64,000 nt of DNA from positions 192,001 through 256,000 of the forward strand of contig JBFWVL010000002.1 in the NCBI GenBank assembly GCA_050246755.1. Direction: 5' to 3'. The notes under the pieces were generated by a model. The model saw nothing but the letters and a program-made list of their open reading frames with translations. It ran no database searches and was not told the origin of the DNA. A program made the position numbers and the translations under genes. Positions within the stretch are counted from its first letter, which is position 1. Every line of letters begins with the position of its first letter. The DNA comes from Bacteriovoracia bacterium. Its GTDB lineage: Bacteria > Bdellovibrionota > UBA1018 > CAIPTA01. Shown one piece after another: positions 1 through 64,000 of this stretch.

Positions 1-501
1 TCGATGGGCGATGAGCAAAAAGAGATCGTGCGCACCGAAAGCTTCTGGATCGATACGTGGCTGCGCTCGCAGTACAAGGGCATCGAGACCCGCTATATCA
101 TCCACGATACGGTGGCCCGCGAAGTGGAAGAAAAAGTTTTCTATTCCACCCGCGAAAGCGGCGGCACGCTCATCTCCAGCGCCTATAAGGCCTGCCTGAA
201 ATTGATCGAGACCAGCTATCCGCCCAACCAGTGGAATATCTACTGCTTCCATTTTTCCGATGGCGATAACTGGAGCGGAGAAGACACCAAGCTTTGCTTC
301 GATCTCATCCAGAACCAGCTTTTTCCCAAGATCAATCAGTTCTGCTACGGACAAGTGGAAAGCCGTTACGGCTCTGGGCAATTCCTCAAGGACCTCCAGG
401 AAAACTTTAAGGATGGGCACGAGAAGCTCTCGCTCTCCAAGATTGAGAATAAAGAAGGGATCATGAAGTCGATCAAGGATCTCTTAGGGAAGGGGAAGTA
501 A
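1..501 (+). CDS. YeaH/YhbH (DUF444) family protein, 5'-truncated by window edge
   Basis: vWA-like C-terminal motifs SGGT..SSAY and [11 protein letters not shown]; directly upstream of spoVR, as in prkA-yeaH-spoVR operons. Confidence 0.9.
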
Positions 502-1986
502 ATGCAGCCGATTCGTCTTCCTCCCGAGCTCAAGGAACTCCAAGAAAAGGTGAAAGCCGTGGCCGAAGGCTATGGCCTCGATTGCTTCGATGTGCTTTTC
601 GAGATGGTGGACTACGACCAGGTGAACCAGATCGCGGCCGGCGGCGGTTTTCCCGCGCGCTACCCGCACTGGCGCTTCGGCATGAGCTACGACCAGCTCT
701 CTAAAGGTTACGAATGGGGGATGCAGAAGATCTACGAAATGGTGATCAATACCGATCCCTGCTACGCCTATTTATTGAATTCGAATCCCTACATTGATCA
801 GAAATTAGTGATGGCCCACGTCTACGGCCACTGCGATTTTTTTAAGAACAACTATTGGTTCTCGAAGACCAACCGCAAGATGCTCGACCAGATGGCGAAT
901 AACGCATCCCGCGTGCGCCGCTATATGGATAAATACGGCGAGGATGAGGTCGAGTCCTTCATCGACCGCTGCCTCTCGATCGAAGACTTGATCGATCCCT
1001 ATTTGCCTTTCCAGAATACGGATCAGCCCAAGCAGGAAGAAGATAAAGCCGGCCCCATCGACGAAGGGAAATTCAAGGCCCCGCGTGGTTATTTGGATTC
1101 CTTCATGAATCCTAAAGCCGTGATGGAGAAAAATAAAAAGGATGCCGAGGCGGCGCGGAAAGAGCAAAAAGAGCATTTCCCCAAAGAGCCCCAGCGCGAC
1201 GTTTTGAAGTTCATGCTCGAGAATGCCCCAATGGAAGACTGGCAGGCCGACGTGCTCTCGATCGTGCGCGACGAGGCTTATTATTTCGTGCCTCAGCGCA
1301 TGACCAAGATCATGAACGAGGGTTGGGCTTCCTATTGGCACTCCAAGATCCTCACCGAGAAGATGCTCGACGCTTCGGAATTCATCGATTTCGCCGACCG
1401 CCATGCGGGAGTGATGGTAACTCAGCCCGGCGGCATGAATCCCTATAAGCTCGGCATCGAATTATTCCGCCACATCGAAGACCGCTGGAACAAAGGCAAG
1501 TTCGGGATGGAATACGATCGCTGCGAAGACATGGTGCAGAAGCGGAACTGGGACAAAAAGCTGGGCTTGGGTCGCCAGAAGATCTTCGAAGTGCGCAAAG
1601 CCCATAACGATATCACCTTCATCGACGAATTTTTCACGGAGGAATTCTGCGAAGAGCAGAAGCTCTATACCTACGCGATGAACCCGCGCACCAAGCGTTT
1701 TGAGATCAAAGACCGCGACTGGCGCCAAGTGAAGGAGAAGATGCTCGCCATGCTCACGAACGGGGGGCAGCCCCTGATCCGCGTGGTGGACGGGAATTAT
1801 AAAAACCGCGGCGAGATGCTGATCAAGCATGAGCACCAGGGCCAGGATCTCGATTTGAATTATACGAAAGCTACCTTGGCCAATCTTTCGGCCGTATGGA
1901 AGCGCCCCGCGCACCTCGAGACGATGATCGAGGGAGTGAGGAAGGTCTATTCCTTCGCGAACGGGGAATTCTCGGAAGAGAAGTAG
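502..1986 (+). CDS. spoVR: SpoVR/YcgB family protein
   Basis: Motifs RYPHWRFG, KIYEMVIN.DPCYAYL, AHVYGHCDFFKNN, TKIMNEGWASYWH, NPYKLG. Confidence 0.95.
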   Translation: MQPIRLPPELKELQEKVKAVAEGYGLDCFDVLFEMVDYDQVNQIAAGGGFPARYPHWRFGMSYDQLSKGYEWGMQKIYEMVINTDPCYAYLLNSNPYIDQKLVMAHVYGHCDFFKNNYWFSKTNRKMLDQMANNASRVRRYMDKYGEDEVESFIDRCLSIEDLIDPYLPFQNTDQPKQEEDKAGPIDEGKFKAPRGYLDSFMNPKAVMEKNKKDAEAARKEQKEHFPKEPQRDVLKFMLENAPMEDWQADVLSIVRDEAYYFVPQRMTKIMNEGWASYWHSKILTEKMLDASEFIDFADRHAGVMVTQPGGMNPYKLGIELFRHIEDRWNKGKFGMEYDRCEDMVQKRNWDKKLGLGRQKIFEVRKAHNDITFIDEFFTEEFCEEQKLYTYAMNPRTKRFEIKDRDWRQVKEKMLAMLTNGGQPLIRVVDGNYKNRGEMLIKHEHQGQDLDLNYTKATLANLSAVWKRPAHLETMIEGVRKVYSFANGEFSEEK

Positions 1987-2010
1987 AGAAAAGACATAAG
2001 GGCGCAAAGC

Positions 2011-2403
2011 CTACTTGACGGGATTGGCCAATAAGCTGATCTTCACCTTCGCGCCGTTGCGGTCCTGGGTTTCCATTCCGGCCTTTTCGCCAAAGAGCGC
2101 AATGAATGCCGGGGACGAAAGCACTTCATTATTATTTTTGGCGTCGATCACCTGGTATTCCATGCGCACGTCTTTTTGCGAGCTGGAGATCACGCGGGCC
2201 TGGACTTGAATCCCATTGCCGTGGCGGAAAATGGTTTTCCAGCCGTGGTTGGCGCGGTCGAACACGGAGGACGTACTGGCTTCCGTGGTACGGTCTACGT
2301 CGTTGTACGAAAATTCCGTAGAAACTTTAATATCGCTTGGGTAAGGAACTTTTGCCATGGCGGGGATGGCGGCGAAGAGAGCGAGCAGTAGGAACGAGCG
2401 CAT
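2011..2403 (-). CDS. Hypothetical secreted protein
   Basis: Signal peptide MRSFLLLALFAAIPAMA; SD-like GGAGG upstream. Confidence 0.75.
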   Translation of the reverse strand: MRSFLLLALFAAIPAMAKVPYPSDIKVSTEFSYNDVDRTTEASTSSVFDRANHGWKTIFRHGNGIQVQARVISSSQKDVRMEYQVIDAKNNNEVLSSPAFIALFGEKAGMETQDRNGAKVKISLLANPVK

Positions 2404-2474
2404 AGAAACCTCCGGTGAATAAAGAAAGTGTAGTGGTTCCCCGAAAAAAATCTAGCGCATTAGTGTCCCAGTGC

Positions 2475-3809
2475 CTAGTGGACCGGCTTGGTGGGGTTGT
2501 CTTCATCGCCATTCACGGTGAACAAATTGTCGTCGTCGATCTCTTTGGCCAGCTTTTGGTAGGACTTCCACTTTCCGCGCTCGGCCCAGTCGTGGATTGC
2601 GGTAATCAGCCCCAGGTTCGCGCCCGCTTCGAGATCGAACGCGGTTTCGAGGCCGTTGGCCAGGATATCCAAGTTTTTCGTGCCCTTGGGGTCCACCCGG
2701 CGTTTGGCGGAGCCGCGCTTCTTCTGGAAATAGAGGGTATTGTAGTAGGTATACGAAGTGCAGCTATTGAAGAAGAAGATCTGGTACTGCTCTTTGGGCA
2801 AAGTGATGCGGAAATTATTGATCCTGGCGATCTCTTCGAGATCGAGGTGCCCGCCGAGGCCGCTATGTCCGTCGTAGATCAGCACCGAGGCGTGTCCGAG
2901 GCCATCGCGAAAAAAATAGTGAAAGGGCGTGCTCTCTTCGTCCATCGCGGTTTCGCCGAAGAATAAGCGCACGCGCATCGTGACCTCGCCCGCCGTTTTG
3001 GTGCCTTCTTCCACGTGGGGGAGAAGCGCGGAGGCGGGCGCGATTTTGCGGATTTTTTCGGGAGTCCAAGCAGAGAAAGCGAAGCCCATTTCCTTCAGGC
3101 TTTTTTTCAGTGCGCGATAGCTCTCGGCGCCGGCATCCTTGGAGCGGGCGGGGTCATGGCTATGCGCGGGATCGTCGAGGCCGAAAAAAGCGTCGATCCG
3201 GATCTCCCCGTTTTGCACGAGGCGGTCGTATTCGGGGTAGGTAGACTTAGCTTCCGGATTGACGCGCTCGATGCGGCCATGCACTACCTCATAGTCTACG
3301 CCCTCCTTCAGGCGGCATTTTTTATACGCGGGAGCCGGACTCCAGAAATACCAAAAGTCTCCTTCGCCTTGGTAGTGATCGTCGGTGCAGGGATTATAAT
3401 TTCCCACCATCGCCGCCTGGTAGATGAGGTCGGGATTGTTCGGTAGGATCACGTCGTAGTTCGTGCGCGGGCCTTTTTCCACCACGATCGTGCCTTCGTA
3501 GTCGTAGCTGATCTCGGCCAGGCCGGGGGAGGGCAAGCTGACTTGCACGTTGGAAATTTGGTGGTCTTCTTTGGGCGCGGCCATCGAAGCGGCGCGTTCC
3601 ATCGGGCCGAAAAGGTGGAGAATTTGCTTTTCGATCTGATCGCGGGCTTCCGCTTTGGTGGGGCGGCGATTCGTGATCATTTCCACTTTATGCGAGAACG
3701 TGAGAGTGGCTTCGGTGGCGTGCTTGGACACGAACGCCACGTGGCGGTCGGGAAGCGGGCGCGTTTGCGCGCAAGCAGTGAGAAGGAGGAAGCTCAGCAG
3801 GATCCGCAT
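2475..3809 (-). CDS. Lipoprotein with a possible clan CD (caspase/gingipain-like) His-Cys peptidase domain
   Basis: Lipobox LLLTAC; LIYDGHSGLG and IFFFNSCTSY resemble the His and Cys strands of clan CD peptidases. The fold is an inference. Confidence 0.6.
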   Translation of the reverse strand: MRILLSFLLLTACAQTRPLPDRHVAFVSKHATEATLTFSHKVEMITNRRPTKAEARDQIEKQILHLFGPMERAASMAAPKEDHQISNVQVSLPSPGLAEISYDYEGTIVVEKGPRTNYDVILPNNPDLIYQAAMVGNYNPCTDDHYQGEGDFWYFWSPAPAYKKCRLKEGVDYEVVHGRIERVNPEAKSTYPEYDRLVQNGEIRIDAFFGLDDPAHSHDPARSKDAGAESYRALKKSLKEMGFAFSAWTPEKIRKIAPASALLPHVEEGTKTAGEVTMRVRLFFGETAMDEESTPFHYFFRDGLGHASVLIYDGHSGLGGHLDLEEIARINNFRITLPKEQYQIFFFNSCTSYTYYNTLYFQKKRGSAKRRVDPKGTKNLDILANGLETAFDLEAGANLGLITAIHDWAERGKWKSYQKLAKEIDDDNLFTVNGDEDNPTKPVH

Positions 3810-3821
3810 GGTATCTCCTAG

Positions 3822-4547
3822 CTAGAAGAAGAAGATGATGCTCGTGATCATCGAATACATATTTCCCGTGGTGTCGGGAAGGCCGCTGTCGATATAGCTC
3901 TCCTCGTTGCGGTCTTTGAAATAGATTTGGTGCACGCGGCCTTCGATGCCGAGGCTGGTTTTGCGCGGTTTGAGGGCGAATTCCATCCCCGCGCCCGCCG
4001 AGAGGGCGAAGGCGGTGTCTTTTTCCACTTTGTTCAGCGTTTGGAATGCCTGGGTGCGGAAGGTATTGCTCACGCCGGCGATGATATAGGGATTCGCCAT
4101 GGTCACGGCGGCGCCCCAGTCTTTCGTGTCCATATAGTATTTCATGTCGGCGTTGATGCGCATGAGGCTCACTTCCACTGCGCCGTTAGGGACGGCGTTG
4201 AAGGCGTGGGAAGCCGAGCTGATCCCGATTTGGCCGGCGAGGCGGAAATCGAAGAAATAGAGCAGGCGGAAATCCAGCACGGGAATGGCGGTATTATAAA
4301 GCTTACCGATATTGCCGCCGAATTTATGGAGGCCGCTGCCGAGGGAGACGGCAAAGAAGCGGCCGAAATACATGAAGCGCTCGTCTTCATCCACGTCGTA
4401 TTCGTCTTCGAAGGGCACGAAATCGGAGAACGGGTTGGCGAGCTCTTGGGCGCCGGCCTGAGGCTGCTCGTCGGCGGCCCGCGCAAGGCGGGTTGAAGTG
4501 ACTAAGAGGCTGAGCGCCAGAATGAGAAGTCCGATCCTTCGAACCAT
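3822..4547 (-). CDS. Outer-membrane beta-barrel protein
   Basis: Signal peptide, alternating amphipathic strands, C-terminal IIFFF. Confidence 0.7.
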   Translation of the reverse strand: MVRRIGLLILALSLLVTSTRLARAADEQPQAGAQELANPFSDFVPFEDEYDVDEDERFMYFGRFFAVSLGSGLHKFGGNIGKLYNTAIPVLDFRLLYFFDFRLAGQIGISSASHAFNAVPNGAVEVSLMRINADMKYYMDTKDWGAAVTMANPYIIAGVSNTFRTQAFQTLNKVEKDTAFALSAGAGMEFALKPRKTSLGIEGRVHQIYFKDRNEESYIDSGLPDTTGNMYSMITSIIFFF

Positions 4548-4602
4548 ACGTGTCTCCTACCTGTTTATTGTATGGCAGGGAGAGGGGATGTCAATGGGGA
4601 AC

Positions 4603-4681
4603 GGTGGGTGGTTGGCCGTTAGCGGTTTGCAGTGAAAATAGCATTCAACGGATAACCGCCAACTGCGAACAGCCAACCGAC
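4603..4681. repeat. Imperfect inverted repeat built from degenerate heptamers
   Basis: Left arm GGTGGGT GGTTGGC CGTTAGC GGTTTGC; right arm AACGGAT AACCGCC AACTGCG AACAGCC AACCGAC. Confidence 0.7.
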
Positions 4682-4682
4682 G

Positions 4683-5204
4683 TTAGAAGTAAAAGTGCAT
4701 TCCGGCCGAGAGAAACGAATCGCCCGAAGTGCGGATCGCGAAGGAGCCGGTGGTATTATCACCGCGGATGCCGGCTTCGAAGCTGAGGCCAAGACTGGGG
4801 ATCTTATCGAAGAAAAATTCGGAACCGAAAAAGAGCGAGCCCTGAAGATTGGAACCGCTGCGGTTGATATAGGCGATCCCGCCGCCCACGTAAAAAATCA
4901 GATTCGATTCCACGAACATATTGCGGAAGAGTTTTGCGCCCAAAACCACCGTGGATCCGCCGGCGCGGGTGTCAAAACCGGTGGCCAGGGAAGTGGCAAA
5001 GCTGCGGCCCAGGTAGTACTTAGCGCTGAGGGCGGGGATCGTGGAGCCTGAGGCATTGGTGGCGATTTGGTTCGTAAACCCGATGCCGAGCCGGCCCCGA
5101 AGATTTTTCTCTTCGCCTCCGCCGATCGCGGCTTTGGCCACGGGGGCCATTAGGAGGAACATCCAAAGGAGCGTCAAAACGAATGCGGCGCGATATTTGA
5201 ACAT
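4683..5204 (-). CDS. Small outer-membrane beta-barrel protein
   Basis: Signal peptide; Gly/aromatic amphipathic strands; terminal AGMHFYF beta-signal. Confidence 0.75.
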   Translation of the reverse strand: MFKYRAAFVLTLLWMFLLMAPVAKAAIGGGEEKNLRGRLGIGFTNQIATNASGSTIPALSAKYYLGRSFATSLATGFDTRAGGSTVVLGAKLFRNMFVESNLIFYVGGGIAYINRSGSNLQGSLFFGSEFFFDKIPSLGLSFEAGIRGDNTTGSFAIRTSGDSFLSAGMHFYF

Positions 5205-5261
5205 GCAGGAAGTATAGGAGATTCTTTACGAATCGGCAAATCTAAAGGTATAAACTTGGGT

Positions 5262-5900
5262 ATGAACACAAAAGCAATTTCGGATCTAGTGGTAGAAAAT
5301 TGGAAAGCCGTAGCCGGCATTATCTTGGCCGCCTTAGTAGTGGTGGGCGGCGTGGCCCTCTGGAAAGAGCGCAGCGAGCGCCGAGAAATGGCCGCCACGA
5401 ACGCGCTTTACGAAGCGCAGCTGGCTGCTAAAGATCTGATCGCCGGCAAGCAGCTCGAGCAGGCCGAAAAGAGCTACGAGAAATTATTTGCCGAGTATCC
5501 TGGGTCCCGCGCGGCCTACGAGGCTGAGCTGCAAATTGGCGATCTCTGGATGGAGGCCAAGAATTTCGACAAGGCCACCGAGCATTACGAAAAAGCCGCG
5601 AGCCACGCGAAAGATTCTTTTTCGCGCCTGCTCGCCCGCTATAATCTTGGTATCTCGCAGGAGAGCGCCGGTAAATTCAAGGAAGCCGTGGCTACCTACG
5701 AGGAAACCCTCAAGACCGATGGTTCGGATTTCCTCCGCCCCGAAGTATTGATGGCCCAGGCCCGTTGCTACGAGGCTTTAAAGGAAAATCAAAAGGCGAT
5801 CGAGCTGTATAAGACGGTGCAGGAAAAATTTGCGGCGCGTTCCTACTATAGCGGCGCGGCTTCCGCCTTCGAGAAACAGCTCAGCGCTAAACGTCTCTGA
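5262..5900 (+). CDS. YfgM-like membrane-anchored TPR protein
   Basis: N-terminal TM helix followed by TPR-like helices; directly upstream of a BamB-like gene. Confidence 0.8.
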   Translation: MNTKAISDLVVENWKAVAGIILAALVVVGGVALWKERSERREMAATNALYEAQLAAKDLIAGKQLEQAEKSYEKLFAEYPGSRAAYEAELQIGDLWMEAKNFDKATEHYEKAASHAKDSFSRLLARYNLGISQESAGKFKEAVATYEETLKTDGSDFLRPEVLMAQARCYEALKENQKAIELYKTVQEKFAARSYYSGAASAFEKQLSAKRL

Positions 5901-5915
5901 TTTTCGGAGCAATGA

Positions 5916-7049
5916 ATGCGAATTTTCGCGGCTAGTCTATCGTTCGTTCTGCTGTTTACGGCCTGTTCTCATTCGCGCGCGGTTCGCACGAAAGAGCCAG
6001 TTTTGCAGCGGGGCTGGAGTTTCGTGGAAGATGAGCGTGATTTTCTGCGCCAAGAAGCCGGGGTAGGGCAAGTAACCTATTCGGCCCCGGTGCTGGCTTC
6101 CGAAAAACTGCTTTTTGGCTCCGAACGTTTTGGCATCACCGCCCTCGCTAAGCGCAATGGCAGGATTCTCTGGCAGCATCGCATCGCCGATGGCGTGGCG
6201 GCGCAGCCCTACGCCGATGAATCCAGTGTTTACGTGGGCAGCGAAAGCGGAACGCTCCGTAAATTTGAAATTAACTCTGGCCGCCTGGTTTGGGAGTCTG
6301 CGCTTTCCGGGCCTGTGCATGGTGCGATGATCCATGCGTTTCAGCGCCTCTTCGTGGGTACCGAGGACGAAGCCCTCCACGCGGTGGATATGGCCACCGG
6401 TAAAATCCTGTGGACCTACCGCCGTCCGGCTTTTAACAATACCAGTATCAAGGGCGGCGGAAATCCTTCCGCGATCGCCGGAAAAATATGGATTGGTTTT
6501 AGCGACGGAGCGCTCGTTTCCCTAAATCCCGAAACGGGCGCGGTGGACTCGGAAAAGATCTACCGCGATAATTTGAAGTTCATGGATGTGGATGCACGGG
6601 TGGTGGGCTGGAAAGATGGTCTGCTCGTGACCACCTATGATGGAAAACTGCGCCATACCCGACGCGATGGAAACATTATTTGGGAGTTCCCGGCCGGAGG
6701 CGCCCGCGCGCCGCTCGTGACGGATGGCGAAGTTATTTATTTCCCTTCTTCCGAAGGCACGATCTACGCGATCGGTGCCAAGGGCCAAGAACTCTGGCGC
6801 TATACTCTGCGTCGCGGGGTGCCAAGTGGCTTAGGGCTCGTCGTCCGTAATGGCCGCCGCGTGCTGGTGGCCACGAGCACCGAAGACAAAGTATACGCGC
6901 TCGATGCCTCTGATGGATCCCTTCTCGGCCAGTCCGGCCTGGGCCGGGGATCGGGTTCCTTTGCGCCGGTGGCGATCGATGAGCAGACGGGCTCGGTCTA
7001 CGTGCTGTCCAACTATAGCCGCGTGCATGAATTCCGGCTGAATCTCTAG
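5916..7049 (+). CDS. BamB-like PQQ-type beta-propeller lipoprotein
   Basis: Lipobox LFTAC; repeated AxDxxTGxxxW propeller motifs; yfgM-bamB-like synteny. Confidence 0.8.
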   Translation: MRIFAASLSFVLLFTACSHSRAVRTKEPVLQRGWSFVEDERDFLRQEAGVGQVTYSAPVLASEKLLFGSERFGITALAKRNGRILWQHRIADGVAAQPYADESSVYVGSESGTLRKFEINSGRLVWESALSGPVHGAMIHAFQRLFVGTEDEALHAVDMATGKILWTYRRPAFNNTSIKGGGNPSAIAGKIWIGFSDGALVSLNPETGAVDSEKIYRDNLKFMDVDARVVGWKDGLLVTTYDGKLRHTRRDGNIIWEFPAGGARAPLVTDGEVIYFPSSEGTIYAIGAKGQELWRYTLRRGVPSGLGLVVRNGRRVLVATSTEDKVYALDASDGSLLGQSGLGRGSGSFAPVAIDEQTGSVYVLSNYSRVHEFRLNL

Positions 7050-7053
7050 AGCC

Positions 7054-7647
7054 ATGCGAAAAACGCCTCTCCTTGATCTCGGCAACGTTATCCTCAAGGT
7101 AGATTTCGCGCCCTTCCTCGATTGGCTGAAAAGCAAGGCGGGCCCGCATAACCTAGCCCGCGCCGAGGCCTTCCTTTCCAGCTCCCTTTTCTTCGATTTC
7201 GAGTTCGGCAGTATTGGCCGGGTGGATTTTGCCCGCCGCCTTTCTGATCTCTACGGCACTAGCATCACGGTAGCCGAGGTGGAGAAGCACTTTTGCGATA
7301 TTTTTCCTGGTCCCGTGGAAGGCATGGACGTCCTGATGGAAGAGCTTCTGGCGGAGGGGCCGGTCTACGCGCTCTCCAATACAAATGAAATCCATTTAGA
7401 TTGGCTGCGCCTGCACTGCCCGCTGGTAAAACGCTTCACCAAGCTCTATGCTTCCCATGAGATCCATATGCGAAAGCCTTACCCGGGCATTTATCGGGCG
7501 GTGGCCGAAAGCCTTGATTTGGAGGCCCGCGATATGGTGTTTTTTGATGACTTGCACGCCAACGTGCAGGGGGCGCTGAGGGCAGGGATGGATGCCCACG
7601 TTTTTGCCGGCCCGGAGCATATCCGGACCGTGATGAAGAGTTTTTAG
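7054..7647 (+). CDS. HAD-superfamily phosphatase (YihX-like)
   Basis: DLGNV motif I, LSNTN, RKP, FFDD..NV.GA. Confidence 0.9.
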   Translation: MRKTPLLDLGNVILKVDFAPFLDWLKSKAGPHNLARAEAFLSSSLFFDFEFGSIGRVDFARRLSDLYGTSITVAEVEKHFCDIFPGPVEGMDVLMEELLAEGPVYALSNTNEIHLDWLRLHCPLVKRFTKLYASHEIHMRKPYPGIYRAVAESLDLEARDMVFFDDLHANVQGALRAGMDAHVFAGPEHIRTVMKSF

Positions 7648-7680
7648 GAAACGGACGATACAGACTATTAGGGGGGACCC

Positions 7681-8868
7681 ATGGGCAAGAATATTAGCAA
7701 ATTATTGATTTTATTGACTATTTTAATGCCGTTCGGAGCCGTGGCGGCTCTGGCAGACCACGCCAAGATTGAAGCGATCGGCGGGGCCGCTAGCGTGAGC
7801 GTGAAGCGCGACGGGAAGACGGTGGAGCTGAAAAAGGGTGAATTTCTCCAATCCGGGGATGAGCTCTTCACCAACGATCATACCGCCGCCGATATCCGCT
7901 TCGACGACCAGACCCTCGTGCGGGTGGGCGTGAATTCCACGTATAAAATCGTGGAAGATACCGGGGCTACCAAGTTCCTGCATCGCCTCTTTTCGGGGGT
8001 AGTGCGCGTGCTCGTGCCGGTGAAAAAGGAAGCCAAAACGGACGAAATTAAGTTCAAGATGAAGACTCCGCAGGGAACCATCGGCGTGAGGGGAACGGAA
8101 TTCACCGTGGCCATCGGCGAACAGGGCACCACCCTGAAAGGCCTCAGCGGCGAAGTGATGTTCGGCCCGGAAAATGCCGAGTTTTCCGATACTAGTAAGT
8201 TTGTTTATGTTGGGCGCGGAATGGAAAGCTCCGTGGCCGCCAATAAAGCACCGGCTAAGCCCAAAAAATACGACCTCGAGAAGTACCTCAAGGAAATCGA
8301 CAAGGGCGACGGTATTTTCGGGGGCGTGGCCAAGCGTTCGAATCTGAATATGCTCCGCCGCGGCGAAAGTGCGCCGGTGGTGGTGGCGGCCAATACCGCG
8401 CCGGTGAAGGAAGCAGCCAAACCGATCAAAGCGGGCGGCGCTTCGAAGGCTGAAGTGAAAGCTCCGGCTAAGAAAAGCCTCGATGAGCAGTTGATGGACC
8501 AGGTGATGATGGGCAACTTACCGAAGGTGCAGAACCTCGTGAAGAACGGTGCCAACGTGAACTACCAGGATGAGGATGGGAACTCTTCCCTCCACTTCGC
8601 CGTGCTCAAAGAGCACCAAGAAATCATCCAGTTCCTGATTATCAAGGGCGCGAAGGTGAATATCCAGACGAAGATGGGCACCACTCCACTCATGCAGGTA
8701 GCGATCGACAATGCTCCCAAGATCATCGCCGATCTTCTGGTGCAGAACGATGCCGATCCTAAGATCAAAAATAAGGACGGCTTCACCGCGCTGGATATCG
8801 CGGAAAGCAAAACGGGTAATGCGCGGGACGAAGCGCTCATCGCGTTCCTGAGGAAAGTTACGAAGTAA
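7681..8868 (+). CDS. Secreted FecR-domain protein with C-terminal ankyrin repeats
   Basis: Signal peptide; FecR motif TPQGTIGVRGTEF; ankyrin motifs GNSSLHFA, GTTPLMQV, GFTALDIA. Confidence 0.85.
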   Translation: MGKNISKLLILLTILMPFGAVAALADHAKIEAIGGAASVSVKRDGKTVELKKGEFLQSGDELFTNDHTAADIRFDDQTLVRVGVNSTYKIVEDTGATKFLHRLFSGVVRVLVPVKKEAKTDEIKFKMKTPQGTIGVRGTEFTVAIGEQGTTLKGLSGEVMFGPENAEFSDTSKFVYVGRGMESSVAANKAPAKPKKYDLEKYLKEIDKGDGIFGGVAKRSNLNMLRRGESAPVVVAANTAPVKEAAKPIKAGGASKAEVKAPAKKSLDEQLMDQVMMGNLPKVQNLVKNGANVNYQDEDGNSSLHFAVLKEHQEIIQFLIIKGAKVNIQTKMGTTPLMQVAIDNAPKIIADLLVQNDADPKIKNKDGFTALDIAESKTGNARDEALIAFLRKVTK

Positions 8869-8885
8869 TTCCTTCGTACAAAGAG

Positions 8886-8922
8886 AAAAGAAAAAGGAGC
8901 CCGAGTGGCTCCTTTTTCTTTT
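8886..8922. terminator. Bidirectional intrinsic terminator
   Basis: AAAAGAAAAAGGAGCC-cgagt-GGCTCCTTTTTCTTTT between convergent genes. Confidence 0.9.
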
Positions 8923-9617
8923 TAGCTAATCGCCAATTTCATCGGTGGGCTTTTGAGGTGTTCCTGGCGCAAACGCAGCAAGAAATCCCGGCGCGTGATG
9001 TAGTGCCCCCCCAGGTGTTCCGTTACGGGAGTGAGCATTTGAATGTCCATCCACTGGAGCCCGAGAGATTTTAGTTTCAGCGCCATTTCCACCAGCGCGA
9101 GTTTCGATACATTGGGCTCGAGGTGGAACATGCTTTCCCCTGAAAACACGCCCTTCACATAGACCCCGTAGAGGCCCCCCACGAGCTCTTCTCCGCGCCA
9201 TACCTCCACGCTATGCGCGTAGCCGGCTTCGTGGAACTTCGTGTAGGAGGGAATCAAAGTAGGGATGATCCAGGTGCCTTCTTGGCCGGGGCGCGGCTGC
9301 TTGGCGCACTCTTCGATTACACGGGAGAAGGATCTATTGAAGGTGAAATGGTAAGTGCCTTTTTTGCGGAGCCGCTCGAGGCTGCGGGGAATATGGAGGT
9401 CGTTAAAATCGATCACGCCGCGGGGCTCGGGGCAGAACCAGAAGAGGGGATAGGATTCTTCGAGGGGCCAGGGGAAGATTCCCTGCGAATAGGCCTGCAC
9501 GAGAGTTTCGGGCTCGAGGTTCCCGCCGATATAAATCAGGCCGTCGGATTCTTCTGGGAGAATCCAGGGATCCGGGAATTTTACCTGACCGAGATTTATG
9601 GGCTTACGGGTATTCAT
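8922..9617 (-). CDS. aat: Leucyl/phenylalanyl-tRNA--protein transferase
   Basis: AYSQGIFPW, GYAHSVEVW, LVGGLYGV, FSGESMF. Confidence 0.95.
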   Translation of the reverse strand: MNTRKPINLGQVKFPDPWILPEESDGLIYIGGNLEPETLVQAYSQGIFPWPLEESYPLFWFCPEPRGVIDFNDLHIPRSLERLRKKGTYHFTFNRSFSRVIEECAKQPRPGQEGTWIIPTLIPSYTKFHEAGYAHSVEVWRGEELVGGLYGVYVKGVFSGESMFHLEPNVSKLALVEMALKLKSLGLQWMDIQMLTPVTEHLGGHYITRRDFLLRLRQEHLKSPPMKLAIS

Positions 9618-9698
9618 CCTTGGCTAGAACCCTCTGCCTCCATTGTAGCAGTTTGCATGGCTATCGCTGCGAAAGAATTTCTGGGGTAGAATTTTTTT

Positions 9699-10556
9699 AT
9701 GAAATTGAAAATCATGTTCCTTTCCATGGCCTTCGGCGCTTCGGCCTTCGCCGCGCATACTCCGGAGGAAAGCAAAGCGCTTTTCGCGCTCTGGGGCAAA
9801 GTGGAGCAGCCCTTCGAGGCGGGAAAAACGCAGGCAATCGGGCTTTACGGCGGCGGCTGCCTCCTGGGGGCCCAGGCGCTGCCCATGGACGGGAAGAATT
9901 TCTCGGTGATGCGCCCTTCGCGGAAACGTTATTTCGGGCATCCGGATCTATTGAACTTCATCGAAAACCTAGCGGACGAAATGAAGGCAAAAAAAATGCC
10001 GCGCATTCTCGTGGGAGATTTGGGCCGGCCCCGCGGCGGGCCAATGATTTCCGGGCATGCGAGCCACCAGATCGGCCTCGACGTGGATATCTGGTTTCGC
10101 CTTTCGAAAAAAAAACCTAGCGCGCGCGAGCGGGAAAGCTGGAACTCAGGATCCCTAGTGGAAAAAAATCGCTACGTGAGGAGAGGCTGGACCAATCAGC
10201 AGCGCCTGCTCGTGGCGCTCGCCGCGGCCAAGCCCGAAGTGGAAAGAGTGTTCGTGAATCCGGGGATCAAGAAGGACCTCTGCCAAAAATTCGCCGATGC
10301 TCCCTGGCAGTATAAAGTAAGGGCCTGGTGGGGGCACGATGATCACCTGCATGTGAGATTATTTTGCCCCAAAGATAGCCCCAATTGCCGCAAGCAGGAC
10401 CCGCTCGATCCGAAGGTGAACCAGTGCGGCAGCGAGCTCGCCTGGTGGTTCTCGAAAGAAGCGGAAGAAGAATGGGCCGCGAAGAAAAAGCAGATCGCCG
10501 CCCGTGAATTTCCGGAGCTCCCTAAGGATTGCGCGCAAATGGTGGAAAAATTATGA
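9699..10556 (+). CDS. mepA: Penicillin-insensitive murein endopeptidase
   Basis: IGLYGGGCL, RYFGHP, GHASHQIGLDVDIW, WWGHDDHLHVRL. Confidence 0.93.
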   Translation: MKLKIMFLSMAFGASAFAAHTPEESKALFALWGKVEQPFEAGKTQAIGLYGGGCLLGAQALPMDGKNFSVMRPSRKRYFGHPDLLNFIENLADEMKAKKMPRILVGDLGRPRGGPMISGHASHQIGLDVDIWFRLSKKKPSARERESWNSGSLVEKNRYVRRGWTNQQRLLVALAAAKPEVERVFVNPGIKKDLCQKFADAPWQYKVRAWWGHDDHLHVRLFCPKDSPNCRKQDPLDPKVNQCGSELAWWFSKEAEEEWAAKKKQIAAREFPELPKDCAQMVEKL

Positions 10557-12118
10557 ACATGAGGCTCATTGGTTTCTTCCTGGATTTTTCCGGTCCGATC
10601 GCTTTGCTGGGACTGTTGCTTTGGCTGCGTTCCCTCAAAGATATCATCGAGTGGCCGAACTTTCGCGGCGAATGGCCGCTGGCGGCGCTCGCGCTCCTAA
10701 GCTCCGCGATCATTTTTCTTTCGGTGTCGGTAGACTTCAAGGTGCTCAGCGACGAAACCAATCTGCTCTCGGTGGCGAATATGCTTACGCTATTCGGCAA
10801 GGCTTCCAATACCGAACTCGTCACGCATTATTATCACCTTCCTCACGCGCTCAACTTCGCGATGCCCACGCGGCCGGTTCTTTTCCCCGTGCTGATCTCG
10901 CTCGTGCAGCACGCAGTGGGGGTGCACCATTGGGCGCCCTTCGTGGTGAATTTCGCGCTCACGTTCGTATTGTTTTGGCTAACTCTTCACTGGGCGCGGC
11001 GCATGCTTTCCGCGAGCCTGAGCCCCGTGCTGGTTTCCACGCTGGCCCTGCTGATGAGCCCGGTGCTGGCGATCGTGGCCACTTCGGCGGGCTATGATCT
11101 TTGCTCTCTGGTTTTTGCCTTTGCGCTCTTTCTCTTGCTGGGGCGCTATAATGAAAAGCGGGACGCGCGCACCCTCCAAGCTATTTTCTACGGCATGGTT
11201 TGTTTTGCTTCCGTGCGCTACGAATCCATCGCGGCTTTTCCTCTGTTGGTTTTGGGGCTGGTTTTGTTCGAGCGTTTGGCCTGGATCAAGAAGGTTTCGG
11301 CGCCCGTGCTGGGCTTCGTGGCGCTATTGCTGCTACCCCTCGTATTGCAGCGCTACCTCACGTGGGGAAACTTTGAAAATCCCCCCGGCGTTCCGGCTTT
11401 TTCGCTAAGCCATTTGTGGCATCATCTGCCGGTTTTCCTGCGTACGTTTTTTCTTGATCCTTCGGGACCGTATCCTATCCTGCTGCACTGGCTGGGGATG
11501 GGAGGCTTGCTGCTGAGCCTGCGTACGTTGCGAGAATACGGCTGGCTGCCGCTTTGCTACGGGCTTTTTCTCGTGTGCTTGCTGCTCGCGCACCACTTCG
11601 GCTTTGCCGATCACCCCACGCAAGCGCGGTTATTCCTCCCGCTCTCTTTTGCGCTCGGACTTTGCGGCCTCTACTGCCTTTCGCGCCTAGAGAAATGGAG
11701 CGATCCGCGGGCGATCCTGGCGATTTTTCTCCTTCTTTTCGTGCACCACCACCAATATGCGGTGAGCGATCCCCTGAGCACCCAGCTCACGATGACGCGG
11801 GAAATGCGGCATATCCGGGTATTTTTGGCCAAGGACGATCACCGCGACGATTTGATCGTCTATGACCGCCCTGGCCAGCTTTCCGCCCTAGGATTCAGCG
11901 CGGTTTCTTGGACTTATTTTAACGAGCACCGGGCCGAGCTATTGCTGGGATTGAAGAATCGCCTTTACCAGAAGGTGATCGCGATCGACCGCGTTCGCTA
12001 CGATACGCTGCCCGGAAAAGAATTCGTGTCGGGAGAGGGATATCGTTTGAATGCTTTGCGCGAGCACCAGCTAAGCCCCGACGAGCGTTTGCGGCTCTCG
12101 CAGATGGAATTGAATTAG
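10553..12118 (+). CDS. Polytopic membrane protein, probable GT-C fold glycosyltransferase
   Basis: Many TM helices; DE motif (LSDETN) after the early TMs; RP..FP, RYE and RLFLP motifs; ATGA overlap with mepA. Confidence 0.6.
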   Translation: MNMRLIGFFLDFSGPIALLGLLLWLRSLKDIIEWPNFRGEWPLAALALLSSAIIFLSVSVDFKVLSDETNLLSVANMLTLFGKASNTELVTHYYHLPHALNFAMPTRPVLFPVLISLVQHAVGVHHWAPFVVNFALTFVLFWLTLHWARRMLSASLSPVLVSTLALLMSPVLAIVATSAGYDLCSLVFAFALFLLLGRYNEKRDARTLQAIFYGMVCFASVRYESIAAFPLLVLGLVLFERLAWIKKVSAPVLGFVALLLLPLVLQRYLTWGNFENPPGVPAFSLSHLWHHLPVFLRTFFLDPSGPYPILLHWLGMGGLLLSLRTLREYGWLPLCYGLFLVCLLLAHHFGFADHPTQARLFLPLSFALGLCGLYCLSRLEKWSDPRAILAIFLLLFVHHHQYAVSDPLSTQLTMTREMRHIRVFLAKDDHRDDLIVYDRPGQLSALGFSAVSWTYFNEHRAELLLGLKNRLYQKVIAIDRVRYDTLPGKEFVSGEGYRLNALREHQLSPDERLRLSQMELN

Positions 12119-13131
12119 CGGCGCTTCTTTTCGTTTCTCTTCTTGCCGTGCTTGGCGGCCTTTTTTCCCTCGGAGGAAATTTGCGCCCGCAATTTTAGAA
12201 AGCTTTCATATTCCCCGGAATCGAGTTGCCCATCGGCGATGGCTTGTTTTACCGCGCAGCCGGGCTCGCTTTCGTGGCCGCAATTGGAAAAGCGGCAGCT
12301 GGCGGCGAGTTCTTCGATACGGCTGAAACGGGCGCCGAGTCCTTCGGTTTGGGAGGCGTCGAGCTGAATCTCGCGCAGGCCCGGAGTGTCGATCACGAGC
12401 GCGCCGTTAGGCATCACGATCATGCGCCGGGAGGTGGTGGTATGGCGGCCGCGGTCGTCGCCTTCGCGGATGGACTTTGTGGTTTGCTCTTCCCGCTCTA
12501 ATAGAGAATTCACGAGGGTGGATTTTCCCACGCCCGAGCTGCCGAGGAATACGTAGGTGAGGCCGCGCGTGAGCATCTTTTCGAGATCGGAAATCCCGGT
12601 GCCGCTCACCGAGCTGAGGGAGAGGCAGGGCACGGAATATTTCGCGGCAAGATCGCGCAGTATTTTTTCGGAGCCGGGAGGATCCAGGTCGGCCTTGGTG
12701 AGCAGGATGGCGGCCTTGGCGCCGGATTCATGGATGATCGTTAAGTAGCGATCGATGCGCTTGGGGTTGAAATCTCGATTGGCGGAGGTGACCACGAAGG
12801 CCATATCTACGTTCGCAACGAGTAACTGGATGGCCTCATCGGTGCCGGGAGCTTTTCTTTTGAGGAGGGTTTTGCGGGGCAGAACCGACTGGATGATTCC
12901 CTTCTGCTCGTTGCCCACGGATTTGAGAACTACCCAATCGCCGGCGATAGGACGCTCGGCCCGGTCGGTTTTTGGATGCAGGAGCTTGCCGGAGAGCTGG
13001 GCCTGGATGAAGCCTTTCTCGGTGACGACGGAGAAAAGAGTGCGCTGCTCTTCTACCACACGGCCGAGGAATTCACCCTCGTCAGTTTCGGCGGAAAAGA
13101 AGGCGGAATGTCCCCAGTCGGATAGATTCAT
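12115..13131 (-). CDS. rsgA: Ribosome small subunit-dependent GTPase
   Basis: Circularly permuted GTPase: TKAD, GSSGVGKST, GRHTTT, DTPG; C-terminal CRFSNCGH.EPGC. Confidence 0.95.
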   Translation of the reverse strand: MNLSDWGHSAFFSAETDEGEFLGRVVEEQRTLFSVVTEKGFIQAQLSGKLLHPKTDRAERPIAGDWVVLKSVGNEQKGIIQSVLPRKTLLKRKAPGTDEAIQLLVANVDMAFVVTSANRDFNPKRIDRYLTIIHESGAKAAILLTKADLDPPGSEKILRDLAAKYSVPCLSLSSVSGTGISDLEKMLTRGLTYVFLGSSGVGKSTLVNSLLEREEQTTKSIREGDDRGRHTTTSRRMIVMPNGALVIDTPGLREIQLDASQTEGLGARFSRIEELAASCRFSNCGHESEPGCAVKQAIADGQLDSGEYESFLKLRAQISSEGKKAAKHGKKRNEKKRR

Positions 13132-14442
13132 TTAGTTCCGGTTTAGTTCGTCGCGGATTTGCGGCATGGTTACCCAGCGGATCTCTTGCTTAGTATTTTC
13201 CAGCGAGTCCGAATAGTCCATCAAGATCTTGGTGGCTGCCAAAGATTGCGGGTGGATATCGTGGAAGAGAATGATCCCACGCTTGGAAAGCAGCATTTGT
13301 TTTTTCACCCGTGCGAACACGCTCTCGGCATTTTTGTCCTGCCAGTCGAGGGAATCCACGTTCCAGAAAACGTGGATCATGTTTTCATCGGCGATGCGCT
13401 GGCGTACGGCGAGGGAATTGCGGCCGGCACCGTAGGGAGTGCGGAAGAATTCGGGGCGTGAACCGTAGAGGCGGGTTTCGAGCGCGGTGGAATCCAAGAT
13501 CTCGTGGTCGAGCTTGTCTCCCGAAGCCTTGCTGAGGTCGGCGTGGGTAAAGGAATGGTTATTGAGCGACATTCCGGCCGAACGCGCGTAGGCCACGGCG
13601 TCTTTGTTTCCGCTCACGTTGCGGGCGAGCCAGAAAAAACTCACCTTATGGCCGTGGGCGCGTACGGTGTCCACCACTTGCTTGGTATAGGTGGGGTGGG
13701 GGCCGTCGTCGAAGGTGAGGGCCCAGGTATGAAGCGGGAAATTGGTGCCGATCATGTTTCCTTCCGGGCCGGTGCCTGGTCGGATCTTCGCCGATTTTCT
13801 TGCCACGCCGGCGTCGAAATCGAGTCCGGAAGAGGCCTGCGGCTCCGCGGGATCGGAGAAATCCATGTCACTGGTGATTTCGGCCATCTCGAGATCGAGG
13901 AGCGAGGGCACGAGCTGCAGCTTGAAGCCGGGCTTGCTCTCGGCTATCGGGAAGCCGAGCTTGGGCTGCAGGAAGGCAGAAAATTTTTCTTCTACCAGGC
14001 CCGCGAGGGAGGCTTCGTGGCCGGAAATATTTTCGAACAATACTTTCGCGGCGCTGCGGTCGGCATTGGGCAAAGCGGCTAGTTTAGCCTGCATCGCCTG
14101 GATCGTTTTCGCGGCCTGGGCCGGATTGCTCGCCTGGATCGTTTCGAGCTCTTCCCCGATGGCTTCGGCGTCGTTTTCTTTCAGCTCGCGGAGGGCCAGG
14201 AGCTGACGGTAGCTGTTTGAGCGACGGAGTGGATTAGCGTTCTCCCCGTTTTTAAGCATCTGGTCGAGCTCGCGGTCGAACTCCGCCATCGCTTTCTCTG
14301 CACGCTGGTGAGCCTGCACAAAGTGATCGATGCGCTGGGTGAGCGGCGTATCGGAGATGGCGGCCAGGGCCGGGGAGGCGATTAAAAATCCGAGAGCAAG
14401 AAACATGGACGGTACTCCTCTATGACAAGTAAAGTTATTCAT
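13132..14442 (-). CDS. Secreted polysaccharide/peptidoglycan deacetylase (NodB/CE4)
   Basis: TFDDGP, NHSFTH, FRTPYG, DSLDW, ILFHD; helical N-terminal extension; the true start may be the later MFLALG. Confidence 0.9.
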   Translation of the reverse strand: MNNFTCHRGVPSMFLALGFLIASPALAAISDTPLTQRIDHFVQAHQRAEKAMAEFDRELDQMLKNGENANPLRRSNSYRQLLALRELKENDAEAIGEELETIQASNPAQAAKTIQAMQAKLAALPNADRSAAKVLFENISGHEASLAGLVEEKFSAFLQPKLGFPIAESKPGFKLQLVPSLLDLEMAEITSDMDFSDPAEPQASSGLDFDAGVARKSAKIRPGTGPEGNMIGTNFPLHTWALTFDDGPHPTYTKQVVDTVRAHGHKVSFFWLARNVSGNKDAVAYARSAGMSLNNHSFTHADLSKASGDKLDHEILDSTALETRLYGSRPEFFRTPYGAGRNSLAVRQRIADENMIHVFWNVDSLDWQDKNAESVFARVKKQMLLSKRGIILFHDIHPQSLAATKILMDYSDSLENTKQEIRWVTMPQIRDELNRN

Positions 14443-15289
14443 CGAGAAACTTATTCATTTTCTCCAGGTAGGCGTCGAGGTCTACCTCTTCGCTGAACCC
14501 GGGATTTTTTTGTTCGATGATCCGGGAAAAACTTTGAATGCCGGTTTGGGCCTTGAAGCGGAGCTCGCCCTTTAGACGCTCGAAGAGCTGGTCGCCGCTG
14601 ATACCGCTCACGAGGCGGGAAATTTTATCGCCCGAATATTGGGCGCGCTTCACCGCTTCGCGGGCCTCGGCCTCGGCCAGGCGGATTTGTTTTTGCAGCC
14701 AAAGCAAACCCATGGGATCGAAGCGGTTTCCGCTTTCCTTATATTTTTTCGCGTAGAGGTAAATCTTGCCAGCGCGCTGAATCACCGAGATGGTTTCAGC
14801 TACGCCGATCAGGGTATTGGCCCAGGGTGGGGCCGCAGCGGGGTCCGGGTAGGCGCGGAGAAAAAGATCACGGGCGCGGGCGAATTCGCGCTTGTCGGCG
14901 TCGGGAGCTTGCACGAAGATCCGCTTCACGAGGCATTTCGGATCCACCCCGCTGAAACTCGCGAGCTTTTCGTTAGAACATTTGGGGAATAGGGCTTGAA
15001 CTTCGGCCGAGCCTGTTGGCTGCTCTCCGCTCACGCGTGCGGCGAAAGCAAGGGGCTCGATGCCGGATTGGCCGAGGTAGGCCTGGGCCAGAATGAATCG
15101 TAGTTTTTGGTTCTGGGGAACGGTGCCGTTGCGATTCTCGATCAGCCAAACCGCTTTTTCGTACTGGTGCTCGTTGAGCAGAGCCACCGCTTCGCTTTCG
15201 TTCTCGGCGGTATTGTAGCGATCGGCCGTTTCGGGCGCGCAGCCCTGGAGCACGAGAAGTCCGGCGAAGACGGAGAGTATAGTTTTCAT
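14435..15289 (-). CDS. Hypothetical helical (TPR-like) lipoprotein
   Basis: MKTIL...LVLQGC lipobox; overlaps both neighbouring genes. Confidence 0.7.
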   Translation of the reverse strand: MKTILSVFAGLLVLQGCAPETADRYNTAENESEAVALLNEHQYEKAVWLIENRNGTVPQNQKLRFILAQAYLGQSGIEPLAFAARVSGEQPTGSAEVQALFPKCSNEKLASFSGVDPKCLVKRIFVQAPDADKREFARARDLFLRAYPDPAAAPPWANTLIGVAETISVIQRAGKIYLYAKKYKESGNRFDPMGLLWLQKQIRLAEAEAREAVKRAQYSGDKISRLVSGISGDQLFERLKGELRFKAQTGIQSFSRIIEQKNPGFSEEVDLDAYLEKMNKFLDE

Positions 15290-16335
15290 AGCGCTACTCC
15301 GATGGAAGCTTGCCAAAGCCGTGTTTTTTCACGGTTCGGGGTAAGGAAGTTCTGGATGCCGTAGGTGGAAGCGTTGAGGAGAACGGGGCCGATTTGCAAA
15401 TCCACGCCGCCCCCGAGGCTGCCGCCGAAAAGGCCGCCATAGACGGCGACGTTGGGCAGAGAGCTTTCGGTGAGGATGCGCATGATTCCGCCCACGCCGC
15501 TCACCGAGCCGAAGCCGGGAAAGATTTGCAGCTTCTGCTGGTAGTCCCAGGTGATGGGCAGGGAGAAAAAAGGATAAGGGTCCTGGCCGAGCACGCTGAT
15601 GATGCCGAGGCGGGTGCGGCTCGAGAGCCAGGTGTCCACCTCCTTGAGCCACTCGTTCTGTAGGCGCCAGCGCCAGGCGGCGAAGCTGCGGTCTTCATTG
15701 GGGCGGCTCACGGCCACCGGGGCAGTGGAATGAAAAAATACCCCGCGCACGAGCGCATCGGTGGCGATCGAAAAGTCTTCTTCGAGGAGGGAATGGTCGA
15801 GCAAGTTCACCTGGGCGCCCGCAAGCAGGAGGGTGCCCGAGCGCACGGGGATGGCGTCGATGAGCTCGGCGCCCTGGGCATAGAGGCGTTTTTCGGTGCC
15901 GAGGCCGGCGAGCCCTTTTACTTCGAGGAAAGTCTGGCGATCGGCATCGGGAGTGGAGCGAAAGCCGAAGGAGGTGATGCCCGCGCGGTTCAGGTAGGCC
16001 TGGATCTCGGGCGAGATCGGATTGCTCACTTCACCGCCGGCGAGGGCTTCGGCCTGAGTTCCGATCACGGCCTGGCCGAGGAGGCCGCCGCTAAAGTAGT
16101 CATGTTTATAGGCGTAGTTTGCGTGCAGGTAGGAAAAAAGTAGGTCCGGTTTGCCGTAGCGGTCGTAGAGGGTCTGGTTGATCGCGCCGAGATCGCCGCG
16201 CTTGTCTTGCACGTCGTTCACGGTATTCCAGAAATCTCGGCTCTGGGCGTAGGAAACGCCGATTTGTAAATCCGTGGCGTGGGCCGTGCCGGAAAATACG
16301 AAGGCTAAGCTGAGAAATAGCAGTGGAGCGCGCAT
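15286..16335 (-). CDS. Putative outer-membrane beta-barrel protein
   Basis: Signal peptide (AHA), amphipathic strands, C-terminal WQASIGVAL. Confidence 0.6.
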   Translation of the reverse strand: MRAPLLFLSLAFVFSGTAHATDLQIGVSYAQSRDFWNTVNDVQDKRGDLGAINQTLYDRYGKPDLLFSYLHANYAYKHDYFSGGLLGQAVIGTQAEALAGGEVSNPISPEIQAYLNRAGITSFGFRSTPDADRQTFLEVKGLAGLGTEKRLYAQGAELIDAIPVRSGTLLLAGAQVNLLDHSLLEEDFSIATDALVRGVFFHSTAPVAVSRPNEDRSFAAWRWRLQNEWLKEVDTWLSSRTRLGIISVLGQDPYPFFSLPITWDYQQKLQIFPGFGSVSGVGGIMRILTESSLPNVAVYGGLFGGSLGGGVDLQIGPVLLNASTYGIQNFLTPNREKTRLWQASIGVAL

Positions 16336-16426
16336 TGTTGAGTGAAGTAGTACAACATAGTGAGCGCTTATTAAAGTAAATTAGTCAGATATTGAAGATT
16401 TGTTTTAGCGTGGCGGAAGAAGGCAC

Positions 16427-16463
16427 AAAAAAGCCCATAAATGATTAAATTTACGGGCTTTTT
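16427..16463 (-). terminator. Intrinsic terminator
   Basis: AAAAAAGCCC...GGGCTTTTT hairpin just downstream of the small lipoprotein gene. Confidence 0.75.
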
Positions 16464-16469
16464 AAGATT

Positions 16470-16694
16470 CTATTGAACGGTCGTAGTATTGGTTACCGTG
16501 ACGGTAGAGGTAGCCGTGGCGGTGACCGTACCTCCAGATCCCGCCGCCCCAGCGCAAGGCTGGCCGGCTTGCATTAGCTTTAGGCAGGCTACGTCGGCAT
16601 TAGAGAGGCGTTTGTCTTGCTGGTCGCCGCAACCCACCACGAGGATGGTAGCGATCGCGAGAGTGACTAGGAGCGAGCATTTAGTCCAATTCAT
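16470..16694 (-). CDS. Small lipoprotein with Thr/Val-rich tail
   Basis: Strong SD GAGGAGG before MNWTK; lipobox VVGC; Cys pair; tail TVTATATSTVTVTNTTTVQ. Confidence 0.75.
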   Translation of the reverse strand: MNWTKCSLLVTLAIATILVVGCGDQQDKRLSNADVACLKLMQAGQPCAGAAGSGGTVTATATSTVTVTNTTTVQ

Positions 16695-16838
16695 ACATTC
16701 CTCCTCTGCACGAGGCTTCAAGGCCCGGCAGGTTTGAGAGCCGAGTGGCCCTCTTATTTCTTTAACGGCCAAATCGACGAAAATCTGCAACGTTACCTAA
16801 GTAGGGTAAGGTCTATCTCTTTGAAAATAAAGGATAAT

Positions 16839-17855
16839 TTAGGGCGCTTTTTTTGAGAAAAAAGGCATAACCACACGGTAGCGACGCGTAACGATCTCAA
16901 AGATCGAGGGATCTTCGGCTTGGGTGCGAATGGCTTCGTTAATTACGGTGCCGAGCATATCCGTCTTCTGATTTGGGGCCACCAGAGTGGGGCTGGAAGC
17001 GGCAACCGATGGAACTTCGGCGGCCAACTCGGGCTCGGGCACAGATATCGTTGGAGCGGCCGCAACGGGCGAAGCTTTGGGGGCTTCGGTGGCCACGGGC
17101 ATATGGATATGGGCGGCGGAATCGGAAGAAGCGGCGGCCATGAATCCCGAGAAAGTGGAAATAGCTTTAGCCACTAGGCCGGTGCGTACGGTCTCGGGAA
17201 CTTTATGGATATTGGCTTCCACTTTGGCGCGGAACTGCGCATTGGGAATCCGGGAAGCAAAGCTCTCCACGCGGGAGAGTAATTTATCCATCAGCTGAGG
17301 ATCGGTGCGGCTGATTTTTTTCTCGGAAACGGCGCTCATCTCTTTGAGAAAATCTTCGCGCTTCATTCCGCTTTGGCGCTCGAACTCGTCGGCGATCTTG
17401 CCGGCCTCTCCTTGGCGCAAAAAACTCGGGTCCAGGCGGCGAAAAGAAGTATTGGTCTTGGCGGGCGTTTTGCTTACGCCGCTCGCGGCCGAAGCGCCGT
17501 TTCCGAACGATACCATCGAGACCTCGTTGAGCGTATTCTGGTCTCCGAGCTTATCGAGGTTCTCGGAATTCCGGTATTTGCCGTACGCGGTCATTCCGTT
17601 CGAAACGGCGCTCGGCATTTCGCTGTTCGCAAAGTGCATCAGTGCTTTCATCGCGGAGGTGGTGGAGCTTTGCATGCTCTGGTCGGAGGCCTTGCGGTTG
17701 AGGTCTTCGGCCACGGCCTGGGCATTTTTTTGGGTGATCGGTGGGGTGGAAGGTGTGCCGGCGGCGAAAGCGGGAGCGGGGGAAAAGGCGAAAGTGAGCG
17801 TGAGCAACCAATGGTTGGCGCTGCGCAAATTTTGTTGGCGAAAAAAGTCCCACAT
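16839..17855 (-). CDS. Secreted hypothetical protein, member of the SIFExV...Y paralog family
   Basis: Signal-like N-terminus; RLDPSFLRQGEAGKIADEFERQSGMKREDF resembles 52627-53745; C-terminal SIFEIVTRRY. Confidence 0.8.
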   Translation of the reverse strand: MWDFFRQQNLRSANHWLLTLTFAFSPAPAFAAGTPSTPPITQKNAQAVAEDLNRKASDQSMQSSTTSAMKALMHFANSEMPSAVSNGMTAYGKYRNSENLDKLGDQNTLNEVSMVSFGNGASAASGVSKTPAKTNTSFRRLDPSFLRQGEAGKIADEFERQSGMKREDFLKEMSAVSEKKISRTDPQLMDKLLSRVESFASRIPNAQFRAKVEANIHKVPETVRTGLVAKAISTFSGFMAAASSDSAAHIHMPVATEAPKASPVAAAPTISVPEPELAAEVPSVAASSPTLVAPNQKTDMLGTVINEAIRTQAEDPSIFEIVTRRYRVVMPFFSKKAP

Positions 17856-17870
17856 ACCCGGAAAAACTGC

Positions 17871-17886
17871 TGCAAAATCAAGGCCG
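17871..17886 (-). promoter_or_regulatory. Candidate sigma54 promoter
   Basis: Minus strand CGGCCTTGATTTTGCA, GG-N10-GC spacing with TTGCA. Confidence 0.45.
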
Positions 17887-18126
17887 CGCCCCTAAGTGGC
17901 CGAATCCTTAAGAAGCGTTAAGAGGAGATGTCGACGATCTTTTGGTCAGCGTCGAGATTATAGGCGAAAAATTCCCTGTCTCCCGGAGGATACATAAATA
18001 AAAAATAATTATACGTAGTTCCGCCAATTTTTCTGGCGGGATGGCCCATTTTCCGGGAGATTTGACGATGGGCGCCACGGCTTTTTTCGGTGGACGCTGG
18101 GAAGCGATGCGAATAACCTAGTTCCC

Positions 18127-18975
18127 ATGCTCGCCAAGTCCCTAGCCGTTTACCAAGATTTCCTCCGCCAACATTCTTTGGCCACGCCCAAATGGCATGT
18201 GGTACTCGGCTCCGGTTTCGGCAATGCGCTGGGAAGTTTTTCCTGGGAGCTGGTAGGCGAATTGCCATTTTCGGCGCTGCCCGCTTTGCATAAATCCACG
18301 GTGCAGGATCACGCCGGCGCCTACCGGTTCTACCGCCGGGGCAACGCAGTGGTTTCCTTTCAGATGGGGCGCTTGCATGGCTACGAGGGGCTCGCGCCCG
18401 CCGCCGTGGCGCTCACGGTGATGATCCCGCGCATGGCGGGCGTGGAAGAATTTCTGCTCACGAATGCTTCCGGCGGGCTGACCACCGCTTTTCAGCCGGG
18501 CGACGTGATGATGATCCGCGATCACGTTAATTTCACGGGCCAGAATCCTCTCACCGGGCCGAACCCCCTGCACCTGAACGGGGCCGAGCTTGGGCCTCGC
18601 TTTCCCGACCTCTGCGATGCCTACGATGCGGGCTGGCGGGAACGCCTCACACGTAGCTGCCGCGCGCGCGGCCTCAAGGTGCACGAGGGCATCTACCTCG
18701 GCGTGGCCGGTCCCAGCTTCGAAACGCCAGCGGAAGTGCGCCTGTTCGGTCTTTGGGGCATGCACGCGGTGGGGATGTCTACGGTTTGGGAGGCGATCGC
18801 GCTGCGCCATTCGGGCGCGAAGCTCGCCGGACTTTCGCTCATCAGCAATCTGGGCGCCGGTCTCGGCACCCAGAAGCTCGACCACGATACCATCCTAAAA
18901 ACCTCCCGCGCTTCGGCGGCTAGCATCATCGGGGCGCTCGACGCGGCCGCTACCGAAGCGTTTGGTTCCGCGTGA
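18127..18975 (+). CDS. Purine-nucleoside phosphorylase (trimeric type)
   Basis: VLGSG, GRLHGYEG, TNASGG, DHVN, GPRFPD, GPSFETPAE, VGMSTV.E. Confidence 0.93.
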   Translation: MLAKSLAVYQDFLRQHSLATPKWHVVLGSGFGNALGSFSWELVGELPFSALPALHKSTVQDHAGAYRFYRRGNAVVSFQMGRLHGYEGLAPAAVALTVMIPRMAGVEEFLLTNASGGLTTAFQPGDVMMIRDHVNFTGQNPLTGPNPLHLNGAELGPRFPDLCDAYDAGWRERLTRSCRARGLKVHEGIYLGVAGPSFETPAEVRLFGLWGMHAVGMSTVWEAIALRHSGAKLAGLSLISNLGAGLGTQKLDHDTILKTSRASAASIIGALDAAATEAFGSA

Positions 18976-20333
18976 AAAAAGTACGCTTCGATCTCGGCGT
19001 GCACGCAGGTACTCTGCTCACCATGGCCGGCGGAAAACCCATTCCAGCCTTCGACCAGTTCGTGGGCGTAAAGGACGGCAAAATCGTGGAAGTGGGGCGC
19101 TATACGCCCGCGCGGAAAAAGGAATCGCGTAAATTTCTCGATGGCAGCCACCAGGTTTGCCTGCCCGGGCTGATCAATGGCCATACCCATCTGCCGATGA
19201 CGCTTTTTCGCGGCCTCGAGGACGACGTGCCTTTTCACACCTGGCTCTTCGAGCGCATCCTTCCCCTCGAAAACGAGCTCGTTTCGAGGGCGTTCGTGCG
19301 CGACGGCACCGATCTCGGCGCGCTCGAATCCATCCGTTTCGGGGTTACCACGGTAAATGAAATGTATTTTTATGCCGCCGAGGCTGCCGCCCGGCTCGAC
19401 GCGGCCGGCCTGCGCGGGATCGTATCCCAGCCGATGGCGAAGTTTCCTCTGCCCGAGGATAAAATCCTGGGCACGGATAAGTTCAAGCTTGCCGGGGCGC
19501 TAGCCAAAAAATTCCGCGGGCATCCGCGGATCGAGATCGCGCTCGGGCCCCACGCTCCCTATAGCTGCGACGATGAAATGCTCCGCCGCGTGGGTGCCTA
19601 CGCGCGGGAACACTCCATGCCGGTGCATATCCACGTGTCGGAAACGGAGCGCGAGGTGGAAGAGTCGCGCCAGGAGTTCGGCAAGAGCCCCGTGCAGCGC
19701 CTGGCCGATCTGGGAGTGCTCGGCAAACGGACTTTTTGCGCCCACTGCGTGCACCTCGACGAATCCGACCGCCGCGTGTTGCGGCAAAGCGGGGCCACCG
19801 CGATCTATAATCCCGATTCCAATATGAAGCTCGGCTCGGGTATCTCACCCGTGACCGATTTTCTACGGCGCGGGATTCCCGTGGCTTTCGGTACCGACGG
19901 GGCCGCGAGCAATAACGACCTCAGCGTGTTCGGCGCGATGGACATCGGCACCAAGCTCCAGAAATTGGCGAATCGCGACAGCACCGCGATGATCGCGGCG
20001 CAGGCGCTCCGCATGGCCACCATCGGCGGCGCCGAGGCGCTCGGCATTGAAAGCCGCACCGGCAGCCTGGAAGTGGGCAAGAGCGCCGATTTGATCTTAG
20101 TGGATTTACGCTTGCCCCACCTACAGCCGGTGTACGAAGCCGTAAGCCACCTTGTGTACGCCACGAGCGGCCTCGAAGTTTCCGCCACCGTTTGCGAGGG
20201 AAAGCTCCTCTATGCGGGCGGTAAATACCTCACTCTCGACGTGCAGGACGTGCTCACGCGGGCCGCTTCCTGGCAGCGTAAGGTGAGCAAGAGCCTGAAA
20301 GCAAAAAAACAGCTCACGGCACCGGGTAGGTAG
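18972..20333 (+). CDS. Amidohydrolase, MTA/SAH deaminase-like
   Basis: NGHTH, PHAPY, HIHVSET, AHCV, GTDGAASNN; coupled to the PNP gene. Confidence 0.85.
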   Translation: MKKVRFDLGVHAGTLLTMAGGKPIPAFDQFVGVKDGKIVEVGRYTPARKKESRKFLDGSHQVCLPGLINGHTHLPMTLFRGLEDDVPFHTWLFERILPLENELVSRAFVRDGTDLGALESIRFGVTTVNEMYFYAAEAAARLDAAGLRGIVSQPMAKFPLPEDKILGTDKFKLAGALAKKFRGHPRIEIALGPHAPYSCDDEMLRRVGAYAREHSMPVHIHVSETEREVEESRQEFGKSPVQRLADLGVLGKRTFCAHCVHLDESDRRVLRQSGATAIYNPDSNMKLGSGISPVTDFLRRGIPVAFGTDGAASNNDLSVFGAMDIGTKLQKLANRDSTAMIAAQALRMATIGGAEALGIESRTGSLEVGKSADLILVDLRLPHLQPVYEAVSHLVYATSGLEVSATVCEGKLLYAGGKYLTLDVQDVLTRAASWQRKVSKSLKAKKQLTAPGR

Positions 20334-20391
20334 CCATCCTTTTTCTTCACCAAGCGTAAGCTTTTCCGGGCCTTACGCCGAAAAGTAGGGG

Positions 20392-21834
20392 GTGAAGTTT
20401 CTTATTTTTCCCGCCGCGTATTTTTCGCTCTTCGCCGGGCTCGTGCTTTGGATTATCTTCAGCCGGCTGAAAGCACGGCGTCCGGCCAGGCGGGCGAAGG
20501 TGCGCATTCTGCGCGAAGTACCGGGCGTTTCCCGGAACCCGGCTCCCGTCGCGCGGGAAAGCGTAGCGTTCGAGTGCACCCTTTTGCGGGTTCAGCACGA
20601 AGAACGATTGCCGGAAGGCGCGGCGCTGCTTAAAGGCGTGATGCTCCGCTACGGCGGGGAGCTCGCCTGCCAGAATGAGGCCGGCGTGAATTTCTATTTC
20701 CGCGACGAGGGCGACGGGCACTCGGCCCTGCTCGCCGTGAGCGCCGCGCGCGATTTAGGCGCGCTCCTGAGCGGCGGGAAAACGGCGCCCCGTTTTTCGC
20801 TCGCCCATGGGTTTGCGCGGTTCGTGCAGGAGGAAGGCAAAGAGAATCAGCTGCTCGGCGGCACGTTTCTCGAAGTGAATCGCCTGGCTCCCGCCGCAGG
20901 ACAGATCCTGCTTACGGAGCGCGTGGCGCGCTTTGCGGCGCCCACGGTGAAGTGCAAAACGAAAAATAGTCTCATCGCGTATTCCCATCATACGAGCCTC
21001 GGCGAGGTGCTGGCGCGCTGCGAGCGGGGGCTCTTCGGTGAGCTGGATGCCTACCATTCCGACGATCAGCTACGCGAGGTGCTCCACGCGCTCGGGGAAG
21101 ATCCTTCCGACGAACATTTCGTGGGTGTGGCCGGGCAGCTGCGCCGTTTCTCTTACAAAAATTGCTCGCCCGAAGTGGCGGCGGCGTTCCAGGCGCTGTT
21201 CCGCAAGGAGCTCGAGCGCAACGTGAGCTATCGGCTCTCTTCGCTCGTGGCCCTCGCTTCCCAGTTTTTTACCAAGGAGACGATCGGCCGCGAGCTCTAC
21301 GCCGATTTCGTGGAGGCGCTTCACAATCCGGATCGCCGCGTGAAATCGAACGTGGTGGAGCTTTTTATTCACTTGTATCCCAGTGAGGAAATCGCAGAAC
21401 TCCGCCCCTACGCCAAGAGCGGAGACCACCGTATCTCGGCCAATTTGCTGATCAAGAAGGCCCTCGAGCGGTTCGACGAAAAGGTGATACGGGCTCTTTA
21501 CGGAAGAGTTCGGGGCGGCAGCGTGATCCACGTGGCGAGCGCGCTTTTCGCCCTTGGGGAAATCGCCAAGTATTACCGCGCCCAGGACCCGGCCTTTCTC
21601 CGCAGCAAGCTTTCCTTTCTGCGCCTGTTTGAAGAAATTCCTTATTGGGTGCAGCATCCCAACGGGATGGTGAGGCGCCAGGCCGTGCATGCCGCCAAAA
21701 AGCTCGCAGACGCTAACCTGGACGAAAAACTACGGAAGATTTTTACCGGATCGGAAGATGCCGAACTGCTCGCGCTCTTCGAATCTGTCTATGGCTGGAA
21801 AAAGATCGCGAGCAGCGCTGGACGAAGCGCCTAG
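20392..21834 (+). CDS. Membrane-anchored protein with a degenerate cyclase-like domain and HEAT-like repeats
   Basis: N-terminal TM; segment resembling a class III cyclase fold without catalytic residues; HEAT-like D.RVKSN.VE and MVRRQAV motifs. Confidence 0.55.
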   Translation: MKFLIFPAAYFSLFAGLVLWIIFSRLKARRPARRAKVRILREVPGVSRNPAPVARESVAFECTLLRVQHEERLPEGAALLKGVMLRYGGELACQNEAGVNFYFRDEGDGHSALLAVSAARDLGALLSGGKTAPRFSLAHGFARFVQEEGKENQLLGGTFLEVNRLAPAAGQILLTERVARFAAPTVKCKTKNSLIAYSHHTSLGEVLARCERGLFGELDAYHSDDQLREVLHALGEDPSDEHFVGVAGQLRRFSYKNCSPEVAAAFQALFRKELERNVSYRLSSLVALASQFFTKETIGRELYADFVEALHNPDRRVKSNVVELFIHLYPSEEIAELRPYAKSGDHRISANLLIKKALERFDEKVIRALYGRVRGGSVIHVASALFALGEIAKYYRAQDPAFLRSKLSFLRLFEEIPYWVQHPNGMVRRQAVHAAKKLADANLDEKLRKIFTGSEDAELLALFESVYGWKKIASSAGRSA

Positions 21835-21866
21835 CCTCTGAGAAGCTTAAGCTCCCGGGAGCTTGC

Positions 21867-23567
21867 ATGCTGAAGTTAATGGAAAAATGGTACTTGCCGC
21901 TAGCCTTCTTCGCGGTGTGCGTGCTGAAATGGCCGGGCGCCTGGCTCTCCTATTCGCAAGGCAAATGGCTCGCCGTGCACTTCGCCGGCCTGGCCGTGAC
22001 CGTGCTCGCGCTGGCTCGTTTCCCGAAGGTGCCACGCTTGAAACTAGGGGAGACGGTTTTTCTGTTCGGCCTAATCCTGGCCTCCTTCAGCCACACTATT
22101 TATTTTTCTCCCCGCGGCTTCGAATTCACGATTCTGGATCGCTGGTCTTTTCTATTTCTCGCCCTGGGGGCCTGGTACGGCTTCCGCAGCGGAAAGCTTG
22201 CCTGGAAAGATTTTTGGTGGCCGCTCGCCGCGGCGCTGGCGGTAGTCTCGGCGATCGGGCTCGGGCAAATGTGGCAGGCGGGTTTCACCGGCGTGATGCC
22301 TTATCTTACCGTAGGCTCCACCTTCGGGCACACCAACAATACGGCGCAGTTCATGGGCATGGCGCTGCTACTCTGGTGGATGATTCCGCGCCCGCGGGTG
22401 CCGGCCTGGCTCATGCCCCTGCTGAGCGGGATTGCGCTCACGTATTTCTTTTTTCTTCGGGGGCGTTCCACCTTGATCGGATTCGCGCTCGGGCTCGTTA
22501 TTTTGGTGATTCTCCGTTACCGCCGGGAGGGCAAAGCGTTTTTTCAGCGGCGTGGAATTCTGGTGGCGGCCCTACTCGCGGCGTTTTTGTTCGGCGGATT
22601 TCAGCTGGCGCGGGGAAAGAGCTTTGCTGATTTGATTCAGTTCCAATTATTGTCGGAAAAATCTTCGATGGTCCAGTGGCGGGCCGATGTGTGGCGCCAG
22701 ACTCTCGAAATGATCCGCGCGAAGCCTTGGGGCGTGGGGGCTGATCGTTTTACCTTCGAGTTCATTCCCTTCCATGCGCGCGGGGTAACGCTCACCGAAA
22801 ACGGCATCGCCGATACTCCCCATAATGAGATCTTGCGCTATCTCGCTGAAGACGGAATCCCCTTGGCCACGCTCTACTTCCTGGCCTTCTGCTACTTGAT
22901 TTTTCGCTGGATCAGGCGGGAGGAAGACTGGTTCCGCTTCCTTCCTTTATTCGCTTTTATGGCGGTAGAAATCGTGGCTCAGTACGCCTTCAATAATCCG
23001 CTGCCTTCGATCGTGCTCGCCTTGCTCGTGGGCTATATGGCTGCTTGCGTCTGGCGCGAAGAGTTGGCGATTCCGCAGCGGCCCTGGGTGAGGGGGCTAA
23101 CCTGCGCCGTTCTTCTGCTGCAGCTCTTTTTTGCCACTAAGGTAGTGATCGCGCGCAGCTTCGAGCATGCTGAAACGCTCGAGAAGGCCACGCTCTCTTG
23201 CCGGGCCGTGCCGCGCAACTGGCATTCCTGCCTAACTCAGACCCGGATCGAGCTCGATCGTAACGACCTGCGCGCCGCGCGCGAATCCGCGCAGGATATT
23301 CTATTTAATGATCCCTGGAATTTCTCGGCGATGCGCTATCTCAGCATCGTGGCCTTTCGCCAAGGCGACCGTCTCGAGGGATGTTTCTACCTCTGGAAAT
23401 ATGATCATCTATTTTTTGATCGCTCTTCGATTCACGACAAATTGGCCCTGAACTGCCCGCCGAAGTGGCTGGATTATTTTCGGCGCAAGAATCCGGAAAA
23501 CTACCTGCCCCGGTACGAGGAGTATCAGCGGAAGCAGAAGGGCTCTAGCCTTCGTTTTTGGGAATAA
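21867..23567 (+). CDS. O-antigen ligase/Wzy_C family membrane protein with C-terminal TPR-like region
   Basis: STFGHTN, R..VW...L.MI...PWGVG...F, PHNEILRYLAEDG. Confidence 0.85.
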   Translation: MLKLMEKWYLPLAFFAVCVLKWPGAWLSYSQGKWLAVHFAGLAVTVLALARFPKVPRLKLGETVFLFGLILASFSHTIYFSPRGFEFTILDRWSFLFLALGAWYGFRSGKLAWKDFWWPLAAALAVVSAIGLGQMWQAGFTGVMPYLTVGSTFGHTNNTAQFMGMALLLWWMIPRPRVPAWLMPLLSGIALTYFFFLRGRSTLIGFALGLVILVILRYRREGKAFFQRRGILVAALLAAFLFGGFQLARGKSFADLIQFQLLSEKSSMVQWRADVWRQTLEMIRAKPWGVGADRFTFEFIPFHARGVTLTENGIADTPHNEILRYLAEDGIPLATLYFLAFCYLIFRWIRREEDWFRFLPLFAFMAVEIVAQYAFNNPLPSIVLALLVGYMAACVWREELAIPQRPWVRGLTCAVLLLQLFFATKVVIARSFEHAETLEKATLSCRAVPRNWHSCLTQTRIELDRNDLRAARESAQDILFNDPWNFSAMRYLSIVAFRQGDRLEGCFYLWKYDHLFFDRSSIHDKLALNCPPKWLDYFRRKNPENYLPRYEEYQRKQKGSSLRFWE

Positions 23568-24516
23568 AGCTCAGGATATTATTCGTGCGCACGAGATCGA
23601 GCACCTTGCGCTTAGAGAGCGCGGAAAGCTCCACGAATTTCAAGCCGTAGCCGGGAGCGGAATCTGGCTCATTGCGCTTCCAGATCACTTCGCATACGGC
23701 GTGATGAGCGTCTTCTGAGTCCGGAAGGCGGAACTGGAGTTCCACCTTTCCTCCTGGATCTAGGCGGACGCCTGGTTTTTCGGTCAGTTGTTTCTGGTCG
23801 AGGAAGAATCCGCCGAACCCGAGCTGGGTGGTAATGAGATTTACGTTTCCCAGCTGGAGCGCGACGCTGGCTTCCACGTTTTCCTGCTTTGGGTTCCCGT
23901 AAACGTATTCCCATACGAGGCGGTGGAGCTTTTCTAGATTTACGGGTTTTTCGAGGAACGCGAAGGCGCCGAGATCCAGCAGAGACTCTAGCTCGTATTC
24001 TTCCGGGTATCCCGAAATGAAAATCAGGCCCGGTTCATAGAAGTGTAGCTTGCGGATTTCGGCCAGAAAGCTGAGCCCGTTCATGCGCGGCATGCGGATA
24101 TCGGAGATCACCACGTCGATTTTCAATTTACGGATCGCGTCGAGGGCCAGCACTGGGTCATTATAGGTATGGGATTCGATTCCTCGCAGTTGAAAGAACT
24201 GCTGTAGGATGGAAGTGAGATCCGTCTCGTCGTCCAGGATCAGCACGCGCGGGGGAACGGAGGGGGTATCGCTCTGTAGTTTCTGTTTCTCCATGAAGAG
24301 CAGAAAATCGGCGAGGAGTTCAGTTTTGCTGTCGCTACGGGTTTTTTCGAGAATTTTTTTCAGGTGATTATTCACCGTATGCAGGCTGATATCTAGTTTC
24401 TTTCCCAATTCCACCGGGCTCACGGTGCGGTTGGCGAGATGGTAAAAAACTTCGGTCTCCCGTTCGGTGAGCTGGAAGTTTTTGGCGTATTGTTCCACGA
24501 GATTTTTTAGTGCCAT
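23545..24516 (-). CDS. Response regulator with LuxR HTH - REC - PilZ-like domains
   Basis: LTERETEV...ISLHTVNNHLKKI; LDDE, SDIRMPRMNG, KP; C-terminal CEVIW..PGYGLKF; alternative GTG start at 24555. Confidence 0.85.
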   Translation of the reverse strand: MALKNLVEQYAKNFQLTERETEVFYHLANRTVSPVELGKKLDISLHTVNNHLKKILEKTRSDSKTELLADFLLFMEKQKLQSDTPSVPPRVLILDDETDLTSILQQFFQLRGIESHTYNDPVLALDAIRKLKIDVVISDIRMPRMNGLSFLAEIRKLHFYEPGLIFISGYPEEYELESLLDLGAFAFLEKPVNLEKLHRLVWEYVYGNPKQENVEASVALQLGNVNLITTQLGFGGFFLDQKQLTEKPGVRLDPGGKVELQFRLPDSEDAHHAVCEVIWKRNEPDSAPGYGLKFVELSALSKRKVLDLVRTNNILSFIPKNEG

Positions 24517-24585
24517 GCGTGCAAAGAATTTAAACGTTCTTTGTTGAAAAATCACCTGAATTCTTTGTTTAGTTTACAATGAGGA

Positions 24586-25224
24586 ATGACTTGCACGCTC
24601 TGCAGAGGGACCGCTTTATTTTGGTGCGAAGCCCCGGACCGTAAAAAATATTTTCGCTGCGGAAATTGTTTCCTCGTTTTCCTCGAACCTGCCTCGCATC
24701 CCAATGCGGAGCGGGAGTTGGCGCGTTACCGGGAACACAATAATTTACTGAATTCTCCCTCGTATCTCAGCTATTTGGACAGGCTCGCCGCACCCGTGAC
24801 GGCGGCGATTGCACCGGGGAAAATGAAGGGTTTCGACTATGGCTGTGGCCCGGTGGAAGGGATGCGTCACTTGCTGGAGCCCCGCGGCTTTTTTATTTCC
24901 TCGTATGACCCCTATTTTTTTCCTCGCGAAGAACTGCTTAAATTTAGCTATGATTTTGTGCTCTGCTCGGAGGTAGTGGAACATTTTTTTCAGCCCCGCG
25001 AAGATTTTTCGCGGCTGCAGCCCTGCCTCGAGCCCGGATCGATTTTGGGCATTAGCAGCCGGCTCTATCCGGAATCGAGCGAAGAATTTGCGCATTGGGG
25101 TTATCGCCGTGATCCCACGCACGTGAGTTTTTTTTCGGCCAAAACGGTGCACTGGCTGGCGCGTGAATTCGGGTGGGAGCTACTAAACTTAGAGTCACCT
25201 ATCTGGATTTTGCGGAAGCGCTGA
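24586..25224 (+). CDS. Class I SAM-dependent methyltransferase with N-terminal Zn ribbon
   Basis: CxxC...CxxC; DYGCGP; EVVEHF; YRRDPTHV.FF. Confidence 0.88.
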   Translation: MTCTLCRGTALFWCEAPDRKKYFRCGNCFLVFLEPASHPNAERELARYREHNNLLNSPSYLSYLDRLAAPVTAAIAPGKMKGFDYGCGPVEGMRHLLEPRGFFISSYDPYFFPREELLKFSYDFVLCSEVVEHFFQPREDFSRLQPCLEPGSILGISSRLYPESSEEFAHWGYRRDPTHVSFFSAKTVHWLAREFGWELLNLESPIWILRKR

Positions 25225-25228
25225 GAAG

Positions 25229-25717
25229 TCAGCCTTCTGGACGGAAGCGCCGGTGATCGAGCAGCACGAAGAGGCCGGTGGCCCGCCAGCTCATTTTTTG
25301 GTAGCCGTGATTGCGTACCTTGGTGGCCTCAGATTCAAATTTCACCACGCTGTCGTAGTTTTCCCAGGCGCAGAGGAATTTTAGGTGCATCGTGGCGATG
25401 TTTACGTCGACGTGATCGTTCACGGTGGTTTTTACCCGGGCTTGCTTGACCAGCGGAACCGGGCCGCGAAAAAGCTTAGAGATCACTTTTACTTCTTTGG
25501 ACCTTTCGAGCACGGCGTCGTACTCGGCCAGCGCCGGCGCCGCATCGCGCTCGAAGCAGTCCACGCAGAATATTTCCCTTTTTAGCTCCGCGGGTGGGGC
25601 GGGGTGGAAGCGGTAGCGCTCCGGATTATTGAAAACCACGCAGTTTTTGCACACCCGCGCTTCGCAGGCTTCGCAGGTATTCGTGTCTTTGGGGGCGGCG
25701 CAAAGTTGGCAGGCCAT
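25229..25717 (-). CDS. Hypothetical Cys-rich (Zn-finger) protein
   Basis: Four CxxC pairs in the N-terminal half. Confidence 0.7.
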   Translation of the reverse strand: MACQLCAAPKDTNTCEACEARVCKNCVVFNNPERYRFHPAPPAELKREIFCVDCFERDAAPALAEYDAVLERSKEVKVISKLFRGPVPLVKQARVKTTVNDHVDVNIATMHLKFLCAWENYDSVVKFESEATKVRNHGYQKMSWRATGLFVLLDHRRFRPEG

Positions 25718-25723
25718 AAATCC

Positions 25724-26311
25724 TTAACGGGAGGTGGTTTTTAGGTTCGGACGACAGCGATAACGCAGAACGGTGCGTTTGCCACGTATTTTGCGAAAAT
25801 TACGGAGATCGTAGCGCGTAATCGAGCTGGGAGCCCGGCGGTGGCGCGTGAGGGTGGCACTGATCAGCTTACCTTGTTCGTCGAGAATACCCATATGGCC
25901 TCTCATCACGAGCAGGTCGCCCGCTTCGGCGTCTTGGTCGTTTACCGCTTCGAACTCGGGCGCGTCGAGAATGGAATCGGTGGGACGAAATGCGTAGGGC
26001 AGGCCGGCCCGGCGGTACACCTCGTGGACGAAATGCGAGCAATCGGTTTCCACTTCGGGGGGAAGCCGCAGGTCAGGACCTTTTCGGTAGCGCGTGGAGG
26101 GATAATTCGTGGGGTCGGCCACCTCTAGAATCGCAGCGCGATCATCGGCGGCCAGGGAGCGGCATACCCCGCCATTGGTCTGGTGGATGGTGGCCCGAGA
26201 TTTTCCGCGGGCGAGGCGCTGGCGCCGGGCCGGGCTCGCGCAGCTCGCCAGAATTCCGGCCGCTAGTACTAGGCAGAGCAAGTTCCAGCGATGGCGGAAA
26301 TGGGGCAACAC
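25724..26311 (-). CDS. NlpC/P60 family lipoprotein
   Basis: Lipobox LASC; DCSHFV..VY, GDLL, GHMGI. Confidence 0.85.
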   Translation of the reverse strand: MLPHFRHRWNLLCLVLAAGILASCASPARRQRLARGKSRATIHQTNGGVCRSLAADDRAAILEVADPTNYPSTRYRKGPDLRLPPEVETDCSHFVHEVYRRAGLPYAFRPTDSILDAPEFEAVNDQDAEAGDLLVMRGHMGILDEQGKLISATLTRHRRAPSSITRYDLRNFRKIRGKRTVLRYRCRPNLKTTSR

Positions 26312-27585
26312 TAGGCCGCCTTCGGTGCTTTCGGAATTTTGGGAAGGCCGGGAGGTGCTGGAGGCGCGGCGGCCGTGGCACGTAGGGGTTTAGGCGCTTC
26401 TTTGGGAGCGGCGCTTTCCGTCTCCAGCCCTGGATACTGCTCGAGGCTGATTCCGTCGGGCTCGGCCTTGGCTTCCGGAGAAGTATCGATGATGGACGTA
26501 GCCGTATTGCCGAAAGAGAGGTTGCGCTGGAAGTCGGCCGGGTTCGAAGCGTATTCGAGGGCCGTGGCCACCGTGATGGAGCCGTTTTGCGCCAGTTCCA
26601 CGAGGGCTTGGTCGAAGGTCTGCATTCCCGACACTTCTTTGCCTTTTTCGATGAAGCTGGGGATCTCGCCCGTCTTGCTCGCATCGGCGATGCACTCGGC
26701 GATCCCGAAATTATTGATGAGAATTTCCTGGGCCACCACGCGCTTGCCATTTTTGTCGGGGATCAAGCGCTGGCTGATGATGGCGTGCAAATTGTCGGCT
26801 AAGCGCAAGCGGGCGGCGTCCTGCTCGGCGGCGGGGTAGAGCGATATCAGGCGGCCGATGGTCTTCATGGCGTCGGAGGTGTGCACGGTGGAGAACACGA
26901 GGTGGCCGGTCTCGGAGGCCTTGAGGGCGATATCGAGGGTTTCATGATCGCGCATCTCGCCCACGAGGATCACGTCGGGATCCTGTCGCAAGCCCGATTT
27001 CAGCGCCTGCGCGTAGCTCGCTGTATCGCGGCCGAGCTCACGCTGTGAGATCCGGCATTTTTTCTGGGAATGCAGGTATTCCACCGGATCTTCCACGGTG
27101 AGGATATGCATGGCCTGCGAGGCGTTTAGGTAGTCGATCATCGCGGCGAGGGTGGAGCTTTTTCCGCTGCCGGTGGCGCCGGTTACCAGGATGAGGCCGC
27201 GGGAGGCATCGGCGATCTTTCGCAGCACGCCGGGAAGTTTCAAGTCGTCGATGGAGGGAACTTGCTGGGGGATCACGCGCAATACGATGCCCAGGCCCTG
27301 CACGGTGCGGTACACGTTGTAGCGGAAACGGCCGAGGTTTTTTACCTCAAAGGATCCATCCAGATCCTGGATCTCGGTTACCTTCGTGCGCAGCACGGGA
27401 TCGGTGATAATCATTTGCGCTACGCCGGCGATTTCTTCGCCCGTAAAAAGCGGGCAATTTACGGGGGCGAGGCCATCGGACACGCGCAGCGCCGGCGCCA
27501 TTCCGCAGAGAAAATGGATATCGCTCGATCTTTGCTGGACCGCCAGCTGGAGCACGCCGAGAAATTTTTTCTGCAGATCGTTCAT
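26311..27585 (-). CDS. pilT: PilT/PilU type IV pilus retraction ATPase
   Basis: SDIH, GATGSGKSST, EDPVEY, LRQDPDVILVGEMRD, TGHLVFST.H, GMQTFDQ. Confidence 0.92.
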   Translation of the reverse strand: MNDLQKKFLGVLQLAVQQRSSDIHFLCGMAPALRVSDGLAPVNCPLFTGEEIAGVAQMIITDPVLRTKVTEIQDLDGSFEVKNLGRFRYNVYRTVQGLGIVLRVIPQQVPSIDDLKLPGVLRKIADASRGLILVTGATGSGKSSTLAAMIDYLNASQAMHILTVEDPVEYLHSQKKCRISQRELGRDTASYAQALKSGLRQDPDVILVGEMRDHETLDIALKASETGHLVFSTVHTSDAMKTIGRLISLYPAAEQDAARLRLADNLHAIISQRLIPDKNGKRVVAQEILINNFGIAECIADASKTGEIPSFIEKGKEVSGMQTFDQALVELAQNGSITVATALEYASNPADFQRNLSFGNTATSIIDTSPEAKAEPDGISLEQYPGLETESAAPKEAPKPLRATAAAPPAPPGLPKIPKAPKAA

Positions 27586-27594
27586 TGGATTTCC

Positions 27595-28014
27595 TTAGGG
27601 GCCAGAGGTAACCATGCCGTTGGACTCGCAGGAAACGGGGCGGCCGGGCAGGCCGGGCAGCACAGTGCGCTCGTGCGGATGCAGGTGCACCACGAAGGAA
27701 TCTCCCGACTGCACGCTGAGCGAATACCCACCCGGCACCAGCGCGGCGGAGCCCTGGTAGGTTTTCGAAACGAAGCTGTTCCTTTTATTTTGCACGTAGA
27801 GGCTCAGGCCCACGGTGGCGGCGTTAGCGTCTTTAGGGTCTACGCGCAGGTAAGCGATGCCAAGCCCCAGCGCGGGATCATCGGGAGTTTCCCGGCAGGT
27901 AAAGGTGATCACGCGGGCCGGAGTTCCGCCAAAGCTAGCGGGCTTACGCGCTGGTTTAGCGCTGGCATCGTAGGGCAGTAAAAGAAAAAGGCCGAAAAAT
28001 AGCAAAAAGCGCAT
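27595..28014 (-). CDS. Hypothetical secreted protein
   Basis: Signal peptide; SD-like GGAG upstream. Confidence 0.65.
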   Translation of the reverse strand: MRFLLFFGLFLLLPYDASAKPARKPASFGGTPARVITFTCRETPDDPALGLGIAYLRVDPKDANAATVGLSLYVQNKRNSFVSKTYQGSAALVPGGYSLSVQSGDSFVVHLHPHERTVLPGLPGRPVSCESNGMVTSGP

Positions 28015-28113
28015 GGAGGTGCTCCTTGCCGTACTCTTCGGAATTCCGGGGCGAAAGTTGAGATCTGCCCGAAATTAGGGCGGAATGCAAAAAGGAGTGA
28101 TTTATTTCTAAAA

Positions 28114-29118
28114 TCAGTGGCTTAAGGCGGGAAAGCGAAGCTCTTGGATGAGGTTTTTCATTTCGGCGTGGGCCTGCATCGTCTTTACACGCTCAAAATC
28201 TGGGAACGGAGCGCGAGCCGCCACGTAGCGCATCCACTGCTTTACCCGGCGCACGGAGTAATTGGGATTGTCGGAAAGCGGTTCGCTAATATCCATAAAG
28301 CGCTCGAGCAGCCGGCGCCATTCTTCGGCGCTGGGATAGGCGGGAGCTTCGGCCTTTAGGATCCCAAGTTCCCTGGCCACCTGGCCCGCCAGCTCCGGAT
28401 TAGCGAGCGCGCCGCGGCCGAGCATGAAGTGCTCACAGCCGGTTTGTTCGCGGCAGAGCTTAAAGTGATCGAGGGTCCAGATCTCGCCATTCGCCACCAC
28501 CGGGACCGATAGATTTTTCCTAATCTCCCCAATCGGGCCCCAGTAGGCGGGTGGCATATAGCCTTGGGTTTTGGTGCGGCCGTGGATCGTGATCCAGTCT
28601 GCCCCTCCGCGGGCAGCCCGCTCGGCATTTTCATGGATCTGGTTGATATCGTCCCAACCGAGGCGGAGCTTGGCCGAAACCGAGACTTCTTTCGGCACGG
28701 CTTCCCGCACGGCCTTTACGATGGCTTCGATGCGGGGCGGATCTTTCAGGAGAGCGGCGCCGCCGTCGTGGTTGTTCACCGTGGGAGCCGGGCATCCGAA
28801 GTTGAGATCGATCCCGGTAGCGCCCATTTCCACGGCGCGGGCGGCGGAAAGGGCGAGGCGTTCCGCGTTGCCGCCCAATAGCTGAAAGAGCACGGGCACG
28901 CCCGAATCCGTGCGCGAGCCCTTGGCTAGCTCCACGGCGTGGCGGCGGTAGCATTTTTTGGGCAGCGCAATCTGGCTGATGCGCAGGAACTCGGTCACGC
29001 AATGGGTGAATCCCGGCTTCTCGGTGAGGAGCGCGCGCATGGGTGCATCGGTTACCCCCTCCATGGGGGCCAGCACGAGCGCGGGCTGATTTTTGCGGAT
29101 CCAGGCGTCCATGGGCAT
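28114..29118 (-). CDS. tRNA-dihydrouridine synthase (DusC-like)
   Basis: LAPMEG, DLNFGCP, SAKLRLG, IHGRT, ANGEI, MLGRGAL. Confidence 0.93.
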   Translation of the reverse strand: MPMDAWIRKNQPALVLAPMEGVTDAPMRALLTEKPGFTHCVTEFLRISQIALPKKCYRRHAVELAKGSRTDSGVPVLFQLLGGNAERLALSAARAVEMGATGIDLNFGCPAPTVNNHDGGAALLKDPPRIEAIVKAVREAVPKEVSVSAKLRLGWDDINQIHENAERAARGGADWITIHGRTKTQGYMPPAYWGPIGEIRKNLSVPVVANGEIWTLDHFKLCREQTGCEHFMLGRGALANPELAGQVARELGILKAEAPAYPSAEEWRRLLERFMDISEPLSDNPNYSVRRVKQWMRYVAARAPFPDFERVKTMQAHAEMKNLIQELRFPALSH

Positions 29119-29164
29119 TCTTCTATCGTTTCTCTTGGCGAGTGGGCAAGGCCTGCGATAGGAA

Positions 29165-29605
29165 ATGCGGATGCAAGTAAGGGAAATCCCCACCGAAGCC
29201 ACCTTCGACCTGCGGCACCGGGTTTTACGCCCCTCCCAGCCGATTTCGGAGTGCCAATACCCCGCGGACGGCCAGGCCGTGCATTTTGGAGTATTCGAGG
29301 AGGAACGCCTTTGTTCGGTGGTGACGGCTCATCCCGAGAATAGCCCGCTCTTTCCTTGCGAGGGCCAGTGGAGAATCCGCGGCATGGCCACCGAGCCCGG
29401 GGCACAGGGGCGTGGCTTGGGCAGTCTAGGCCTAAAAGCTTTACTCGCCTGGGCGGAGGCCCACCGAGTTTCTTTTTTTTGGTGCAATGCCCGTGAAGGG
29501 GCAATTCCCTTTTACTTGCGGCATGGATTCACGGTGGCTAGCGAGCTTTTCGATTTGCCCGGCATCGGCCCGCACAAGGTGATGTTCCGCCAGGTGGACG
29601 CATGA
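29165..29605 (+). CDS. GNAT N-acetyltransferase
   Basis: RGMAT...QGRGLG, WCNAR..A..FY...GF. Confidence 0.9.
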   Translation: MRMQVREIPTEATFDLRHRVLRPSQPISECQYPADGQAVHFGVFEEERLCSVVTAHPENSPLFPCEGQWRIRGMATEPGAQGRGLGSLGLKALLAWAEAHRVSFFWCNAREGAIPFYLRHGFTVASELFDLPGIGPHKVMFRQVDA

Positions 29606-30303
29606 AACTAAAGATTTTGAACGAGGGCAAAGGATTCGTGGCCGTGCATAAGCCAGCCGGCTTCGTGACCTACGCCGACTCCAAGGAGCAGATCGCGATC
29701 TCCGCGCAGGCACGGGCCGAGCATCAGTTGAAGAAAAAATTATTTCCCGTGCACCGGATCGATAAAGACACCTGCGGGGTTTTGGTTTTTGCGGCGAGCC
29801 CGCTTCAGGCCAAGAATTTCACGGCGCTCTTCCGCACCCGCGCCGTAAAAAAACGTTACCTCGCCGTGGTGCATGGACTTCCCGACGCCAAGGGCGTGAT
29901 CACGAAGCCGCTCGAACGCCATAAGAGCAAAGAAACGGAAGCGGCCGAGACCGAATTCCAGCGCCTGGCCACCACCGAGGTGGAGTGGGAAGGGGAGAAG
30001 CGCGCGTATTCCCTCGTGCGCTGCGAACCCCGCACTGGCCGCTACCACCAGATCCGCCGCCACCTGCGCTTCGTCGGTTGCCCGATCATCGGGGATCCGG
30101 AGCACGGAAATTCCTGGGACAACGAGCGTTTCGAGAAAAAATTTGGCGTAAAGCGCACGTTGCTCTCGGCGATTTACCTCGCCTTTCCCGATCGCGAGAA
30201 CGAACGGATGGTGAGGCTCCAGGCTAAGCCCGACGAAGATTTTCTCGCCGTGATCGAAGCCTTCGGCTGGCAGGAAGCGCTCAAGGCATCCGGTAAAGTG
30301 TAG
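29602..30303 (+). CDS. RluA/TruC family pseudouridine synthase
   Basis: HKPAG, HRIDKDTCG, TGRYHQIRRH, PIIGD. Confidence 0.92.
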   Translation: MKLKILNEGKGFVAVHKPAGFVTYADSKEQIAISAQARAEHQLKKKLFPVHRIDKDTCGVLVFAASPLQAKNFTALFRTRAVKKRYLAVVHGLPDAKGVITKPLERHKSKETEAAETEFQRLATTEVEWEGEKRAYSLVRCEPRTGRYHQIRRHLRFVGCPIIGDPEHGNSWDNERFEKKFGVKRTLLSAIYLAFPDRENERMVRLQAKPDEDFLAVIEAFGWQEALKASGKV

Positions 30304-30341
30304 CGAGATCAAAACCGGAAATTTCGTGCGATACTTAGGGC

Positions 30342-31523
30342 ATGAAATACCTTTTGCTCCTGCTCCTCTCTCTTTCCGCCCACGCATTTTCTCCGGTGAA
30401 AGAAGAAGCCCTATACCGGAATTTTTACCGAGAATTTTTTGAGCTTCCGGGCTTCTCGGTTTTCCCCAAAAACGAAGAGCAAAAACTCGCCCTCGACGCC
30501 ATCGAGGATGCACTCGAAAACGGCGCGCCTTCCCTCAAGCTGCGCCAGTGGTTCACACCCGAGCAAGTTTCTTCCCTGGGGGCCCACGAGCAGATTCGCC
30601 TGTTCCGCCTGAAAGCCGCGCGTGGGCTGGCCACGCCCAACGAGGAGCTACTGGCGCTTTCGGGCGCGAAGCAGCGCATGGACAATTTCGTGATGAGCGA
30701 GCTTTCCCGCATCCGGCCTTTCCTGAAATCCCCGGCGGCGCAGCAGATGTTGGCGGAGATGCCCGTGCCCGTAAAGGCCGCCAAGCGTTTCGTGGCTCCG
30801 GGTGTGGCCGAGGTGAAGGCACTGTTCTCCCAGCCCCCCGCCTTCGATACCTTCCTGGACGGGCGTTATGCCGCCACGCCGCGGATCTTCGTGTTCTGCC
30901 GGCACGATCATAACTATCCTTGCCTGCTTGCGATGCGCGATGCGCACAACGAAGTGGTGAGGGAGAACGGAAAAATCTGGTTGCAGCCGGCGCTCGGCCT
31001 CAGCAACCGCGGCCTGCCTTTCGACCAGCGTAACGGGAATACCCCGCAGGGCGCGCAGCTCGTGGACGGCGTGATGCCCGAAGCCGATATGCCTTTTTAC
31101 TACGGGCGTTTTCGCCGCTTGATTTTAACTTTCGCCCCGGCCTCGAAGAACGAAGCGGAGCAAAAGAAACTATTTCCTGCGTCGTCGCATAATTCCGATT
31201 GGTGGCGAGAGGCCGTGATCGCGCGCGATCTGGGACGTAACCTCCTGCGCATTCACGGGGTGGGGGAAATTTCCAAGGAAACCGGCAAGCCCTACTATCC
31301 CTTCATTCCCACGATCGGCTGCTTAGCGCAGCGGGAAGGAAAGTACGGAGCCGCGGACTATACCGACCAGCGCAAGCTCCTCGACCGCTGGATGAATGCC
31401 ATGGGGCTTGAGGCGAAATTCGAGAACGAGCCCTTGATCCGCGGGATCATGTACGTGATCGAGATCGATGATAAAAAATCGGCGGTGAATGCCGAAGACC
31501 TCAAGCTTTTTGGGATACGCTAA
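30342..31523 (+). CDS. Secreted protein with an L,D-transpeptidase-like (YkuD) catalytic motif
   Basis: Signal peptide; GNTPQG, LRIHG and TIGC match the TPxG...HG...SxGC pattern. Confidence 0.6.
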   Translation: MKYLLLLLLSLSAHAFSPVKEEALYRNFYREFFELPGFSVFPKNEEQKLALDAIEDALENGAPSLKLRQWFTPEQVSSLGAHEQIRLFRLKAARGLATPNEELLALSGAKQRMDNFVMSELSRIRPFLKSPAAQQMLAEMPVPVKAAKRFVAPGVAEVKALFSQPPAFDTFLDGRYAATPRIFVFCRHDHNYPCLLAMRDAHNEVVRENGKIWLQPALGLSNRGLPFDQRNGNTPQGAQLVDGVMPEADMPFYYGRFRRLILTFAPASKNEAEQKKLFPASSHNSDWWREAVIARDLGRNLLRIHGVGEISKETGKPYYPFIPTIGCLAQREGKYGAADYTDQRKLLDRWMNAMGLEAKFENEPLIRGIMYVIEIDDKKSAVNAEDLKLFGIR

Positions 31524-33201
31524 CGACCGCGCGCACTTTCGGCGCCCAGCGCAGGGCTTCGCGGGCGCAGGTCTCGAGGGCGGGGCAAGCCCAGTTATCC
31601 TGCTGCACGAAAAATACTCGCTCGCGAAACGGTTTTTGGATGGCGGGCAATACTCCGCCCCGGTAGATGCCGGGGCTGGCAATGGGCAGGGGGTGGCCCC
31701 AGCGCGCGATCCGGATTTCGGCCAAGTCCTTCAGATCGTAGCCCAGCGCGGGCAGGACCTCTTTCTCTAGCTGCACGCGAAATTCCTGCTCGAAGCGCGC
31801 GTGGCTATCGGGCGAAAATATTTCGGCTCTTCCCTCTGGAAAGGGAAGGGGGCGATAGAGCGTGAGCACGGTGGGGTTCTTTTTCTGATTGGCGAAATTG
31901 GCCGATACCACATCCGTGGCGCCGCGGGCGGCGGCGGCCGTGCGGATATTCTCCGAGGCGAGGGCGCCTTCGCCGATCATGAAGATATCGTAGTGAGGAT
32001 GCCGGAGCGGGGAGTTTAGGAGCGCGTTCGCCACGAGGTAGGGCTGGTAGCGCAATGCTTCGATCGCGGCCACGCGTTTGGGCTCGAGGTTCGGGATGAT
32101 TTTCTTAGCCACAAATTTCGGGCAAGCCATCACCACGGCCCGGGCTTTGATCCGGCGCAATTTTCTATTTTCGTCTTCGTAGGTAACGAAAGAATGCTTT
32201 CCTTTTACTTCCACGTCGAGCACCACGCTCGAAGGCCGGAGGTTCTGCGGGATTTCTTTATGCAGGGCTGCGAGGAAGCGCTCGGCCACGCCGGCGTTTC
32301 CGCCCGGGGTCACGAGCACATCGGCAAATTCGCCGCCGAAGAAGCAAACGCCGAGGGCCGCGCTCGTTTCCCGCATGCTGCTTCCCATGCCGGACCAGCA
32401 ATAATCTTCCAGTAGGGACCGCAGGTGGGAATGCAGGGGAGCGCCCAGCTCTTTTTCCACGAATTCGAGGAAGTTATATTTATCCAGTTCCCGTACGGCC
32501 CGCTTCTCGGGCTCGTTGGTGTAAGGAATCACCGGATAGATCCGGCCATTTTGGCTGAGGCCGAAATCGTGAAAAAGCTGCGCGAACTTTTTAAACTGGG
32601 CGCGCGCTGCCGGATCCGTATCGCCTTCCAGGAATTTTGGAAATACTTTCCCGCGGTACAGGATTGGGTCCGCTTCTTTTTTGATGGTGGCAATGTCGTA
32701 TACACCCACTTCGCGGAAAAGCGCGTGGAGCGGCGTGCCCGGTTCGGCCGACATGAAATAGGCCGCGCCGATGCCGTAGTCCACGCCCCGCCAGGATTCT
32801 CCGCGCGCGTTTCCGCCGAAACGTTCGCCCCGTTCTAGCAGAATGGGTTTAAGGTCCCGGAGCAGGTAAGCCGAAATGATCCCGCTCATCCCTCCGCCCA
32901 CGATCACCACCGGCGCTTCCTCCGAAACCTCCGGCAGCCCTCCCGCTTTTTCCAGGTAGGCGGGCTTATCCCAGAGGATGCCGTGCGCGCGGTCGGGATT
33001 GTCGCCCGAGTAATTCGTGGCGGGCTTGGCGTAATGGCGATCAATCGGAGAAATCGCCGCGAAACGCAGTTCCGTAGTTTCCACCGGGAGGGAGGAAGGC
33101 GGAGCCATTCTATGCGCGCAGCTCCAGAGCGAAGGAAGCGAGGCCGCTACGGCGCCGATTCCGATCCAGCGCAGGGCTTCGCGGCGAGAAATATTTTTCA
33201 T
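31501..33201 (-). CDS. Tat-exported FAD-dependent amine oxidase-like oxidoreductase
   Basis: SRREAL twin-arginine signal; VIVGGGMSG, GG.A, GAAYF, RWGH. Confidence 0.85.
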   Translation of the reverse strand: MKNISRREALRWIGIGAVAASLPSLWSCAHRMAPPSSLPVETTELRFAAISPIDRHYAKPATNYSGDNPDRAHGILWDKPAYLEKAGGLPEVSEEAPVVIVGGGMSGIISAYLLRDLKPILLERGERFGGNARGESWRGVDYGIGAAYFMSAEPGTPLHALFREVGVYDIATIKKEADPILYRGKVFPKFLEGDTDPAARAQFKKFAQLFHDFGLSQNGRIYPVIPYTNEPEKRAVRELDKYNFLEFVEKELGAPLHSHLRSLLEDYCWSGMGSSMRETSAALGVCFFGGEFADVLVTPGGNAGVAERFLAALHKEIPQNLRPSSVVLDVEVKGKHSFVTYEDENRKLRRIKARAVVMACPKFVAKKIIPNLEPKRVAAIEALRYQPYLVANALLNSPLRHPHYDIFMIGEGALASENIRTAAAARGATDVVSANFANQKKNPTVLTLYRPLPFPEGRAEIFSPDSHARFEQEFRVQLEKEVLPALGYDLKDLAEIRIARWGHPLPIASPGIYRGGVLPAIQKPFRERVFFVQQDNWACPALETCAREALRWAPKVRAVVSVSQKA

Positions 33202-33234
33202 GGCTCGAGTATAGCGGGAGGCAAATTAAGAAAG

Positions 33235-33774
33235 CTAGCTGCGCTGCGGGAGGAGGGCGCTGATGCGGAGCGGGATCCGGTGGGTGGATTTTCCGTGCGC
33301 CCGCTGATTAAGAAGGGAAAGCAGCACGTTCACTGTGTCGAGATTGAGCACGTAAGCCACTGGCAGCTCGCTGAGGGCGGTTTGCCGGAAATTCAAGGGG
33401 CAAACGTCGCGCACTTTTTGGTCTTCCTTTACACTCACCTGAAGCGGCACGCCGTGACTGCGGCAAACGAGGGGCCGTGCTTCGTAGATCGCACACTCTC
33501 CCCCCGCGGTCAGCAAAGCGCAGCGTTTTCCCTGGTGAGGATCCTCGGCTTCGGCCATCTCGGCAGCGGCCAGAGACTCGGGGGACCGGGCGAGAAATTC
33601 CCGGATCGCGCCCGCTTCGAGCTCGCTCACGCTCAAGCCGGGCTTGCAGCAGGAATGGCAGCCCGGCGCGCAGGCCATCTCGGCGCGGTAGGCGCTATGG
33701 ATCTCGTTGAATTTATCGTCCACGCGGCCCCTCAGCTCGAGGTATTGGCGCAGGTTTTCGGGATTTTCGCTCAT
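33235..33774 (-). CDS. YkgJ family Cys-cluster (Zn/Fe) protein
   Basis: CAPGCHSCC...CALL...CAIYEARPLVCR. Confidence 0.9.
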   Translation of the reverse strand: MSENPENLRQYLELRGRVDDKFNEIHSAYRAEMACAPGCHSCCKPGLSVSELEAGAIREFLARSPESLAAAEMAEAEDPHQGKRCALLTAGGECAIYEARPLVCRSHGVPLQVSVKEDQKVRDVCPLNFRQTALSELPVAYVLNLDTVNVLLSLLNQRAHGKSTHRIPLRISALLPQRS

Positions 33775-34184
33775 GCCTGCGCGTTGAGGCCAGGGCCGGC
33801 GGAGGGCGCGTCGTCTTTTTGCACGAGACTGAAGAGCGGCACGTCCACTTCGAAGAGCTCGCCGTTGTCGCGCATCATTTTATAGGAGCCACGCATACTG
33901 CCGAAGGGCGTGGGCAGCGGGCAAAAACTATCGTAGGTAAAGCTCTCGCCCGGCTTGAGGCGGGGCTGCTTGCCGATCACACCGGGGCCTTTTACTTCTT
34001 CCATGCGGCCGAGCGCGTCGGTGATCGTCCAGTGGCGGTGGAGGAGCTGCACGGGCTCGGGGTTCTCGTTCGAGATGGTGATCTCGTAGCCAAATAAATA
34101 TTGATTAAGGGCCGGCACGCTTTTTTCGGCGATGTAGTAGGTGGCCACTTCAATGCGTACACCGTTGGTCGTTTTCGATCTCAT
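33771..34184 (-). CDS. apaG: ApaG
   Basis: QLLHRHWTITD, GPGVIGKQP, GSMRGSY. Confidence 0.95.
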   Translation of the reverse strand: MRSKTTNGVRIEVATYYIAEKSVPALNQYLFGYEITISNENPEPVQLLHRHWTITDALGRMEEVKGPGVIGKQPRLKPGESFTYDSFCPLPTPFGSMRGSYKMMRDNGELFEVDVPLFSLVQKDDAPSAGPGLNAQA

Positions 34185-35122
34185 GCTTTTTTTCCGCCTT
34201 TTTTGACCATCTTCTTCGTCTTTTGGGGCGCTTTTTTCTTGGGCTTCCCGCCCTTAGCAGTACCGCTTTGGATAATATAAGTTTTTCCGCAATATTCACA
34301 GCGGATATTCGTCGCTTTACCCTCCTGGAATGATCCTTCTTTTTTCTCCTGCGCTTCCAGGAGCGCCAGGGCGCGTTCCGCGCGATCCGTGGAGCATTTA
34401 CACGCAAATTTCACGCGCTGGTTCATCACGAGCTTGGGATTTTCTTCGCCGCATATTAGCCGCAGCATATCGAGGGGCACGCATTCGGGCCGCAGTAGCC
34501 AACGCGAAATGGGTCCGAGCGCTTGCATCTGGCGATCCCAACGCAGGAGCGCTTCATTTAATTTTGCTTCCGTGGGCTGCGGCAGCACGTGGATCAAGTA
34601 GGCGAGCGCGGAGCTTACCTTGAATTTCGATTTATCTTTTTCGTCCCAATTGATCACCACCGAAAGATTGATGCCGCAATTTTTTTGTTCCGACTGTTCG
34701 AGAAATTCCACGAGATCGGCGCCCACTTGGCCGGTGGCATTCACCACGCTGGTGCGTCCCACGGCGCCGTGCGCGCGCCGCACTTGCAAAATTCCTTCGC
34801 CGAGGCCGGTTTCGTAGTCGGCCACGGGCGGCTGGGGATGCTGGATCGTGCCGCGGACTTCGCCGTAGTTGCGGGCCTCTGCGTATAGATGCCCGAAGGG
34901 GCCCGCGCAATTCCACTGCAGAGAAAGAGTTTCGCCGTCTTCGCTATCGGAGAGCGCCTGGAGAAGTACCGACGCCATCATCGCCTGGCCGAGGTGCTTG
35001 GTGGCGGGCGGCCAGCAATCGATGCGCTCCATGGATTCCTGCACAAGCGAAGTGGCGTCGAGGGCATATACGACCACCTCTTGGTTTTCGCTGATGGCCT
35101 TTAAGAGTGAGTCGTTATTCAT
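34181..35122 (-). CDS. hslO: Hsp33 redox-regulated chaperone
   Basis: GEVRG, SEQ, C-terminal CKCS and CEYC; Lys-rich tail. Confidence 0.85.
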   Translation of the reverse strand: MNNDSLLKAISENQEVVVYALDATSLVQESMERIDCWPPATKHLGQAMMASVLLQALSDSEDGETLSLQWNCAGPFGHLYAEARNYGEVRGTIQHPQPPVADYETGLGEGILQVRRAHGAVGRTSVVNATGQVGADLVEFLEQSEQKNCGINLSVVINWDEKDKSKFKVSSALAYLIHVLPQPTEAKLNEALLRWDRQMQALGPISRWLLRPECVPLDMLRLICGEENPKLVMNQRVKFACKCSTDRAERALALLEAQEKKEGSFQEGKATNIRCEYCGKTYIIQSGTAKGGKPKKKAPQKTKKMVKKGGKKA

Positions 35123-37002
35123 TGCAGTGCGCCTGCGATTAATTTAGCAGGAATTTTTGTTTTTGGCACTTTGAGCGGAAACCAGTCGCGCACGTCGCGC
35201 TCGAGGCCTTCCGCGTGCATGAAATTATAGAGCGCGCGCTTGAGTCCTTCGCCCAGGGAATCGTGGTCCACGTGCAGCGGATCTTCGAAGGGGATATCGT
35301 TCTCGGAAAAGCGCCCATGCCGCGCATAAAGGGAGGGCGGCGTTTCGAGGAGGCGGATCCCGTATTTCTGGGGATTTTTCCCGATCGGGCTGTGCACGGT
35401 GGCGGCGAAGCGGTGCCAGAAGGCGCTTTGCAGGCAGCCGAGCGAAAAAAGTTGCCGCACCACTTCGAGGCTGTCGACGGTTTCCTGCACCGTTTCGGTA
35501 GGGAATCCGTACATCAGATAGGCATGCACGAAAATCCCGCTGTCCTGAAAGGCTCGGGTCACCTTCGCCACCTGCTCGATCGTGACGCCTTTTTCGATGA
35601 GGGTAAGGAGGCGCGCGGAGGCCACTTCGAGCCCCCCCGTGACGGCGATGCAGCCCGCGCGCTTCATCAGCTGCGTGAGCTCGGGCGTGAAGGCCTTATC
35701 GAAGCGCACGTTCCCCCACCATTCGAATTTTAGATTTCTTCGCAGCAGCTCTTCCGCGAGGGCCCGCAGGATGGCGGGCGGGGCAGCTTCGTCCACGAAG
35801 TGAAAGCCGGTGGCGCCCGTTTCCCGGGAGATTTTTTCCATTTTATCCACGAGGCGCGCGGCCTTTTCGGTTTCATAGCGTCCGATATAGTCGAGCGAGG
35901 TATCGCAGAAGGAACAGCGTCTCCAGTAGCAGCCGTGGGCGAGGGTGAGTTTATTCCAGAAAAATCCGCTCCAGAGCCTCGTCATCGGATTCAGCATTTC
36001 GTACATGCGGATATAGTTTTTTATGGGGAGGCCTTCGTAGGAGGGCGTGCCGGTTTCGCGGAACGGTAAATCGCGCTCGGCGGGATTCACGGCATAGTGC
36101 ACTTTGCCTTGGGCGCGATAGTAGGTACGGAAGAGATCTTCTTTTTTTCGCTGGCCCCGCAGGCATTCGATCAGGCAGAGCAGGGGGCGCTCCCCATCGT
36201 CGATCGTGATGAAATCCACGTAGTCGAACACGCGGGGATCTTCGAGGCGGCGTAGCTCGGTATTGGGGTAGCCTCCCCCGAGCGCCACGGGAATATTTCT
36301 GGCTTTCGCCGCTTGGCCCATGCGCAAGGCTCCGTAGACGGTGCCGGCAAAGGGCGCCGAAAGGCAGAAGAGATCGGGTTTCTCTTTGTCGAGCCACTCT
36401 TCGGTGATCTCGAGGAGGATTTTATCTACCAGCGTGGGCGCCCGCTCCAGTTCGGCGCGCAAGGCCTCGAAGCTCGGCTGGGAGGCCGCAAGTTTTTCGC
36501 CGTAGCGGGAGAACTGAAACTGGGGGTCGATTCCGAGCTTCACGTAGTCGGCGAGGTCATCGAGGTAGAGGGAGGCGAGGTGCTGCGCCTTATCGGCTTC
36601 GGGGAGCGCCTCGAATTGATCGAGGAGAATCCCGCCCTCATGGAGTCCGGCAAAGCGCGGGCCTTCGGGCAGGAGATCGCGCGCCGCTATTTTCTTTTGC
36701 GCACCGGGATTTTTTCCCTGCAGGTACCTTACCGCTTCTTCCACGGTGGCGAGGTAATCCTCGAAGGCCTCGGCGAAGAATGCCAATTCGGGCGCGAGGT
36801 GCTTTTTCGGTAGCGCGGCCCGGATCCGCGAAAGCCCCTTTTGGCAAAAAAGCCTGAGAATCAGCTCTAACGCGGGATCGGCCTGGGTGGCCTTTACCTC
36901 ACCGCCGGGAAACTGTTCGTCGAGAAAGCCCTTGAGGTAGGCCGTGGCGGGGTAGGGCGTATTGATTTGCACCATGGGAGCGGTGCAGAGGAAAAGTTTC
37001 AT
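35119..37002 (-). CDS. B12-binding-domain radical SAM protein
   Basis: QINTPYPATAYL; CYWRRCSFCD cluster motif; FHFVDEA; HAYLMYGFP. Confidence 0.9.
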   Translation of the reverse strand: MKLFLCTAPMVQINTPYPATAYLKGFLDEQFPGGEVKATQADPALELILRLFCQKGLSRIRAALPKKHLAPELAFFAEAFEDYLATVEEAVRYLQGKNPGAQKKIAARDLLPEGPRFAGLHEGGILLDQFEALPEADKAQHLASLYLDDLADYVKLGIDPQFQFSRYGEKLAASQPSFEALRAELERAPTLVDKILLEITEEWLDKEKPDLFCLSAPFAGTVYGALRMGQAAKARNIPVALGGGYPNTELRRLEDPRVFDYVDFITIDDGERPLLCLIECLRGQRKKEDLFRTYYRAQGKVHYAVNPAERDLPFRETGTPSYEGLPIKNYIRMYEMLNPMTRLWSGFFWNKLTLAHGCYWRRCSFCDTSLDYIGRYETEKAARLVDKMEKISRETGATGFHFVDEAAPPAILRALAEELLRRNLKFEWWGNVRFDKAFTPELTQLMKRAGCIAVTGGLEVASARLLTLIEKGVTIEQVAKVTRAFQDSGIFVHAYLMYGFPTETVQETVDSLEVVRQLFSLGCLQSAFWHRFAATVHSPIGKNPQKYGIRLLETPPSLYARHGRFSENDIPFEDPLHVDHDSLGEGLKRALYNFMHAEGLERDVRDWFPLKVPKTKIPAKLIAGALQ

Positions 37003-37181
37003 GACGCAACTTGTCTATCACGAGAGTTTTACTAGTTGGTATACTTGATTGTTGTTTTCGCAGAGATTCTCGCCTGAATTCGCGCGGGTTCAGGCGAGTG
37101 GTATTAATCCGAAACCATTTTAGAAATTCTCGAATAACTATCGGGCTTTACGATGGTCCATACACAATCAAGTAGACCAGG

Positions 37182-38300
37182 TCAGAGTTTTAGAAAGTTC
37201 AAAGCCTTCTTCGACCAGCTCGCGGCGAAGGACTCTGCACTAGCTCGCTGGATCTCGGCCAAGACGCCTTTTCCCAGCGCTTTACCGGCCTTAGCGGGCA
37301 GATAGCTCTGCAATACCTTTGCCCCGCCCGGGAAATTTTCCTGCAAACCGGCGAGGGCCCGCGCATAGCCATAGAGGGGGATCTTAGGAGACGAAAGCTT
37401 GGCGAAGCCCTCGAGTAGCGCCTCGGCCACTTCGGCCTTTTCCTCTCCACTAAGCAAGGAGTGCCGGGCGATGGCGGCTCCCCAGGCATCGAAAAAAGGC
37501 CCTACCGGCAATAAAAAATCCCGGCTGCGGCGCAGGCATTTGGGCTTTCGCAGGGGATAGTGGCGGTGGTTCTCGGGTGCCATAAAGGCTTTGTTTAAGG
37601 TTCCGGCCTCGACTAGGGTTTCCTGGGCCGGGCCAAAATCGGCGTGCTTCTCGTGGCCCAGCTTATACACGCGAAGGCGGAGAGGATCATTCGGGGGAAG
37701 CTCCCATTGGTCGATCACGCGATCCAAATCCCCGAGGTTATGCGCGATCAGGGTGCAGCACTTGAGGAGCTCCACGCCCTTACGCTGTTTTTTCAAGGAA
37801 TCGAAAATCTTGGCCTCGAGCAGCAGTTCCTCCACGATTTTTTCCACGAAGGCGGCGGCGATTTCAGGATTGCGGTTTCGGTGCGAGGCGTAGGCGCCAG
37901 CCGCCACGCTGAACCACTCTCCCTGGTGCCCGGAAACGTAGGCTCCTTCCGCCTCGGCGAGGCGAGTGGTTACCGGGCGAAAATCCCAGTTCCGCGATTC
38001 GAGCGTGAGCGCCGCCATTTTCTCCGTGATCTCGAGCGGCAGGCTCTCGTCCCAGAGGTGTTTGCGGATTTGGTTATCCACGTCGGTGGGAACGAAGGTG
38101 GCCACGGTGCCGTAGTGGGCGCAGAGGCAGAGGCGGAAGTACTCGAGGTGGTTGAGCGGGGCAGAGGTATCCGTGCGCACCGCGCTCAGGGTTTGCACAT
38201 AGGGCAAAGACCCAAACTCAGGGGTAAAAAGGAAGGCGGCGGTATTTTCCACGAGAGAGAGGAGAGCGGCGGGCTCGATCCCGCGCCGGGGAGCGTTCAC
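37182..38300 (-). CDS. Hypothetical protein
   Basis: GTG start just after the ferredoxin stop with AAGGA SD; motifs HYGTVATFVPTDVD, SGHQGEWF, IAHNLGDLDR, ENHRH. Confidence 0.75.
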   Translation of the reverse strand: MNAPRRGIEPAALLSLVENTAAFLFTPEFGSLPYVQTLSAVRTDTSAPLNHLEYFRLCLCAHYGTVATFVPTDVDNQIRKHLWDESLPLEITEKMAALTLESRNWDFRPVTTRLAEAEGAYVSGHQGEWFSVAAGAYASHRNRNPEIAAAFVEKIVEELLLEAKIFDSLKKQRKGVELLKCCTLIAHNLGDLDRVIDQWELPPNDPLRLRVYKLGHEKHADFGPAQETLVEAGTLNKAFMAPENHRHYPLRKPKCLRRSRDFLLPVGPFFDAWGAAIARHSLLSGEEKAEVAEALLEGFAKLSSPKIPLYGYARALAGLQENFPGGAKVLQSYLPAKAGKALGKGVLAEIQRASAESFAASWSKKALNFLKL

Positions 38301-38302
38301 GG

Positions 38303-38602
38303 TTATTCCTTCCGAATGGCTTTTTCCACCGCATCCACGAGTGTGTCCACGTCGTCTTTTTTGAGGTCCAGGAACCATTCACCTTTAGGATAGAGCACCG
38401 CCGCGATTCCGCGCTCGCACTGGTCCAAACAGCCTGCGCTATTGATCCTCACGCTGCCCTTGGGAAATCCCTTCGCTTTGCAAGCGTCCTTCACGCGTTC
38501 CCGTAGCTTTTCGGCTCCCTTGGGGCAGCAGCTTTCGCGTTTGCCATTGGGGCCCCGATCGTTGGTGCAAATGAACAGGTGGGCGGTGAATTTGGGTTCC
38601 AT
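38303..38602 (-). CDS. Thioredoxin-like [2Fe-2S] ferredoxin
   Basis: HLFICTN.R...CC, RINSAGCLDQC, VLYP.G.W. Confidence 0.9.
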   Translation of the reverse strand: MEPKFTAHLFICTNDRGPNGKRESCCPKGAEKLRERVKDACKAKGFPKGSVRINSAGCLDQCERGIAAVLYPKGEWFLDLKKDDVDTLVDAVEKAIRKE

Positions 38603-38717
38603 TAGGCGGAGACTAGCATGGCTCCCGGCTCCTCGTGAGGGGAGGAAGAAAAAAGAGGTGGTTTTTCGGGGCACAAATGCCCATAATTTTTAAAGCCACA
38701 CGGGCGCGGGGGTTTTC

Positions 38718-40160
38718 ATGAATAAATACCTTTCGGTTTTCTCCAATAAAAGAATGCTGACCACTTTGCTGCTGGGATTTTCTGGCGGTTTGCCGCTGGC
38801 CCTCGTGGGATCCACCCTCCAGGCCTGGCTCGCGCGTTCCAATGTGGACATCGTGTTGATCGGGCAGTTCGCGCTGATCCAATACCCCTATGCCCTTAAA
38901 TTCCTGTGGGCTCCGTTTATGGACAATAAACCTCTGCCCTTCCTCGGGCTGCGCCGGGGTTGGCTCGTGGTTAGCCAGATCGGGCTCTTCGCCGCCACCT
39001 GGGGCTTGGGCTCGATCGGAAATCCTTCCAATACCATCGCGCTCTTCTCGCTGCTGGCCTTCCTGCTCGCGTTTTTCAGCGCCAGCCAGGACATCGTGAT
39101 CGACGCCTACCGCACCGAAATCATCGAGGACGAAAAAGAGCTTGGCGCCGGTGCCTCCACTTATATCACCGGCTACCGCATCGCCACGCTGGTATCGGGA
39201 GGGGTGGCGCTCGGCCTCGTGGACCAGATCGGCTGGAAGCACGTCTATTTCCTCATGGCCTCCATCAACTTGGTGGGGCTCGTTACCGTGCTGCTTTCCA
39301 AGGAACCTAAAGTAACGCGTGAAGTGAAGACGCAAACCGGCTCCTTCACGAAACCTTTTATCGAGTTCTTCCAGCGCAGCGGCGCGATGGAAATTTTGAT
39401 TTTTGTGATGGTCTACAAATTGTCTACGCTCATGGCCACCGCACTCACCACGAAGTTTCTCGTGGATCTGGGCTATTCCAATCTCATGATCGGCACCGTG
39501 AATAAGGGTGCCGGTCTCATCGCCACGATCGCGGGCACGCTCGCCGGCGGAGCGCTGATGGCCAAGCTTGGGCTCAAGCGCTCCCTTTGGGTATTCGGGA
39601 TCCTGCAGGCCATGGTGGGGCTCACGTTCTGCGCGCTTTCCTATCTGGCCAGCCATGGCGGGGAAATCCAGAATCTCGGCCTGGTGATGGTAGTGAGTAT
39701 CGATAATTTCTTCATGGGAATGGGCACCGCCGCGCTCACCGGATTCCTCATGCACGTTTGCAGCAAACGCTATACCGCCACGCACTACGCCTTGCTCACG
39801 AGCGTGATGGCGGTGGGGCGGGTGGTGCTGATCGCGCACGCGGGCACCCTCGTGGCGTGGATGGGGTATAACTGGTTCTTCATCGCCACGGTGCCGCTGG
39901 CGATTCCGGGGCTCTTACTCCTGCGCCGCTATGATTTCTGGGAGAAGAGCTCCGGCCAGCTCGTGACCACGAAGGTGCCCAAATTCGAATTAGGGCTGAT
40001 GGTGGTGATGATGGCCTCGCTGCTCCTGCTTTCCTCGGATCCCGTTTGGAGATTTTTGGATAAAAAGGCCCTGGGCACCGAAGTGGCGCTGCTCGGCGCC
40101 TTCGGGGTGCTCGCGGTGGTGGCGCTCGGCTTGCTCAAGCCCCAGGCGCAGCGCACCTAA
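38718..40160 (+). CDS. ampG: AmpG muropeptide MFS permease
   Basis: LGFSGGLP, KFLWAP, SASQDIVIDAY, ATHYALLTS. Confidence 0.93.
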   Translation: MNKYLSVFSNKRMLTTLLLGFSGGLPLALVGSTLQAWLARSNVDIVLIGQFALIQYPYALKFLWAPFMDNKPLPFLGLRRGWLVVSQIGLFAATWGLGSIGNPSNTIALFSLLAFLLAFFSASQDIVIDAYRTEIIEDEKELGAGASTYITGYRIATLVSGGVALGLVDQIGWKHVYFLMASINLVGLVTVLLSKEPKVTREVKTQTGSFTKPFIEFFQRSGAMEILIFVMVYKLSTLMATALTTKFLVDLGYSNLMIGTVNKGAGLIATIAGTLAGGALMAKLGLKRSLWVFGILQAMVGLTFCALSYLASHGGEIQNLGLVMVVSIDNFFMGMGTAALTGFLMHVCSKRYTATHYALLTSVMAVGRVVLIAHAGTLVAWMGYNWFFIATVPLAIPGLLLLRRYDFWEKSSGQLVTTKVPKFELGLMVVMMASLLLLSSDPVWRFLDKKALGTEVALLGAFGVLAVVALGLLKPQAQRT

Positions 40161-40555
40161 GCCTGGACCATCACCAGCGCTTCACCGGTGGCGGCGGGTT
40201 TGCCGTCGGCCTTGAGGGCTTTGGTCTCAATCGTGAGAAAACCTTTTTCTTCGCGGATATTTAGTACCGTGAGCTCGATGATGATTTCTTCGTCCACGAA
40301 AACCGGCGCGGTAAACTTCAAGCTTTGGGTTAAGTAAACGGCGCCGGGGCCCGGCAATTCGGTGGCTAGTGCGCGCGAGATGAGGGCGCCCGTGATCATT
40401 CCGTGGGCAATGCGCCGCCCGAAGCGGGTGGTCTTGGCGAACGCGTCGTCGAGGTGCACGGGATTTTTGTCGCCGCTGAGCTCGGCGAAGTCCCGGATCA
40501 TTTTATCGGTAACGGTTACGCGCACGGAGGCTTTGTCGCCCACTTTGAATTTCAT
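40157..40555 (-). CDS. MaoC/PhaJ-type (R)-specific dehydratase
   Basis: FAELSGD.NPVH.D, IAHG, LPGPG. Confidence 0.92.
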   Translation of the reverse strand: MKFKVGDKASVRVTVTDKMIRDFAELSGDKNPVHLDDAFAKTTRFGRRIAHGMITGALISRALATELPGPGAVYLTQSLKFTAPVFVDEEIIIELTVLNIREEKGFLTIETKALKADGKPAATGEALVMVQA

Positions 40556-40622
40556 TTCATTCTCCCGAAATTTATTTTCTTACCGGTTTGCCCGCGCCCC
40601 GGCAAAATGGCAAGCTGATCTT

Positions 40623-41987
40623 ATGGGGTTGATGCGCTTTTCGTTGATGGGGTTACTATTCCTTTTTTCCGTCCAGCCGGCGGGGGCCGCCGAGTGGAAA
40701 TTTTCGCTGAACGGCGAAACCGAGGTCACCGGCCTGCATTGGCAGGAAAAAGTTTTGCCCGATAATCGGCAGAACCGCTATCTGCTGAACCAGAAGCTGC
40801 CGATGACGTTGCGCTACGGGCGCGCGTGGCGGTTCCGCCTACAGCCGATTGCGCTCTTCGATCCTAATAATATCTCCAAGAGCGAGCGCCTATTCTGGGA
40901 TATCCAGGAGGGCTACCTCCAGTACCAGGCGCTACCCTGGACGGTGCAAGTGGGGAATAATATTTTCACCTGGGGCGATACCGACGTGTTCAATCCGCTC
41001 GACGTGGTGAACCAGCGCCGCTATTTCGATCCCTTCCAGTCCGAAAAGCTCGGCGCCCCCGCTCTGATGGTGAAGCGGGAGTTCGAAACATTTTTCGTGG
41101 AAGCGATTTATATCCCGAAGCAGAGAAAAACGTTATTGCCCGGCGAGCAGAGCCGCTGGCTCCCGCGCGACGTGTATAAAAGCCGCAGTTACCGCGTGCC
41201 GATCGTAGCCGGTGGAGTCACGAAAACCTACAATACCACCCTGAATTTACCGTCGGTGGTGAACTACCATTATATGAAGCCCGAGGAGCGCGACAATGCC
41301 CTCGACAATAGTTTCGGCGGCCGTTTCAAATTCCGTTTTCCCGGTTTCGACTGGACGCTCGCGGCGTTCCAGGGAACCGCTCCCACACCCGCGGTAAACG
41401 TAAAGGAAGTAGGGCTCCTTGGTAATATCGCGATTCTGTCGTCCACCGAAATCTCGGCCACTATGCTGGAGCCCGACCTCACGGTGCAGGCCACGTACTA
41501 TCAGTCGCGCATGGGCGGCACCAGTTTCACGCTCGTGGCCGGAGATTTTTTGGTGAAGGGCGCCTCGGCGTATACTTCTCCCGTAAAGCACGCGGGCGAT
41601 TTACCGGCGAAAACGCTCGAGAACGCCCTTGGCCTAGAGCGCACCTTCAGCGTGGGCAAGGGATCGCTTACCGCCTTGGCGCAGGGAACCTACGTGAAGC
41701 GCGGAGACCGCGTGGACACGAACTCCGTTTCGCTAGCCCGTATGTTCGATCGGGCCGGCATGGGGGCCCTTCGCTGGTCGGCGAGCGAGAAGCTCACGGT
41801 ACTGGCTTCTTACCTGCGCGATATCCGTTACAAAGGCAACGTCGTGCATGCCGACGCTTCCTATAAGATCGCCGATGGCTGGCGCGCCAAAGTGGGGGCG
41901 GATTTTCTTTCCGGCCCCACCGAGACGCCGATCGGTACCTACGGGCGTAACGACCGGATTACTTTGTCTTTGAATTCTCAGTGGTGA
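40623..41987 (+). CDS. Outer-membrane beta-barrel protein (DUF1302-like)
   Basis: Signal peptide; G...F.WG..D.FNP.DVVN motif; C-terminal G.YG.NDRI.L...W. Confidence 0.65.
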   Translation: MGLMRFSLMGLLFLFSVQPAGAAEWKFSLNGETEVTGLHWQEKVLPDNRQNRYLLNQKLPMTLRYGRAWRFRLQPIALFDPNNISKSERLFWDIQEGYLQYQALPWTVQVGNNIFTWGDTDVFNPLDVVNQRRYFDPFQSEKLGAPALMVKREFETFFVEAIYIPKQRKTLLPGEQSRWLPRDVYKSRSYRVPIVAGGVTKTYNTTLNLPSVVNYHYMKPEERDNALDNSFGGRFKFRFPGFDWTLAAFQGTAPTPAVNVKEVGLLGNIAILSSTEISATMLEPDLTVQATYYQSRMGGTSFTLVAGDFLVKGASAYTSPVKHAGDLPAKTLENALGLERTFSVGKGSLTALAQGTYVKRGDRVDTNSVSLARMFDRAGMGALRWSASEKLTVLASYLRDIRYKGNVVHADASYKIADGWRAKVGADFLSGPTETPIGTYGRNDRITLSLNSQW

Positions 41988-43512
41988 ACTGAAGCCCGAG
42001 GTTTCCGCCGCTCTGGAGCTGCCAGTGTTCGGGCACCAGCTTGAGCGCTTTGCCCACCACGAAGGTGGGGAAGGCGAGGGTGAGGCCCTCGGCACTCAGC
42101 GATTCCTTCGCCGCGTCGGCCATAGTCTGGGCGGCGATTCTCTTCGTTGGGTTATACTGAGCCACGTATTGCTTGGCCCAGCTATAGCTCATGGGAAGCT
42201 CGTCGGCGGTAACGAGGAAATCCACTTTCCCGCCCTTTTGCAGCTTCATCTTCGATTGGCCCTGGAGCAGGGTTCTGAACTCCACGTAGGGAGTATAGGT
42301 TCCTTTTACCGGGGCGAACATGCGGATCGCGAGCGGGAGCGTGAGATCACCCGAGATCGTGTCGGTGTCGGTCGCTTTTTCGTTGTCGAAAGAGGGCGGG
42401 CCGTTGGGCACGAAGTTAAAGGCGAAGGTAGTATTGGTCGGGAACTTCATGAGGTCCGGCCAAGCCCAGAATTGTTTCCAGCGCGACTGCATGAATTCCT
42501 GGAACGCAGGAATCTCGTAGGAGCGCAGTGAATATTCCAGCTTGCCCGCAAAGTATTCTCCCATCATCAGCGCGCGGATCGTAGCGAACGGCATCATCAA
42601 TTGAGGAATGGCAGTGCTTTGGGTTGCCGCTTGCGAGGTCTTGGCCGCGGTGCCAACACCGAGCTTAAATTCCTGCACGATGTTTTGGTTGGGGGCTACG
42701 TACGGATACACGAAACGCAGCTGGCCCTCGAGCATCAGGCCGCCGCCGCTCTCGCGGGCGTTTTTGGGCTCATAGTAAAGCTTGAGGTAATCTTTTTGCG
42801 TGGGCAATTCGCGCTCGCTGAGCAGGAGAATGCTGGCGTCTTTGCTCCACTGCACGAACTTAGTTTCCAGCTCACCGCGAACTTGCGCATCGAAATTCTG
42901 GAAACTCGCGAGGGCATTGAGCGCGTACTCACGCACGTTCACGTCTAGGCCTTCGGTGCCGCTGCAGGAAATGCTTTCCACTTCCCAAGCGCCTTGCTGC
43001 CAGTCTGCGTTGAAGGAGGGCATGGAGAGCTTTACTTGTCCGTCGAGCACTTCGGCGCGGATGGTGGCGGCCACGGAGCTAAGGCCCGGCTTGAGGCGCA
43101 AGGAAACGTTGTGGCATTCGGCGTCGAGTTTCACGCGGTAGCGAACGCCATCGATCACGCGGTCGACGATTTGCGAGGCCGATATATTAGCTACCGTGAT
43201 GCGCGCGCCGAGCTGATTGCTGGCGAGGGTCCATTCCCGGGTATTGGCGTTAGTACGCTTGGGCACGGGGAAGGCGTAGTTCATCTCGGCGGTGATTCCG
43301 CTGATCTGAATGGGAAGCCCCGGATTGATCGTGAAGTTGGGAATCGCCACGCTCTGGGTGCCGCTGAGGCTCTGCCAGAAATCTTCGATCACTTTGTCGA
43401 AGAGGCTCTCGGTGAGCTGGAGTTGGAATTCACTTTTCACTTCCCAACGCGCTTGGGCGGCGAGGGGGAGAGCGGCGAGCAGTAACGGCAGCGTGTAAAA
43501 AAGTTTTCTCAT
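41959..43512 (-). CDS. Secreted beta-rich hypothetical protein (possibly a tubular lipid-binding fold)
   Basis: Signal peptide (AQA); helix followed by long beta strands. The fold is an inference only. Confidence 0.65.
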   Translation of the reverse strand: MRKLFYTLPLLLAALPLAAQARWEVKSEFQLQLTESLFDKVIEDFWQSLSGTQSVAIPNFTINPGLPIQISGITAEMNYAFPVPKRTNANTREWTLASNQLGARITVANISASQIVDRVIDGVRYRVKLDAECHNVSLRLKPGLSSVAATIRAEVLDGQVKLSMPSFNADWQQGAWEVESISCSGTEGLDVNVREYALNALASFQNFDAQVRGELETKFVQWSKDASILLLSERELPTQKDYLKLYYEPKNARESGGGLMLEGQLRFVYPYVAPNQNIVQEFKLGVGTAAKTSQAATQSTAIPQLMMPFATIRALMMGEYFAGKLEYSLRSYEIPAFQEFMQSRWKQFWAWPDLMKFPTNTTFAFNFVPNGPPSFDNEKATDTDTISGDLTLPLAIRMFAPVKGTYTPYVEFRTLLQGQSKMKLQKGGKVDFLVTADELPMSYSWAKQYVAQYNPTKRIAAQTMADAAKESLSAEGLTLAFPTFVVGKALKLVPEHWQLQSGGNLGLQFTTENSKTK

Positions 43513-43590
43513 GGGGCTATTTTCTCACTTCGATAGCTAAAGTTAGTAAGAACCTAAAGTGCCTACAGGAACGAACCGAGTAGTAGCTGA

Positions 43591-43629
43591 TTGACTCGCT
43601 CCATTATTAAATGTTAACATGGGTTAACA
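43591..43629 (+). promoter_or_regulatory. sigma70-like promoter overlapped by a palindromic operator
   Basis: TTGACT (43591) and TAACAT (43615); inverted repeat TGTTAAC-atgg-GTTAACA at 43612-43629. Confidence 0.55.
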
Positions 43630-43682
43630 ATATTGCAATGGGCGACGATATTAAATTTTAAGAAAACCCGAGAGCCCGACAC

Positions 43683-46600
43683 ATGAAAATTAGGCAAATT
43701 ACTGAAGTTACTAAGTTTGTTATGAAAAATGCCAAGCGTTTTTCGATTTTAGTGATTTTGGCTTTTTTGGGTTTGGGGGCCATATCCGCCTTATCACTCT
43801 CTAAGCTCAAGACCGAATACTCCATGCGTCAGTTCTTGCCGCCCCACCATAAACTGATGGAGACCGACGACGCCCTCAAGGCTCGTTTCCAGCTTCCCGA
43901 CCTCGAGCCCTTCTTCGCCCTCATTAGTATTCCTGAAAAAGAGACCGGCAACTGGTTCCAGCCCGAACGCATGGCCAAGCTCAAAGAAATTACCGAGGGC
44001 CTCAATAAGTATGAGGGCGTGAGCCGTGCCATCAGCTTAGCCACGATCGAGGGAGCCTCGTCGAGCCCGGAAGGAATCACCGTGGGGCGTCTGCTCGATC
44101 TCACGCCCGCGAAGGATTGGGAAAATCGCGTGCTTAAAGATCCTATCCTCAGTCCGCACCTGATCACCGCCGACGGCCGCACCGCCGTACTCGCCATGGT
44201 CAACCAAGTGGGCCTCACGCAGAAAGCCAGCACCGCAATTCAGGACGAAACCCGCGTGCGTATCCAGGCCGCCTTTCCTGGCTACCAGCTTCGCCTCGGG
44301 GGCATTCCCGTGGTGCAAACCGAAATGAGCCAAATTCTCGGCAAAGAACTAAAAAATTTCCTCGTGCTCTCGCTGCTCGCCAGCCTTTTCACCCTCATGC
44401 TTTTCTTCCGTTCTTTCTCGAGCGTGCTGATCCCGCTTATCCTATTGTTACTCGCGAACTTCATCAGCTTGGCTTGGATGGCGTGGACGGGCACCGCCTT
44501 CACCGTACTTTCGAGTACGCTGCCCGTGCTCGTGGCGCTCACGGTAGTTTCGATGAGCGCGCACACGATGCTGCGCTACGCTTCGGACTGGCAGCTCGCG
44601 CTCCGCTCCCAAGAGAACCCGAACCCGATCCGCGTGCTTTTCCATTCCTACGCCGGACTGCTATTGCCGAACTTCCTCACGGCCGTAACCACCTCCATCG
44701 GATTTTTCGCGATCGCCTTCGCTAATATTCCCCTTGTGCGCCAATACGGGATCACCGTGGGGATTTCCATTTTCGTTTGCTGGTTCACCGTGATCGGCGC
44801 CTTGCTCCCGCTGCTCGTTCTCTTTCCCGTGCCCCAGGTGCGCGACTGGACCGAAAAGCGCGCCAGCTGGGCCCTCTGGATTACCGCTCACAGCCGAAAA
44901 GTGGTTTTCGCCGTGGTGGCTCTCAGCGCAGTTTGCTTATTTTTCGGGCGTCAGCTCAACTGGTCGGCGCAGTTATTCGACGATCTTCCCAAGGGCCACG
45001 AGGCCCGCGCCACCACCGAGTTCGTGGATTCCCATCTTGGCGGCATGATTCCCCTCGATATCGTGGTGGAGCGCGATGAGGAAAATGCCTGGAACGATCC
45101 CTCGGCTCTCGCTAGATTCGATGAGCTCGCTAATGATTGGCGCAAGCATCCCGCCGTTGGCTCCGTGACCGGCCCGCAGGATTTCATTCGCGTGGCCGGT
45201 AAAGTGCAGGGGCGGGGCCTCGCTTCCACCCGTCAAGAGGCCGCTGAGTACGCGTTCCTCTACGGATTCGCCGCCGATAATCCTTATAAGCAATACGTAA
45301 CGTCGGACGGCCGCGCCGCCCGCATCAACTTGCGCTTGCATGATATCCCCGGCGATAAAATGGCCTTGGTGGTGCAGCAGCTCACCGAGCAAACCCAGGC
45401 GAAATTCCCCGGCTGGAAGGTAACGCCCGGCGCGATGGCCACCACCGTGCATGTGCTCAATAACGAACTTTGCCGCGAATTGATCTGGGGTTTCTGGCAA
45501 GCCTTGCTCTTAATCGCCGTCGTTCTTGCTTGTGTATTCCGCTCCGTGCGCTGGACGATCGCGGCGGTACTGCCGAACTTGGTTCCCGCGTTCTTACTTC
45601 TTGGCGCGCTGTACCTAGGCGCTACGCCGATTAAGCCTGGCATCGCCCTGATCTTTTCGATCGCCCTCGGTATATCCTTCGACAATACCGTGTATCTCAT
45701 GGGGCGTTTACGCCTTCTGCGGGACCGCTCCGCCACGAAAAAAATCATGGTCGCCAAAGCCTGGTACCAAGAAGGCAATCTCTGTCTCTTTTCCTCGCTC
45801 GCGTTGTCTTCCGGTTTTCTTGTATTCTTGGCCTCGTTCTTCTCGCTCAATCAGCAGTTCGGTATGTATATGCTCATCGCCATCCTGGGATCCCTCGTCG
45901 GAGATCTCGTGCTCATGCCCGCAATGCTTGCGGCCTTCCCCCGGATGCTGGAGAATAGAGCCAAACCCGAACTTCAAAAGGAGAATGATATGTCTGAGAG
46001 AGCGATCGCCGCCGGTATTGCACTGGCATTTTTCACCAGCAGTTTCGCCTACGCTGCGGTGGATTTGAAAGACGCGAAGTCCATTCTGAAAAACGTAGAG
46101 AAAAATATGTCGGCTACCGACGAAGTGGCCAACGTGAAGATGACCATCACCGAAGCCGACGGCACGAAAAAAGATCGTGGCCTGCAGATCAGCCGCAAGG
46201 GCAAAGACGCAGACCAAAAAGTAATGGTGCGCATGAACGCTCCCGCCGATCTAAAGGGCACCGCGCTGCTCTCCGTTTCGAAGGGCAAATCCAGTGACCA
46301 GTGGCTCTATTTGCCCTCGAGCAAGCAGACGCGCCGGATCCAGAGCGGTAACCGCAGCGGCGGTTTCATGGACTCCGAGATGAGCTACGAAGACATGGGC
46401 ACCAACGCCGACGCGAAATTCGAGAGTAAAGTTCTACCCGAAGAGACGATCGCCGGCCGCAAGTACTCCGTGATCGAGAGTATTCCGAAGGGCGAGAGCT
46501 CTTACGGCAAAGTGGTGACCTGGGTAGACCAGGGAACGTACCTCGTGGGCAAGATGCAATACTTCGACAAGTCGATGAAGCCGCTCAAGGTGACGAACTT

Positions 46601-46766
46601 CACGGGTTACAAGCAATACGACAAGGGAGTATGGCGCGCGCAAAAAGTGCAGGTGCAGAATCTGCAAAATAAACGCGGCACCACCCTCGAGCTTTCCGAC
46701 CTGAAACTTAACAAAGGCCTCGACGACGCCGAATTCACCGAGAGCGCCCTCACCGAAGGCGATTGA
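43683..46766 (+). CDS. MMPL/RND family transporter fused to a C-terminal LolA-like (outer-membrane lipoprotein-sorting) domain
   Basis: Two RND repeats (TTSIGF, PN..P, GI..DNT); C-terminal P.D.KGT..L, QWLYLPS...RRI, F..SEMSYED. Confidence 0.88.
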   Translation: MKIRQITEVTKFVMKNAKRFSILVILAFLGLGAISALSLSKLKTEYSMRQFLPPHHKLMETDDALKARFQLPDLEPFFALISIPEKETGNWFQPERMAKLKEITEGLNKYEGVSRAISLATIEGASSSPEGITVGRLLDLTPAKDWENRVLKDPILSPHLITADGRTAVLAMVNQVGLTQKASTAIQDETRVRIQAAFPGYQLRLGGIPVVQTEMSQILGKELKNFLVLSLLASLFTLMLFFRSFSSVLIPLILLLLANFISLAWMAWTGTAFTVLSSTLPVLVALTVVSMSAHTMLRYASDWQLALRSQENPNPIRVLFHSYAGLLLPNFLTAVTTSIGFFAIAFANIPLVRQYGITVGISIFVCWFTVIGALLPLLVLFPVPQVRDWTEKRASWALWITAHSRKVVFAVVALSAVCLFFGRQLNWSAQLFDDLPKGHEARATTEFVDSHLGGMIPLDIVVERDEENAWNDPSALARFDELANDWRKHPAVGSVTGPQDFIRVAGKVQGRGLASTRQEAAEYAFLYGFAADNPYKQYVTSDGRAARINLRLHDIPGDKMALVVQQLTEQTQAKFPGWKVTPGAMATTVHVLNNELCRELIWGFWQALLLIAVVLACVFRSVRWTIAAVLPNLVPAFLLLGALYLGATPIKPGIALIFSIALGISFDNTVYLMGRLRLLRDRSATKKIMVAKAWYQEGNLCLFSSLALSSGFLVFLASFFSLNQQFGMYMLIAILGSLVGDLVLMPAMLAAFPRMLENRAKPELQKENDMSERAIAAGIALAFFTSSFAYAAVDLKDAKSILKNVEKNMSATDEVANVKMTITEADGTKKDRGLQISRKGKDADQKVMVRMNAPADLKGTALLSVSKGKSSDQWLYLPSSKQTRRIQSGNRSGGFMDSEMSYEDMGTNADAKFESKVLPEETIAGRKYSVIESIPKGESSYGKVVTWVDQGTYLVGKMQYFDKSMKPLKVTNFTGYKQYDKGVWRAQKVQVQNLQNKRGTTLELSDLKLNKGLDDAEFTESALTEGD

Positions 46767-46785
46767 TCTCTAGTTTGTGTTCTTA

Positions 46786-46820
46786 AGAGCCGGTCACCTA
46801 TAAGGGTGGTCGGCTTTTTT
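46786..46820 (+). terminator. Intrinsic terminator of the MMPL gene
   Basis: AGAGCCGGTCACC...GGTGGTCGGC followed by a T-run. Confidence 0.75.
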
Positions 46821-46861
46821 GTGCCTGTTTTGCACGCGCATGCTGCCGCCCCGTCCGCTGG

Positions 46862-47040
46862 AATACCTCTGCCCCGGAGAGTGCCTTCGCTTTTGCGAAT
46901 ACCTCTGCCCCGCGCCAGCAACTCTGCTCCTTAAAATACCTCTGCCCGGTGTGGGGGCAATCACCATCGTGTCAGATTTTCGTACGCGCCCACGTCTGCA
47001 TACCGAACACCGCTCTCCTAAAATACCTCTGCCCCAGAGG
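46862..47040 (+). repeat. Four direct copies of AATACCTCTGCCC(C) upstream of the HUH/Y1 gene
   Basis: Core 13-mer at 46863, 46899, 46936 (12/13) and 47023; unique spacers of 22 and 23 nt, then a longer gap. Confidence 0.9.
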
Positions 47041-47058
47041 CTTTACCCCACGCGGAAA

Positions 47059-47074
47059 TGGCATGCTTCCCGCT
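47059..47074 (+). promoter_or_regulatory. Candidate sigma54 promoter of the HUH/Y1 gene
   Basis: TGGCATGCTTCCCGCT, GG-N10-GC; predicted +1 lies about 2 nt before ATG 47087. Confidence 0.35.
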
Positions 47075-47086
47075 CGGCCCGCCCGC

Positions 47087-47605
47087 ATGAAATTCCAAGT
47101 ACGTAAATGGAGTCCGCTCGAACACGGAGGTATCGTACGCAAGGGCCAGCGGAAACGCCGCCGCTATATGGATGTGAGTCGAACCCTGCACTTGGTGATG
47201 CGTTCTACTAAGGCCAGGGGCCACCGCAGTTTTATTAACCCGCGCAATAAGGGCGTGATCCATCTGCTGCTCATCGATACGGCCAATCGCTACGAGATAA
47301 AAATCTATAACTACGTGAACGTTGGCAACCATCTGCACCTTCACGTGCGCGGATGGAAACGCAAAAATCTCCAGGCATTCTTGAAAGTATTCCCGCAAAG
47401 AGTGATGTTCCACGTAACGGGCGCACGCAAGGGTCGCCCGCGCGGCAAGTTTTTCGATGAGATCGTCTATTCGCGCGTGGTGAACTGGGGCGGCGATTTC
47501 AAGCGCGTGAAAGAATATTTTTGGAAGAACACGCTCGAGGCGCTGGGATTCAGTCACGCCACGATCGTGAAGTGGCGCAGGGCCGCGCGGATAGTGCCGC
47601 CCTAA
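47087..47605 (+). CDS. HUH/Y1 tyrosine transposase-like protein (IS200/RAYT superfamily)
   Basis: LHLVMRS strand; HUH motif NVGNHLHLHV; YSRVV; catalytic-like EYFWKN; no tnpB adjacent. Confidence 0.85.
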   Translation: MKFQVRKWSPLEHGGIVRKGQRKRRRYMDVSRTLHLVMRSTKARGHRSFINPRNKGVIHLLLIDTANRYEIKIYNYVNVGNHLHLHVRGWKRKNLQAFLKVFPQRVMFHVTGARKGRPRGKFFDEIVYSRVVNWGGDFKRVKEYFWKNTLEALGFSHATIVKWRRAARIVPP

Positions 47606-48408
47606 CGGACCAGCGGAAAGAAATCGAAGCTATATACGTAGGCCGTTTCTTCGGGAGACTTAGCGATCACGTCTTGGTTCTTTTTTAGATTTTCCAGCAG
47701 GGAAACTTTCACGCGCTCGGCATCTTCCCGTGAAAGGCTCACGCAGGCCGAGTAGTGCATGTCGTTGGTGCCCGCCGAGTCCATCGACTGAATTGAAAAT
47801 AGCCGCCAGTTGCTGTGCAGGTTCTTGATCAGCGGATCGGTGGCGGGTAGGTGCACGTGGCTCGGGCCGGCGGAGTAGTGGGTGCCCTTAAGCTTGAGGA
47901 TCCCGCAACCCACGAGGAAATCCAATTTCTCGTCGAGTTCGGCCGGATGCACGCGCAGGGCCTGGCTGAGCGCGAGTTTGGTCTGAAAAGACGGGATCGA
48001 GCAGAGTACGTGAATTGCGGCGTAGAGGTGGCTCGAGTGGAATCGCGCGGTGTCGCTCGCGGAAATACCGGTAGAGGGCCGCACTACTTTTGAGGGCGTA
48101 AGTTTCTGCGCGCGTTTAGCGGCGAGTAGAGTTTGAAATCGCTGGCGGGCTTTTGAGGAGCGGGCGCGGTCGCGGCAGACTAGGAGCGCGAAGTACTCGG
48201 CCTCGTCCTCGTCGTGACGAAGAAAATCATTCATGAGCTCGGCCTGTTCGGTGCTAAGGTCGGCTTTTCCCGAAAGAATTTGCGATAAATAGGTAGTGTG
48301 AACGGCCAAAGCGCGGGCCGCATCGGCGCGCATGCCCGAGCGATGACCCTGCTCGTCAAATCGTAACTTAAGGTAATCGCGGTAGTTTTGGGATTCGTAG
48401 ATTTTCAT
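47602..48408 (-). CDS. TIGR02147/DUF4423 family HTH protein
   Basis: IYE..NYRDYLK; N-terminal HTH (TYLSQILSGK..LS); LH.NWR; C-terminal YVYSFDFFPL. Confidence 0.85.
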   Translation of the reverse strand: MKIYESQNYRDYLKLRFDEQGHRSGMRADAARALAVHTTYLSQILSGKADLSTEQAELMNDFLRHDEDEAEYFALLVCRDRARSSKARQRFQTLLAAKRAQKLTPSKVVRPSTGISASDTARFHSSHLYAAIHVLCSIPSFQTKLALSQALRVHPAELDEKLDFLVGCGILKLKGTHYSAGPSHVHLPATDPLIKNLHSNWRLFSIQSMDSAGTNDMHYSACVSLSREDAERVKVSLLENLKKNQDVIAKSPEETAYVYSFDFFPLVR

Positions 48409-48507
48409 ACCTGTGCCCTCGAGGTGTAGAGTTATTCTCTTATTTCAACCTGATGATTTAGTAAAATAATCTTTTCGCGCTTGTGGCCTGCACGTATAAA
48501 CAGTCTC

Positions 48508-49545
48508 ATGATGAAACTCATTTTGGTTTTGGGAATTTTCGGCGCGCTCCACGCACAGGCCGGCGTGATCAACGGCGGCGGGGGCAAAGGTATTCTCTGC
48601 GTGAACCCCGACGGCAGCCGCACGGTGGAGAGCCTCGATCGCTACGAAGCGAGGATCGTTTGGCGCTACTCGGTGCCCGAGAGCAAGGATTTCGACGCCG
48701 AGTTTTTGCGGATGATGTCGAGGGCCCACTATGCTTTCAATGGGAACGCCCACCAAGCGCCCGGTCCTTATTCGGCCAAAGAGCACGAAGAATTTTTGTT
48801 GCTGCTCAAGGTATTCCAGGCCCAAATGAATTTTCTTCCAGTAGGCACTCACCTCAAACCCACCGATGACGCCGGGGAAGTGGTGATTCCGCCCGCAAAC
48901 TGCGCCATCACGCAGGTGATCCATTACCTCGATGAAACCGAACGTACCGGGCAGATCCTGGTAGACAAAGAATACTGGGACCTTCTCTCCCCGCAGGATC
49001 AAGTCGGTTTTTTCATGCATGAAGTGGTTTACAAAGATTTTCGCACTTCCGGCGAAACTTCCTCTCTGCGCACCCGTAAACTAGTGGGCCGTTTGCTTTC
49101 CAGCGAGGTGTATCCAAATCCTTATTCTCCACTCTGGGGAGCGCCCAAGATGCTGCATTGCCTGGGCAAGATGGACGATTATGGATGGGGAACTTCCAGC
49201 GGGCTGGATTTTTACGTAGTTCCTGCTGTGGATAAGCCGGGCCGCAATGCGGCTTTGCTCGTGTTCACTACCATCGGCGACGACGGCATGATGGCCGCCA
49301 CCACGGCGCTCAGTCCTTTCGAGTACGAAAGCTTTACTGGTGATCCGCAGTACGCCAGTTACGGGTCGGCCAGCTTGTCGGTGAATTCATTTTATGGTCC
49401 GCGCAGCCTGGTGCTCAGGATGGGGGGAGAAGGAGCTGGCTCTCCGCCGCCGCAGCCTTCCCTGCGGAAGATGTTTATGCGCTTCGATCGTAAAGGACAA
49501 ACCCAGGAAACGGAGTTTTCCTGCCAACCCGAGGAGAGACAATGA
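48508..49545 (+). CDS. Secreted hypothetical protein with a GGGG motif and HExxY
   Basis: Signal peptide then AGVINGGGG; W..L...DQ..FFMHEVVY; divergent from the TIGR02147-like gene. Confidence 0.8.
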   Translation: MMKLILVLGIFGALHAQAGVINGGGGKGILCVNPDGSRTVESLDRYEARIVWRYSVPESKDFDAEFLRMMSRAHYAFNGNAHQAPGPYSAKEHEEFLLLLKVFQAQMNFLPVGTHLKPTDDAGEVVIPPANCAITQVIHYLDETERTGQILVDKEYWDLLSPQDQVGFFMHEVVYKDFRTSGETSSLRTRKLVGRLLSSEVYPNPYSPLWGAPKMLHCLGKMDDYGWGTSSGLDFYVVPAVDKPGRNAALLVFTTIGDDGMMAATTALSPFEYESFTGDPQYASYGSASLSVNSFYGPRSLVLRMGGEGAGSPPPQPSLRKMFMRFDRKGQTQETEFSCQPEERQ

Positions 49546-49925
49546 AGTACTTGCTCATCGCCATGCTGTTCGCCAATACCGTTTTCGCCGCCGATAATTG
49601 CGGTCCGCAGGAAGGAAAATTCGGCTGGGAAAAAGCCGTGAAAGTAGGGGACGTAGTCACCTTCTTCAACCCGCGTCTCAATCTCGACGGGGTGAATCTC
49701 ATCCCGATCGCTTTCGACGACGGCGTGACCGAGTCCTTTTCGAACGGCGTTTGCAAAGCCCTCGGCAAGAAGACGGGTACCGTAGGCCAGATTACTCGAG
49801 CGTACGAGCTGGAAACCACACTCGCGGTTTTCATCGATGCGGCGGGCCGCGTGGCGTATATGCATGAAATTGGAAGAAATTCTGGATCCTATACTGGAAT
49901 CGTAAACTCGATTTCCTGCCGCTAG
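49542..49925 (+). CDS. Small secreted hypothetical protein
   Basis: Signal peptide (VFA); ATGA overlap with the upstream gene; SD GGAG. Confidence 0.75.
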   Translation: MKYLLIAMLFANTVFAADNCGPQEGKFGWEKAVKVGDVVTFFNPRLNLDGVNLIPIAFDDGVTESFSNGVCKALGKKTGTVGQITRAYELETTLAVFIDAAGRVAYMHEIGRNSGSYTGIVNSISCR

Positions 49926-49957
49926 TCATTACATAAAATTTAAGGAGAACGATAACC

Positions 49958-50437
49958 ATGAAATTTCATGCAACGGCACTGCTTTGCCTAGTCCTAACTG
50001 CCTGTGGAGCGGAGGAGCCTAGAGACCAAGAAATAAGCACCGATACTGCCACTATCACCGAGAACCTCGTTGCGGCACCGATGCCCGGCGATGGACGGCT
50101 AAACCAGACAGAGTTTAAGTCGCTCCATTGCGTGGCGCTTGTGAGTTCCTCGAATAACCCGGCGCGGGTTTTGGCGAGCGTGAAGTGCGATGGGTTCGGC
50201 GTCGTAAGCGGGGACTACGTGCTCGAATGCCAAGACAACAGGCTCTGCGTTCAGCGGCAATCCGTGCACGGAGGGCAGACAGAAGCGGTTTTTTCCGAAA
50301 ATTTCATGCAGATGATCCTGACGATTTCCGACTCGAATGGAAAGAAAGTTTATAGTGATAACTTCGTTTGCGAGAAGGGTTGTGCGCTGGAATTTCAGCC
50401 GCCTTCGTTCGAGAAAGGCACTCAGCCACGGCCCTAA
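49958..50437 (+). CDS. Cys-rich lipoprotein
   Basis: AAGGAG SD; lipobox LTAC. Confidence 0.78.
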   Translation: MKFHATALLCLVLTACGAEEPRDQEISTDTATITENLVAAPMPGDGRLNQTEFKSLHCVALVSSSNNPARVLASVKCDGFGVVSGDYVLECQDNRLCVQRQSVHGGQTEAVFSENFMQMILTISDSNGKKVYSDNFVCEKGCALEFQPPSFEKGTQPRP

Positions 50438-51675
50438 AGATTGCGAAATGCCTCGGGCGTGCCCATGCCCCTGATTTCGTCGCCGGCCTTGGTGCTCCCA
50501 TGGGTATGGAATTCCCGCCGCCGTTTTCGGTAAGAAACACTCACGCGCTCAAACAGCGAAATACCGTGCATTTCGGCCGGGGCAGGCGAAACCGCCGGCC
50601 CGCGCAGATCGCTCAGCGGGTTCATCGCGCCCGGCGAGATTTTTTCAATCGAAGCTAGGTGGCGCGCCCCTACGTCTACGGGCGCGGAAGCACCGAAGGC
50701 CTGCGCGTAGCCTTCCGAAATACCTCTGCCCCGAGGCGAGGGTGCTAGGGGAGTGGCCTCCCTAGTAGGCGCCAAAACCTGTGCCCCGGCTAGTAGGGCA
50801 GGTCCGCCGCTAGCGTTGAACCTAGTCGACTGGCCCGCACTCGTCACGGATACCTCTGCCCCAGAGGCGGGCGTCACGCGGCCCTCCAGCGCTTTCGCCA
50901 CCACGGGGCCGGGGTCCGCGAGCGTTTCTTCGACGGCGTTGCGTTTGGTTCGATCCAGTTTTCCCACGAACGGTGATTCGTTCACGATCGCCGCAAACGG
51001 CTCGCCAGCAAAAGCACGCCGCATGATCTCGCCGTTCTCGTAGCCAAGGTAGACGGATCCGTCGGGGAAGCGCTCCGATAATTCTTTCCACCCGAGCGCG
51101 TTCACCGCCGTGGACCTAGAAACCCCCGAACGGCTTTCTTCCGGCGCCAATGTGGGCACCATCACCGGGGCGCCGCTCGCCATTTCGGTGAGCCCAGTCA
51201 TGGGAGAAACCAGCGCGTCGGTACGCGTTTTCGTAGAGTAGCAGCCCGTCATCGACGAAGCGTATTGGCTGCTGAACGCCATCCAGTCGGTCATCGTGAA
51301 GCCATCGGCGCCCCAGGAAGTGCATTCGCCCGCGCCGTCGCGGGTAAGGCAATTGGCGGCGTTCCGGAGGGCTTGGCTTAGTCCCACGCATTCCGGGCTT
51401 TTGGGAGAAGCCGCGCAAACGGAATCCGTGCGCCCGCCTACGTTCGTGCCCACGCAGCCTCCCATTACGTTGGAGCCCATCACGAAGGCATTGGCTTGGG
51501 TGGACTCGGAATCCACATCTTCTCTATAGAGCTGGTTATTGTATTTCGTTACCTCGTACTCGTCGGAGCGTTTGGAATCGCCGGCGCCGGTCGTTTTACC
51601 GTTCTCGCCAACTAGATCGTTCGCGGCGAAGCCAAGGCCGGGGCAGAGGTATAAAATTAAGAAGAGGCGAATCAT
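50434..51675 (-). CDS. Secreted hypothetical protein, SIFExV...Y family
   Basis: Signal peptide; Cys-rich N-domain; EIMRRAFAGEPF; C-terminal SLFERVSVSY; contains three exact copies of the 13-mer. Confidence 0.8.
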   Translation of the reverse strand: MIRLFLILYLCPGLGFAANDLVGENGKTTGAGDSKRSDEYEVTKYNNQLYREDVDSESTQANAFVMGSNVMGGCVGTNVGGRTDSVCAASPKSPECVGLSQALRNAANCLTRDGAGECTSWGADGFTMTDWMAFSSQYASSMTGCYSTKTRTDALVSPMTGLTEMASGAPVMVPTLAPEESRSGVSRSTAVNALGWKELSERFPDGSVYLGYENGEIMRRAFAGEPFAAIVNESPFVGKLDRTKRNAVEETLADPGPVVAKALEGRVTPASGAEVSVTSAGQSTRFNASGGPALLAGAQVLAPTREATPLAPSPRGRGISEGYAQAFGASAPVDVGARHLASIEKISPGAMNPLSDLRGPAVSPAPAEMHGISLFERVSVSYRKRRREFHTHGSTKAGDEIRGMGTPEAFRNL

Positions 51676-52015
51676 AGTTCCGTGCCCCCGCGATTCACCA
51701 GCTCGCGCACATCTTTGGGCTCGGATTTTTTTGGCAGGCGCTTGATATAGTCTTCCATGCCCCGAAGGTTCGGCACCTGCCGCTGGTAGACGGTGCTCAC
51801 CCGGTCAAAGAGCGTGAGGTCGAGGCCGAGGGAATAGGGATTGTGCTTGAGCGCGCGCACGAAGTTTCCGTTGCTTGCGGGCCTGGGCGATACCTCTGCC
51901 CCGGAAGAGGTGGCCGGTTCGCGATTAGCGGTGCTGCCAATGATGATCGCGCCGTAGCCGCTATCGGGTGCGCCCCAGCGCCGGGTACGCTTGCTAGCCG
52001 AAATACCTCTGCCCC
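50720..52015. repeat. Intragenic copies of ATACCTCTGCCCC
   Basis: Exact copies at 50720, 50850, 51890 and 52003 (+) and 51640 (-); a 2-mismatch copy at 50775; a further exact copy at 38158 (-). Confidence 0.9.
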
Positions 52016-52625
52016 CGAGGTGGGTGGTCTCGGCCAGCGCGTCGGCGGGGGTGTCCACCACGGGGTAGGGAGTTTTCGCGGCGAGCTCCATGGTGTCCTG
52101 CTCGTGGGCGGGAATCTGCGTCCACATCGGCGAGGAGCTCAGTACGGACTCAAAACTTTCGCCCTCGAGGGTACGGCGCAGGATGCTTCCTTCGCGTAGT
52201 CCGAACGAGCTCGCGCCTTCTTCGAGGGAGGCCAGGAGGGCGCGGAAATTGGGATCGGCGAGCGCTTCCTGGGCACCGGAAGAATCGTTGTTGCCATACT
52301 GGTTGCGCACGCACTGGTGAAATACCGCGAGGTAACCCGCCGCAACCGATACCCACTGCGACTGCGTATTTTGGCGATACGCGTAGGCTAGGCAGGCCTC
52401 GCCGGCCCGCGCGCGGCACTGGTCTTTGCGGAGAGCATTGCGGAGGGCGAGCTGCATGCCCACGCAGGCATCGGCTTCGTGGTCGCTGGCGCAGTCGCCG
52501 TCGAAGCGGCCGCCGATCGCGGTTTCGATGCAGGAGAGCGTGGGTTTGGCGCTCGCGCCGGAGCGCAGAGGTTTTGCCTCCGCCGCGGTAGTAGCCAGGA
52601 GCAGGATGAAAACGAAGCTGTTCAT
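51672..52625 (-). CDS. Secreted hypothetical protein, SIFExV...Y family
   Basis: Signal peptide; Cys-rich N-domain; SILRRTLEGESF; TLFDRVSTVY. Confidence 0.8.
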   Translation of the reverse strand: MNSFVFILLLATTAAEAKPLRSGASAKPTLSCIETAIGGRFDGDCASDHEADACVGMQLALRNALRKDQCRARAGEACLAYAYRQNTQSQWVSVAAGYLAVFHQCVRNQYGNNDSSGAQEALADPNFRALLASLEEGASSFGLREGSILRRTLEGESFESVLSSSPMWTQIPAHEQDTMELAAKTPYPVVDTPADALAETTHLGGRGISASKRTRRWGAPDSGYGAIIIGSTANREPATSSGAEVSPRPASNGNFVRALKHNPYSLGLDLTLFDRVSTVYQRQVPNLRGMEDYIKRLPKKSEPKDVRELVNRGGTEL

Positions 52626-52626
52626 C

Positions 52627-53745
52627 CTAGAACTCGAGCGCGGCCGTGCCCTTTAGGTCGAAGATCGGCCGCGGAGCATCCGCTTGCTCGCGTTTCACGC
52701 CGAACATGAGAGGCGTCTTTTTATGGTACTGCGCGCGCACCATTTCGAAGATGCTCCGGCTGCTGATCCCGTTGCGATCGAGAGCCGCTTGCACTTCGGG
52801 GCTGATGCTGCCGTCTTTGGTGCCGCCACCCAGCGCCACGCCGCCGCCGGTATCTCCGGCGCCGGGCTTCCCGAAGAGCGAATCGAAGTCAGTGGTGGGG
52901 GCCGCGGAATTGATCTTCCGGTCACCACCGCTGGCGCTATACGCGCCTTCGCCAGCGAGGTCCTGGGCGTTGAGGCCGAGCCGGTCCATCACTTCTTCGC
53001 CGGTGAGGGGATTGGTATTGGCCATCGTGGAATCAATCATCTTCTGGAGCTCGGATTCCGATTTTCCGATTTTTGAAGAGCCGGCGAGAATTTCCGCGGG
53101 GCTTTTGCCCGCGTTCAAGCCATTGATGAGGTCGTCGCGGCTCAGGCCGGTTTTGTTTTCGAAGTCGTTGAGAATCTCCCCGATTTTTCCGCCATTGCGA
53201 GCGAGGGCCGGGTCGATTTTGATCGAGCTGCCGTTGCTCTCGTTCGACAAATTTCCGGGGCCAACGCTTTTTACGCTCTCGGCGGTGGGGCCGAGGTTAT
53301 TCGCGTATCCGCCGGCCTGCTGTCCGTTCTTACGCATATTGCTGGCAGCGGCGAGGGCGGCCATTCCGGCCATCATCAGCGCGATCCCCGCGGCCATGAG
53401 TGCCATACCGGGAGCCACGGTGGGAGGGCTCGCCATCATCGCGGCCCCGGCCGCCATCATTGCCATACCGGCGGCGATCGCCGCCAGGCCGAGGCTAGTG
53501 GAAGAGCTATCGCCTTGCTGATTGAGCTTGTTCGCGTCGTTCTGGTGCTGGAGCTGGGTCACGGTCGGCGCGGGAGGAGTGGGCATGGTGCTGGTGAATT
53601 TGTTGGCATCGGTTTTGGTGCTGGTGGAGCCGATATTCACGTCTCCCACGCTCACGCCGGCGGCCATGGCGTCTTCCACGCAAATATCGGCGGACGAAGT
53701 CCACAGAACCAAGGCGACAATCAATGTCCAAATGCCTAATTTCAT
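52627..53745 (-). CDS. Secreted protein with an Ala/Gly/Met hydrophobic hairpin, SIFExV...Y family
   Basis: Signal-like N-terminus; hairpin LGLAAIAAGMAMMAAGAAMMASPPTVAPGMALMAAGIALMMAGMAALAAA; SIFEMVRAQY. Confidence 0.82.
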   Translation of the reverse strand: MKLGIWTLIVALVLWTSSADICVEDAMAAGVSVGDVNIGSTSTKTDANKFTSTMPTPPAPTVTQLQHQNDANKLNQQGDSSSTSLGLAAIAAGMAMMAAGAAMMASPPTVAPGMALMAAGIALMMAGMAALAAASNMRKNGQQAGGYANNLGPTAESVKSVGPGNLSNESNGSSIKIDPALARNGGKIGEILNDFENKTGLSRDDLINGLNAGKSPAEILAGSSKIGKSESELQKMIDSTMANTNPLTGEEVMDRLGLNAQDLAGEGAYSASGGDRKINSAAPTTDFDSLFGKPGAGDTGGGVALGGGTKDGSISPEVQAALDRNGISSRSIFEMVRAQYHKKTPLMFGVKREQADAPRPIFDLKGTAALEF

Positions 53746-53907
53746 ACGATACCCCCATTGGATGGACGCGGCTCGTCCCCGATCCAATAATCCCTATTCT
53801 TTTAATCGACTATCTGTGTGAGTTTCTTTAGAAAAAGGTCTAAAAGCGGGTGGATTTATATGGTAAAAAGTCGCCATTCCAAGATTAAGGAAAAGTCCTT
53901 AGATTTT

Positions 53908-53983
53908 GCCGATGTAGCTCAGTTGGTAGAGCAGCGCTTTCGTAAAGCGCAGGTCGCAGGTTCGAGTCCCGTCATCGGCTCCA
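53908..53983 (+). tRNA. tRNA-Thr(CGT)
   Basis: GCCGATG acceptor stem; anticodon arm GCGCT-TTCGTAA-AGCGC; TTCGA loop; encoded CCA. Confidence 0.95.
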
Positions 53984-53990
53984 ATTATGG

Positions 53991-54012
53991 CCTGTCTCCG
54001 GATGGAGACAGG
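53991..54012. terminator. Hairpin between tRNA-Thr and the convergent ACP gene
   Basis: CCTGTCTCC-ggat-GGAGACAGG perfect stem; no clear U-tract. Confidence 0.5.
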
Positions 54013-54025
54013 GGAATGGTCCATT

Positions 54026-54286
54026 TTAATAAGATTTATTTAGCGTAGCCAGATGGGCGGCGATTTCGCCTACCGTGAGCTCGCGGCGCGCCGACATTTT
54101 CTCGTTTTGCCGCAAGAGCAGCAGTTCCCGCAAATTCAATTTTCGGCCGCTCCGTTTTTCCAGCTCGGAGAAGAAATCCACTAGATCGAGGGAACTGAGG
54201 GTCAGCGGCGTGTCTGGCTCAGCGGAAATTTGGGTTCCGGTAACCTCGAGGTAGGACTCCTGGATGAGCTCAACGGCGTTCGGCAT
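54026..54286 (-). CDS. Acyl/aminoacyl carrier protein-like
   Basis: 86 aa; I..DTPL.LSSLDLVDF..ELE and TVGEIA resemble the ACP pattern, with SSL in place of DSL. Confidence 0.65.
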   Translation of the reverse strand: MPNAVELIQESYLEVTGTQISAEPDTPLTLSSLDLVDFFSELEKRSGRKLNLRELLLLRQNEKMSARRELTVGEIAAHLATLNKSY

Positions 54287-54370
54287 GGCGCCCTAAGCTT
54301 ATGCGCGATCGAGTGCGCTAGGCAATCGGCTTATTGAGTTTGGGAGGGGCAGGGGATATATTTTTTCAAA

Positions 54371-55822
54371 ATGCTTCCAACTTCGGGTTTGCGACTCATT
54401 CCGGCCCTCGACGAAAACGAGCGTTTCGTTCTTTTCGCCCAATCCTTCACCGGCAAGCTGCTTCTCGCGCTCCTTTCCGCGGCCCTGCTTTGCGCATTCC
54501 GTCTCGAATTTTCGCTTCCTTACAGTCTGCTCGCTTTTTTCCTGGTCTGCGCGCCGCTTAGGGCGGAGCTCAAGCTCCTGCTCGCTGGCGCCGCGGGCTG
54601 GATTTTTTTCGAGCGGCCCGCCGCCTACTACGCGCTCTACGACAATCTAATCAACCCCGTTTTCGTGGAAAAGTTTTTGGGCACGGGGGCCTATTCGTAC
54701 GAATTTTCGGTAGTCTACCGCGCGGTCACGGCCGTGGTTCTGTTCGCGCTCCTTTCCGCGTTGCTCTTCTTCCGGCGTAATGCCAAGGTATTTTGGCTGG
54801 CCACCTTCTTATTCGCCGTTTCCGTATTCTTTCTCCCAAAAACCGGCTGGGCCGGGCTCATCCTCTGGACGAGTGCGCTCATCTTCTTCAAGGGCCTGGT
54901 GGGAATTTTTTTCGCCCTGGACCCCGATGAGATTCCGAAAAAATCCGGGCTCGCGGGAAAAGCCGTGGTGGCGTTCCAGCTCCTCGGGCACGGCATCTCC
55001 GTTCCGCTCCTGCAAAGCCCAGCCCAGCTCACCGATTTCCCGCACCGCGCTCGCTGCCAAATCAAGGGCGTGAAACTCTTGTTGTGGGGCCTTCTCCTGC
55101 ACCTAGGCAACGAAACCCTGATGCAATTCGTGTTCGGCAATTCCCAGCTCCCCGCCATCCGCGCCCTCGTTCCCCAATCGCTTGGCTGGGTAAATTATAT
55201 CCAGGCGGGGATGGACGCGTTCAACCTCAGGCCGGCTTCGCCGCTAAAAAACTGGGCCGTGCTCCTGCTCGTGAACTGGGATTACCTCCTGCGCACCGCC
55301 GTGATCACCAGCTTTTATATCGGGATCATCCGGCTCAGCGGGATCTACCTGCCGCGCTGGATTTACCGGCCCTATCTCGCGGTATCGTTCAACGATTACT
55401 TCCGTCGCTGTTTTTATTTCTACAGCGAATTCCTTCTGGCCGTCTTCTACGCTCCGGCGTGGAAGTGGTTGCGTGGCACTCGTCTCGCGCGCCCGGTACG
55501 GATATTTTTAGCCACGTTCTTTGCGGTGGGGCTAGGGGGATGGCTTTTCCACATCGCGCGCTGGGTTAACCGGATCCTCTATTTCGAGCCCAGCTATTAT
55601 TTAGGGCTTTACCTATCGATCACGCCGTATTTTTTTCTCCTCGGTTTGTTCACGGCGATCTCGGCGCTGCGAAATACGCCACGAGCTTGGCGTCCGGCGA
55701 GCCTGCTCTGGGTGCCCGTCTACTTCGTGTTTCATTCCTTAGTGATGGTGGCGTTCGCTCTCGAGAAAGACATGGGCGTCACGCAGAGGCTAGCGTTTCT
55801 CGCTTCGCTGGTCGGACGCTAA
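54371..55822 (+). CDS. MBOAT-family membrane acyltransferase-like protein
   Basis: Polytopic; RLSG..LP, RPYLAVSFNDYFRR, candidate catalytic His in GWLFH. Confidence 0.65.
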   Translation: MLPTSGLRLIPALDENERFVLFAQSFTGKLLLALLSAALLCAFRLEFSLPYSLLAFFLVCAPLRAELKLLLAGAAGWIFFERPAAYYALYDNLINPVFVEKFLGTGAYSYEFSVVYRAVTAVVLFALLSALLFFRRNAKVFWLATFLFAVSVFFLPKTGWAGLILWTSALIFFKGLVGIFFALDPDEIPKKSGLAGKAVVAFQLLGHGISVPLLQSPAQLTDFPHRARCQIKGVKLLLWGLLLHLGNETLMQFVFGNSQLPAIRALVPQSLGWVNYIQAGMDAFNLRPASPLKNWAVLLLVNWDYLLRTAVITSFYIGIIRLSGIYLPRWIYRPYLAVSFNDYFRRCFYFYSEFLLAVFYAPAWKWLRGTRLARPVRIFLATFFAVGLGGWLFHIARWVNRILYFEPSYYLGLYLSITPYFFLLGLFTAISALRNTPRAWRPASLLWVPVYFVFHSLVMVAFALEKDMGVTQRLAFLASLVGR

Positions 55823-55849
55823 AACCCCTGAAATCCCGGCAAACTCCAT

Positions 55850-55879
55850 TTGACAGCGCGCCGCGTTCAACCATAAAGT
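55850..55879 (+). promoter_or_regulatory. sigma70 promoter of tRNA-Ser
   Basis: TTGACA-N18-TAAAGT. Confidence 0.6.
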
Positions 55880-55900
55880 GCTGCTTCAGTTTGCGACGCT

Positions 55901-55988
55901 GGAGAGGTGGCCGAGTGGCCGAAGGCGCCTGATTCGAAATCAGGTATACCGCAAGGTATCGTGGGTTCGAATCCCACCCTCTCCGCCA
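55901..55988 (+). tRNA. tRNA-Ser(CGA)
   Basis: GGAGAGG acceptor; CCTGA-TTCGAAA-TCAGG anticodon arm; long variable arm; CCA. Confidence 0.96.
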
Positions 55989-56017
55989 AATTTCGCAAAA
56001 GTTTAAATCAAAAAAAT

Positions 56018-56505
56018 TGTAAGGGTCCATTCCGGAGACATAGGTAACACTTTTGTGCCGAACGGATCGGCCACGGGCTCGACTCTTTTACCCTCTTCAT
56101 CAAAATATCCAAGATCATAATTCAAAAAAGATACGACCCAGATTCCATCCTCCACCTCTTTGATCCCCACTTCTTGGCCAGCAAAGGCCGTGCTTAGATT
56201 GATCTTTATACGCTTCCACGGCAGATTCTCTCGCACTGGGTGACCTGGATTGTTTTGTCGTGGAAGGGGCAAAAAAGTTCTGGAGCCCCAAGATAAGGGC
56301 GGGGCGATGGTTTGTAGAGCTCAACAGGGTACTTCATGCCGAGGCCTTGATGAGGGCGTTCTCGATTAAATTCTTCGATGAAGTGATCAAGTTTTTCCTG
56401 CTGCTCAAGGAGATTGTTTCCGGGCGGCCGTGTAGTACTTCGCTTGAGCGTCAGGTGCATACGCTCGTGCCGGCCGTTTTGCTCGGGGTGGTCTGTCCGT
56501 TCCAA
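56018..56505 (-). pseudogene. IS481-family transposase 3' remnant (frameshifted) with terminal repeat
   Basis: PEQNGRHERMHLTLK, FN.ERPHQGLGM; continues in another frame as FAGQEVGIKEVEDGIWVVSF...PFGTKVLPMS; end TGTTACCTATGTCTCCGGAATGGACCCTTACA. Confidence 0.88.
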
Positions 56506-56512
56506 TTAAATC

Positions 56513-57397
56513 TTAGACTGCAGATTCACTGCTAAAGTCCATAGGCTCGGATGACTCGGGTAGTTCTGCCTTTTTGATCTTCCGGGCCTTCTCTGGGGGC
56601 TGCGTAAGGGATTTGATTCCGTCTTCAATCCAAGAGCGATATTTTCCAATACTAGTGTAAGCCGTATAACGAAAGCCACAGAAGAGGGAGGAGTCCGCAT
56701 AGAAAGCTGCCGAGGCCACGCCCAGCTGCAAGGCTTCTCCATTTTCGTCCAATTCATAGAGAGGCCCGCCAGAATCCCCCTTACAACTTCCGCCCCTGTC
56801 TGTGTTTTCAATCACGAACTGGCCGAGTTTTTCTTTTACATCTATTTTTTCAAAGACATCCGTACCCGAAACGGGGGCAGACATCAGAACGGACCAATCA
56901 GCAAAACCGGCAACGCGAATCTCTCCCATATCGTGAGCTTCATCAACTAAGCGAATCGCTTTATAGGGGGACGGCACATCGTTTGGCAGCAGGATAAGGG
57001 CGAGATCATTATTTTTTCCTTGTGCGTCCAGCATCTCGCCGGGAGTACAACGCTCCTTGGGATTAGCTTTCTGACATGTTTTCAGCGTTCCCGCCCACTG
57101 CTTGTGAACGAGCACGTTAATGGGATCGTCAGATATCGGCCTTCCCCAATTATCTCGAGCATATTGGAAATCTACGCGCATCCAGCTTGCTGGCCCTTGG
57201 ATGCAATGAGCGGCCGTAAGAAGAATTCGTGGGGCGATAATAGTGGCGGTGCAGTCTCCGCCTATGCCACTACGAATTTTCACAGTTGATTTTGATATGC
57301 TGCTGACTGGATCTTCTTTTACTCCGGAGCTAACTGCGAAGGCCGCTTGTCCGCAAAACGAGAGAAGAATGACGAAGCTCATGCAGAAGGTACGCAT
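56513..57397 (-). CDS. Secreted trypsin-like S1 serine protease
   Basis: LTAAHC, DLAL, CKGDSGGP; signal peptide. Confidence 0.93.
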   Translation of the reverse strand: MRTFCMSFVILLSFCGQAAFAVSSGVKEDPVSSISKSTVKIRSGIGGDCTATIIAPRILLTAAHCIQGPASWMRVDFQYARDNWGRPISDDPINVLVHKQWAGTLKTCQKANPKERCTPGEMLDAQGKNNDLALILLPNDVPSPYKAIRLVDEAHDMGEIRVAGFADWSVLMSAPVSGTDVFEKIDVKEKLGQFVIENTDRGGSCKGDSGGPLYELDENGEALQLGVASAAFYADSSLFCGFRYTAYTSIGKYRSWIEDGIKSLTQPPEKARKIKKAELPESSEPMDFSSESAV

Positions 57398-57408
57398 ACC
57401 TATTAAAA

Positions 57409-57424
57409 TGCAAAGATGAAGCCA
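57409..57424 (-). promoter_or_regulatory. Candidate sigma54 promoter of the protease gene
   Basis: TGGCTTCATCTTTGCA, GG-N10-GC. Confidence 0.55.
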
Positions 57425-57709
57425 CGTTAAAGCTAAATAAAATCAAGAGCTTGTCTGGGTTCTATTAGCAGATATTGTAGAAGTTTTAGACGATTCGAGC
57501 GACATTCATCATTCGTTTTCGTTTTTTAGAAAGTAGCGGAGGGCGAACATCGATGCATCAAGATGGATGCGGTCGTCACGCACTCACACCGCAGAATGCG
57601 GACCGATCCGAGGCCAATCAAAATGGTTTTGCGGACATCGCTGCGGTTACGAGCTATAGACATTGGTTTGATGGACATCGATTTTTCTGTATTGCAGACT
57701 AACAAAAGC

Positions 57710-58147
57710 ATGAAGTTGATTCGTTACCTCTTATTCAGTGTAGTGGCAGTCGTCGCGGTAGTATTTGTGCTCTTTTCCTTAGTCCCGAGCGATGAGGTGA
57801 CCGAGCGATACGAGACGTATGCCGCAGCCAATGCGGCAGGTCTCTTTAGGAGAGGGTGGCTTCCAGGGGTGATACCTCTATCTTCAGAGAGGATTATCGC
57901 TTCGAACGATCTTGATTTGAATCTGTCCAGTGGAGAATTCTATTTTTCATTTAACGACAGAAATACATTCCTATCGCAATTGAGTCCCACCTCTCAAAAG
58001 ACGCAGAAACTTCTTGAGGAAAAGAAGAGAGATCTTTTGGACCAAGGATACAAATCCTACGAATTTTCCCAAAACAGAAGCCGATGGGTTTTTCTGGTTA
58101 ATCCCACCACGAGTCACGCCTTGTTCGTTATGCAATATGATCGTTAG
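57710..58147 (+). CDS. Hypothetical membrane-anchored protein (YbbD-like GWLP motif)
   Basis: N-terminal TM; Y.TY..A....LF.RGWLP..IP.S...I....DLD.N. Confidence 0.6.
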   Translation: MKLIRYLLFSVVAVVAVVFVLFSLVPSDEVTERYETYAAANAAGLFRRGWLPGVIPLSSERIIASNDLDLNLSSGEFYFSFNDRNTFLSQLSPTSQKTQKLLEEKKRDLLDQGYKSYEFSQNRSRWVFLVNPTTSHALFVMQYDR

Positions 58148-58270
58148 ACACTTGTTTGTAATACAAGCTTGGGAACTTTAAGTCCGGAAGATCTGATTTC
58201 TTTGAAGACGGCATTCACTATTTTGGGTTCAAATAAGCAATTGAATTGATTCAGCACCCGTAAAATCCGC

Positions 58271-58318
58271 CAAATAAAAATCCGACGCCCCGTGAGAGGG
58301 TGGCGGATTTTTATTTTG
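58271..58318. terminator. Terminator-like hairpin
   Basis: AATAAAAATCCG...CGGATTTTTATT inverted repeat. Confidence 0.6.
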
Positions 58319-58380
58319 GGCAGATGGGAGCGGTGGACGAACACGCTTAAGGTTCGACGCAGGATGCGCGCGAGCCAGTA

Positions 58381-58480
58381 GGGATTCTACTCACTCAGTG
58401 GTGGGGAACGAGCATCAACGATCTAGTTACAAGCACTTAGTAATCGCAGCCGATAGTTTTGGAAGTTGCGGAAGCCGTAA
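58381..58480 (-). mobile_element. ISL3-family right-end remnant
   Basis: Minus strand encodes YGFRNFQNYRLRLLSACN* (ISL3 transposase C-terminal motif), followed by CCCCACCACT...GTAGAATCCC terminus. Confidence 0.75.
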
Positions 58481-58610
58481 CTCCAAGGGGCTTTTTCAAC
58501 TTATTTGAATGCTATGACACGGTGCCCTCTAGAGAAATTATCCCTTCTTGTACGCGAGATATCGATCGTAGAATATGCGTGTTGGCTAGCAAGACGATAA
58601 GTGTATTGGA

Positions 58611-59066
58611 GTGAAGCTAATGGACGTGTGGAATATAAACATAAAAATTATATATATGATTATTCTGGTTTATGGCTTCGACGCGATGGCCGTTTGCGCT
58701 TCTCGCAGCAAACCCGCCGAGCAACGTTTTTATATTTCCGAAGTTGAGCCCTTGAGATGCCCTTGCGTAAATTCAGACAATGCCCAGTCCATTTTGGAGG
58801 AGCAGGGATGCTTAGTTCGTGCAAAAAGCTGGTCCTGGCTGGGGAAAGTTTTAGGACAAAAACCTACTTTTGATCAAAAGGTGCTCACCAACCGCAGGGA
58901 TATTTGCGCAATTAAAGGAGAGGGCGAGGTTACGGCCACCCTCGACGGAGATTGCCATGATGTTATTATGGATAAGGAAATTCCGCCTTGTAAGTGGCCC
59001 CATGGAGGCCTAGAGCCAAAAAATATGTGTAATTTTTTTTACAGAGTAGAAAGAATGTTATTTTAA
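58611..59066 (+). CDS. Cys-rich secreted hypothetical protein
   Basis: Signal-like segment; PLRCPC, ICAIK...TL..DCHD; start uncertain. Confidence 0.65.
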   Translation: MKLMDVWNINIKIIYMIILVYGFDAMAVCASRSKPAEQRFYISEVEPLRCPCVNSDNAQSILEEQGCLVRAKSWSWLGKVLGQKPTFDQKVLTNRRDICAIKGEGEVTATLDGDCHDVIMDKEIPPCKWPHGGLEPKNMCNFFYRVERMLF

Positions 59067-59609
59067 ATGGTTTTCTATATGAATAATCGATCTATGGCTA
59101 TTTTTCTGGGTATGGGATTTGTCATTTGTTGTTTGAAATTTTCTTCTATCGAAGCTCTTGGCAACTGTCCGAATTTGGGGCCAGACGAAGGACGTTCCGC
59201 GAAAGTTAACGTCGAAAAAATAGTTCCGAGTGAATGTGAATGCACCACCAAAGACGGCACTATTCAAAAAATTAAGGTTCATGGATGCATTTTAGAGGGC
59301 AAAACCTTTCCCGCAGACGGGGGGCTCTGGAATAATATGGATGAAGCGCCTGGGTATTCAAATGAATCCAAATCATTTTTTCAGAAATTTTTTAATCTGC
59401 CAATCCGTAAGGAATATCGAAGTCACCGTCTGTTCGGGTCTATGTGCGATGCGAAAGTGGGCGATTCATTGGACGTTACATTGAGGTTTTATTGCCATGA
59501 TGGCGGTTCCTATTACGGAAAAATTAACTGCGACGATCCGAAGAAAGAGTCCTTATGCGAAGACAGTTATCTCCTGCGGAGAAGAACATATCTGCAATAC
59601 AGGCGTTAA
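59067..59609 (+). CDS. Cys-rich secreted hypothetical protein, paralog of the upstream gene
   Basis: PSECEC, MCDAK...TL..YCHD. Confidence 0.65.
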   Translation: MVFYMNNRSMAIFLGMGFVICCLKFSSIEALGNCPNLGPDEGRSAKVNVEKIVPSECECTTKDGTIQKIKVHGCILEGKTFPADGGLWNNMDEAPGYSNESKSFFQKFFNLPIRKEYRSHRLFGSMCDAKVGDSLDVTLRFYCHDGGSYYGKINCDDPKKESLCEDSYLLRRRTYLQYRR

Positions 59610-59698
59610 ATGCTGTGCACCTAAACCGAAATTATAATTCGCACGTCTGATTCCATGGGCCACTAGCATTACGAGCTCCGCCTAGCTATGCTGGCCCC

Positions 59699-61009
59699 AT
59701 GGAAAAACCCGCCCTAAAACGAAACATCGGATTACTAGCGCTCACGCTCTACGGCGTGGGCGATATCCTCGGCTCCGGCATCTACGGGCTCGTGGGCAAA
59801 GCCGCGGGCCAAATGGGTTCCGCCGTATGGCTCGCGTTTTTCATTAGCATGATCGCCGCCGGCCTCACGGGGCTTTCCTACGCCAGCCTCGGCTCGCGTT
59901 ATCCCCGCGCCGGTGGGGCCGCGTACTCCACGTATCGCGCTTTCAATAAAGCATTCCTCTCCTACATGGTGGGCTTAGCCGTATTGGCTTCCGGTCTCAC
60001 TTCGATGGCCACGGCGGCGCGGGTATTCGCCGGCTATTTCGTCGGTCTCGGCGTGAACTTGCCTTTGCCGATGGTGGCCGTGCTGTTTTCACTCGTGGTG
60101 GCCGCCGTAGTTTTTTGGGGCATCAAGGAGTCACTGGCGGCTAACGGGGTTTGCACTTTGATCGAACTGAGCGGTTTGCTCATCGTGCTGGTAGTGGGCG
60201 CGCGTTATATTGGCTCGGTAAACTATCTCGACGCCACCACCGCCGCTAATCCCGAAGGCAATATCAGCCTTTCGTTGATGCTCACCGGCGCGGTGCTCAC
60301 CTTCTATTCCTTCGTGGGCTTTGAAGACATGCTCAACGTGGCGGAAGAAGTGAAGGACCCGAAAAAGACTTTGCCACGCGGCTTGCTGCTGGCGGTGGTG
60401 ATTTCCTCGCTGGTTTATATCGGCGTGAGCATCGTGGCGGTATCGGTGATTCCCGCGGCGGAATTATCGCAGTCGAACCGCCCGCTGGTAGACGTGGTGG
60501 TGCGGGCCGCCCCTTGGTTCCCGGCTTCCCTCTTTGCGATCATTGCGATGTTCGCGGTGGCCAATACGGCGCTCCTGAATTTTGTGATGGGCTCGAGGCT
60601 GCTCTATGGGATGGCACGCCAGGGGCTAGTGCCAAAAGTTTTAGGAAAAGTTCACACGAATCGCCAGACGCCCCATATGGCGGTGATCGCGGTTTGGTGC
60701 TTGTTTCTTGTTCTGATTTTGAGCGGCGATATTTCTTCCCTCGCGAAATCCACCAGCGTTCTGCTCCTGAGCTGTTTCGTGATCGTGAACGTGGCGCTGA
60801 TCGTATTACAGCGAAAAGAAAAAATGGAAGGTACCTTCGAGGTGCCGGCAATCGTACCGGCTCTCGGCGCCATCGTGTGCCTGGCGATTCTGGCGAAGGC
60901 GAAGGCGGCGGAACTGCTCACGGCGGGATCTATTCTGGCAGTGGTTGCCGCGCTGTACTTCGTGATGCGCCCCAAGGCCCAGGCGATCGAAAATATGGAC
61001 GATGCTTAA
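59699..61009 (+). CDS. APC-family amino acid permease
   Basis: ILGSGIY, YPRAGG, FYSFVGFE, EEVKDP, SRLLYGMAR.G, TP. Confidence 0.93.
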   Translation: MEKPALKRNIGLLALTLYGVGDILGSGIYGLVGKAAGQMGSAVWLAFFISMIAAGLTGLSYASLGSRYPRAGGAAYSTYRAFNKAFLSYMVGLAVLASGLTSMATAARVFAGYFVGLGVNLPLPMVAVLFSLVVAAVVFWGIKESLAANGVCTLIELSGLLIVLVVGARYIGSVNYLDATTAANPEGNISLSLMLTGAVLTFYSFVGFEDMLNVAEEVKDPKKTLPRGLLLAVVISSLVYIGVSIVAVSVIPAAELSQSNRPLVDVVVRAAPWFPASLFAIIAMFAVANTALLNFVMGSRLLYGMARQGLVPKVLGKVHTNRQTPHMAVIAVWCLFLVLILSGDISSLAKSTSVLLLSCFVIVNVALIVLQRKEKMEGTFEVPAIVPALGAIVCLAILAKAKAAELLTAGSILAVVAALYFVMRPKAQAIENMDDA

Positions 61010-61187
61010 GAAGATCCTAAATTACTTCCGCGAGCCCGTGCGCGTGGCTTATATTAGCGACGATCGCTACGCCATGCCGCTCACGGTTTCCCTGCGTTCC
61101 CTGATCGAGAGCAAAAGTAATCGCTTCTACGTTTGCCGAATGGCTAAAGCGCACGAAGTGGGAAATGCCGGCTCACCTCAGGTTTGA
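61002..61187 (+). pseudogene. Truncated glycosyltransferase family 8 N-terminus
   Basis: VAYISDDRYAMPLTVSLRSLIE matches the GT8 first strand and helix; stops after 61 aa with no DxD motif. Confidence 0.6.
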
Positions 61188-61207
61188 GGCTTAGTTCGAC
61201 CTGTGGA

Positions 61208-62929
61208 TTATCTCCCCAGCACGGCCCCTAGATCCCGTGGATCGGCGGCGCCCCTAAGCACATTCCCTTCCCGCACCACCGCCTCCACGCGGCAGGATAC
61301 GGCATCATCGCCTAGGTTTAGCGTATAACCCTTGGCGCGCAGCTGGCTCAGCGTCTTTTCGCCGGGTCCCGGCAGATCGATGTCAATACGGTCCGGCATC
61401 CACTGGTGGTGGAAGCGGGGCACGGCCACGGCCTCGTAGATGGGCAGCTTATATTCCAGGTAATTCAGGATGGTTTGCGCCACGCAGGTGAGGATGCGGG
61501 TACCGCCGGGTGCGCCTACCGTCATGATTGGAATCCCGTCCTTGAGCACGATGGTGGGGCTCATGCTGCTGAGGGGAGTTTTCTGTGGGGCGATCGCGTT
61601 TGCTTCGCCGCCGAGCGCGCCGAAGGCATTGGCCACGCCGGGTTTTGCGGAAAAATCATCCATCTCATCGTTGAGCAAGATCCCGCTTTTCCCCGCTACC
61701 AGGGAGGAACCAAAATAGAGATTGATCGTTTGGGTAGAGGCCACGCTATTGCCTTCTTTGTCCATGATCGAGAAATGCGTGGTTTCGAAAGATTCTTGGC
61801 GAGGGCCGAGGCCCGGCTTGATGCTAGAGGAGGAATTGGCCCGGTCTCCGATCTTGGTGCGGAGGGTAGCCGCGTAGGATTTGCTGATGAGTCTCTCCGC
61901 GGGAACTTTTACGAAGTCGGGATCTCCGGGGTATTCGGAGCGGTCGGCGAAGGCGAGCTGCATGGCCGCGGCGGTGCGATGAATGCTCTCGGCGGAAAGG
62001 ACGCCGAGCTTTTTTAGATCGTCCTGCTCGAGGATATTTAGGATCTCGAGCACGTGGATCCCGCCCGAGCTCGGGGGAGGCATGGCGAGGAGTTCATAGC
62101 CTTTATAGCTGCCGCGTAGGGGTTCCCGCCACTTTACCTGATAGGCGTCGAAATCTTTTTGTTGGAGGAGGCCGCCGCGGTGCTTGGATTCGGCCAGAAT
62201 TTCCTGGGTGATTTTTCCGTTATAGAAAGCTTTTTTTCCTTCGGCCGCAATGAGGCGGAGGGATTGGGCCAAATTTTTTTGCACCAGCTTTTCGCCCACT
62301 CGGTAGGGAGAGCCGTCCTTCTTTAGGAAGATGGCGGCGGAAGTGGGGAATTGGGCTAGCACCTCTTTCTTCTGCTGGAGAGATTTGGCAAGGCCGGGAT
62401 ACACCTCGAGGCCATTCTCGGCTAGGTCAATTGCGGGAGCGACCACCTCGGACAATTTCAATTTTCCGAATTTTTGGTGGATCTCGGTGAGGCCGGCCAC
62501 GAGCCCGGGAACGGCCACGGAGAGGATGCCGTCGGTGGAAAGGTTGGGGATCACGCTGCCATCTTTCCCGAGGAACATATTCCGCGTGGCGCGGAGCGGG
62601 GCACGCTCGCGAAAGTCTACGGCGTAGGTTTTGCCGGTTTTCGCTTCGTGGAAGAGCAGGAATCCGCCGCCGCCGATGCCGGTGGACTGAGGGCGCTCCA
62701 CCGAGATCACGAAGGAGGCCGCGATCGCGGCATCGATGATATTTCCACCTTTGTCGAACATCCGCTGCGCGGCTAAGGCAGCCATTTTTCCCTGGGCCGA
62801 TACCAAAAAGTTTTCGGCGCTGCCTTCATAGAGGGCGCGGTCGGATGAGCTTTGCTCTACCACCAGGGGCAAAGTTTGAGCCGAGCTGCAGGAAAAGAGA
62901 AGCAGGAACAGAAGCGAAAATGGTTTCAT
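61208..62929 (-). CDS. ggt: Gamma-glutamyltranspeptidase
   Basis: GIGGGGF, DFRE.AP, PPPSSGG, ETTHFS (catalytic Thr), LNDEMDDF, PLSSMSP. Confidence 0.96.
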   Translation of the reverse strand: MKPFSLLFLLLFSCSSAQTLPLVVEQSSSDRALYEGSAENFLVSAQGKMAALAAQRMFDKGGNIIDAAIAASFVISVERPQSTGIGGGGFLLFHEAKTGKTYAVDFRERAPLRATRNMFLGKDGSVIPNLSTDGILSVAVPGLVAGLTEIHQKFGKLKLSEVVAPAIDLAENGLEVYPGLAKSLQQKKEVLAQFPTSAAIFLKKDGSPYRVGEKLVQKNLAQSLRLIAAEGKKAFYNGKITQEILAESKHRGGLLQQKDFDAYQVKWREPLRGSYKGYELLAMPPPSSGGIHVLEILNILEQDDLKKLGVLSAESIHRTAAAMQLAFADRSEYPGDPDFVKVPAERLISKSYAATLRTKIGDRANSSSSIKPGLGPRQESFETTHFSIMDKEGNSVASTQTINLYFGSSLVAGKSGILLNDEMDDFSAKPGVANAFGALGGEANAIAPQKTPLSSMSPTIVLKDGIPIMTVGAPGGTRILTCVAQTILNYLEYKLPIYEAVAVPRFHHQWMPDRIDIDLPGPGEKTLSQLRAKGYTLNLGDDAVSCRVEAVVREGNVLRGAADPRDLGAVLGR

Positions 62930-63128
62930 AGAAATAATCTACCAGGAGAATCTATTACTGATATATAAATAAATAATATTTTGTCAAAAAAATGCCGTTT
63001 CTCGACTAAAACTCTCGGCTCCACTGATAAATTCTTGCACCGTAGCAAACCCCACGACTTTGATGCCGCAGTTGGAGATAATGAAAGTGACCCGACCTTA
63101 ACAGGATGTTTAGGAAGAGGAGTTGACC

Positions 63129-63893
63129 ATGGATTCGGTCTTCGCAGGGCGCTGGATGGCGCGTGTAGTAGTGGGCTTTGGATTTATTCTCTTTACGGCG
63201 TGCGGGCCGCTCGCGGAGCAGCCGGTGACCGAGGGTGATACGAAAAACCCGGGGACGAAAACGCCGGGCACTACGCCCGGTACGCCTCCGGCCGACGTGC
63301 CGGAAAGCCCGGTGGCCCTGGTGGCCGCGCTCTGGGAAAAACCTCATCCCGATGATGGGCCGGATTGGACGAGTTACGCCTTCGAGGTGGTTCGTGACTA
63401 CGGCGCGAACCTGATCGCCGGCACCAGCGACACGAAAGATTTCTGCCCGGCGTATTCCACGCTCAATAAAGACCAAAAAATTTCTTTTTGGGTATACCTC
63501 GTTTCGGCGATGACGAAGTACGAGAGCGGCTTCGATCCCACCAACCGGTATAAGGAATCGACGATGGGTACGGATCCGGTCACGAAACAGCCCGTCTATA
63601 GCGAGGGATTACTCCAGCTTTCCTACCAGGACTCTCGTAACTATTCTTTCTGCAATCAGTTCGATTGGGAGAAGGACAAGCTGCTTTCTCCCAGGGATCC
63701 GCGGAAGACGATCCTGGATCCCTATAAGAATCTAAATTGCGGGATCCGGATCCTGAATCAGATCGTGGGTAGCCACAAGGCCATTGCGTTCGGGAGTGGT
63801 CACTACTGGGCGGTGCTGAAGAGCTCGAGCTCCCACCACCGGATCAAAGAGATTCAGGCGCTCACGAACCAGATTTTATTCTGCCGGAAGTGA
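63129..63893 (+). CDS. Lytic transglycosylase (SLT-like) lipoprotein
   Basis: Lipobox LFTAC; KYESGFDP, SEGLLQLS, LDPYKNLNCG; SD GAGGAG. Confidence 0.85.
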   Translation: MDSVFAGRWMARVVVGFGFILFTACGPLAEQPVTEGDTKNPGTKTPGTTPGTPPADVPESPVALVAALWEKPHPDDGPDWTSYAFEVVRDYGANLIAGTSDTKDFCPAYSTLNKDQKISFWVYLVSAMTKYESGFDPTNRYKESTMGTDPVTKQPVYSEGLLQLSYQDSRNYSFCNQFDWEKDKLLSPRDPRKTILDPYKNLNCGIRILNQIVGSHKAIAFGSGHYWAVLKSSSSHHRIKEIQALTNQILFCRK

Positions 63894-64000
63894 AGAGGTT
63901 GCGGCGGGAGCCGCAACGGGCGCCCGGTATTCGGCGATCAGGTAGGTGATTCCTAGCAAAGCTACCGAGACTAAAATCGGTTCCCAGCCCTTATTGCGCA
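63876..64000 (-). CDS. C-terminus of a probable membrane protein running in from beyond the window
   Basis: Open frame RNKGWEPILVSVALLGITYLIAEYRAPVAAPAATSSLPAE*. Confidence 0.45.
   Translation of the reverse strand, partial: RNKGWEPILVSVALLGITYLIAEYRAPVAAPAATSSLPAE

Follow-up and report, generated by a model that had tools for sequence, protein, structure and literature searches.

A 13-nt word clustered around a RAYT/IS200-like Y1 gene in a Bdellovibrionota lineage is a candidate local REP-like repeat with in-frame intragenic copies

The 13-mer ATACCTCTGCCCC is repeated around one gene for a predicted Y1 HUH enzyme, in non-coding DNA as well as inside intact protein-coding genes. Our preferred reading, to which we assign a probability of roughly 55%, is that it is a REP-like repeat of low copy number, confined to the surroundings of its Y1 gene, which has in-frame members inside genes and was spread locally by the Y1 enzyme. 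In the 64,000-nt window (the whole stretch of DNA analysed), we found nine exact copies, at 38158(-), 46863, 46899, 47023, 50720, 50850, 51640(-), 51890 and 52003, in agreement with a preliminary description that had reported nine copies, six of them intragenic, as far above chance. Its near-copies at 50775, 38928 and 48407 are among six 2-mismatch matches, and three 1-mismatch copies (37313+, 46936+ and 48581-) are additional to those it reported, for a total of 18 matches with at most two mismatches compared to 1.25 expected from shuffles (18 reached in 0 of 100 shuffles). The genome of 3.55 Mb holds 11 exact copies versus ~0.1 expected, nine of which lie within 9 kb of the Y1 gene, from 8.9 kb upstream to 4.4 kb downstream in one 14-kb stretch. 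The copies and genes are as follows.

47063..47605, + strand: gene for the predicted Y1 HUH (RAYT/IS200-like) enzyme, 180 aa (P0001), from alignment, profile and structure model
46863..47035, + strand: array of four direct motif copies (46863, 46899, 46936 with 1 mismatch, 47023) upstream of the Y1 gene
50720..50732, + strand: exact copy (sequence match) in the gene A linker, antisense, codes (R)GRGI
50775..50787, + strand: 2-mismatch copy in the gene A linker, codes GAQVL; the X3 ortholog has GAEVS there
50850..50862, + strand: exact copy, antisense in gene A, codes GAEVS; 6 further 3' bases in common with the 47023 copy
51640..51652, - strand: exact copy, sense in the gene A signal peptide, codes (L)YLCP
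51890..51902, + strand: exact copy in the gene B linker, antisense, codes GAEVS
52003..52015, + strand: exact copy in the gene B linker, antisense, codes (G)GRGI; 5 further 5' bases in common with the 50720 copy
38158..38170, - strand: exact copy, sense in gene 37182-38300, codes DTSAP; 5 further 5' bases in common with the 50850 copy
37313..37325, + strand: 1-mismatch copy (CTTT variant, as in sister genome G003), antisense in gene 37182-38300, codes GAKVL
48581..48593, - strand: 1-mismatch copy (CTTT variant), antisense in secreted-protein gene 48508-49545, codes GGKGI directly after the signal peptide
48407..48419, + strand: 2-mismatch copy on the start codon of the TIGR02147 gene, followed by CGAGGTG as at the 52003 copy
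50434..51675, - strand: gene A, secreted protein, three exact copies and one near-copy
51672..52625, - strand: gene B, secreted, paralog of A, two exact copies
52627..53745, - strand: gene C, first of the conserved C-B-A cluster, without a motif copy
37182..38300, - strand: conserved hypothetical gene with the 38158 and 37313 copies
47602..48408, - strand: TIGR02147/DUF4423 HTH gene, convergent with the Y1 gene and overlapping its 3' end

The gene at 47063-47605 encodes, as judged from alignment and a structure model, a diverged member of the RAYT/IS200-type Y1 HUH enzymes. Residues H90 and H92 (HxH), Y152 and N156 are invariant in an alignment of 24 sequences, the alignment profile matches ISDra2 TnpA (2xo6, E=0.004), and the top Foldseek matches of the AF2 model (pLDDT 83.7) are the TnpA proteins of IS608, ISDra2 and IS200 and E. 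coli RAYT 4er8_A. Foldseek returned 24 PDB matches at E≤0.001, and those listed are Y1 transposases, including 4er8_A (TMq 0.54, rmsd 3.1 over 136 columns). The protein has no Pfam match at E≤0.01 (Y1_Tnp PF01797 was not reached) and falls below the NCBIfam REP_Tyr_transpos cut-off (14.4 bits versus 80, E=0.026); many homologs carry PF01797, and JGI's RayT name is also found on homologs. This genome contains one copy of the gene plus a 31%-identical paralog and no second copy of the gene unit, and genomes of the class contain 0–24 Y1 matches each.

The 13-mer is the lineage form of a ~15-nt element with the class consensus AAATACCATTGCCCC. A same-strand motif lies upstream of Y1 homologs in 55 of 76 metagenome loci, and among 21 genome loci we found 13 with ..TGCCCC on the same strand, three with a TTGCCCT variant, two inverted, one with an indel variant and two with none. 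ACCATTGCCCC stands, as counted by eye, directly upstream of a listed Y1 match in at least 16 of 150 listed places. Several motif variants start with TTAC or ATAC, and a relaxed motif occurs 6–19 times per genus genome compared to 0–2 times for a control pattern; the exact 13-mer is present in one of 40 relatives searched, as a single copy. REPtron-like layouts occur within the genus. The sister genome G003 has four direct upstream copies of a variant of its own at the position of the array here, whose 47023 copy ends 27 nt 5' of the Y1 start codon; G004 has two upstream copies and an inverted one downstream; and G005 has one on each side, inverted. G018 carries three Y1 copies, each in a repeat unit of ~690 nt (89–95% identical) with the motif at its left edge. 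The motif is thus linked to this gene family and clustered locally, bearing out the earlier proposal that it is tied to the Y1 gene. On X3, an independent ~93%-identical contig, the segment 46839-46896 is missing, so its upstream array is one copy shorter, and the ~7% DNA divergence from X3 sets a minimum age for the copies, so recent activity is not evident.

Only one of the 55 motif-bearing metagenome loci repeats its own motif; the other 54 have it once, as would be expected of a fixed cis element of the gene no less than of a mobile repeat. The motif could accordingly be a regulatory site of the Y1 gene (promoter, operator or autoregulatory site) bound by the Y1 protein or a host factor, its extra copies being selected binding sites that serve as decoys or in co-regulation of the secreted-protein genes rather than transposition products, a possibility we hold to be real though unlikely. 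In its favor, the metagenome motifs are always on the gene's strand, after A/T-rich DNA and near the start codon, the core TTGCCC resembles a -35 box in our reading, and some loci have an extended -10-like word 16–17 nt further on (by eye). However, -10-like hexamers are no commoner at spacers of 16–18 (5 of 51 distinct loci) than at other spacers, the distance from motif to gene varies from 1 to 175 nt, and the G018 motif is inverted at the very edge of its unit while a separate TTGACA...TATAAA promoter-like pair lies inside. It would also be unusual for an operator to have sites deep within genes, in either orientation and as much as 9 kb distant.

Bases flanking the copies likewise speak against a regulatory site. 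At least four extra 5' bases are common to 5 of 55 copy pairs compared to 0.26 expected (5 reached in 0 of 2,000 simulations), an expectation that is too low to the extent that a degenerate extension of the recognised word contributes, and one pair has six further 3' bases in common. The copies look, from these flanks, as though they derive from one another. The preliminary description had also noted that a nearby GAGG or AGAGG could pair back with the motif. We found these bases 0–3 nt after all four linker copies (50720, 50850, 51890 and 52003) and after 47023. DNA folding predicts only weak hairpins (-2.8 to -6.1 kcal/mol), which form at 4–5 of the 12 copies and near-copies analysed and not at the rest. 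The same folding shows no clear palindrome in the 13-mer. This counts against our preferred reading, since the solved Y1 enzymes recognise hairpins; among the 51 metagenome loci listed, no consistent hairpin (stem of at least 6 pairs) was found beside the motif.

The six exact intragenic copies occupy three intact genes in four reading frames and both orientations. On translation, two antisense copies in phase 0 read GAEVS and two in phase 1 read GRGI(S); the sense copies read YLCP(G) in phase 2, within the 50434-51675 signal peptide, and DTSAP in phase 1, within 37182-38300, in agreement with the peptides first described and upholding the argument that such frame independence marks a feature of the DNA. 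The four copies placed in linkers do all lie where conservation is low and length varies, between the conserved N- and C-terminal portions of the proteins. The host ORFs are genuine genes: their codon-position GC is gene-like, and all have orthologs on X3. Orthologs of A and B occur in tandem in other family genomes, with gene A at 29–35% identity there and 87% on X3 and without a Pfam or NCBIfam match; gene C homologs adjoin B homologs at four loci (L023, L032, L033 and L035), and the 372-aa form of gene C is present in the protein collection. The TIGR02147 gene showed no linkage to the Y1 gene in the other loci examined.

The preliminary description had suggested that the motif may be deposited or overwritten locally, a view to be refuted if relatives conserved the peptides while synonymous variation destroyed the DNA motif. 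Compared at the protein level, the motif peptides are missing in B orthologs at 48–54% identity and kept in orthologs at 87–94%. The intragenic copies were thus, on this comparison, evidently acquired within the lineage and persist in the sister lineage; insertion and replacement are not separable because the linkers do not align at 30–54% identity. Against X3, 49 of 88 columns are identical in the A linker and 71 of 82 in the B linker, and all four linker motif peptides are unchanged (joint chance ~0.007). The motif-coded residues appear as conserved islands in fast-changing linkers, which hints that the DNA word itself may be constrained, as it would be for selected regulatory sites. Their conservation in the nearest relative also counts against a further suggestion of the preliminary description, that the motif diversifies the linkers.

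Retention in the sister lineage would also fit a domesticated Y1 HUH enzyme for which the direct copies would be selected cut-and-rejoin sites, that is, programmed excision or fusion sites varying secreted proteins. Joining 51890 with 50850, or 52003 with 50720, would produce in-frame B::A chimeras, and joining within a gene would produce truncated forms. The cross-gene pairs share a frame (GAEVS/GAEVS and GRGI/GRGI), the upstream array differs in copy number between the two lineages, and the Y1 enzymes of IS608 and ISDra2 break and religate single-stranded DNA at defined sequences. If true, secreted proteins of a Bdellovibrionota lineage would be varied by a system derived from a transposase. 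However, given A's two frames, those of B match by chance in ~2/9 cases, A and B are intact and collinear in both lineages, and no other observation points to rearrangement, and we consider programmed joining doubtful, well below a regulatory site in probability.

Chance, paralogy of A and B or selection on the peptides is very improbable as the source of the copies: although A and B are paralogs that both carry GAEVS and GRGIS, the order of these peptides is reversed between them, the two are readings of a single DNA word in different frames, further copies occur in unrelated genes and in non-coding DNA, and chance predicts ~0.1 copy per genome, so that the frames and positions of the copies contradict this origin. 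Least probable of all is a genome-wide signal of the Chi, HIP1 or DNA-uptake type, which had first been offered as an alternative, since such oligomers number in the hundreds genome-wide and this word, although short, exact, strand-skewed (seven of nine local exact copies on +) and frame-indifferent, is ruled out by its genome-wide count of 11.

We read these repeats as a local form, low in copy number, of the known REP/RAYT phenomenon; they are not a genome-wide signal. The AAATACCATTGCCCC-type element belongs to a Bdellovibrionota-wide clade of Y1 HUH (RAYT/IS200-like) genes, and we propose that it is the DNA sequence recognised by the Y1 enzyme. We infer that this enzyme binds or cuts the motif and that the copies are its products. 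Here the element has multiplied into four direct copies before the gene and about eight more within ~10 kb, the enzyme presumably acting mostly beside its own gene and on single-stranded DNA. Coding copies would have landed in tolerant places, namely the variable linkers of secreted proteins and one of their signal peptides, and in a perhaps tolerant N-terminal stretch (aa 44–48) of one hypothetical protein, and would survive because of these landing sites and because the 13-mer contains no stop codon in any of the six frames. Most known REP systems have hundreds of dispersed, palindromic copies, and we know of no established account of how REP-type repeats spread. The present system, with one Y1 gene, a non-palindromic ~15-nt word conserved class-wide and one lineage-specific burst of about a dozen copies near the gene, several in frame inside real genes, is small enough to be read copy by copy. 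It provides an uncharacterised clade of RAYT-like enzymes with a concrete sequence as candidate recognition site and may catch an early, still local stage of REP expansion.

Among known systems, shufflon sites are inverted repeats in coding DNA served by a dedicated tyrosine or serine recombinase, with variant arrangements in the population. Most copies here are direct, no recombinase family was found in the 23 ORFs scanned, and the assembled contigs analysed would not reveal population variants. The IS200/IS605 family (IS608, ISDra2, IS200) shares the Y1 HUH fold and catalytic residues, and the G018 unit, about the size of IS200 and with the motif at one end, adds to the likeness, as may the TTAC or ATAC start of several motif variants, which resembles the IS608 cleavage and target word TTAC. 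In contrast to these elements, near-identical multiple units are absent from this genome (G018 has three), and no room remains for an IS right end because the Y1 gene overlaps the convergent TIGR02147 gene; here the short word has multiplied, not the element. As for the subterminal hairpins of such elements, no consistent counterpart was found near the motif at the 51 loci listed.

Rickettsia palindromic elements (RPE) are longer than the units found here. A study of intragenic REPs describes repeats in frame inside intact genes that add or replace a few residues, at times two per ORF, and are missing from more distant orthologs, most inserts being 20–30 residues long and consisting of dimers or grouped repeats (PMC3733652). 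Our copies resemble both in being in-frame repeats in intact ORFs with presence and absence among orthologs, but they are shorter (13–22 nt, ~4–7 residues), and their hosts are neighbors of the Y1 gene instead of scattered genes. Compared to REPs proper, the motif lacks the GTAG/CGTC head of the published superfamilies and a strong palindrome, its copies are mostly direct instead of the inverted doublets of REPINs, 9 of 11 lie within 14 kb instead of being dispersed, its ~15-nt word is conserved across a whole class where REPs are described as mostly species- or genus-specific, and the protein is below the NCBIfam RAYT threshold. Low copy number has a precedent in RAYT Groups 1 and 4, for which one report gives only 12–14 flanking repeats (16-mers) per replicon (PMC5581495). 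As in REPtrons such as E. coli TnpA-REP (4er8), one small gene for a Y1 HUH enzyme has at its flanks a short repeat, over-represented in the genome; the genus relatives show the flanking and inverted layout, and by TM-score and rmsd the modeled Y1 fold has the solved RAYT as its nearest match.

The 13-mer ATACCTCTGCCCC occurs exactly nine times in the window, at 38158 (-), 46863, 46899, 47023, 50720, 50850, 51640 (-), 51890 and 52003, with three further copies at one mismatch (37313 (+), 46936 (+) and 48581 (-)) and six at two. This gives 18 sites at up to two mismatches compared to 1.25 expected, a number reached in none of 100 shuffles, and so bears out the preliminary description, which had put the nine exact copies far above chance. 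Six exact copies lie inside genes, where translation returned the four frames and the peptides first described for them; read from the sequence, all six frames of the 13-mer are free of stop codons.

Exact copies of the 13-mer inside genes, with the array and the Y1 gene.
46863, 46899, 46936 and 47023 (+), starts of the four direct copies of the array, located after the upstream gene's terminator and before the Y1 start codon
47063-47605 (+), Y1 gene, 180-aa product
50850 (+), exact copy in gene A (50434-51675, -), antisense, phase 0, GAEVS
51890 (+), exact copy in gene B (51672-52625, -), antisense, phase 0, GAEVS
50720 (+), exact copy in gene A, antisense, phase 1, GRGI(S)
52003 (+), exact copy in gene B, antisense, phase 1, GRGI(S)
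38158 (-), exact copy in gene 37182-38300 (-), sense, phase 1, DTSAP
51640 (-), exact copy in the signal peptide of gene A, sense, phase 2, YLCP(G)

Of 11 exact copies in the whole G000 assembly (3.55 Mb in 10 contigs), nine fall in the window (C2:192001-256000), none farther from the Y1 gene than 8.9 kb upstream or 4.4 kb downstream; with 9/11 copies thus within 9 kb of that gene, the suspected tie to it is supported. A Pfam search of its product found nothing at E≤0.01, and the NCBIfam model REP_Tyr_transpos scored 14.4 bits, below its cut-off of 80. A search of the protein collection gave 179 relatives at E≤0.001; PF01797 or the JGI name 'REP element-mobilizing transposase RayT' is attached to many of them, and those bearing organism names come from Bdellovibrionota. 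In an alignment of 24 relatives the HxH pair, the C-terminal Tyr and an Asn four residues on are invariant, and the profile of this alignment matches ISDra2 TnpA (E=0.004). Foldseek with the AlphaFold model (pLDDT 83.7, pTM 0.72) placed IS608, ISDra2 and IS200 transposases first, the best superposition being the E. coli REP-associated transposase 4er8_A (TMq 0.54, rmsd 3.1, 136 columns). The product of 47063-47605 belongs among the RAYT/IS200-type Y1 HUH enzymes and retains the catalytic residues. No paper dealing with Bdellovibrionota RAYTs came up, by title, in a literature search. Elsewhere in the assembly is a second Y1 paralog at 31% identity (C1:164282-164746, -, locus L002), whose 260 upstream nt show no recognisable copy of the family motif. 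Directly upstream of the array, a gene (43683-46766, +; Pfam MMPL plus LolA_like) encodes a 1027-aa protein in which an MMPL/RND-type transporter is fused to a LolA-like domain at the C terminus; a clear terminator follows the gene, at about 46790-46822. A link to the neighbouring TIGR02147 regulator was rejected, as its homologs do not adjoin Y1 homologs in the other loci examined.

We put a probability of about 0.55 on the 13-mer being a word that the Y1 enzyme recognises and that the enzyme, active mostly beside its own gene, has multiplied in the G000 lineage. Copies landing in coding DNA would survive because no frame of the word contains a stop and most of them are in tolerant segments. 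By analogy with what solved relatives do, the Y1 enzyme may bind, cut and copy the motif.

The motif accompanies the Y1 family well beyond this locus. Copy 47023 of the array ends 27 nt ahead of the Y1 ATG, and the closest genome homolog (59% identity), in G003, is preceded at the same position by four direct copies of the G003 variant, ATACCTTTGCCCC. Another genus relative, G004, carries TTACCACTGCCCC twice upstream of its homolog and one inverted copy downstream, and G005 has one copy on either side, inverted. Across 21 genome loci, 13 have ..TGCCCC in the 260 nt upstream, in the gene's orientation, the rest having a TTGCCCT variant (3), an inverted motif (2), an indel variant (1) or none (2). 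Of 80 metagenome loci of homologs at 35-56% identity, 76 extend 150 nt or more upstream of the gene, and 55 of these have the motif (consensus AAATACCATTGCCCC). The 11-mer ACCATTGCCCC is present in 90/127 class genomes; of its 150 listed places at least 16, by eye, immediately precede a listed Y1 match in the same orientation. The relaxed pattern WWACCWYTGCCCC occurs 19, 7, 15, 10 and 6 times in G000, G002, G003, G004 and G005, compared to 0-2 times for the reversed control. Multiplication of the motif is a trait of G000's genus; a dense local spread that reaches into genes was observed in G000 and its ~93%-identical relative alone. Other short repeats were noted at two of these loci: in G002 (L005, C17) a 13-nt tandem repeat, AACTGAGGTGCTG x4, at about 1439-1490 just downstream of the Y1 homolog, and, upstream of that homolog, two near-motif copies in an inverted, REPIN-like arrangement separated by about 27 nt; in G004 (L006, C10) a 13-nt tandem repeat, CCCCTCTCCATTT x3, at about 1307-1345 just upstream of the motif copies.

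In genome G018, three Y1 copies sit in an IS200-like unit of ~690 nt, 89-95% identical (L011, C23:19101-22550; L045, C8:44589-48038; L046, C3:155855-159304). The left edge of the unit is the family motif, inverted, and its right end reads ...GAATACGGCCGGCGCCTGCGT; each unit holds a Y1 homolog and its own internal TTGACA...TATAAA promoter-like pair. From this edge and from its position upstream of homologs, the motif is a cis element of the Y1 family, which in G018, at least, forms the end of a unit that has been duplicated. We considered it improbable, if worth weighing, that the motif is a fixed regulatory site whose extra copies are further selected sites. The single-copy norm speaks for such a site (the locus-specific 12-mer occurs once in 54/55 motif-carrying metagenome loci), but the distance from motif to gene is variable, the G018 layout does not suit it, and there is no -10 partner. 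A promoter reading of the family motif was rejected on this last ground, a -10 not being enriched at the right spacing (5/51 at spacers of 16-18), and a sigma-70 scan of 46500-48700 returned no promoter-like site.

The ORFs hosting the motif are real genes: each has an ortholog on an independent contig, and their codon-position GC is gene-like. Genes A and B are tandem paralogs, completed as a cluster by the upstream gene C (52627-53745), and this C-B-A cluster recurs in other family genomes at 29-37% identity with no Y1 gene nearby. Its proteins are secreted and match no Pfam or NCBIfam family; A and B share a Cys-rich domain at the N terminus and, at the C terminus, a conserved tail (LFxRVSxxYxR ... 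DVRELxxRG). Two tRNA genes, tRNA-Thr(CGT) at 53908-53983 (+) and tRNA-Ser(CGA) at 55901-55988 (+), lie just past the cluster. A mobile island was rejected, since a scan of 23 ORFs turned up neither an integrase nor a recombinase family. Ortholog alignments confirmed that four copies occupy linkers, in a poorly conserved, length-variable stretch between the conserved N-terminal part and the conserved C-terminal ~50 residues; since the linkers of A and B orthologs do not align at 30-54% identity, insertion and replacement are not separable there.

An independent wastewater run (X3) yielded a 21.5-kb assembled contig collinear with 37156-53500, from which it differs in 1149 letters along some 16.3 kb (about 7%). 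YLCPG, GAEVS and PRGRGI are all retained in its A ortholog (87-89% identity), which also has GAEVS where the degenerate copy at 50775 codes GAQVL; the B ortholog (94%) keeps GGRGIS and GAEVSP, and those of the other host genes keep DTSAP, GAKVL and GKGIL. Linker columns are identical in 49/88 (A) and 71/82 (B), and four-residue windows are fully conserved in 13/80 (A) and 30/60 (B), compared to 4/4 for the motif-coded ones (joint chance about 0.007). The intragenic copies thus appear to have changed less than their surroundings since the X3 split, and the peptides suggest that the motif sites are conserved as DNA. This does not support the proposal that the motif diversifies linkers. The preliminary description would have been refuted by peptides conserved in relatives whose synonymous changes destroy the DNA motif; compared as proteins, they persist in X3 but are absent from B orthologs at 48-54% identity, which lack both the GAEVS and GRGI peptides, indicating that the copies arose within the lineage before the X3 split. 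X3 has 24 other bases instead of 46839-46896, which held the first array copy, and so has one array copy fewer; it also lacks 12 bases immediately following the near-copy at 50775 (50788-50807), spread over five small gaps. These changes mark the motif-bearing stretches as indel-prone parts of the region. Together, the comparisons establish the motif-gene link, the local clustering and the history of the copies.

Outside the 13-mer the flanks are mostly unrelated. At least four extra 5' bases are nevertheless common to 5/55 pairs of exact copies (50720/52003, 50850/38158, C1:327431/50720, C1:327431/52003 and 46899/C5:60998) compared to 0.26 expected, with five reached in 0/2000 simulations, and 47023 and 50850 have six more 3' bases in common. 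Such sharing is consistent with a copied unit of slightly more than 13 nt, or could reflect a degenerate extension of the recognised word. The GAGG/AGAGG noted after the linker copies can pair back with CCTC(T): small hairpins, CCTC(T)...(A)GAGG, are predicted at 47023, 50720, 50850, 51890 and 52003 (-2.8 to -6.1 kcal/mol) and at no other copy, and a search beside the family motif at the family loci found no consistent stem. Single-strand transposition goes into the lagging-strand template, with which the strand skew fits: the + strand, here the G-rich one, carries 7/9 local copies, a small count in which 3 of the 7 are one array. Rfam matched no motif copy and gave, within 36-54 kb, only one tRNA and two sub-threshold matches; a twister-sister ribozyme match at 40128-40222 (-), whose 25.2 bits (E=0.11) fall short of the gathering score of 34, is probably chance.

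Programmed excision or fusion between same-frame copies is quite unlikely. The members of 50850/51890 and of 50720/52003 do agree in frame, but about 2 in 9 would match by chance. Among the matches listed between 36500-53500 and assembled contigs of four public runs there was no motif-motif joint, such contigs dropping rare variants and being uninformative on rearrangement. Chance, paralogy or peptide selection could hardly have made the copies, whose frames and positions contradict all three, and the original DNA-level reading is supported. A genome-wide signal of the Chi/HIP/uptake kind, as once suggested, is refuted by so few copies in 3.55 Mb, most of them local, and by the exact word occurring in 1/40 relatives searched, once.

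Recognition and local multiplication of the word by the Y1 enzyme would offer a testable candidate recognition word for an uncharacterised Y1 clade, and the locus a compact, easily read example of a repeat expanding locally into genes. Like a REPtron, the G000 locus consists of a RAYT with flanking repeats. Excerpts of PMC5581495 describe low-abundance flanking words for RAYT Groups 1 and 4, and excerpts of PMC3733652 in-frame intragenic REPs in Opitutus terrae, Rickettsia and others. Unlike classical REPs, the G000 motif has no GTAG or CGTC head, strong palindrome or inverted doublets, and its copies are not dispersed; nor, with the gene unit present only once in G000, is the locus an IS200/IS605 element.

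Follow-up and report, generated by a model that had tools for sequence, protein, structure and literature searches.

The described systems closest to the locus considered here are the RAYT/TnpA-REP enzymes with their REP repeats and the IS200/IS605 TnpA transposases (IS608, ISDra2), together with a few TnpA-Y1 subclasses in which the gene is accompanied by an atypical flanking motif. The origin of REP-like repeats and the relation of RAYTs to those repeats are unsettled, and the enzyme–repeat cases known to us are old, high-copy and hairpin-based. Direct, spaced, non-palindromic sites beside an HUH gene are otherwise familiar as the iterons of HUH Rep origins (rolling-circle plasmids, geminiviruses and circoviruses), where a small hairpin is located at the copy nearest the gene, as in the array described below. 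REP copies occur inside genes in tolerant regions (PMC6006769, section 12), and RAYT class 2 is recognized by the signatures Y---NP and W[QE] (PMC6006769, Table 1). Low repeat numbers, 12–14, are given for RAYT groups 1 and 4 (PMC5581495), and low-copy or atypical flanking repeats are known for some TnpA-Y1 subclasses (PMC6006769, sections 12 and 15; PMC5581495). Subclasses 2.6, 3 and the TIRYTs have weakly structured motifs without GT[AG]G, which came to light through manual inspection alone (PMC6006769, section 12); the TIRYTs are attributed to De Nocera et al. by Quentin et al. 2018 (PMC6006769).

The locus lies in a 64,000-nt stretch of a Bacteriovoracia genome (G000), referred to here as the window, whose numbering is used throughout. 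The Y1 gene starts at 47063, which gives the 180-residue form present in the protein collection, or at 47087 (172 residues), and its stop codon overlaps that of a convergent gene. The HUH motif and tyrosine picked out by the first-pass annotation are N81-H82-L83-H84 and Y144 (EYFWKN); an alignment of 24 homologues shows no variation at N81, H82 and Y144, and at least 90% of the sequences retain H84. The aligned proteins also share a conserved basic N-terminal arm (HGG..R.G.RK..RP). An AF2 model (pLDDT 83.5) places the HUH motif on strand E82–89 and Y144 on helix 136–152. A Foldseek search with this model returned 29 PDB matches at E ≤ 1e-3, those listed being IS608, ISDra2, IS200 and other IS200-like transposase chains; the best matches, to IS608, ISDra2 and IS200 TnpA, have E of about 5e-5, and RAYT 4er8 is matched with TMq 0.57 and rmsd 2.8 (E 1.2e-3). 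At the sequence level, Pfam Y1_Tnp (PF01797) scores 14.7 bits against the window protein, below the gathering cut-off of 23 (E 0.034), and reaches E ≤ 0.01 in 13 of 24 relatives (best 4.2e-6). A sequence-profile search of the PDB gave weak matches only, to ISDra2 and Sulfolobus TnpA (E 0.056–0.6), and no NCBIfam family matched the protein. The window protein is a divergent member of the Y1_Tnp superfamily, and it belongs to a large, undescribed TnpA-Y1 subfamily, mainly in Bdellovibrionota; a search with the family profile gave 2022 representative clusters (E ≤ 1e-3). Besides its single copy of the gene, G000 has a paralogue at 30% identity and another Y1_Tnp gene. The 'distinct system' of the first-pass annotation is an overstatement, because the enzyme belongs to a known superfamily in which low-copy and atypical flanking repeats have already been described. 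A homodimer prediction for the protein scored 0.00 and speaks neither way.

Several features of the locus are RAYT-like. As in the REPtron structure 4ER8, which gives the best structural superposition, the protein is a single-domain Y1 HUH enzyme of about 170 residues; the gene is low-copy and flanked by a short, lineage-specific repeat (the box), of which paralogues carry different variants; and box copies lie inside genes at tolerant sites, as REPs do. Unlike REPs, however, the box has a foot of RATA with no GT[AG]G and no family-wide hairpin, occurs mostly in one orientation upstream rather than as inverted pairs on both sides, numbers tens of copies at most, near the gene, and stands at promoter distance from the ATG. 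The RAYT class 2 signatures are also replaced: the tyrosine motif is Y-[FIL]-W-K-N, without the class 2 proline and with T, A or R as the next residue, and F[FW]D takes the place of W[QE]. The fold is shared with IS200/IS605 TnpA, as is a gene positioned just inside a left-hand cis element, and distant clade members are multi-copy (694 bp at 96–99% identity, at five loci in one genome). The motifs nevertheless differ from those of IS200/IS605 (NHLH and Y..KN as opposed to DH[VI]H and Y...Q), subterminal hairpins are lacking (only that of box copy 4 is significant), the unit stops at the stop codon with no right-end element seen, tnpB is missing, a box of 13–17 nt replaces a 4–5 nt target plus hairpin, and G000 does not hold several near-identical copies. 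Subclasses 2.6, 3 and the TIRYTs likewise combine Y1 genes with atypical flanking motifs, but they come from Bacteroidetes, Planctomycetes, Acidobacteria and Proteobacteria and have YIH[QN]NP or YV..EQ (PMC6006769, Table 1); the window family is set apart from them by description and by these signatures, and may overlap with them. Iterons, finally, belong to Rep proteins of other HUH families, whereas the present locus is chromosomal, collinear in a second strain and without sign of a replicon. The literature on IS200 and tyrosine transposases held no mention of Bdellovibrio among the matches listed, and nothing relevant to the box was found in that on TnpAY1/TnpAREP and iterons.

Four copies of AATACCTCTGCCC, all without mismatch and all on the + strand, precede the Y1 gene at start-to-start distances of 36, 37 and 87 nt, as first described (Table 1). 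The stretches 3′ of copies 1–4 (22, 24, 73 and 52 nt as cut) have no second copy anywhere in the genome, in agreement with the earlier statement that the spacers are unique. With up to two mismatches allowed, the window holds 18 matches to the box where 1.28 are expected, and none of 100 shuffles reaches 18, which rules out chance as the source of the array; tandem duplication of a 36-nt unit is ruled out because the spacers are unrelated as well as unique. Copy 4 stops 27 nt short of the ATG at 47063. Its hairpin had been drawn as CCTCT-gcccc-AGAGG. The copy does fold as single-stranded DNA (–4.8 kcal/mol, with 1 of 200 shuffles folding as well), in a form that departs from this drawing and has a 6-bp stem and a 3-nt loop. 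Array copies 1–3 have no significant fold when compared with shuffles. The 'terminator' of the MMPL gene consists of an inverted repeat with a T run after it, read by eye at about 46788–46812; a scan of the region did not list it.

Table 1. Features of the Y1 locus and box copies within the window; copies are without mismatch to the array box unless stated.
Feature	Position	Strand	Remarks
Box in variable loop of ORF 37182–38378 (AATACCTTTGCCC)	37312..37324	+	Same length as two orthologues; at most 1 mismatch
Box in indel-prone loop of ORF 37182–38378 (GATACCTCTGCCC)	38159..38171	-	18 nt identical to 50845–50862 (family I11); at most 1 mismatch
Box copy 1 (AATACCTCTGCCCC), farthest from gene	46862..46875	+	0 mismatches; absent in the ~93%-identical strain; family D1
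Box copy 2	46898..46911	+	0 mismatches; family D1
Box copy 3, next letter G in place of the fourth C	46935..46947	+	0 mismatches; family D1
Box copy 4, closest to gene, hairpin CCTCTG-ccc-CAGAGG	47022..47040	+	0 mismatches; z -4.39; family D1
Y1 HUH gene (TnpA-Y1 superfamily)	47063..47605	+	Conserved motifs, fold, weak Pfam Y1_Tnp match
HTH/DUF4423 (TIGR02147) gene, convergent	47602..48408	-	Adjoins the Y1 gene in this genome only
Inverted near-copy (AATACCTTTGCCC, 1 mismatch), ~1 kb 3′ of Y1 gene	48582..48594	-	Families I13, D11; Gly-rich stretch after signal peptide, ORF 48481–49545
Three boxes forming a second cluster (50719 exact; 50774, 2 mismatches; 50849, 1 mismatch)	50719..50861	+	Non-conserved linker (residues 272–319), ORF 50434–51675
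Box, 1 mismatch, in signal-peptide codons of ORF 50434–51675	51641..51653	-	
Two boxes (51889, 1 mismatch; 52002 exact)	51889..52014	+	Linker (residues 204–246), ORF 51672–52625

An array of this appearance invites comparison with CRISPR. Regular repeats, unique spacers of 22–24 nt and a unit that differs between strains could all be accommodated if the array were transcribed and processed into small RNAs of a CRISPR- or guide-RNA-like kind. We find this hardly credible, since the repeats are 13–14 nt (23–50 nt in CRISPR arrays), three of the four copies have no stable fold, no spacer has a match elsewhere in the genome, the majority of homologues have one box only, and there is neither an Rfam match nor a cas or tnpB gene. 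On the last point the first-pass annotation is upheld: a Pfam scan of the 15 neighbouring ORFs found no cas or tnpB, and the TnpB zinc-ribbon domain (PF07282) was not found in the genome, which is 95.7% complete. The sole match to a known RNA family was a chance miRNA (E 0.068) outside the array.

The repeat had been described as an array before the gene. The array is real, but eight further boxes with at most one mismatch lie outside it. The whole genome (3.55 Mb) contains eight exact boxes, six inside the window. Allowing up to one mismatch raises the count to 19, and 12 of these lie within 15 kb around the Y1 gene; the 13-mer is concentrated near the gene. Each of the eight local boxes outside the array is in a tolerant part of a reading frame, that is, in a non-conserved or indel-prone protein segment, a signal peptide or a Gly-rich stretch. 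Pairs of box copies have 18–19 nt in common (families I11 and I13), and a stem closes on the box in 6 of the 12 local copies, compared with 8% when random flanks are used. One of the near-copies, in inverted orientation, lies about 1 kb downstream of the gene, at 48582. Solo boxes away from any Y1 gene are found in G000 and in another genome (G004/G036).

Clustering of sites in 15 kb on both strands, next to a Y1 gene that is itself adjoined by an HTH gene, could also mean that the boxes are operators of a local regulon, read over this 15-kb zone by the TIGR02147/DUF4423 protein or by some other host factor. We regard this as very improbable. The HTH gene is a neighbour in this genome only, and none of 173 neighbouring ORFs at other Y1 loci is TIGR02147-like, which rules it out as a conserved partner; the box, by comparison, accompanies the Y1 gene throughout, and most of the local boxes are inside genes and not in promoter regions. 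The TIGR02147 gene is probably not part of the system because it accompanies the Y1 gene nowhere else. Beyond a locus shared by G003, G004 and two metagenome contigs, no conserved neighbour gene was found.

Two questions that bear on any role for the box are (i) whether it accompanies the enzyme across the family and (ii) what travels with the gene when it changes position. For the first question, the family box has the consensus aaAWAMCATTGCCCCa and lies, oriented, 0–150 nt upstream of the Y1 homologues; three clades have it in 67 of 77 homologues, and a fourth in 1 of 52. Among 87 non-redundant loci, the three 50-nt bins 5′ of the gene contain 27, 22 and 12 forward core matches (78, 77 and 77 loci covered), as against 0, 5 and 4 reverse matches in the same bins and a background of 0–4 per bin. 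Conservation extends to flanking positions outside the search pattern, for example an A at –4 in 55 of 58. Box-variant labels mapped onto the protein tree require 29 changes, compared with 62.2 for shuffled labels (0 of 200 shuffles as low), so that the suggestion that homologues might each have a co-varying repeat of their own holds for these three clades. By these counts the box is a fixed cis element of the Y1 gene and a trait of the family, and the pattern supports a specific link between the enzyme family and the box.

The arrangement is not that of a canonical REP, as had been noted at the outset: there is no GT[AG]G foot, and stems at the box number 11 of 104 family-wide, compared with 13.8 in the control. 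Downstream of the homologues no conserved right-end element was found; an inverted box directly follows the stop codon at 3 of 85 loci, and layouts with a forward box, the gene and an inverted box also occur in L018/G035 and G002:C30. In the genomes of 30 relatives the box is absent or at background level, which also favours a specific link between enzyme and box. Local clustering recurs in G002, where four of 13 box matches fall within 10.8 kb next to its Y1 gene, with one rare variant present twice, and G004/G036 has a box variant of its own in seven copies on five contigs. Within a single genome, paralogues carry different variants.

With regard to the second question, the array of the nearest species (G003, Y1 protein 59% identical) likewise consists of four boxes: ATACCTTTGCCCCG occurs there four times, always forward, and nowhere else in that genome as an exact copy, and a genome-wide search found no box spread beyond the array. 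Boxes 1, 2 and 4 of the G003 and G000 arrays align, and the spacers around them have diverged. A strain of about 93% identity (run X3 contig) has 24 other letters in place of 46839–46896 and hence one unit fewer. In G003 the Y1 unit exactly fills the gap between two genes; in G004 it is found between the same two neighbours in the opposite orientation, and in G000 it is located elsewhere, on a segment (46767 to about 50700) that is missing at that locus in G002, G005, G001 and G004. Paralogue sets share 85–92% identity between the box and the stop codon and are unrelated outside these limits, although in the JANMPT copies the repeated unit begins about 95 nt before the box and not at it. On these alignments, the box array and the gene constitute one unit; sister species have this unit at different loci, and its 3′ limit is its own stop codon.

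The same boundaries can be read in another way, with the box as an insertion target and not as part of the element. The Y1 unit would then enter just 3′ of pre-existing boxes, much as IS608 does at TTAC; solo boxes would be empty targets and arrays would result from repeated visits. In known IS200/IS605 elements the target always adjoins the left end, paralogue homology begins at the box or within a few nucleotides of it, and solo boxes far from Y1 genes do exist in G000 and G004/G036. We nonetheless think a target role quite improbable. A 13-mer cannot often pre-exist by chance (by our own genome-size estimate there should be about four per genome with up to one mismatch, none of them clustered), relocation between the G000 and G003 loci took the complete four-box array along with the gene, and no solo box is present at the G000 variable site between the two neighbour genes (window 1987–3822).

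A more serious rival is that the box is only a core promoter, in which a –10-like TAnnnT or TAnnTTTG is followed by a GC-rich discriminator and transcription starts just after GCCCC. Host RNA polymerase, perhaps with a host regulator, would read such a site; the box would be conserved because it travels with a mobile gene, and the extra copies would be duplicated fragments without function. Distances between the ATG and its nearest box peak at 0–6 nt (15 of 58; leaderless or nearly so) and at 27–35 nt (16 of 58), and the box considered here falls in the second range at 27 nt if the start is 47063. In the clade with TATATT or TATACT, a TTGAC-type –35 (at least five of six matches) is found 16–18 nt upstream of 11 of 73 boxes, compared with 0–5 at control offsets, and box and –35 together make what is, judged by sequence, a good sigma-70 promoter. 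The JANMPT copies have TTGCCA-17-TATACT-GCCCC placed 7 nt before the ATG, and the G003 box, TACCTTTG, fits TAnnnT, the –10-like consensus. It is the position of the proximal box, the distance clusters and the –35 of this one clade that make the promoter a serious rival, and a promoter role alone could explain conservation of the nearest box.

Other observations fit a pure promoter poorly. The G000 variant, TACCTC, does not have the final T; a scan of 46700–47700 found no sigma-70-like site; and in the ACCATT and ACCTTT clades no box has a –35 with at least five of six matches. Conservation within the box is highest in GCCCC, which would lie 3′ of any –10. Nor would a promoter be expected to maintain a four-box array between species despite diverged spacers, to have inverted copies downstream, or to give rise to eight extra near-exact copies within 15 kb, in coding linkers and on both strands. 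On balance we consider it somewhat unlikely that the box is a promoter and nothing more. A sigma-54 or ECF promoter was judged by eye and dropped because the GG/GC spacing is one base short and TGG occurs in copy 1 only.

We tentatively prefer the reading, which we would place a little below an even chance, that the enzyme uses the box as its own DNA site, that the box overlaps the gene's promoter and that it is sometimes copied nearby, in the manner of a low-copy, non-palindromic REPtron. The gene product would be a single-domain Y1 HUH nuclease-ligase acting on single-stranded DNA, and the box of 13–17 nt (here RATACCTCTGCCCC) is the 5′ mark of a unit made up of box array, short leader and ORF. 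This unit has changed loci and has multiplied within genomes, ending each time at its own stop codon. We infer that the enzyme binds or nicks the box as its recognition site and is the agent that copies it. The nearest box would overlap the core promoter and transcription start of the gene, so that enzyme binding there would also control expression, and the additional upstream boxes could serve as repeated binding sites. In the lineage of G000, the nearest box would have gained its 6-bp hairpin, after which tags of about 20 nt (the box plus C(A)GAGG) may have been copied into nearby tolerant DNA, both between genes and in the codons of protein linkers, variable loops or signal peptides. Behaviour of this kind would resemble that of a young, low-copy REP family.

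The strand of the array agrees with this preference. Enzymes of the IS200/IS605 type are expected to act on the lagging-strand template, and the G-rich + strand on which the array lies should be that template, although we count this as weak evidence. Several points count against an enzyme site. Every characterised Y1 enzyme known to us reads hairpins, and the family-wide box is without one. In addition, physical linkage to the gene would by itself make box variants track the protein tree, with or without a function of the box. On the same side are the promoter-like distances and –35 elements, the lack of a conserved right end downstream, the absence of spread in G003 and the early start of the JANMPT units. 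We are more reserved about a fuller version of the proposal, in which a Y1 family reads a linear, non-hairpin box of 13–17 nt, a minimal unit of box array and ORF moves and ends at its own stop codon, and tags of about 20 nt are written nearby, linkers and loops included; this we consider unlikely. If it were true, the locus would be a case of local, enzyme-driven repeat seeding and of coding-sequence remodelling in neighbouring genes, with a REP-like family seen at its birth.

The case offers a Y1 subfamily with a short, oriented, mostly unstructured and low-copy cognate element at the gene's own promoter, and the genome described here represents one lineage in which a hairpin has been gained and local copies have appeared, some of them in coding linkers. 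If the box is only a promoter, it would be an unusually conserved one on a mobile gene and of modest interest. If the enzyme acts on the box, an early stage in the birth of a repeat family would be on view, and the family would include a Y1 enzyme that recognizes a long, linear site, of interest for HUH tags and single-stranded DNA tools.

The first-pass annotation described four direct copies of a short repeat, here called the box, ahead of an HUH nuclease gene. All four copies of AATACCTCTGCCC are present without mismatch and in the same orientation, with start-to-start distances of 36, 37 and 87 nt. The stretches between them show no mutual similarity, and each is unique in the genome. When up to two mismatches are allowed, the window contains 18 matches where 1.28 are expected, a number reached by none of 100 shuffles; this excess, together with the four exact copies, confirms the array. 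The palindrome proposed for copy 4 stands as a hairpin but not in the form drawn (CCTCT-gcccc-AGAGG). As computed, copy 4 runs on into a 6-bp hairpin, CCTCTG-ccc-CAGAGG, which as single-stranded DNA has a z of −4.39 and is equaled in 1 of 200 shuffles. Copies 1–3 show no significant single-stranded fold relative to shuffles. We consider it extremely improbable that the array is a small-RNA array.

Window coordinates of the box array and the genes on either side
Feature	Position	Strand	Details
MMPL/LolA-like transporter gene	43683–46766		array sits between its end and the small + strand gene
Box copy 1	46862	+	13-mer, 0 mismatches
Box copy 2	46898	+	13-mer, 0 mismatches
Box copy 3	46935	+	13-mer, 0 mismatches
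Box copy 4	47022	+	13-mer, 0 mismatches
Y1 HUH ORF	47063 or 47087 (start) to 47605	+	180-aa form in protein collection

The protein encoded behind the array is a divergent TnpA-Y1 superfamily protein whose homologs are typically ~170 aa long. The HUH motif and tyrosine noted previously are well preserved: an alignment of 24 homologs has no variation at N81, H82, R130, Y144 and N148, and at least 90% of the sequences retain H84 and K147. The window protein scores only an E of 0.034 against Pfam Y1_Tnp, but E is 0.01 or lower for 13 of these 24 relatives. An AlphaFold model (pLDDT 83.5) finds IS608, ISDra2 and IS200 TnpA as best Foldseek matches (E ~5e-5) and superposes most closely on the Escherichia coli RAYT 4er8 (TMq 0.57, rmsd 2.8). 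The motifs NH[LI]H, F[FW]D and Y-x-W-K-N match neither the class 1 (DH[VI]H, Y---Q) nor the class 2 (Y---NP) signature as quoted from Quentin et al. (2018, PMC6006769). A profile search recovers 2022 representative clusters with E ≤ 1e-3, or 355 when E ≤ 1e-30 is required, and the named records among the matches are nearly all from Bdellovibrionota. The genome itself (G000) has one paralog (30% identical) and one further Y1_Tnp gene; a scan of it finds no TnpB zinc-ribbon domain, in agreement with the reported lack of tnpB.

Boxes recur at the genes of relatives, for which 160 loci were fetched (80 genomic and 80 metagenomic). Ahead of the nearest homolog in a genome (G003, same genus, protein identity 59–60%), ATACCTTTGCCCCG stands four times in forward orientation, and it has no exact copy elsewhere in that genome; matches with one mismatch number 19 versus 10 for a control, near background. 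The two arrays can be aligned at boxes 1, 2 and 4, and the spacers have diverged. Across 87 non-redundant loci (at least 36% identity, loose pattern), forward core-pattern matches in the three upstream 50-nt bins number 27, 22 and 12, over a background of 0–4 per bin, and reverse matches number 0, 5 and 4. Alignment of 58 proximal boxes gives the consensus aaA(T/A)A(C/A)CATTGCCCCa, with conservation extending past the search pattern (55 of the 58 have A at −4, for example). The proteins (129) were placed on a quick maximum-likelihood tree, where a box lies within 160 nt of the gene in 67 of 77 rows of three clades, a few labels being doubtful pattern matches, and in only 1 of 52 rows of a fourth clade. 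The variants CTYTG (the G000 clade), CATTG, TATTG and CACTG change 29 times on the tree versus 62.2 times when shuffled, a value as low being found in none of 200 shuffles. This pattern is one of linkage and inheritance, not of co-evolution. There is no family-wide hairpin, a stem being found in 11 of 104 boxes versus 13.8 in a flank-shuffled control.

The position of the box relative to the gene raises the question of whether it is simply a promoter. With start codons that were chosen by the analyst and are uncertain, the distance from nearest box to ATG is 0–6 nt in 15 of 58 cases and 27–35 nt in 16 of 58; it is 27 nt in G000, provided that 47063 is the start. Of 73 boxes, 11 have a −35 element (at least 5 of 6 matches) at a distance of 16–18 nt upstream, versus 0–5 at nine control offsets. 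These 11 belong to the TATATT/TATACT clade, none to the ACCATT clade or the ACCTYT clade of G000, and a simple scan of 46700–47700 finds no sigma-70-like site. In all likelihood, then, the nearest box lies across the core promoter and transcription start. That it is a promoter only, as the distance clusters and the −35 spacing would allow, is the leading alternative but seems to us rather unlikely. It would leave unexplained why the GCCCC part is invariant and why four boxes have been kept in the array across species, and would account neither for inverted copies nor for the local spread of boxes.

Boxes are not confined to the array. In the 3.55-Mb genome the 13-mer occurs 8 times exactly and 19 times with up to one mismatch, and 12 of these 19 fall at window positions 37312–52002; a 12-mer occurs 12 times in G000 versus 0 or 1 in each of 30 relatives' genomes. 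The non-array local boxes (ten tallied, those at 50774 and 52563 with two mismatches) lie within reading frames, every one at a tolerant position. Two are in indel-prone loops of ORF 37182–38378, one with length unchanged relative to two orthologs; five are in Ala/Pro/Gly-rich linkers, unalignable with orthologs, of the secreted paralogs 50434–51675 and 51672–52625; two are in signal-peptide codons, and that at 48582 is in a Gly-rich stretch downstream of a signal peptide. Because they occupy different reading frames, they are not protein repeats. Frame-preserving REP insertions in loops and linkers are described in PMC6006769. Identity between paired local copies extends over 18–19 nt, and + copies from 47022 on have the box plus C(A)GAGG(C/T) in common. 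Of the 12 local copies, 6 have a stem of at least 4 bp that closes on the box, as happens with 8% of random flanks and with none of the 7 copies that lie elsewhere in G000. An insertion target is an improbable role for the box. The two secreted paralogs are only weakly related (E ~1e-6); each has a signal peptide and a Cys-containing N-terminal part, they share a C-terminal patch (LFERVSVSY/LFDRVSTVY), and neither has a Pfam family.

Clustering is also seen in other genomes. In G002, 4 of 13 matches (up to one mismatch) lie within 10.8 kb beside the Y1 gene, the rare variant ATACCTTTGTCCC occurs at that gene and again 4.4 kb off, and an inverted near-copy lies 1.7 kb downstream of a second Y1 paralog. 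Three forward boxes precede a Y1 gene of G035 and an inverted one follows ~1 kb after it; the remaining copies in that genome stand ahead of further Y1 paralogs. In G004/G036, TTACCACTGCCCC occurs seven times on five contigs, and most examined copies share the extended form TTACCAYTGCCCCnnATATAG. G001, where no Y1 homolog was found, has box matches at background only.

Array, leader and ORF form a unit that has changed its locus. Two paralog sets (L095/096/098/100 and L010/014/015), each from one genome or one metagenome, are 85–92% identical from box to stop codon and unrelated outside, and in five JANMPT homolog copies similarity begins ~95 nt upstream of the box and stops at the stop codon. 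In G003 the unit exactly fills an intergenic gap: the neighbor's stop is followed by 8 nt and the first box, and the Y1 stop abuts the stop of the next gene. The G004 unit lies between the same two neighbors in opposite orientation, preceded by forward boxes and followed by an inverted one. The equivalent gap in G000 (1987–3822), a variable spot between a 494-aa gene (502–1986) and a 241-aa gene (3822–4547), has two other genes and no box, and the G000 unit sits 43 kb away, downstream of the MMPL gene. The ortholog of ORF 51672–52625 is the direct convergent neighbor of MMPL in G002 and G005, and in G001 and G004 a homolog of ORF 50434–51675 follows MMPL within 0.6–0.9 kb; relative to these four genomes of the same genus, therefore, ~46767–50700 is an insertion. 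Within these ~3.9 kb, the array and Y1 gene are accompanied by a TIGR02147 HTH gene and by three small ORFs whose products look secreted; that the boxes are a local regulon of the HTH neighbor seems very unlikely. A second box cluster (50719–50861) lies at the right edge of the segment, in the non-conserved C-terminal linker of ORF 50434–51675. A tRNA-Thr (CGT) gene lies at 53908–53983, 1.3 kb to the right of the final box-like copy, and the stretch from MMPL to tRNA, mostly hypothetical secreted proteins without Pfam family, looks island-like. Comparison between strains, as had been suggested, reveals a change in the array itself: a contig from an independent sequencing run (X3), ~93% identical and collinear over 43000–53945 at the same locus, has 24 letters in place of 46839–46896, one repeat unit fewer.

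Distant clade members are ordinary multi-copy elements (for example, 694 bp with 96–99% identity at five loci of one genome). In one Pseudobdellovibrionaceae genome (L030–L033, L068), element copies share a further ~1.4 kb upstream and a sharp right end, with a 30-nt insertion inside L030. Short tandem repeats unrelated to the box (7–14-nt units, 3–13 copies) occur just upstream of the box or directly after the gene at many loci (L095, L096, L002, L017, L028, L101, L128, L130, L099), for example a 14-nt unit ×5 (L096), 7-nt ×13 (L130) and 8-nt ×10 (L017); they may delimit the unit.

The system most alike in working is that of RAYTs and REPs. The box was said to be unlike a typical REP and, among the features that can be tested, it does not agree with REPs in foot, hairpin, inverted pairs or genome-wide abundance; the protein does not have the RAYT class-2 tyrosine motif. 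The system does not resemble IS200/IS605 either, whose end hairpins, right end and multiple near-identical copies it lacks. Our literature search, with supplementary lists of atypical motifs outside its scope, found no description of this Y1 family or box. Low-copy flanking repeats are, however, described in PMC5581495 (12–14 occurrences for RAYT groups 1 and 4) and atypical weak motifs in PMC6006769 (subclasses 2.6 and 3), so the box–Y1 system is a variant within a known kind rather than wholly distinct.

PMC6006769 describes Y1 enzymes as acting on the lagging-strand template. The + strand is G-rich to ~330 kb of the contig, which places the array on the presumed lagging-strand template. GC skew changes sign at ~320–360 kb of contig C2, outside the window and ~90 kb from the Y1 gene; this switch may be the replication terminus. 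We infer that the Y1 enzyme binds, nicks and copies the box, and tentatively favor, at somewhat short of even chances, a reading in which the box is its cognate site on the promoter of its own gene. Occupancy by the enzyme would then also regulate expression, the array would provide several repeated sites and, in the G000 lineage, a hairpin-bearing tag of ~20 nt would have been copied into tolerant DNA nearby.
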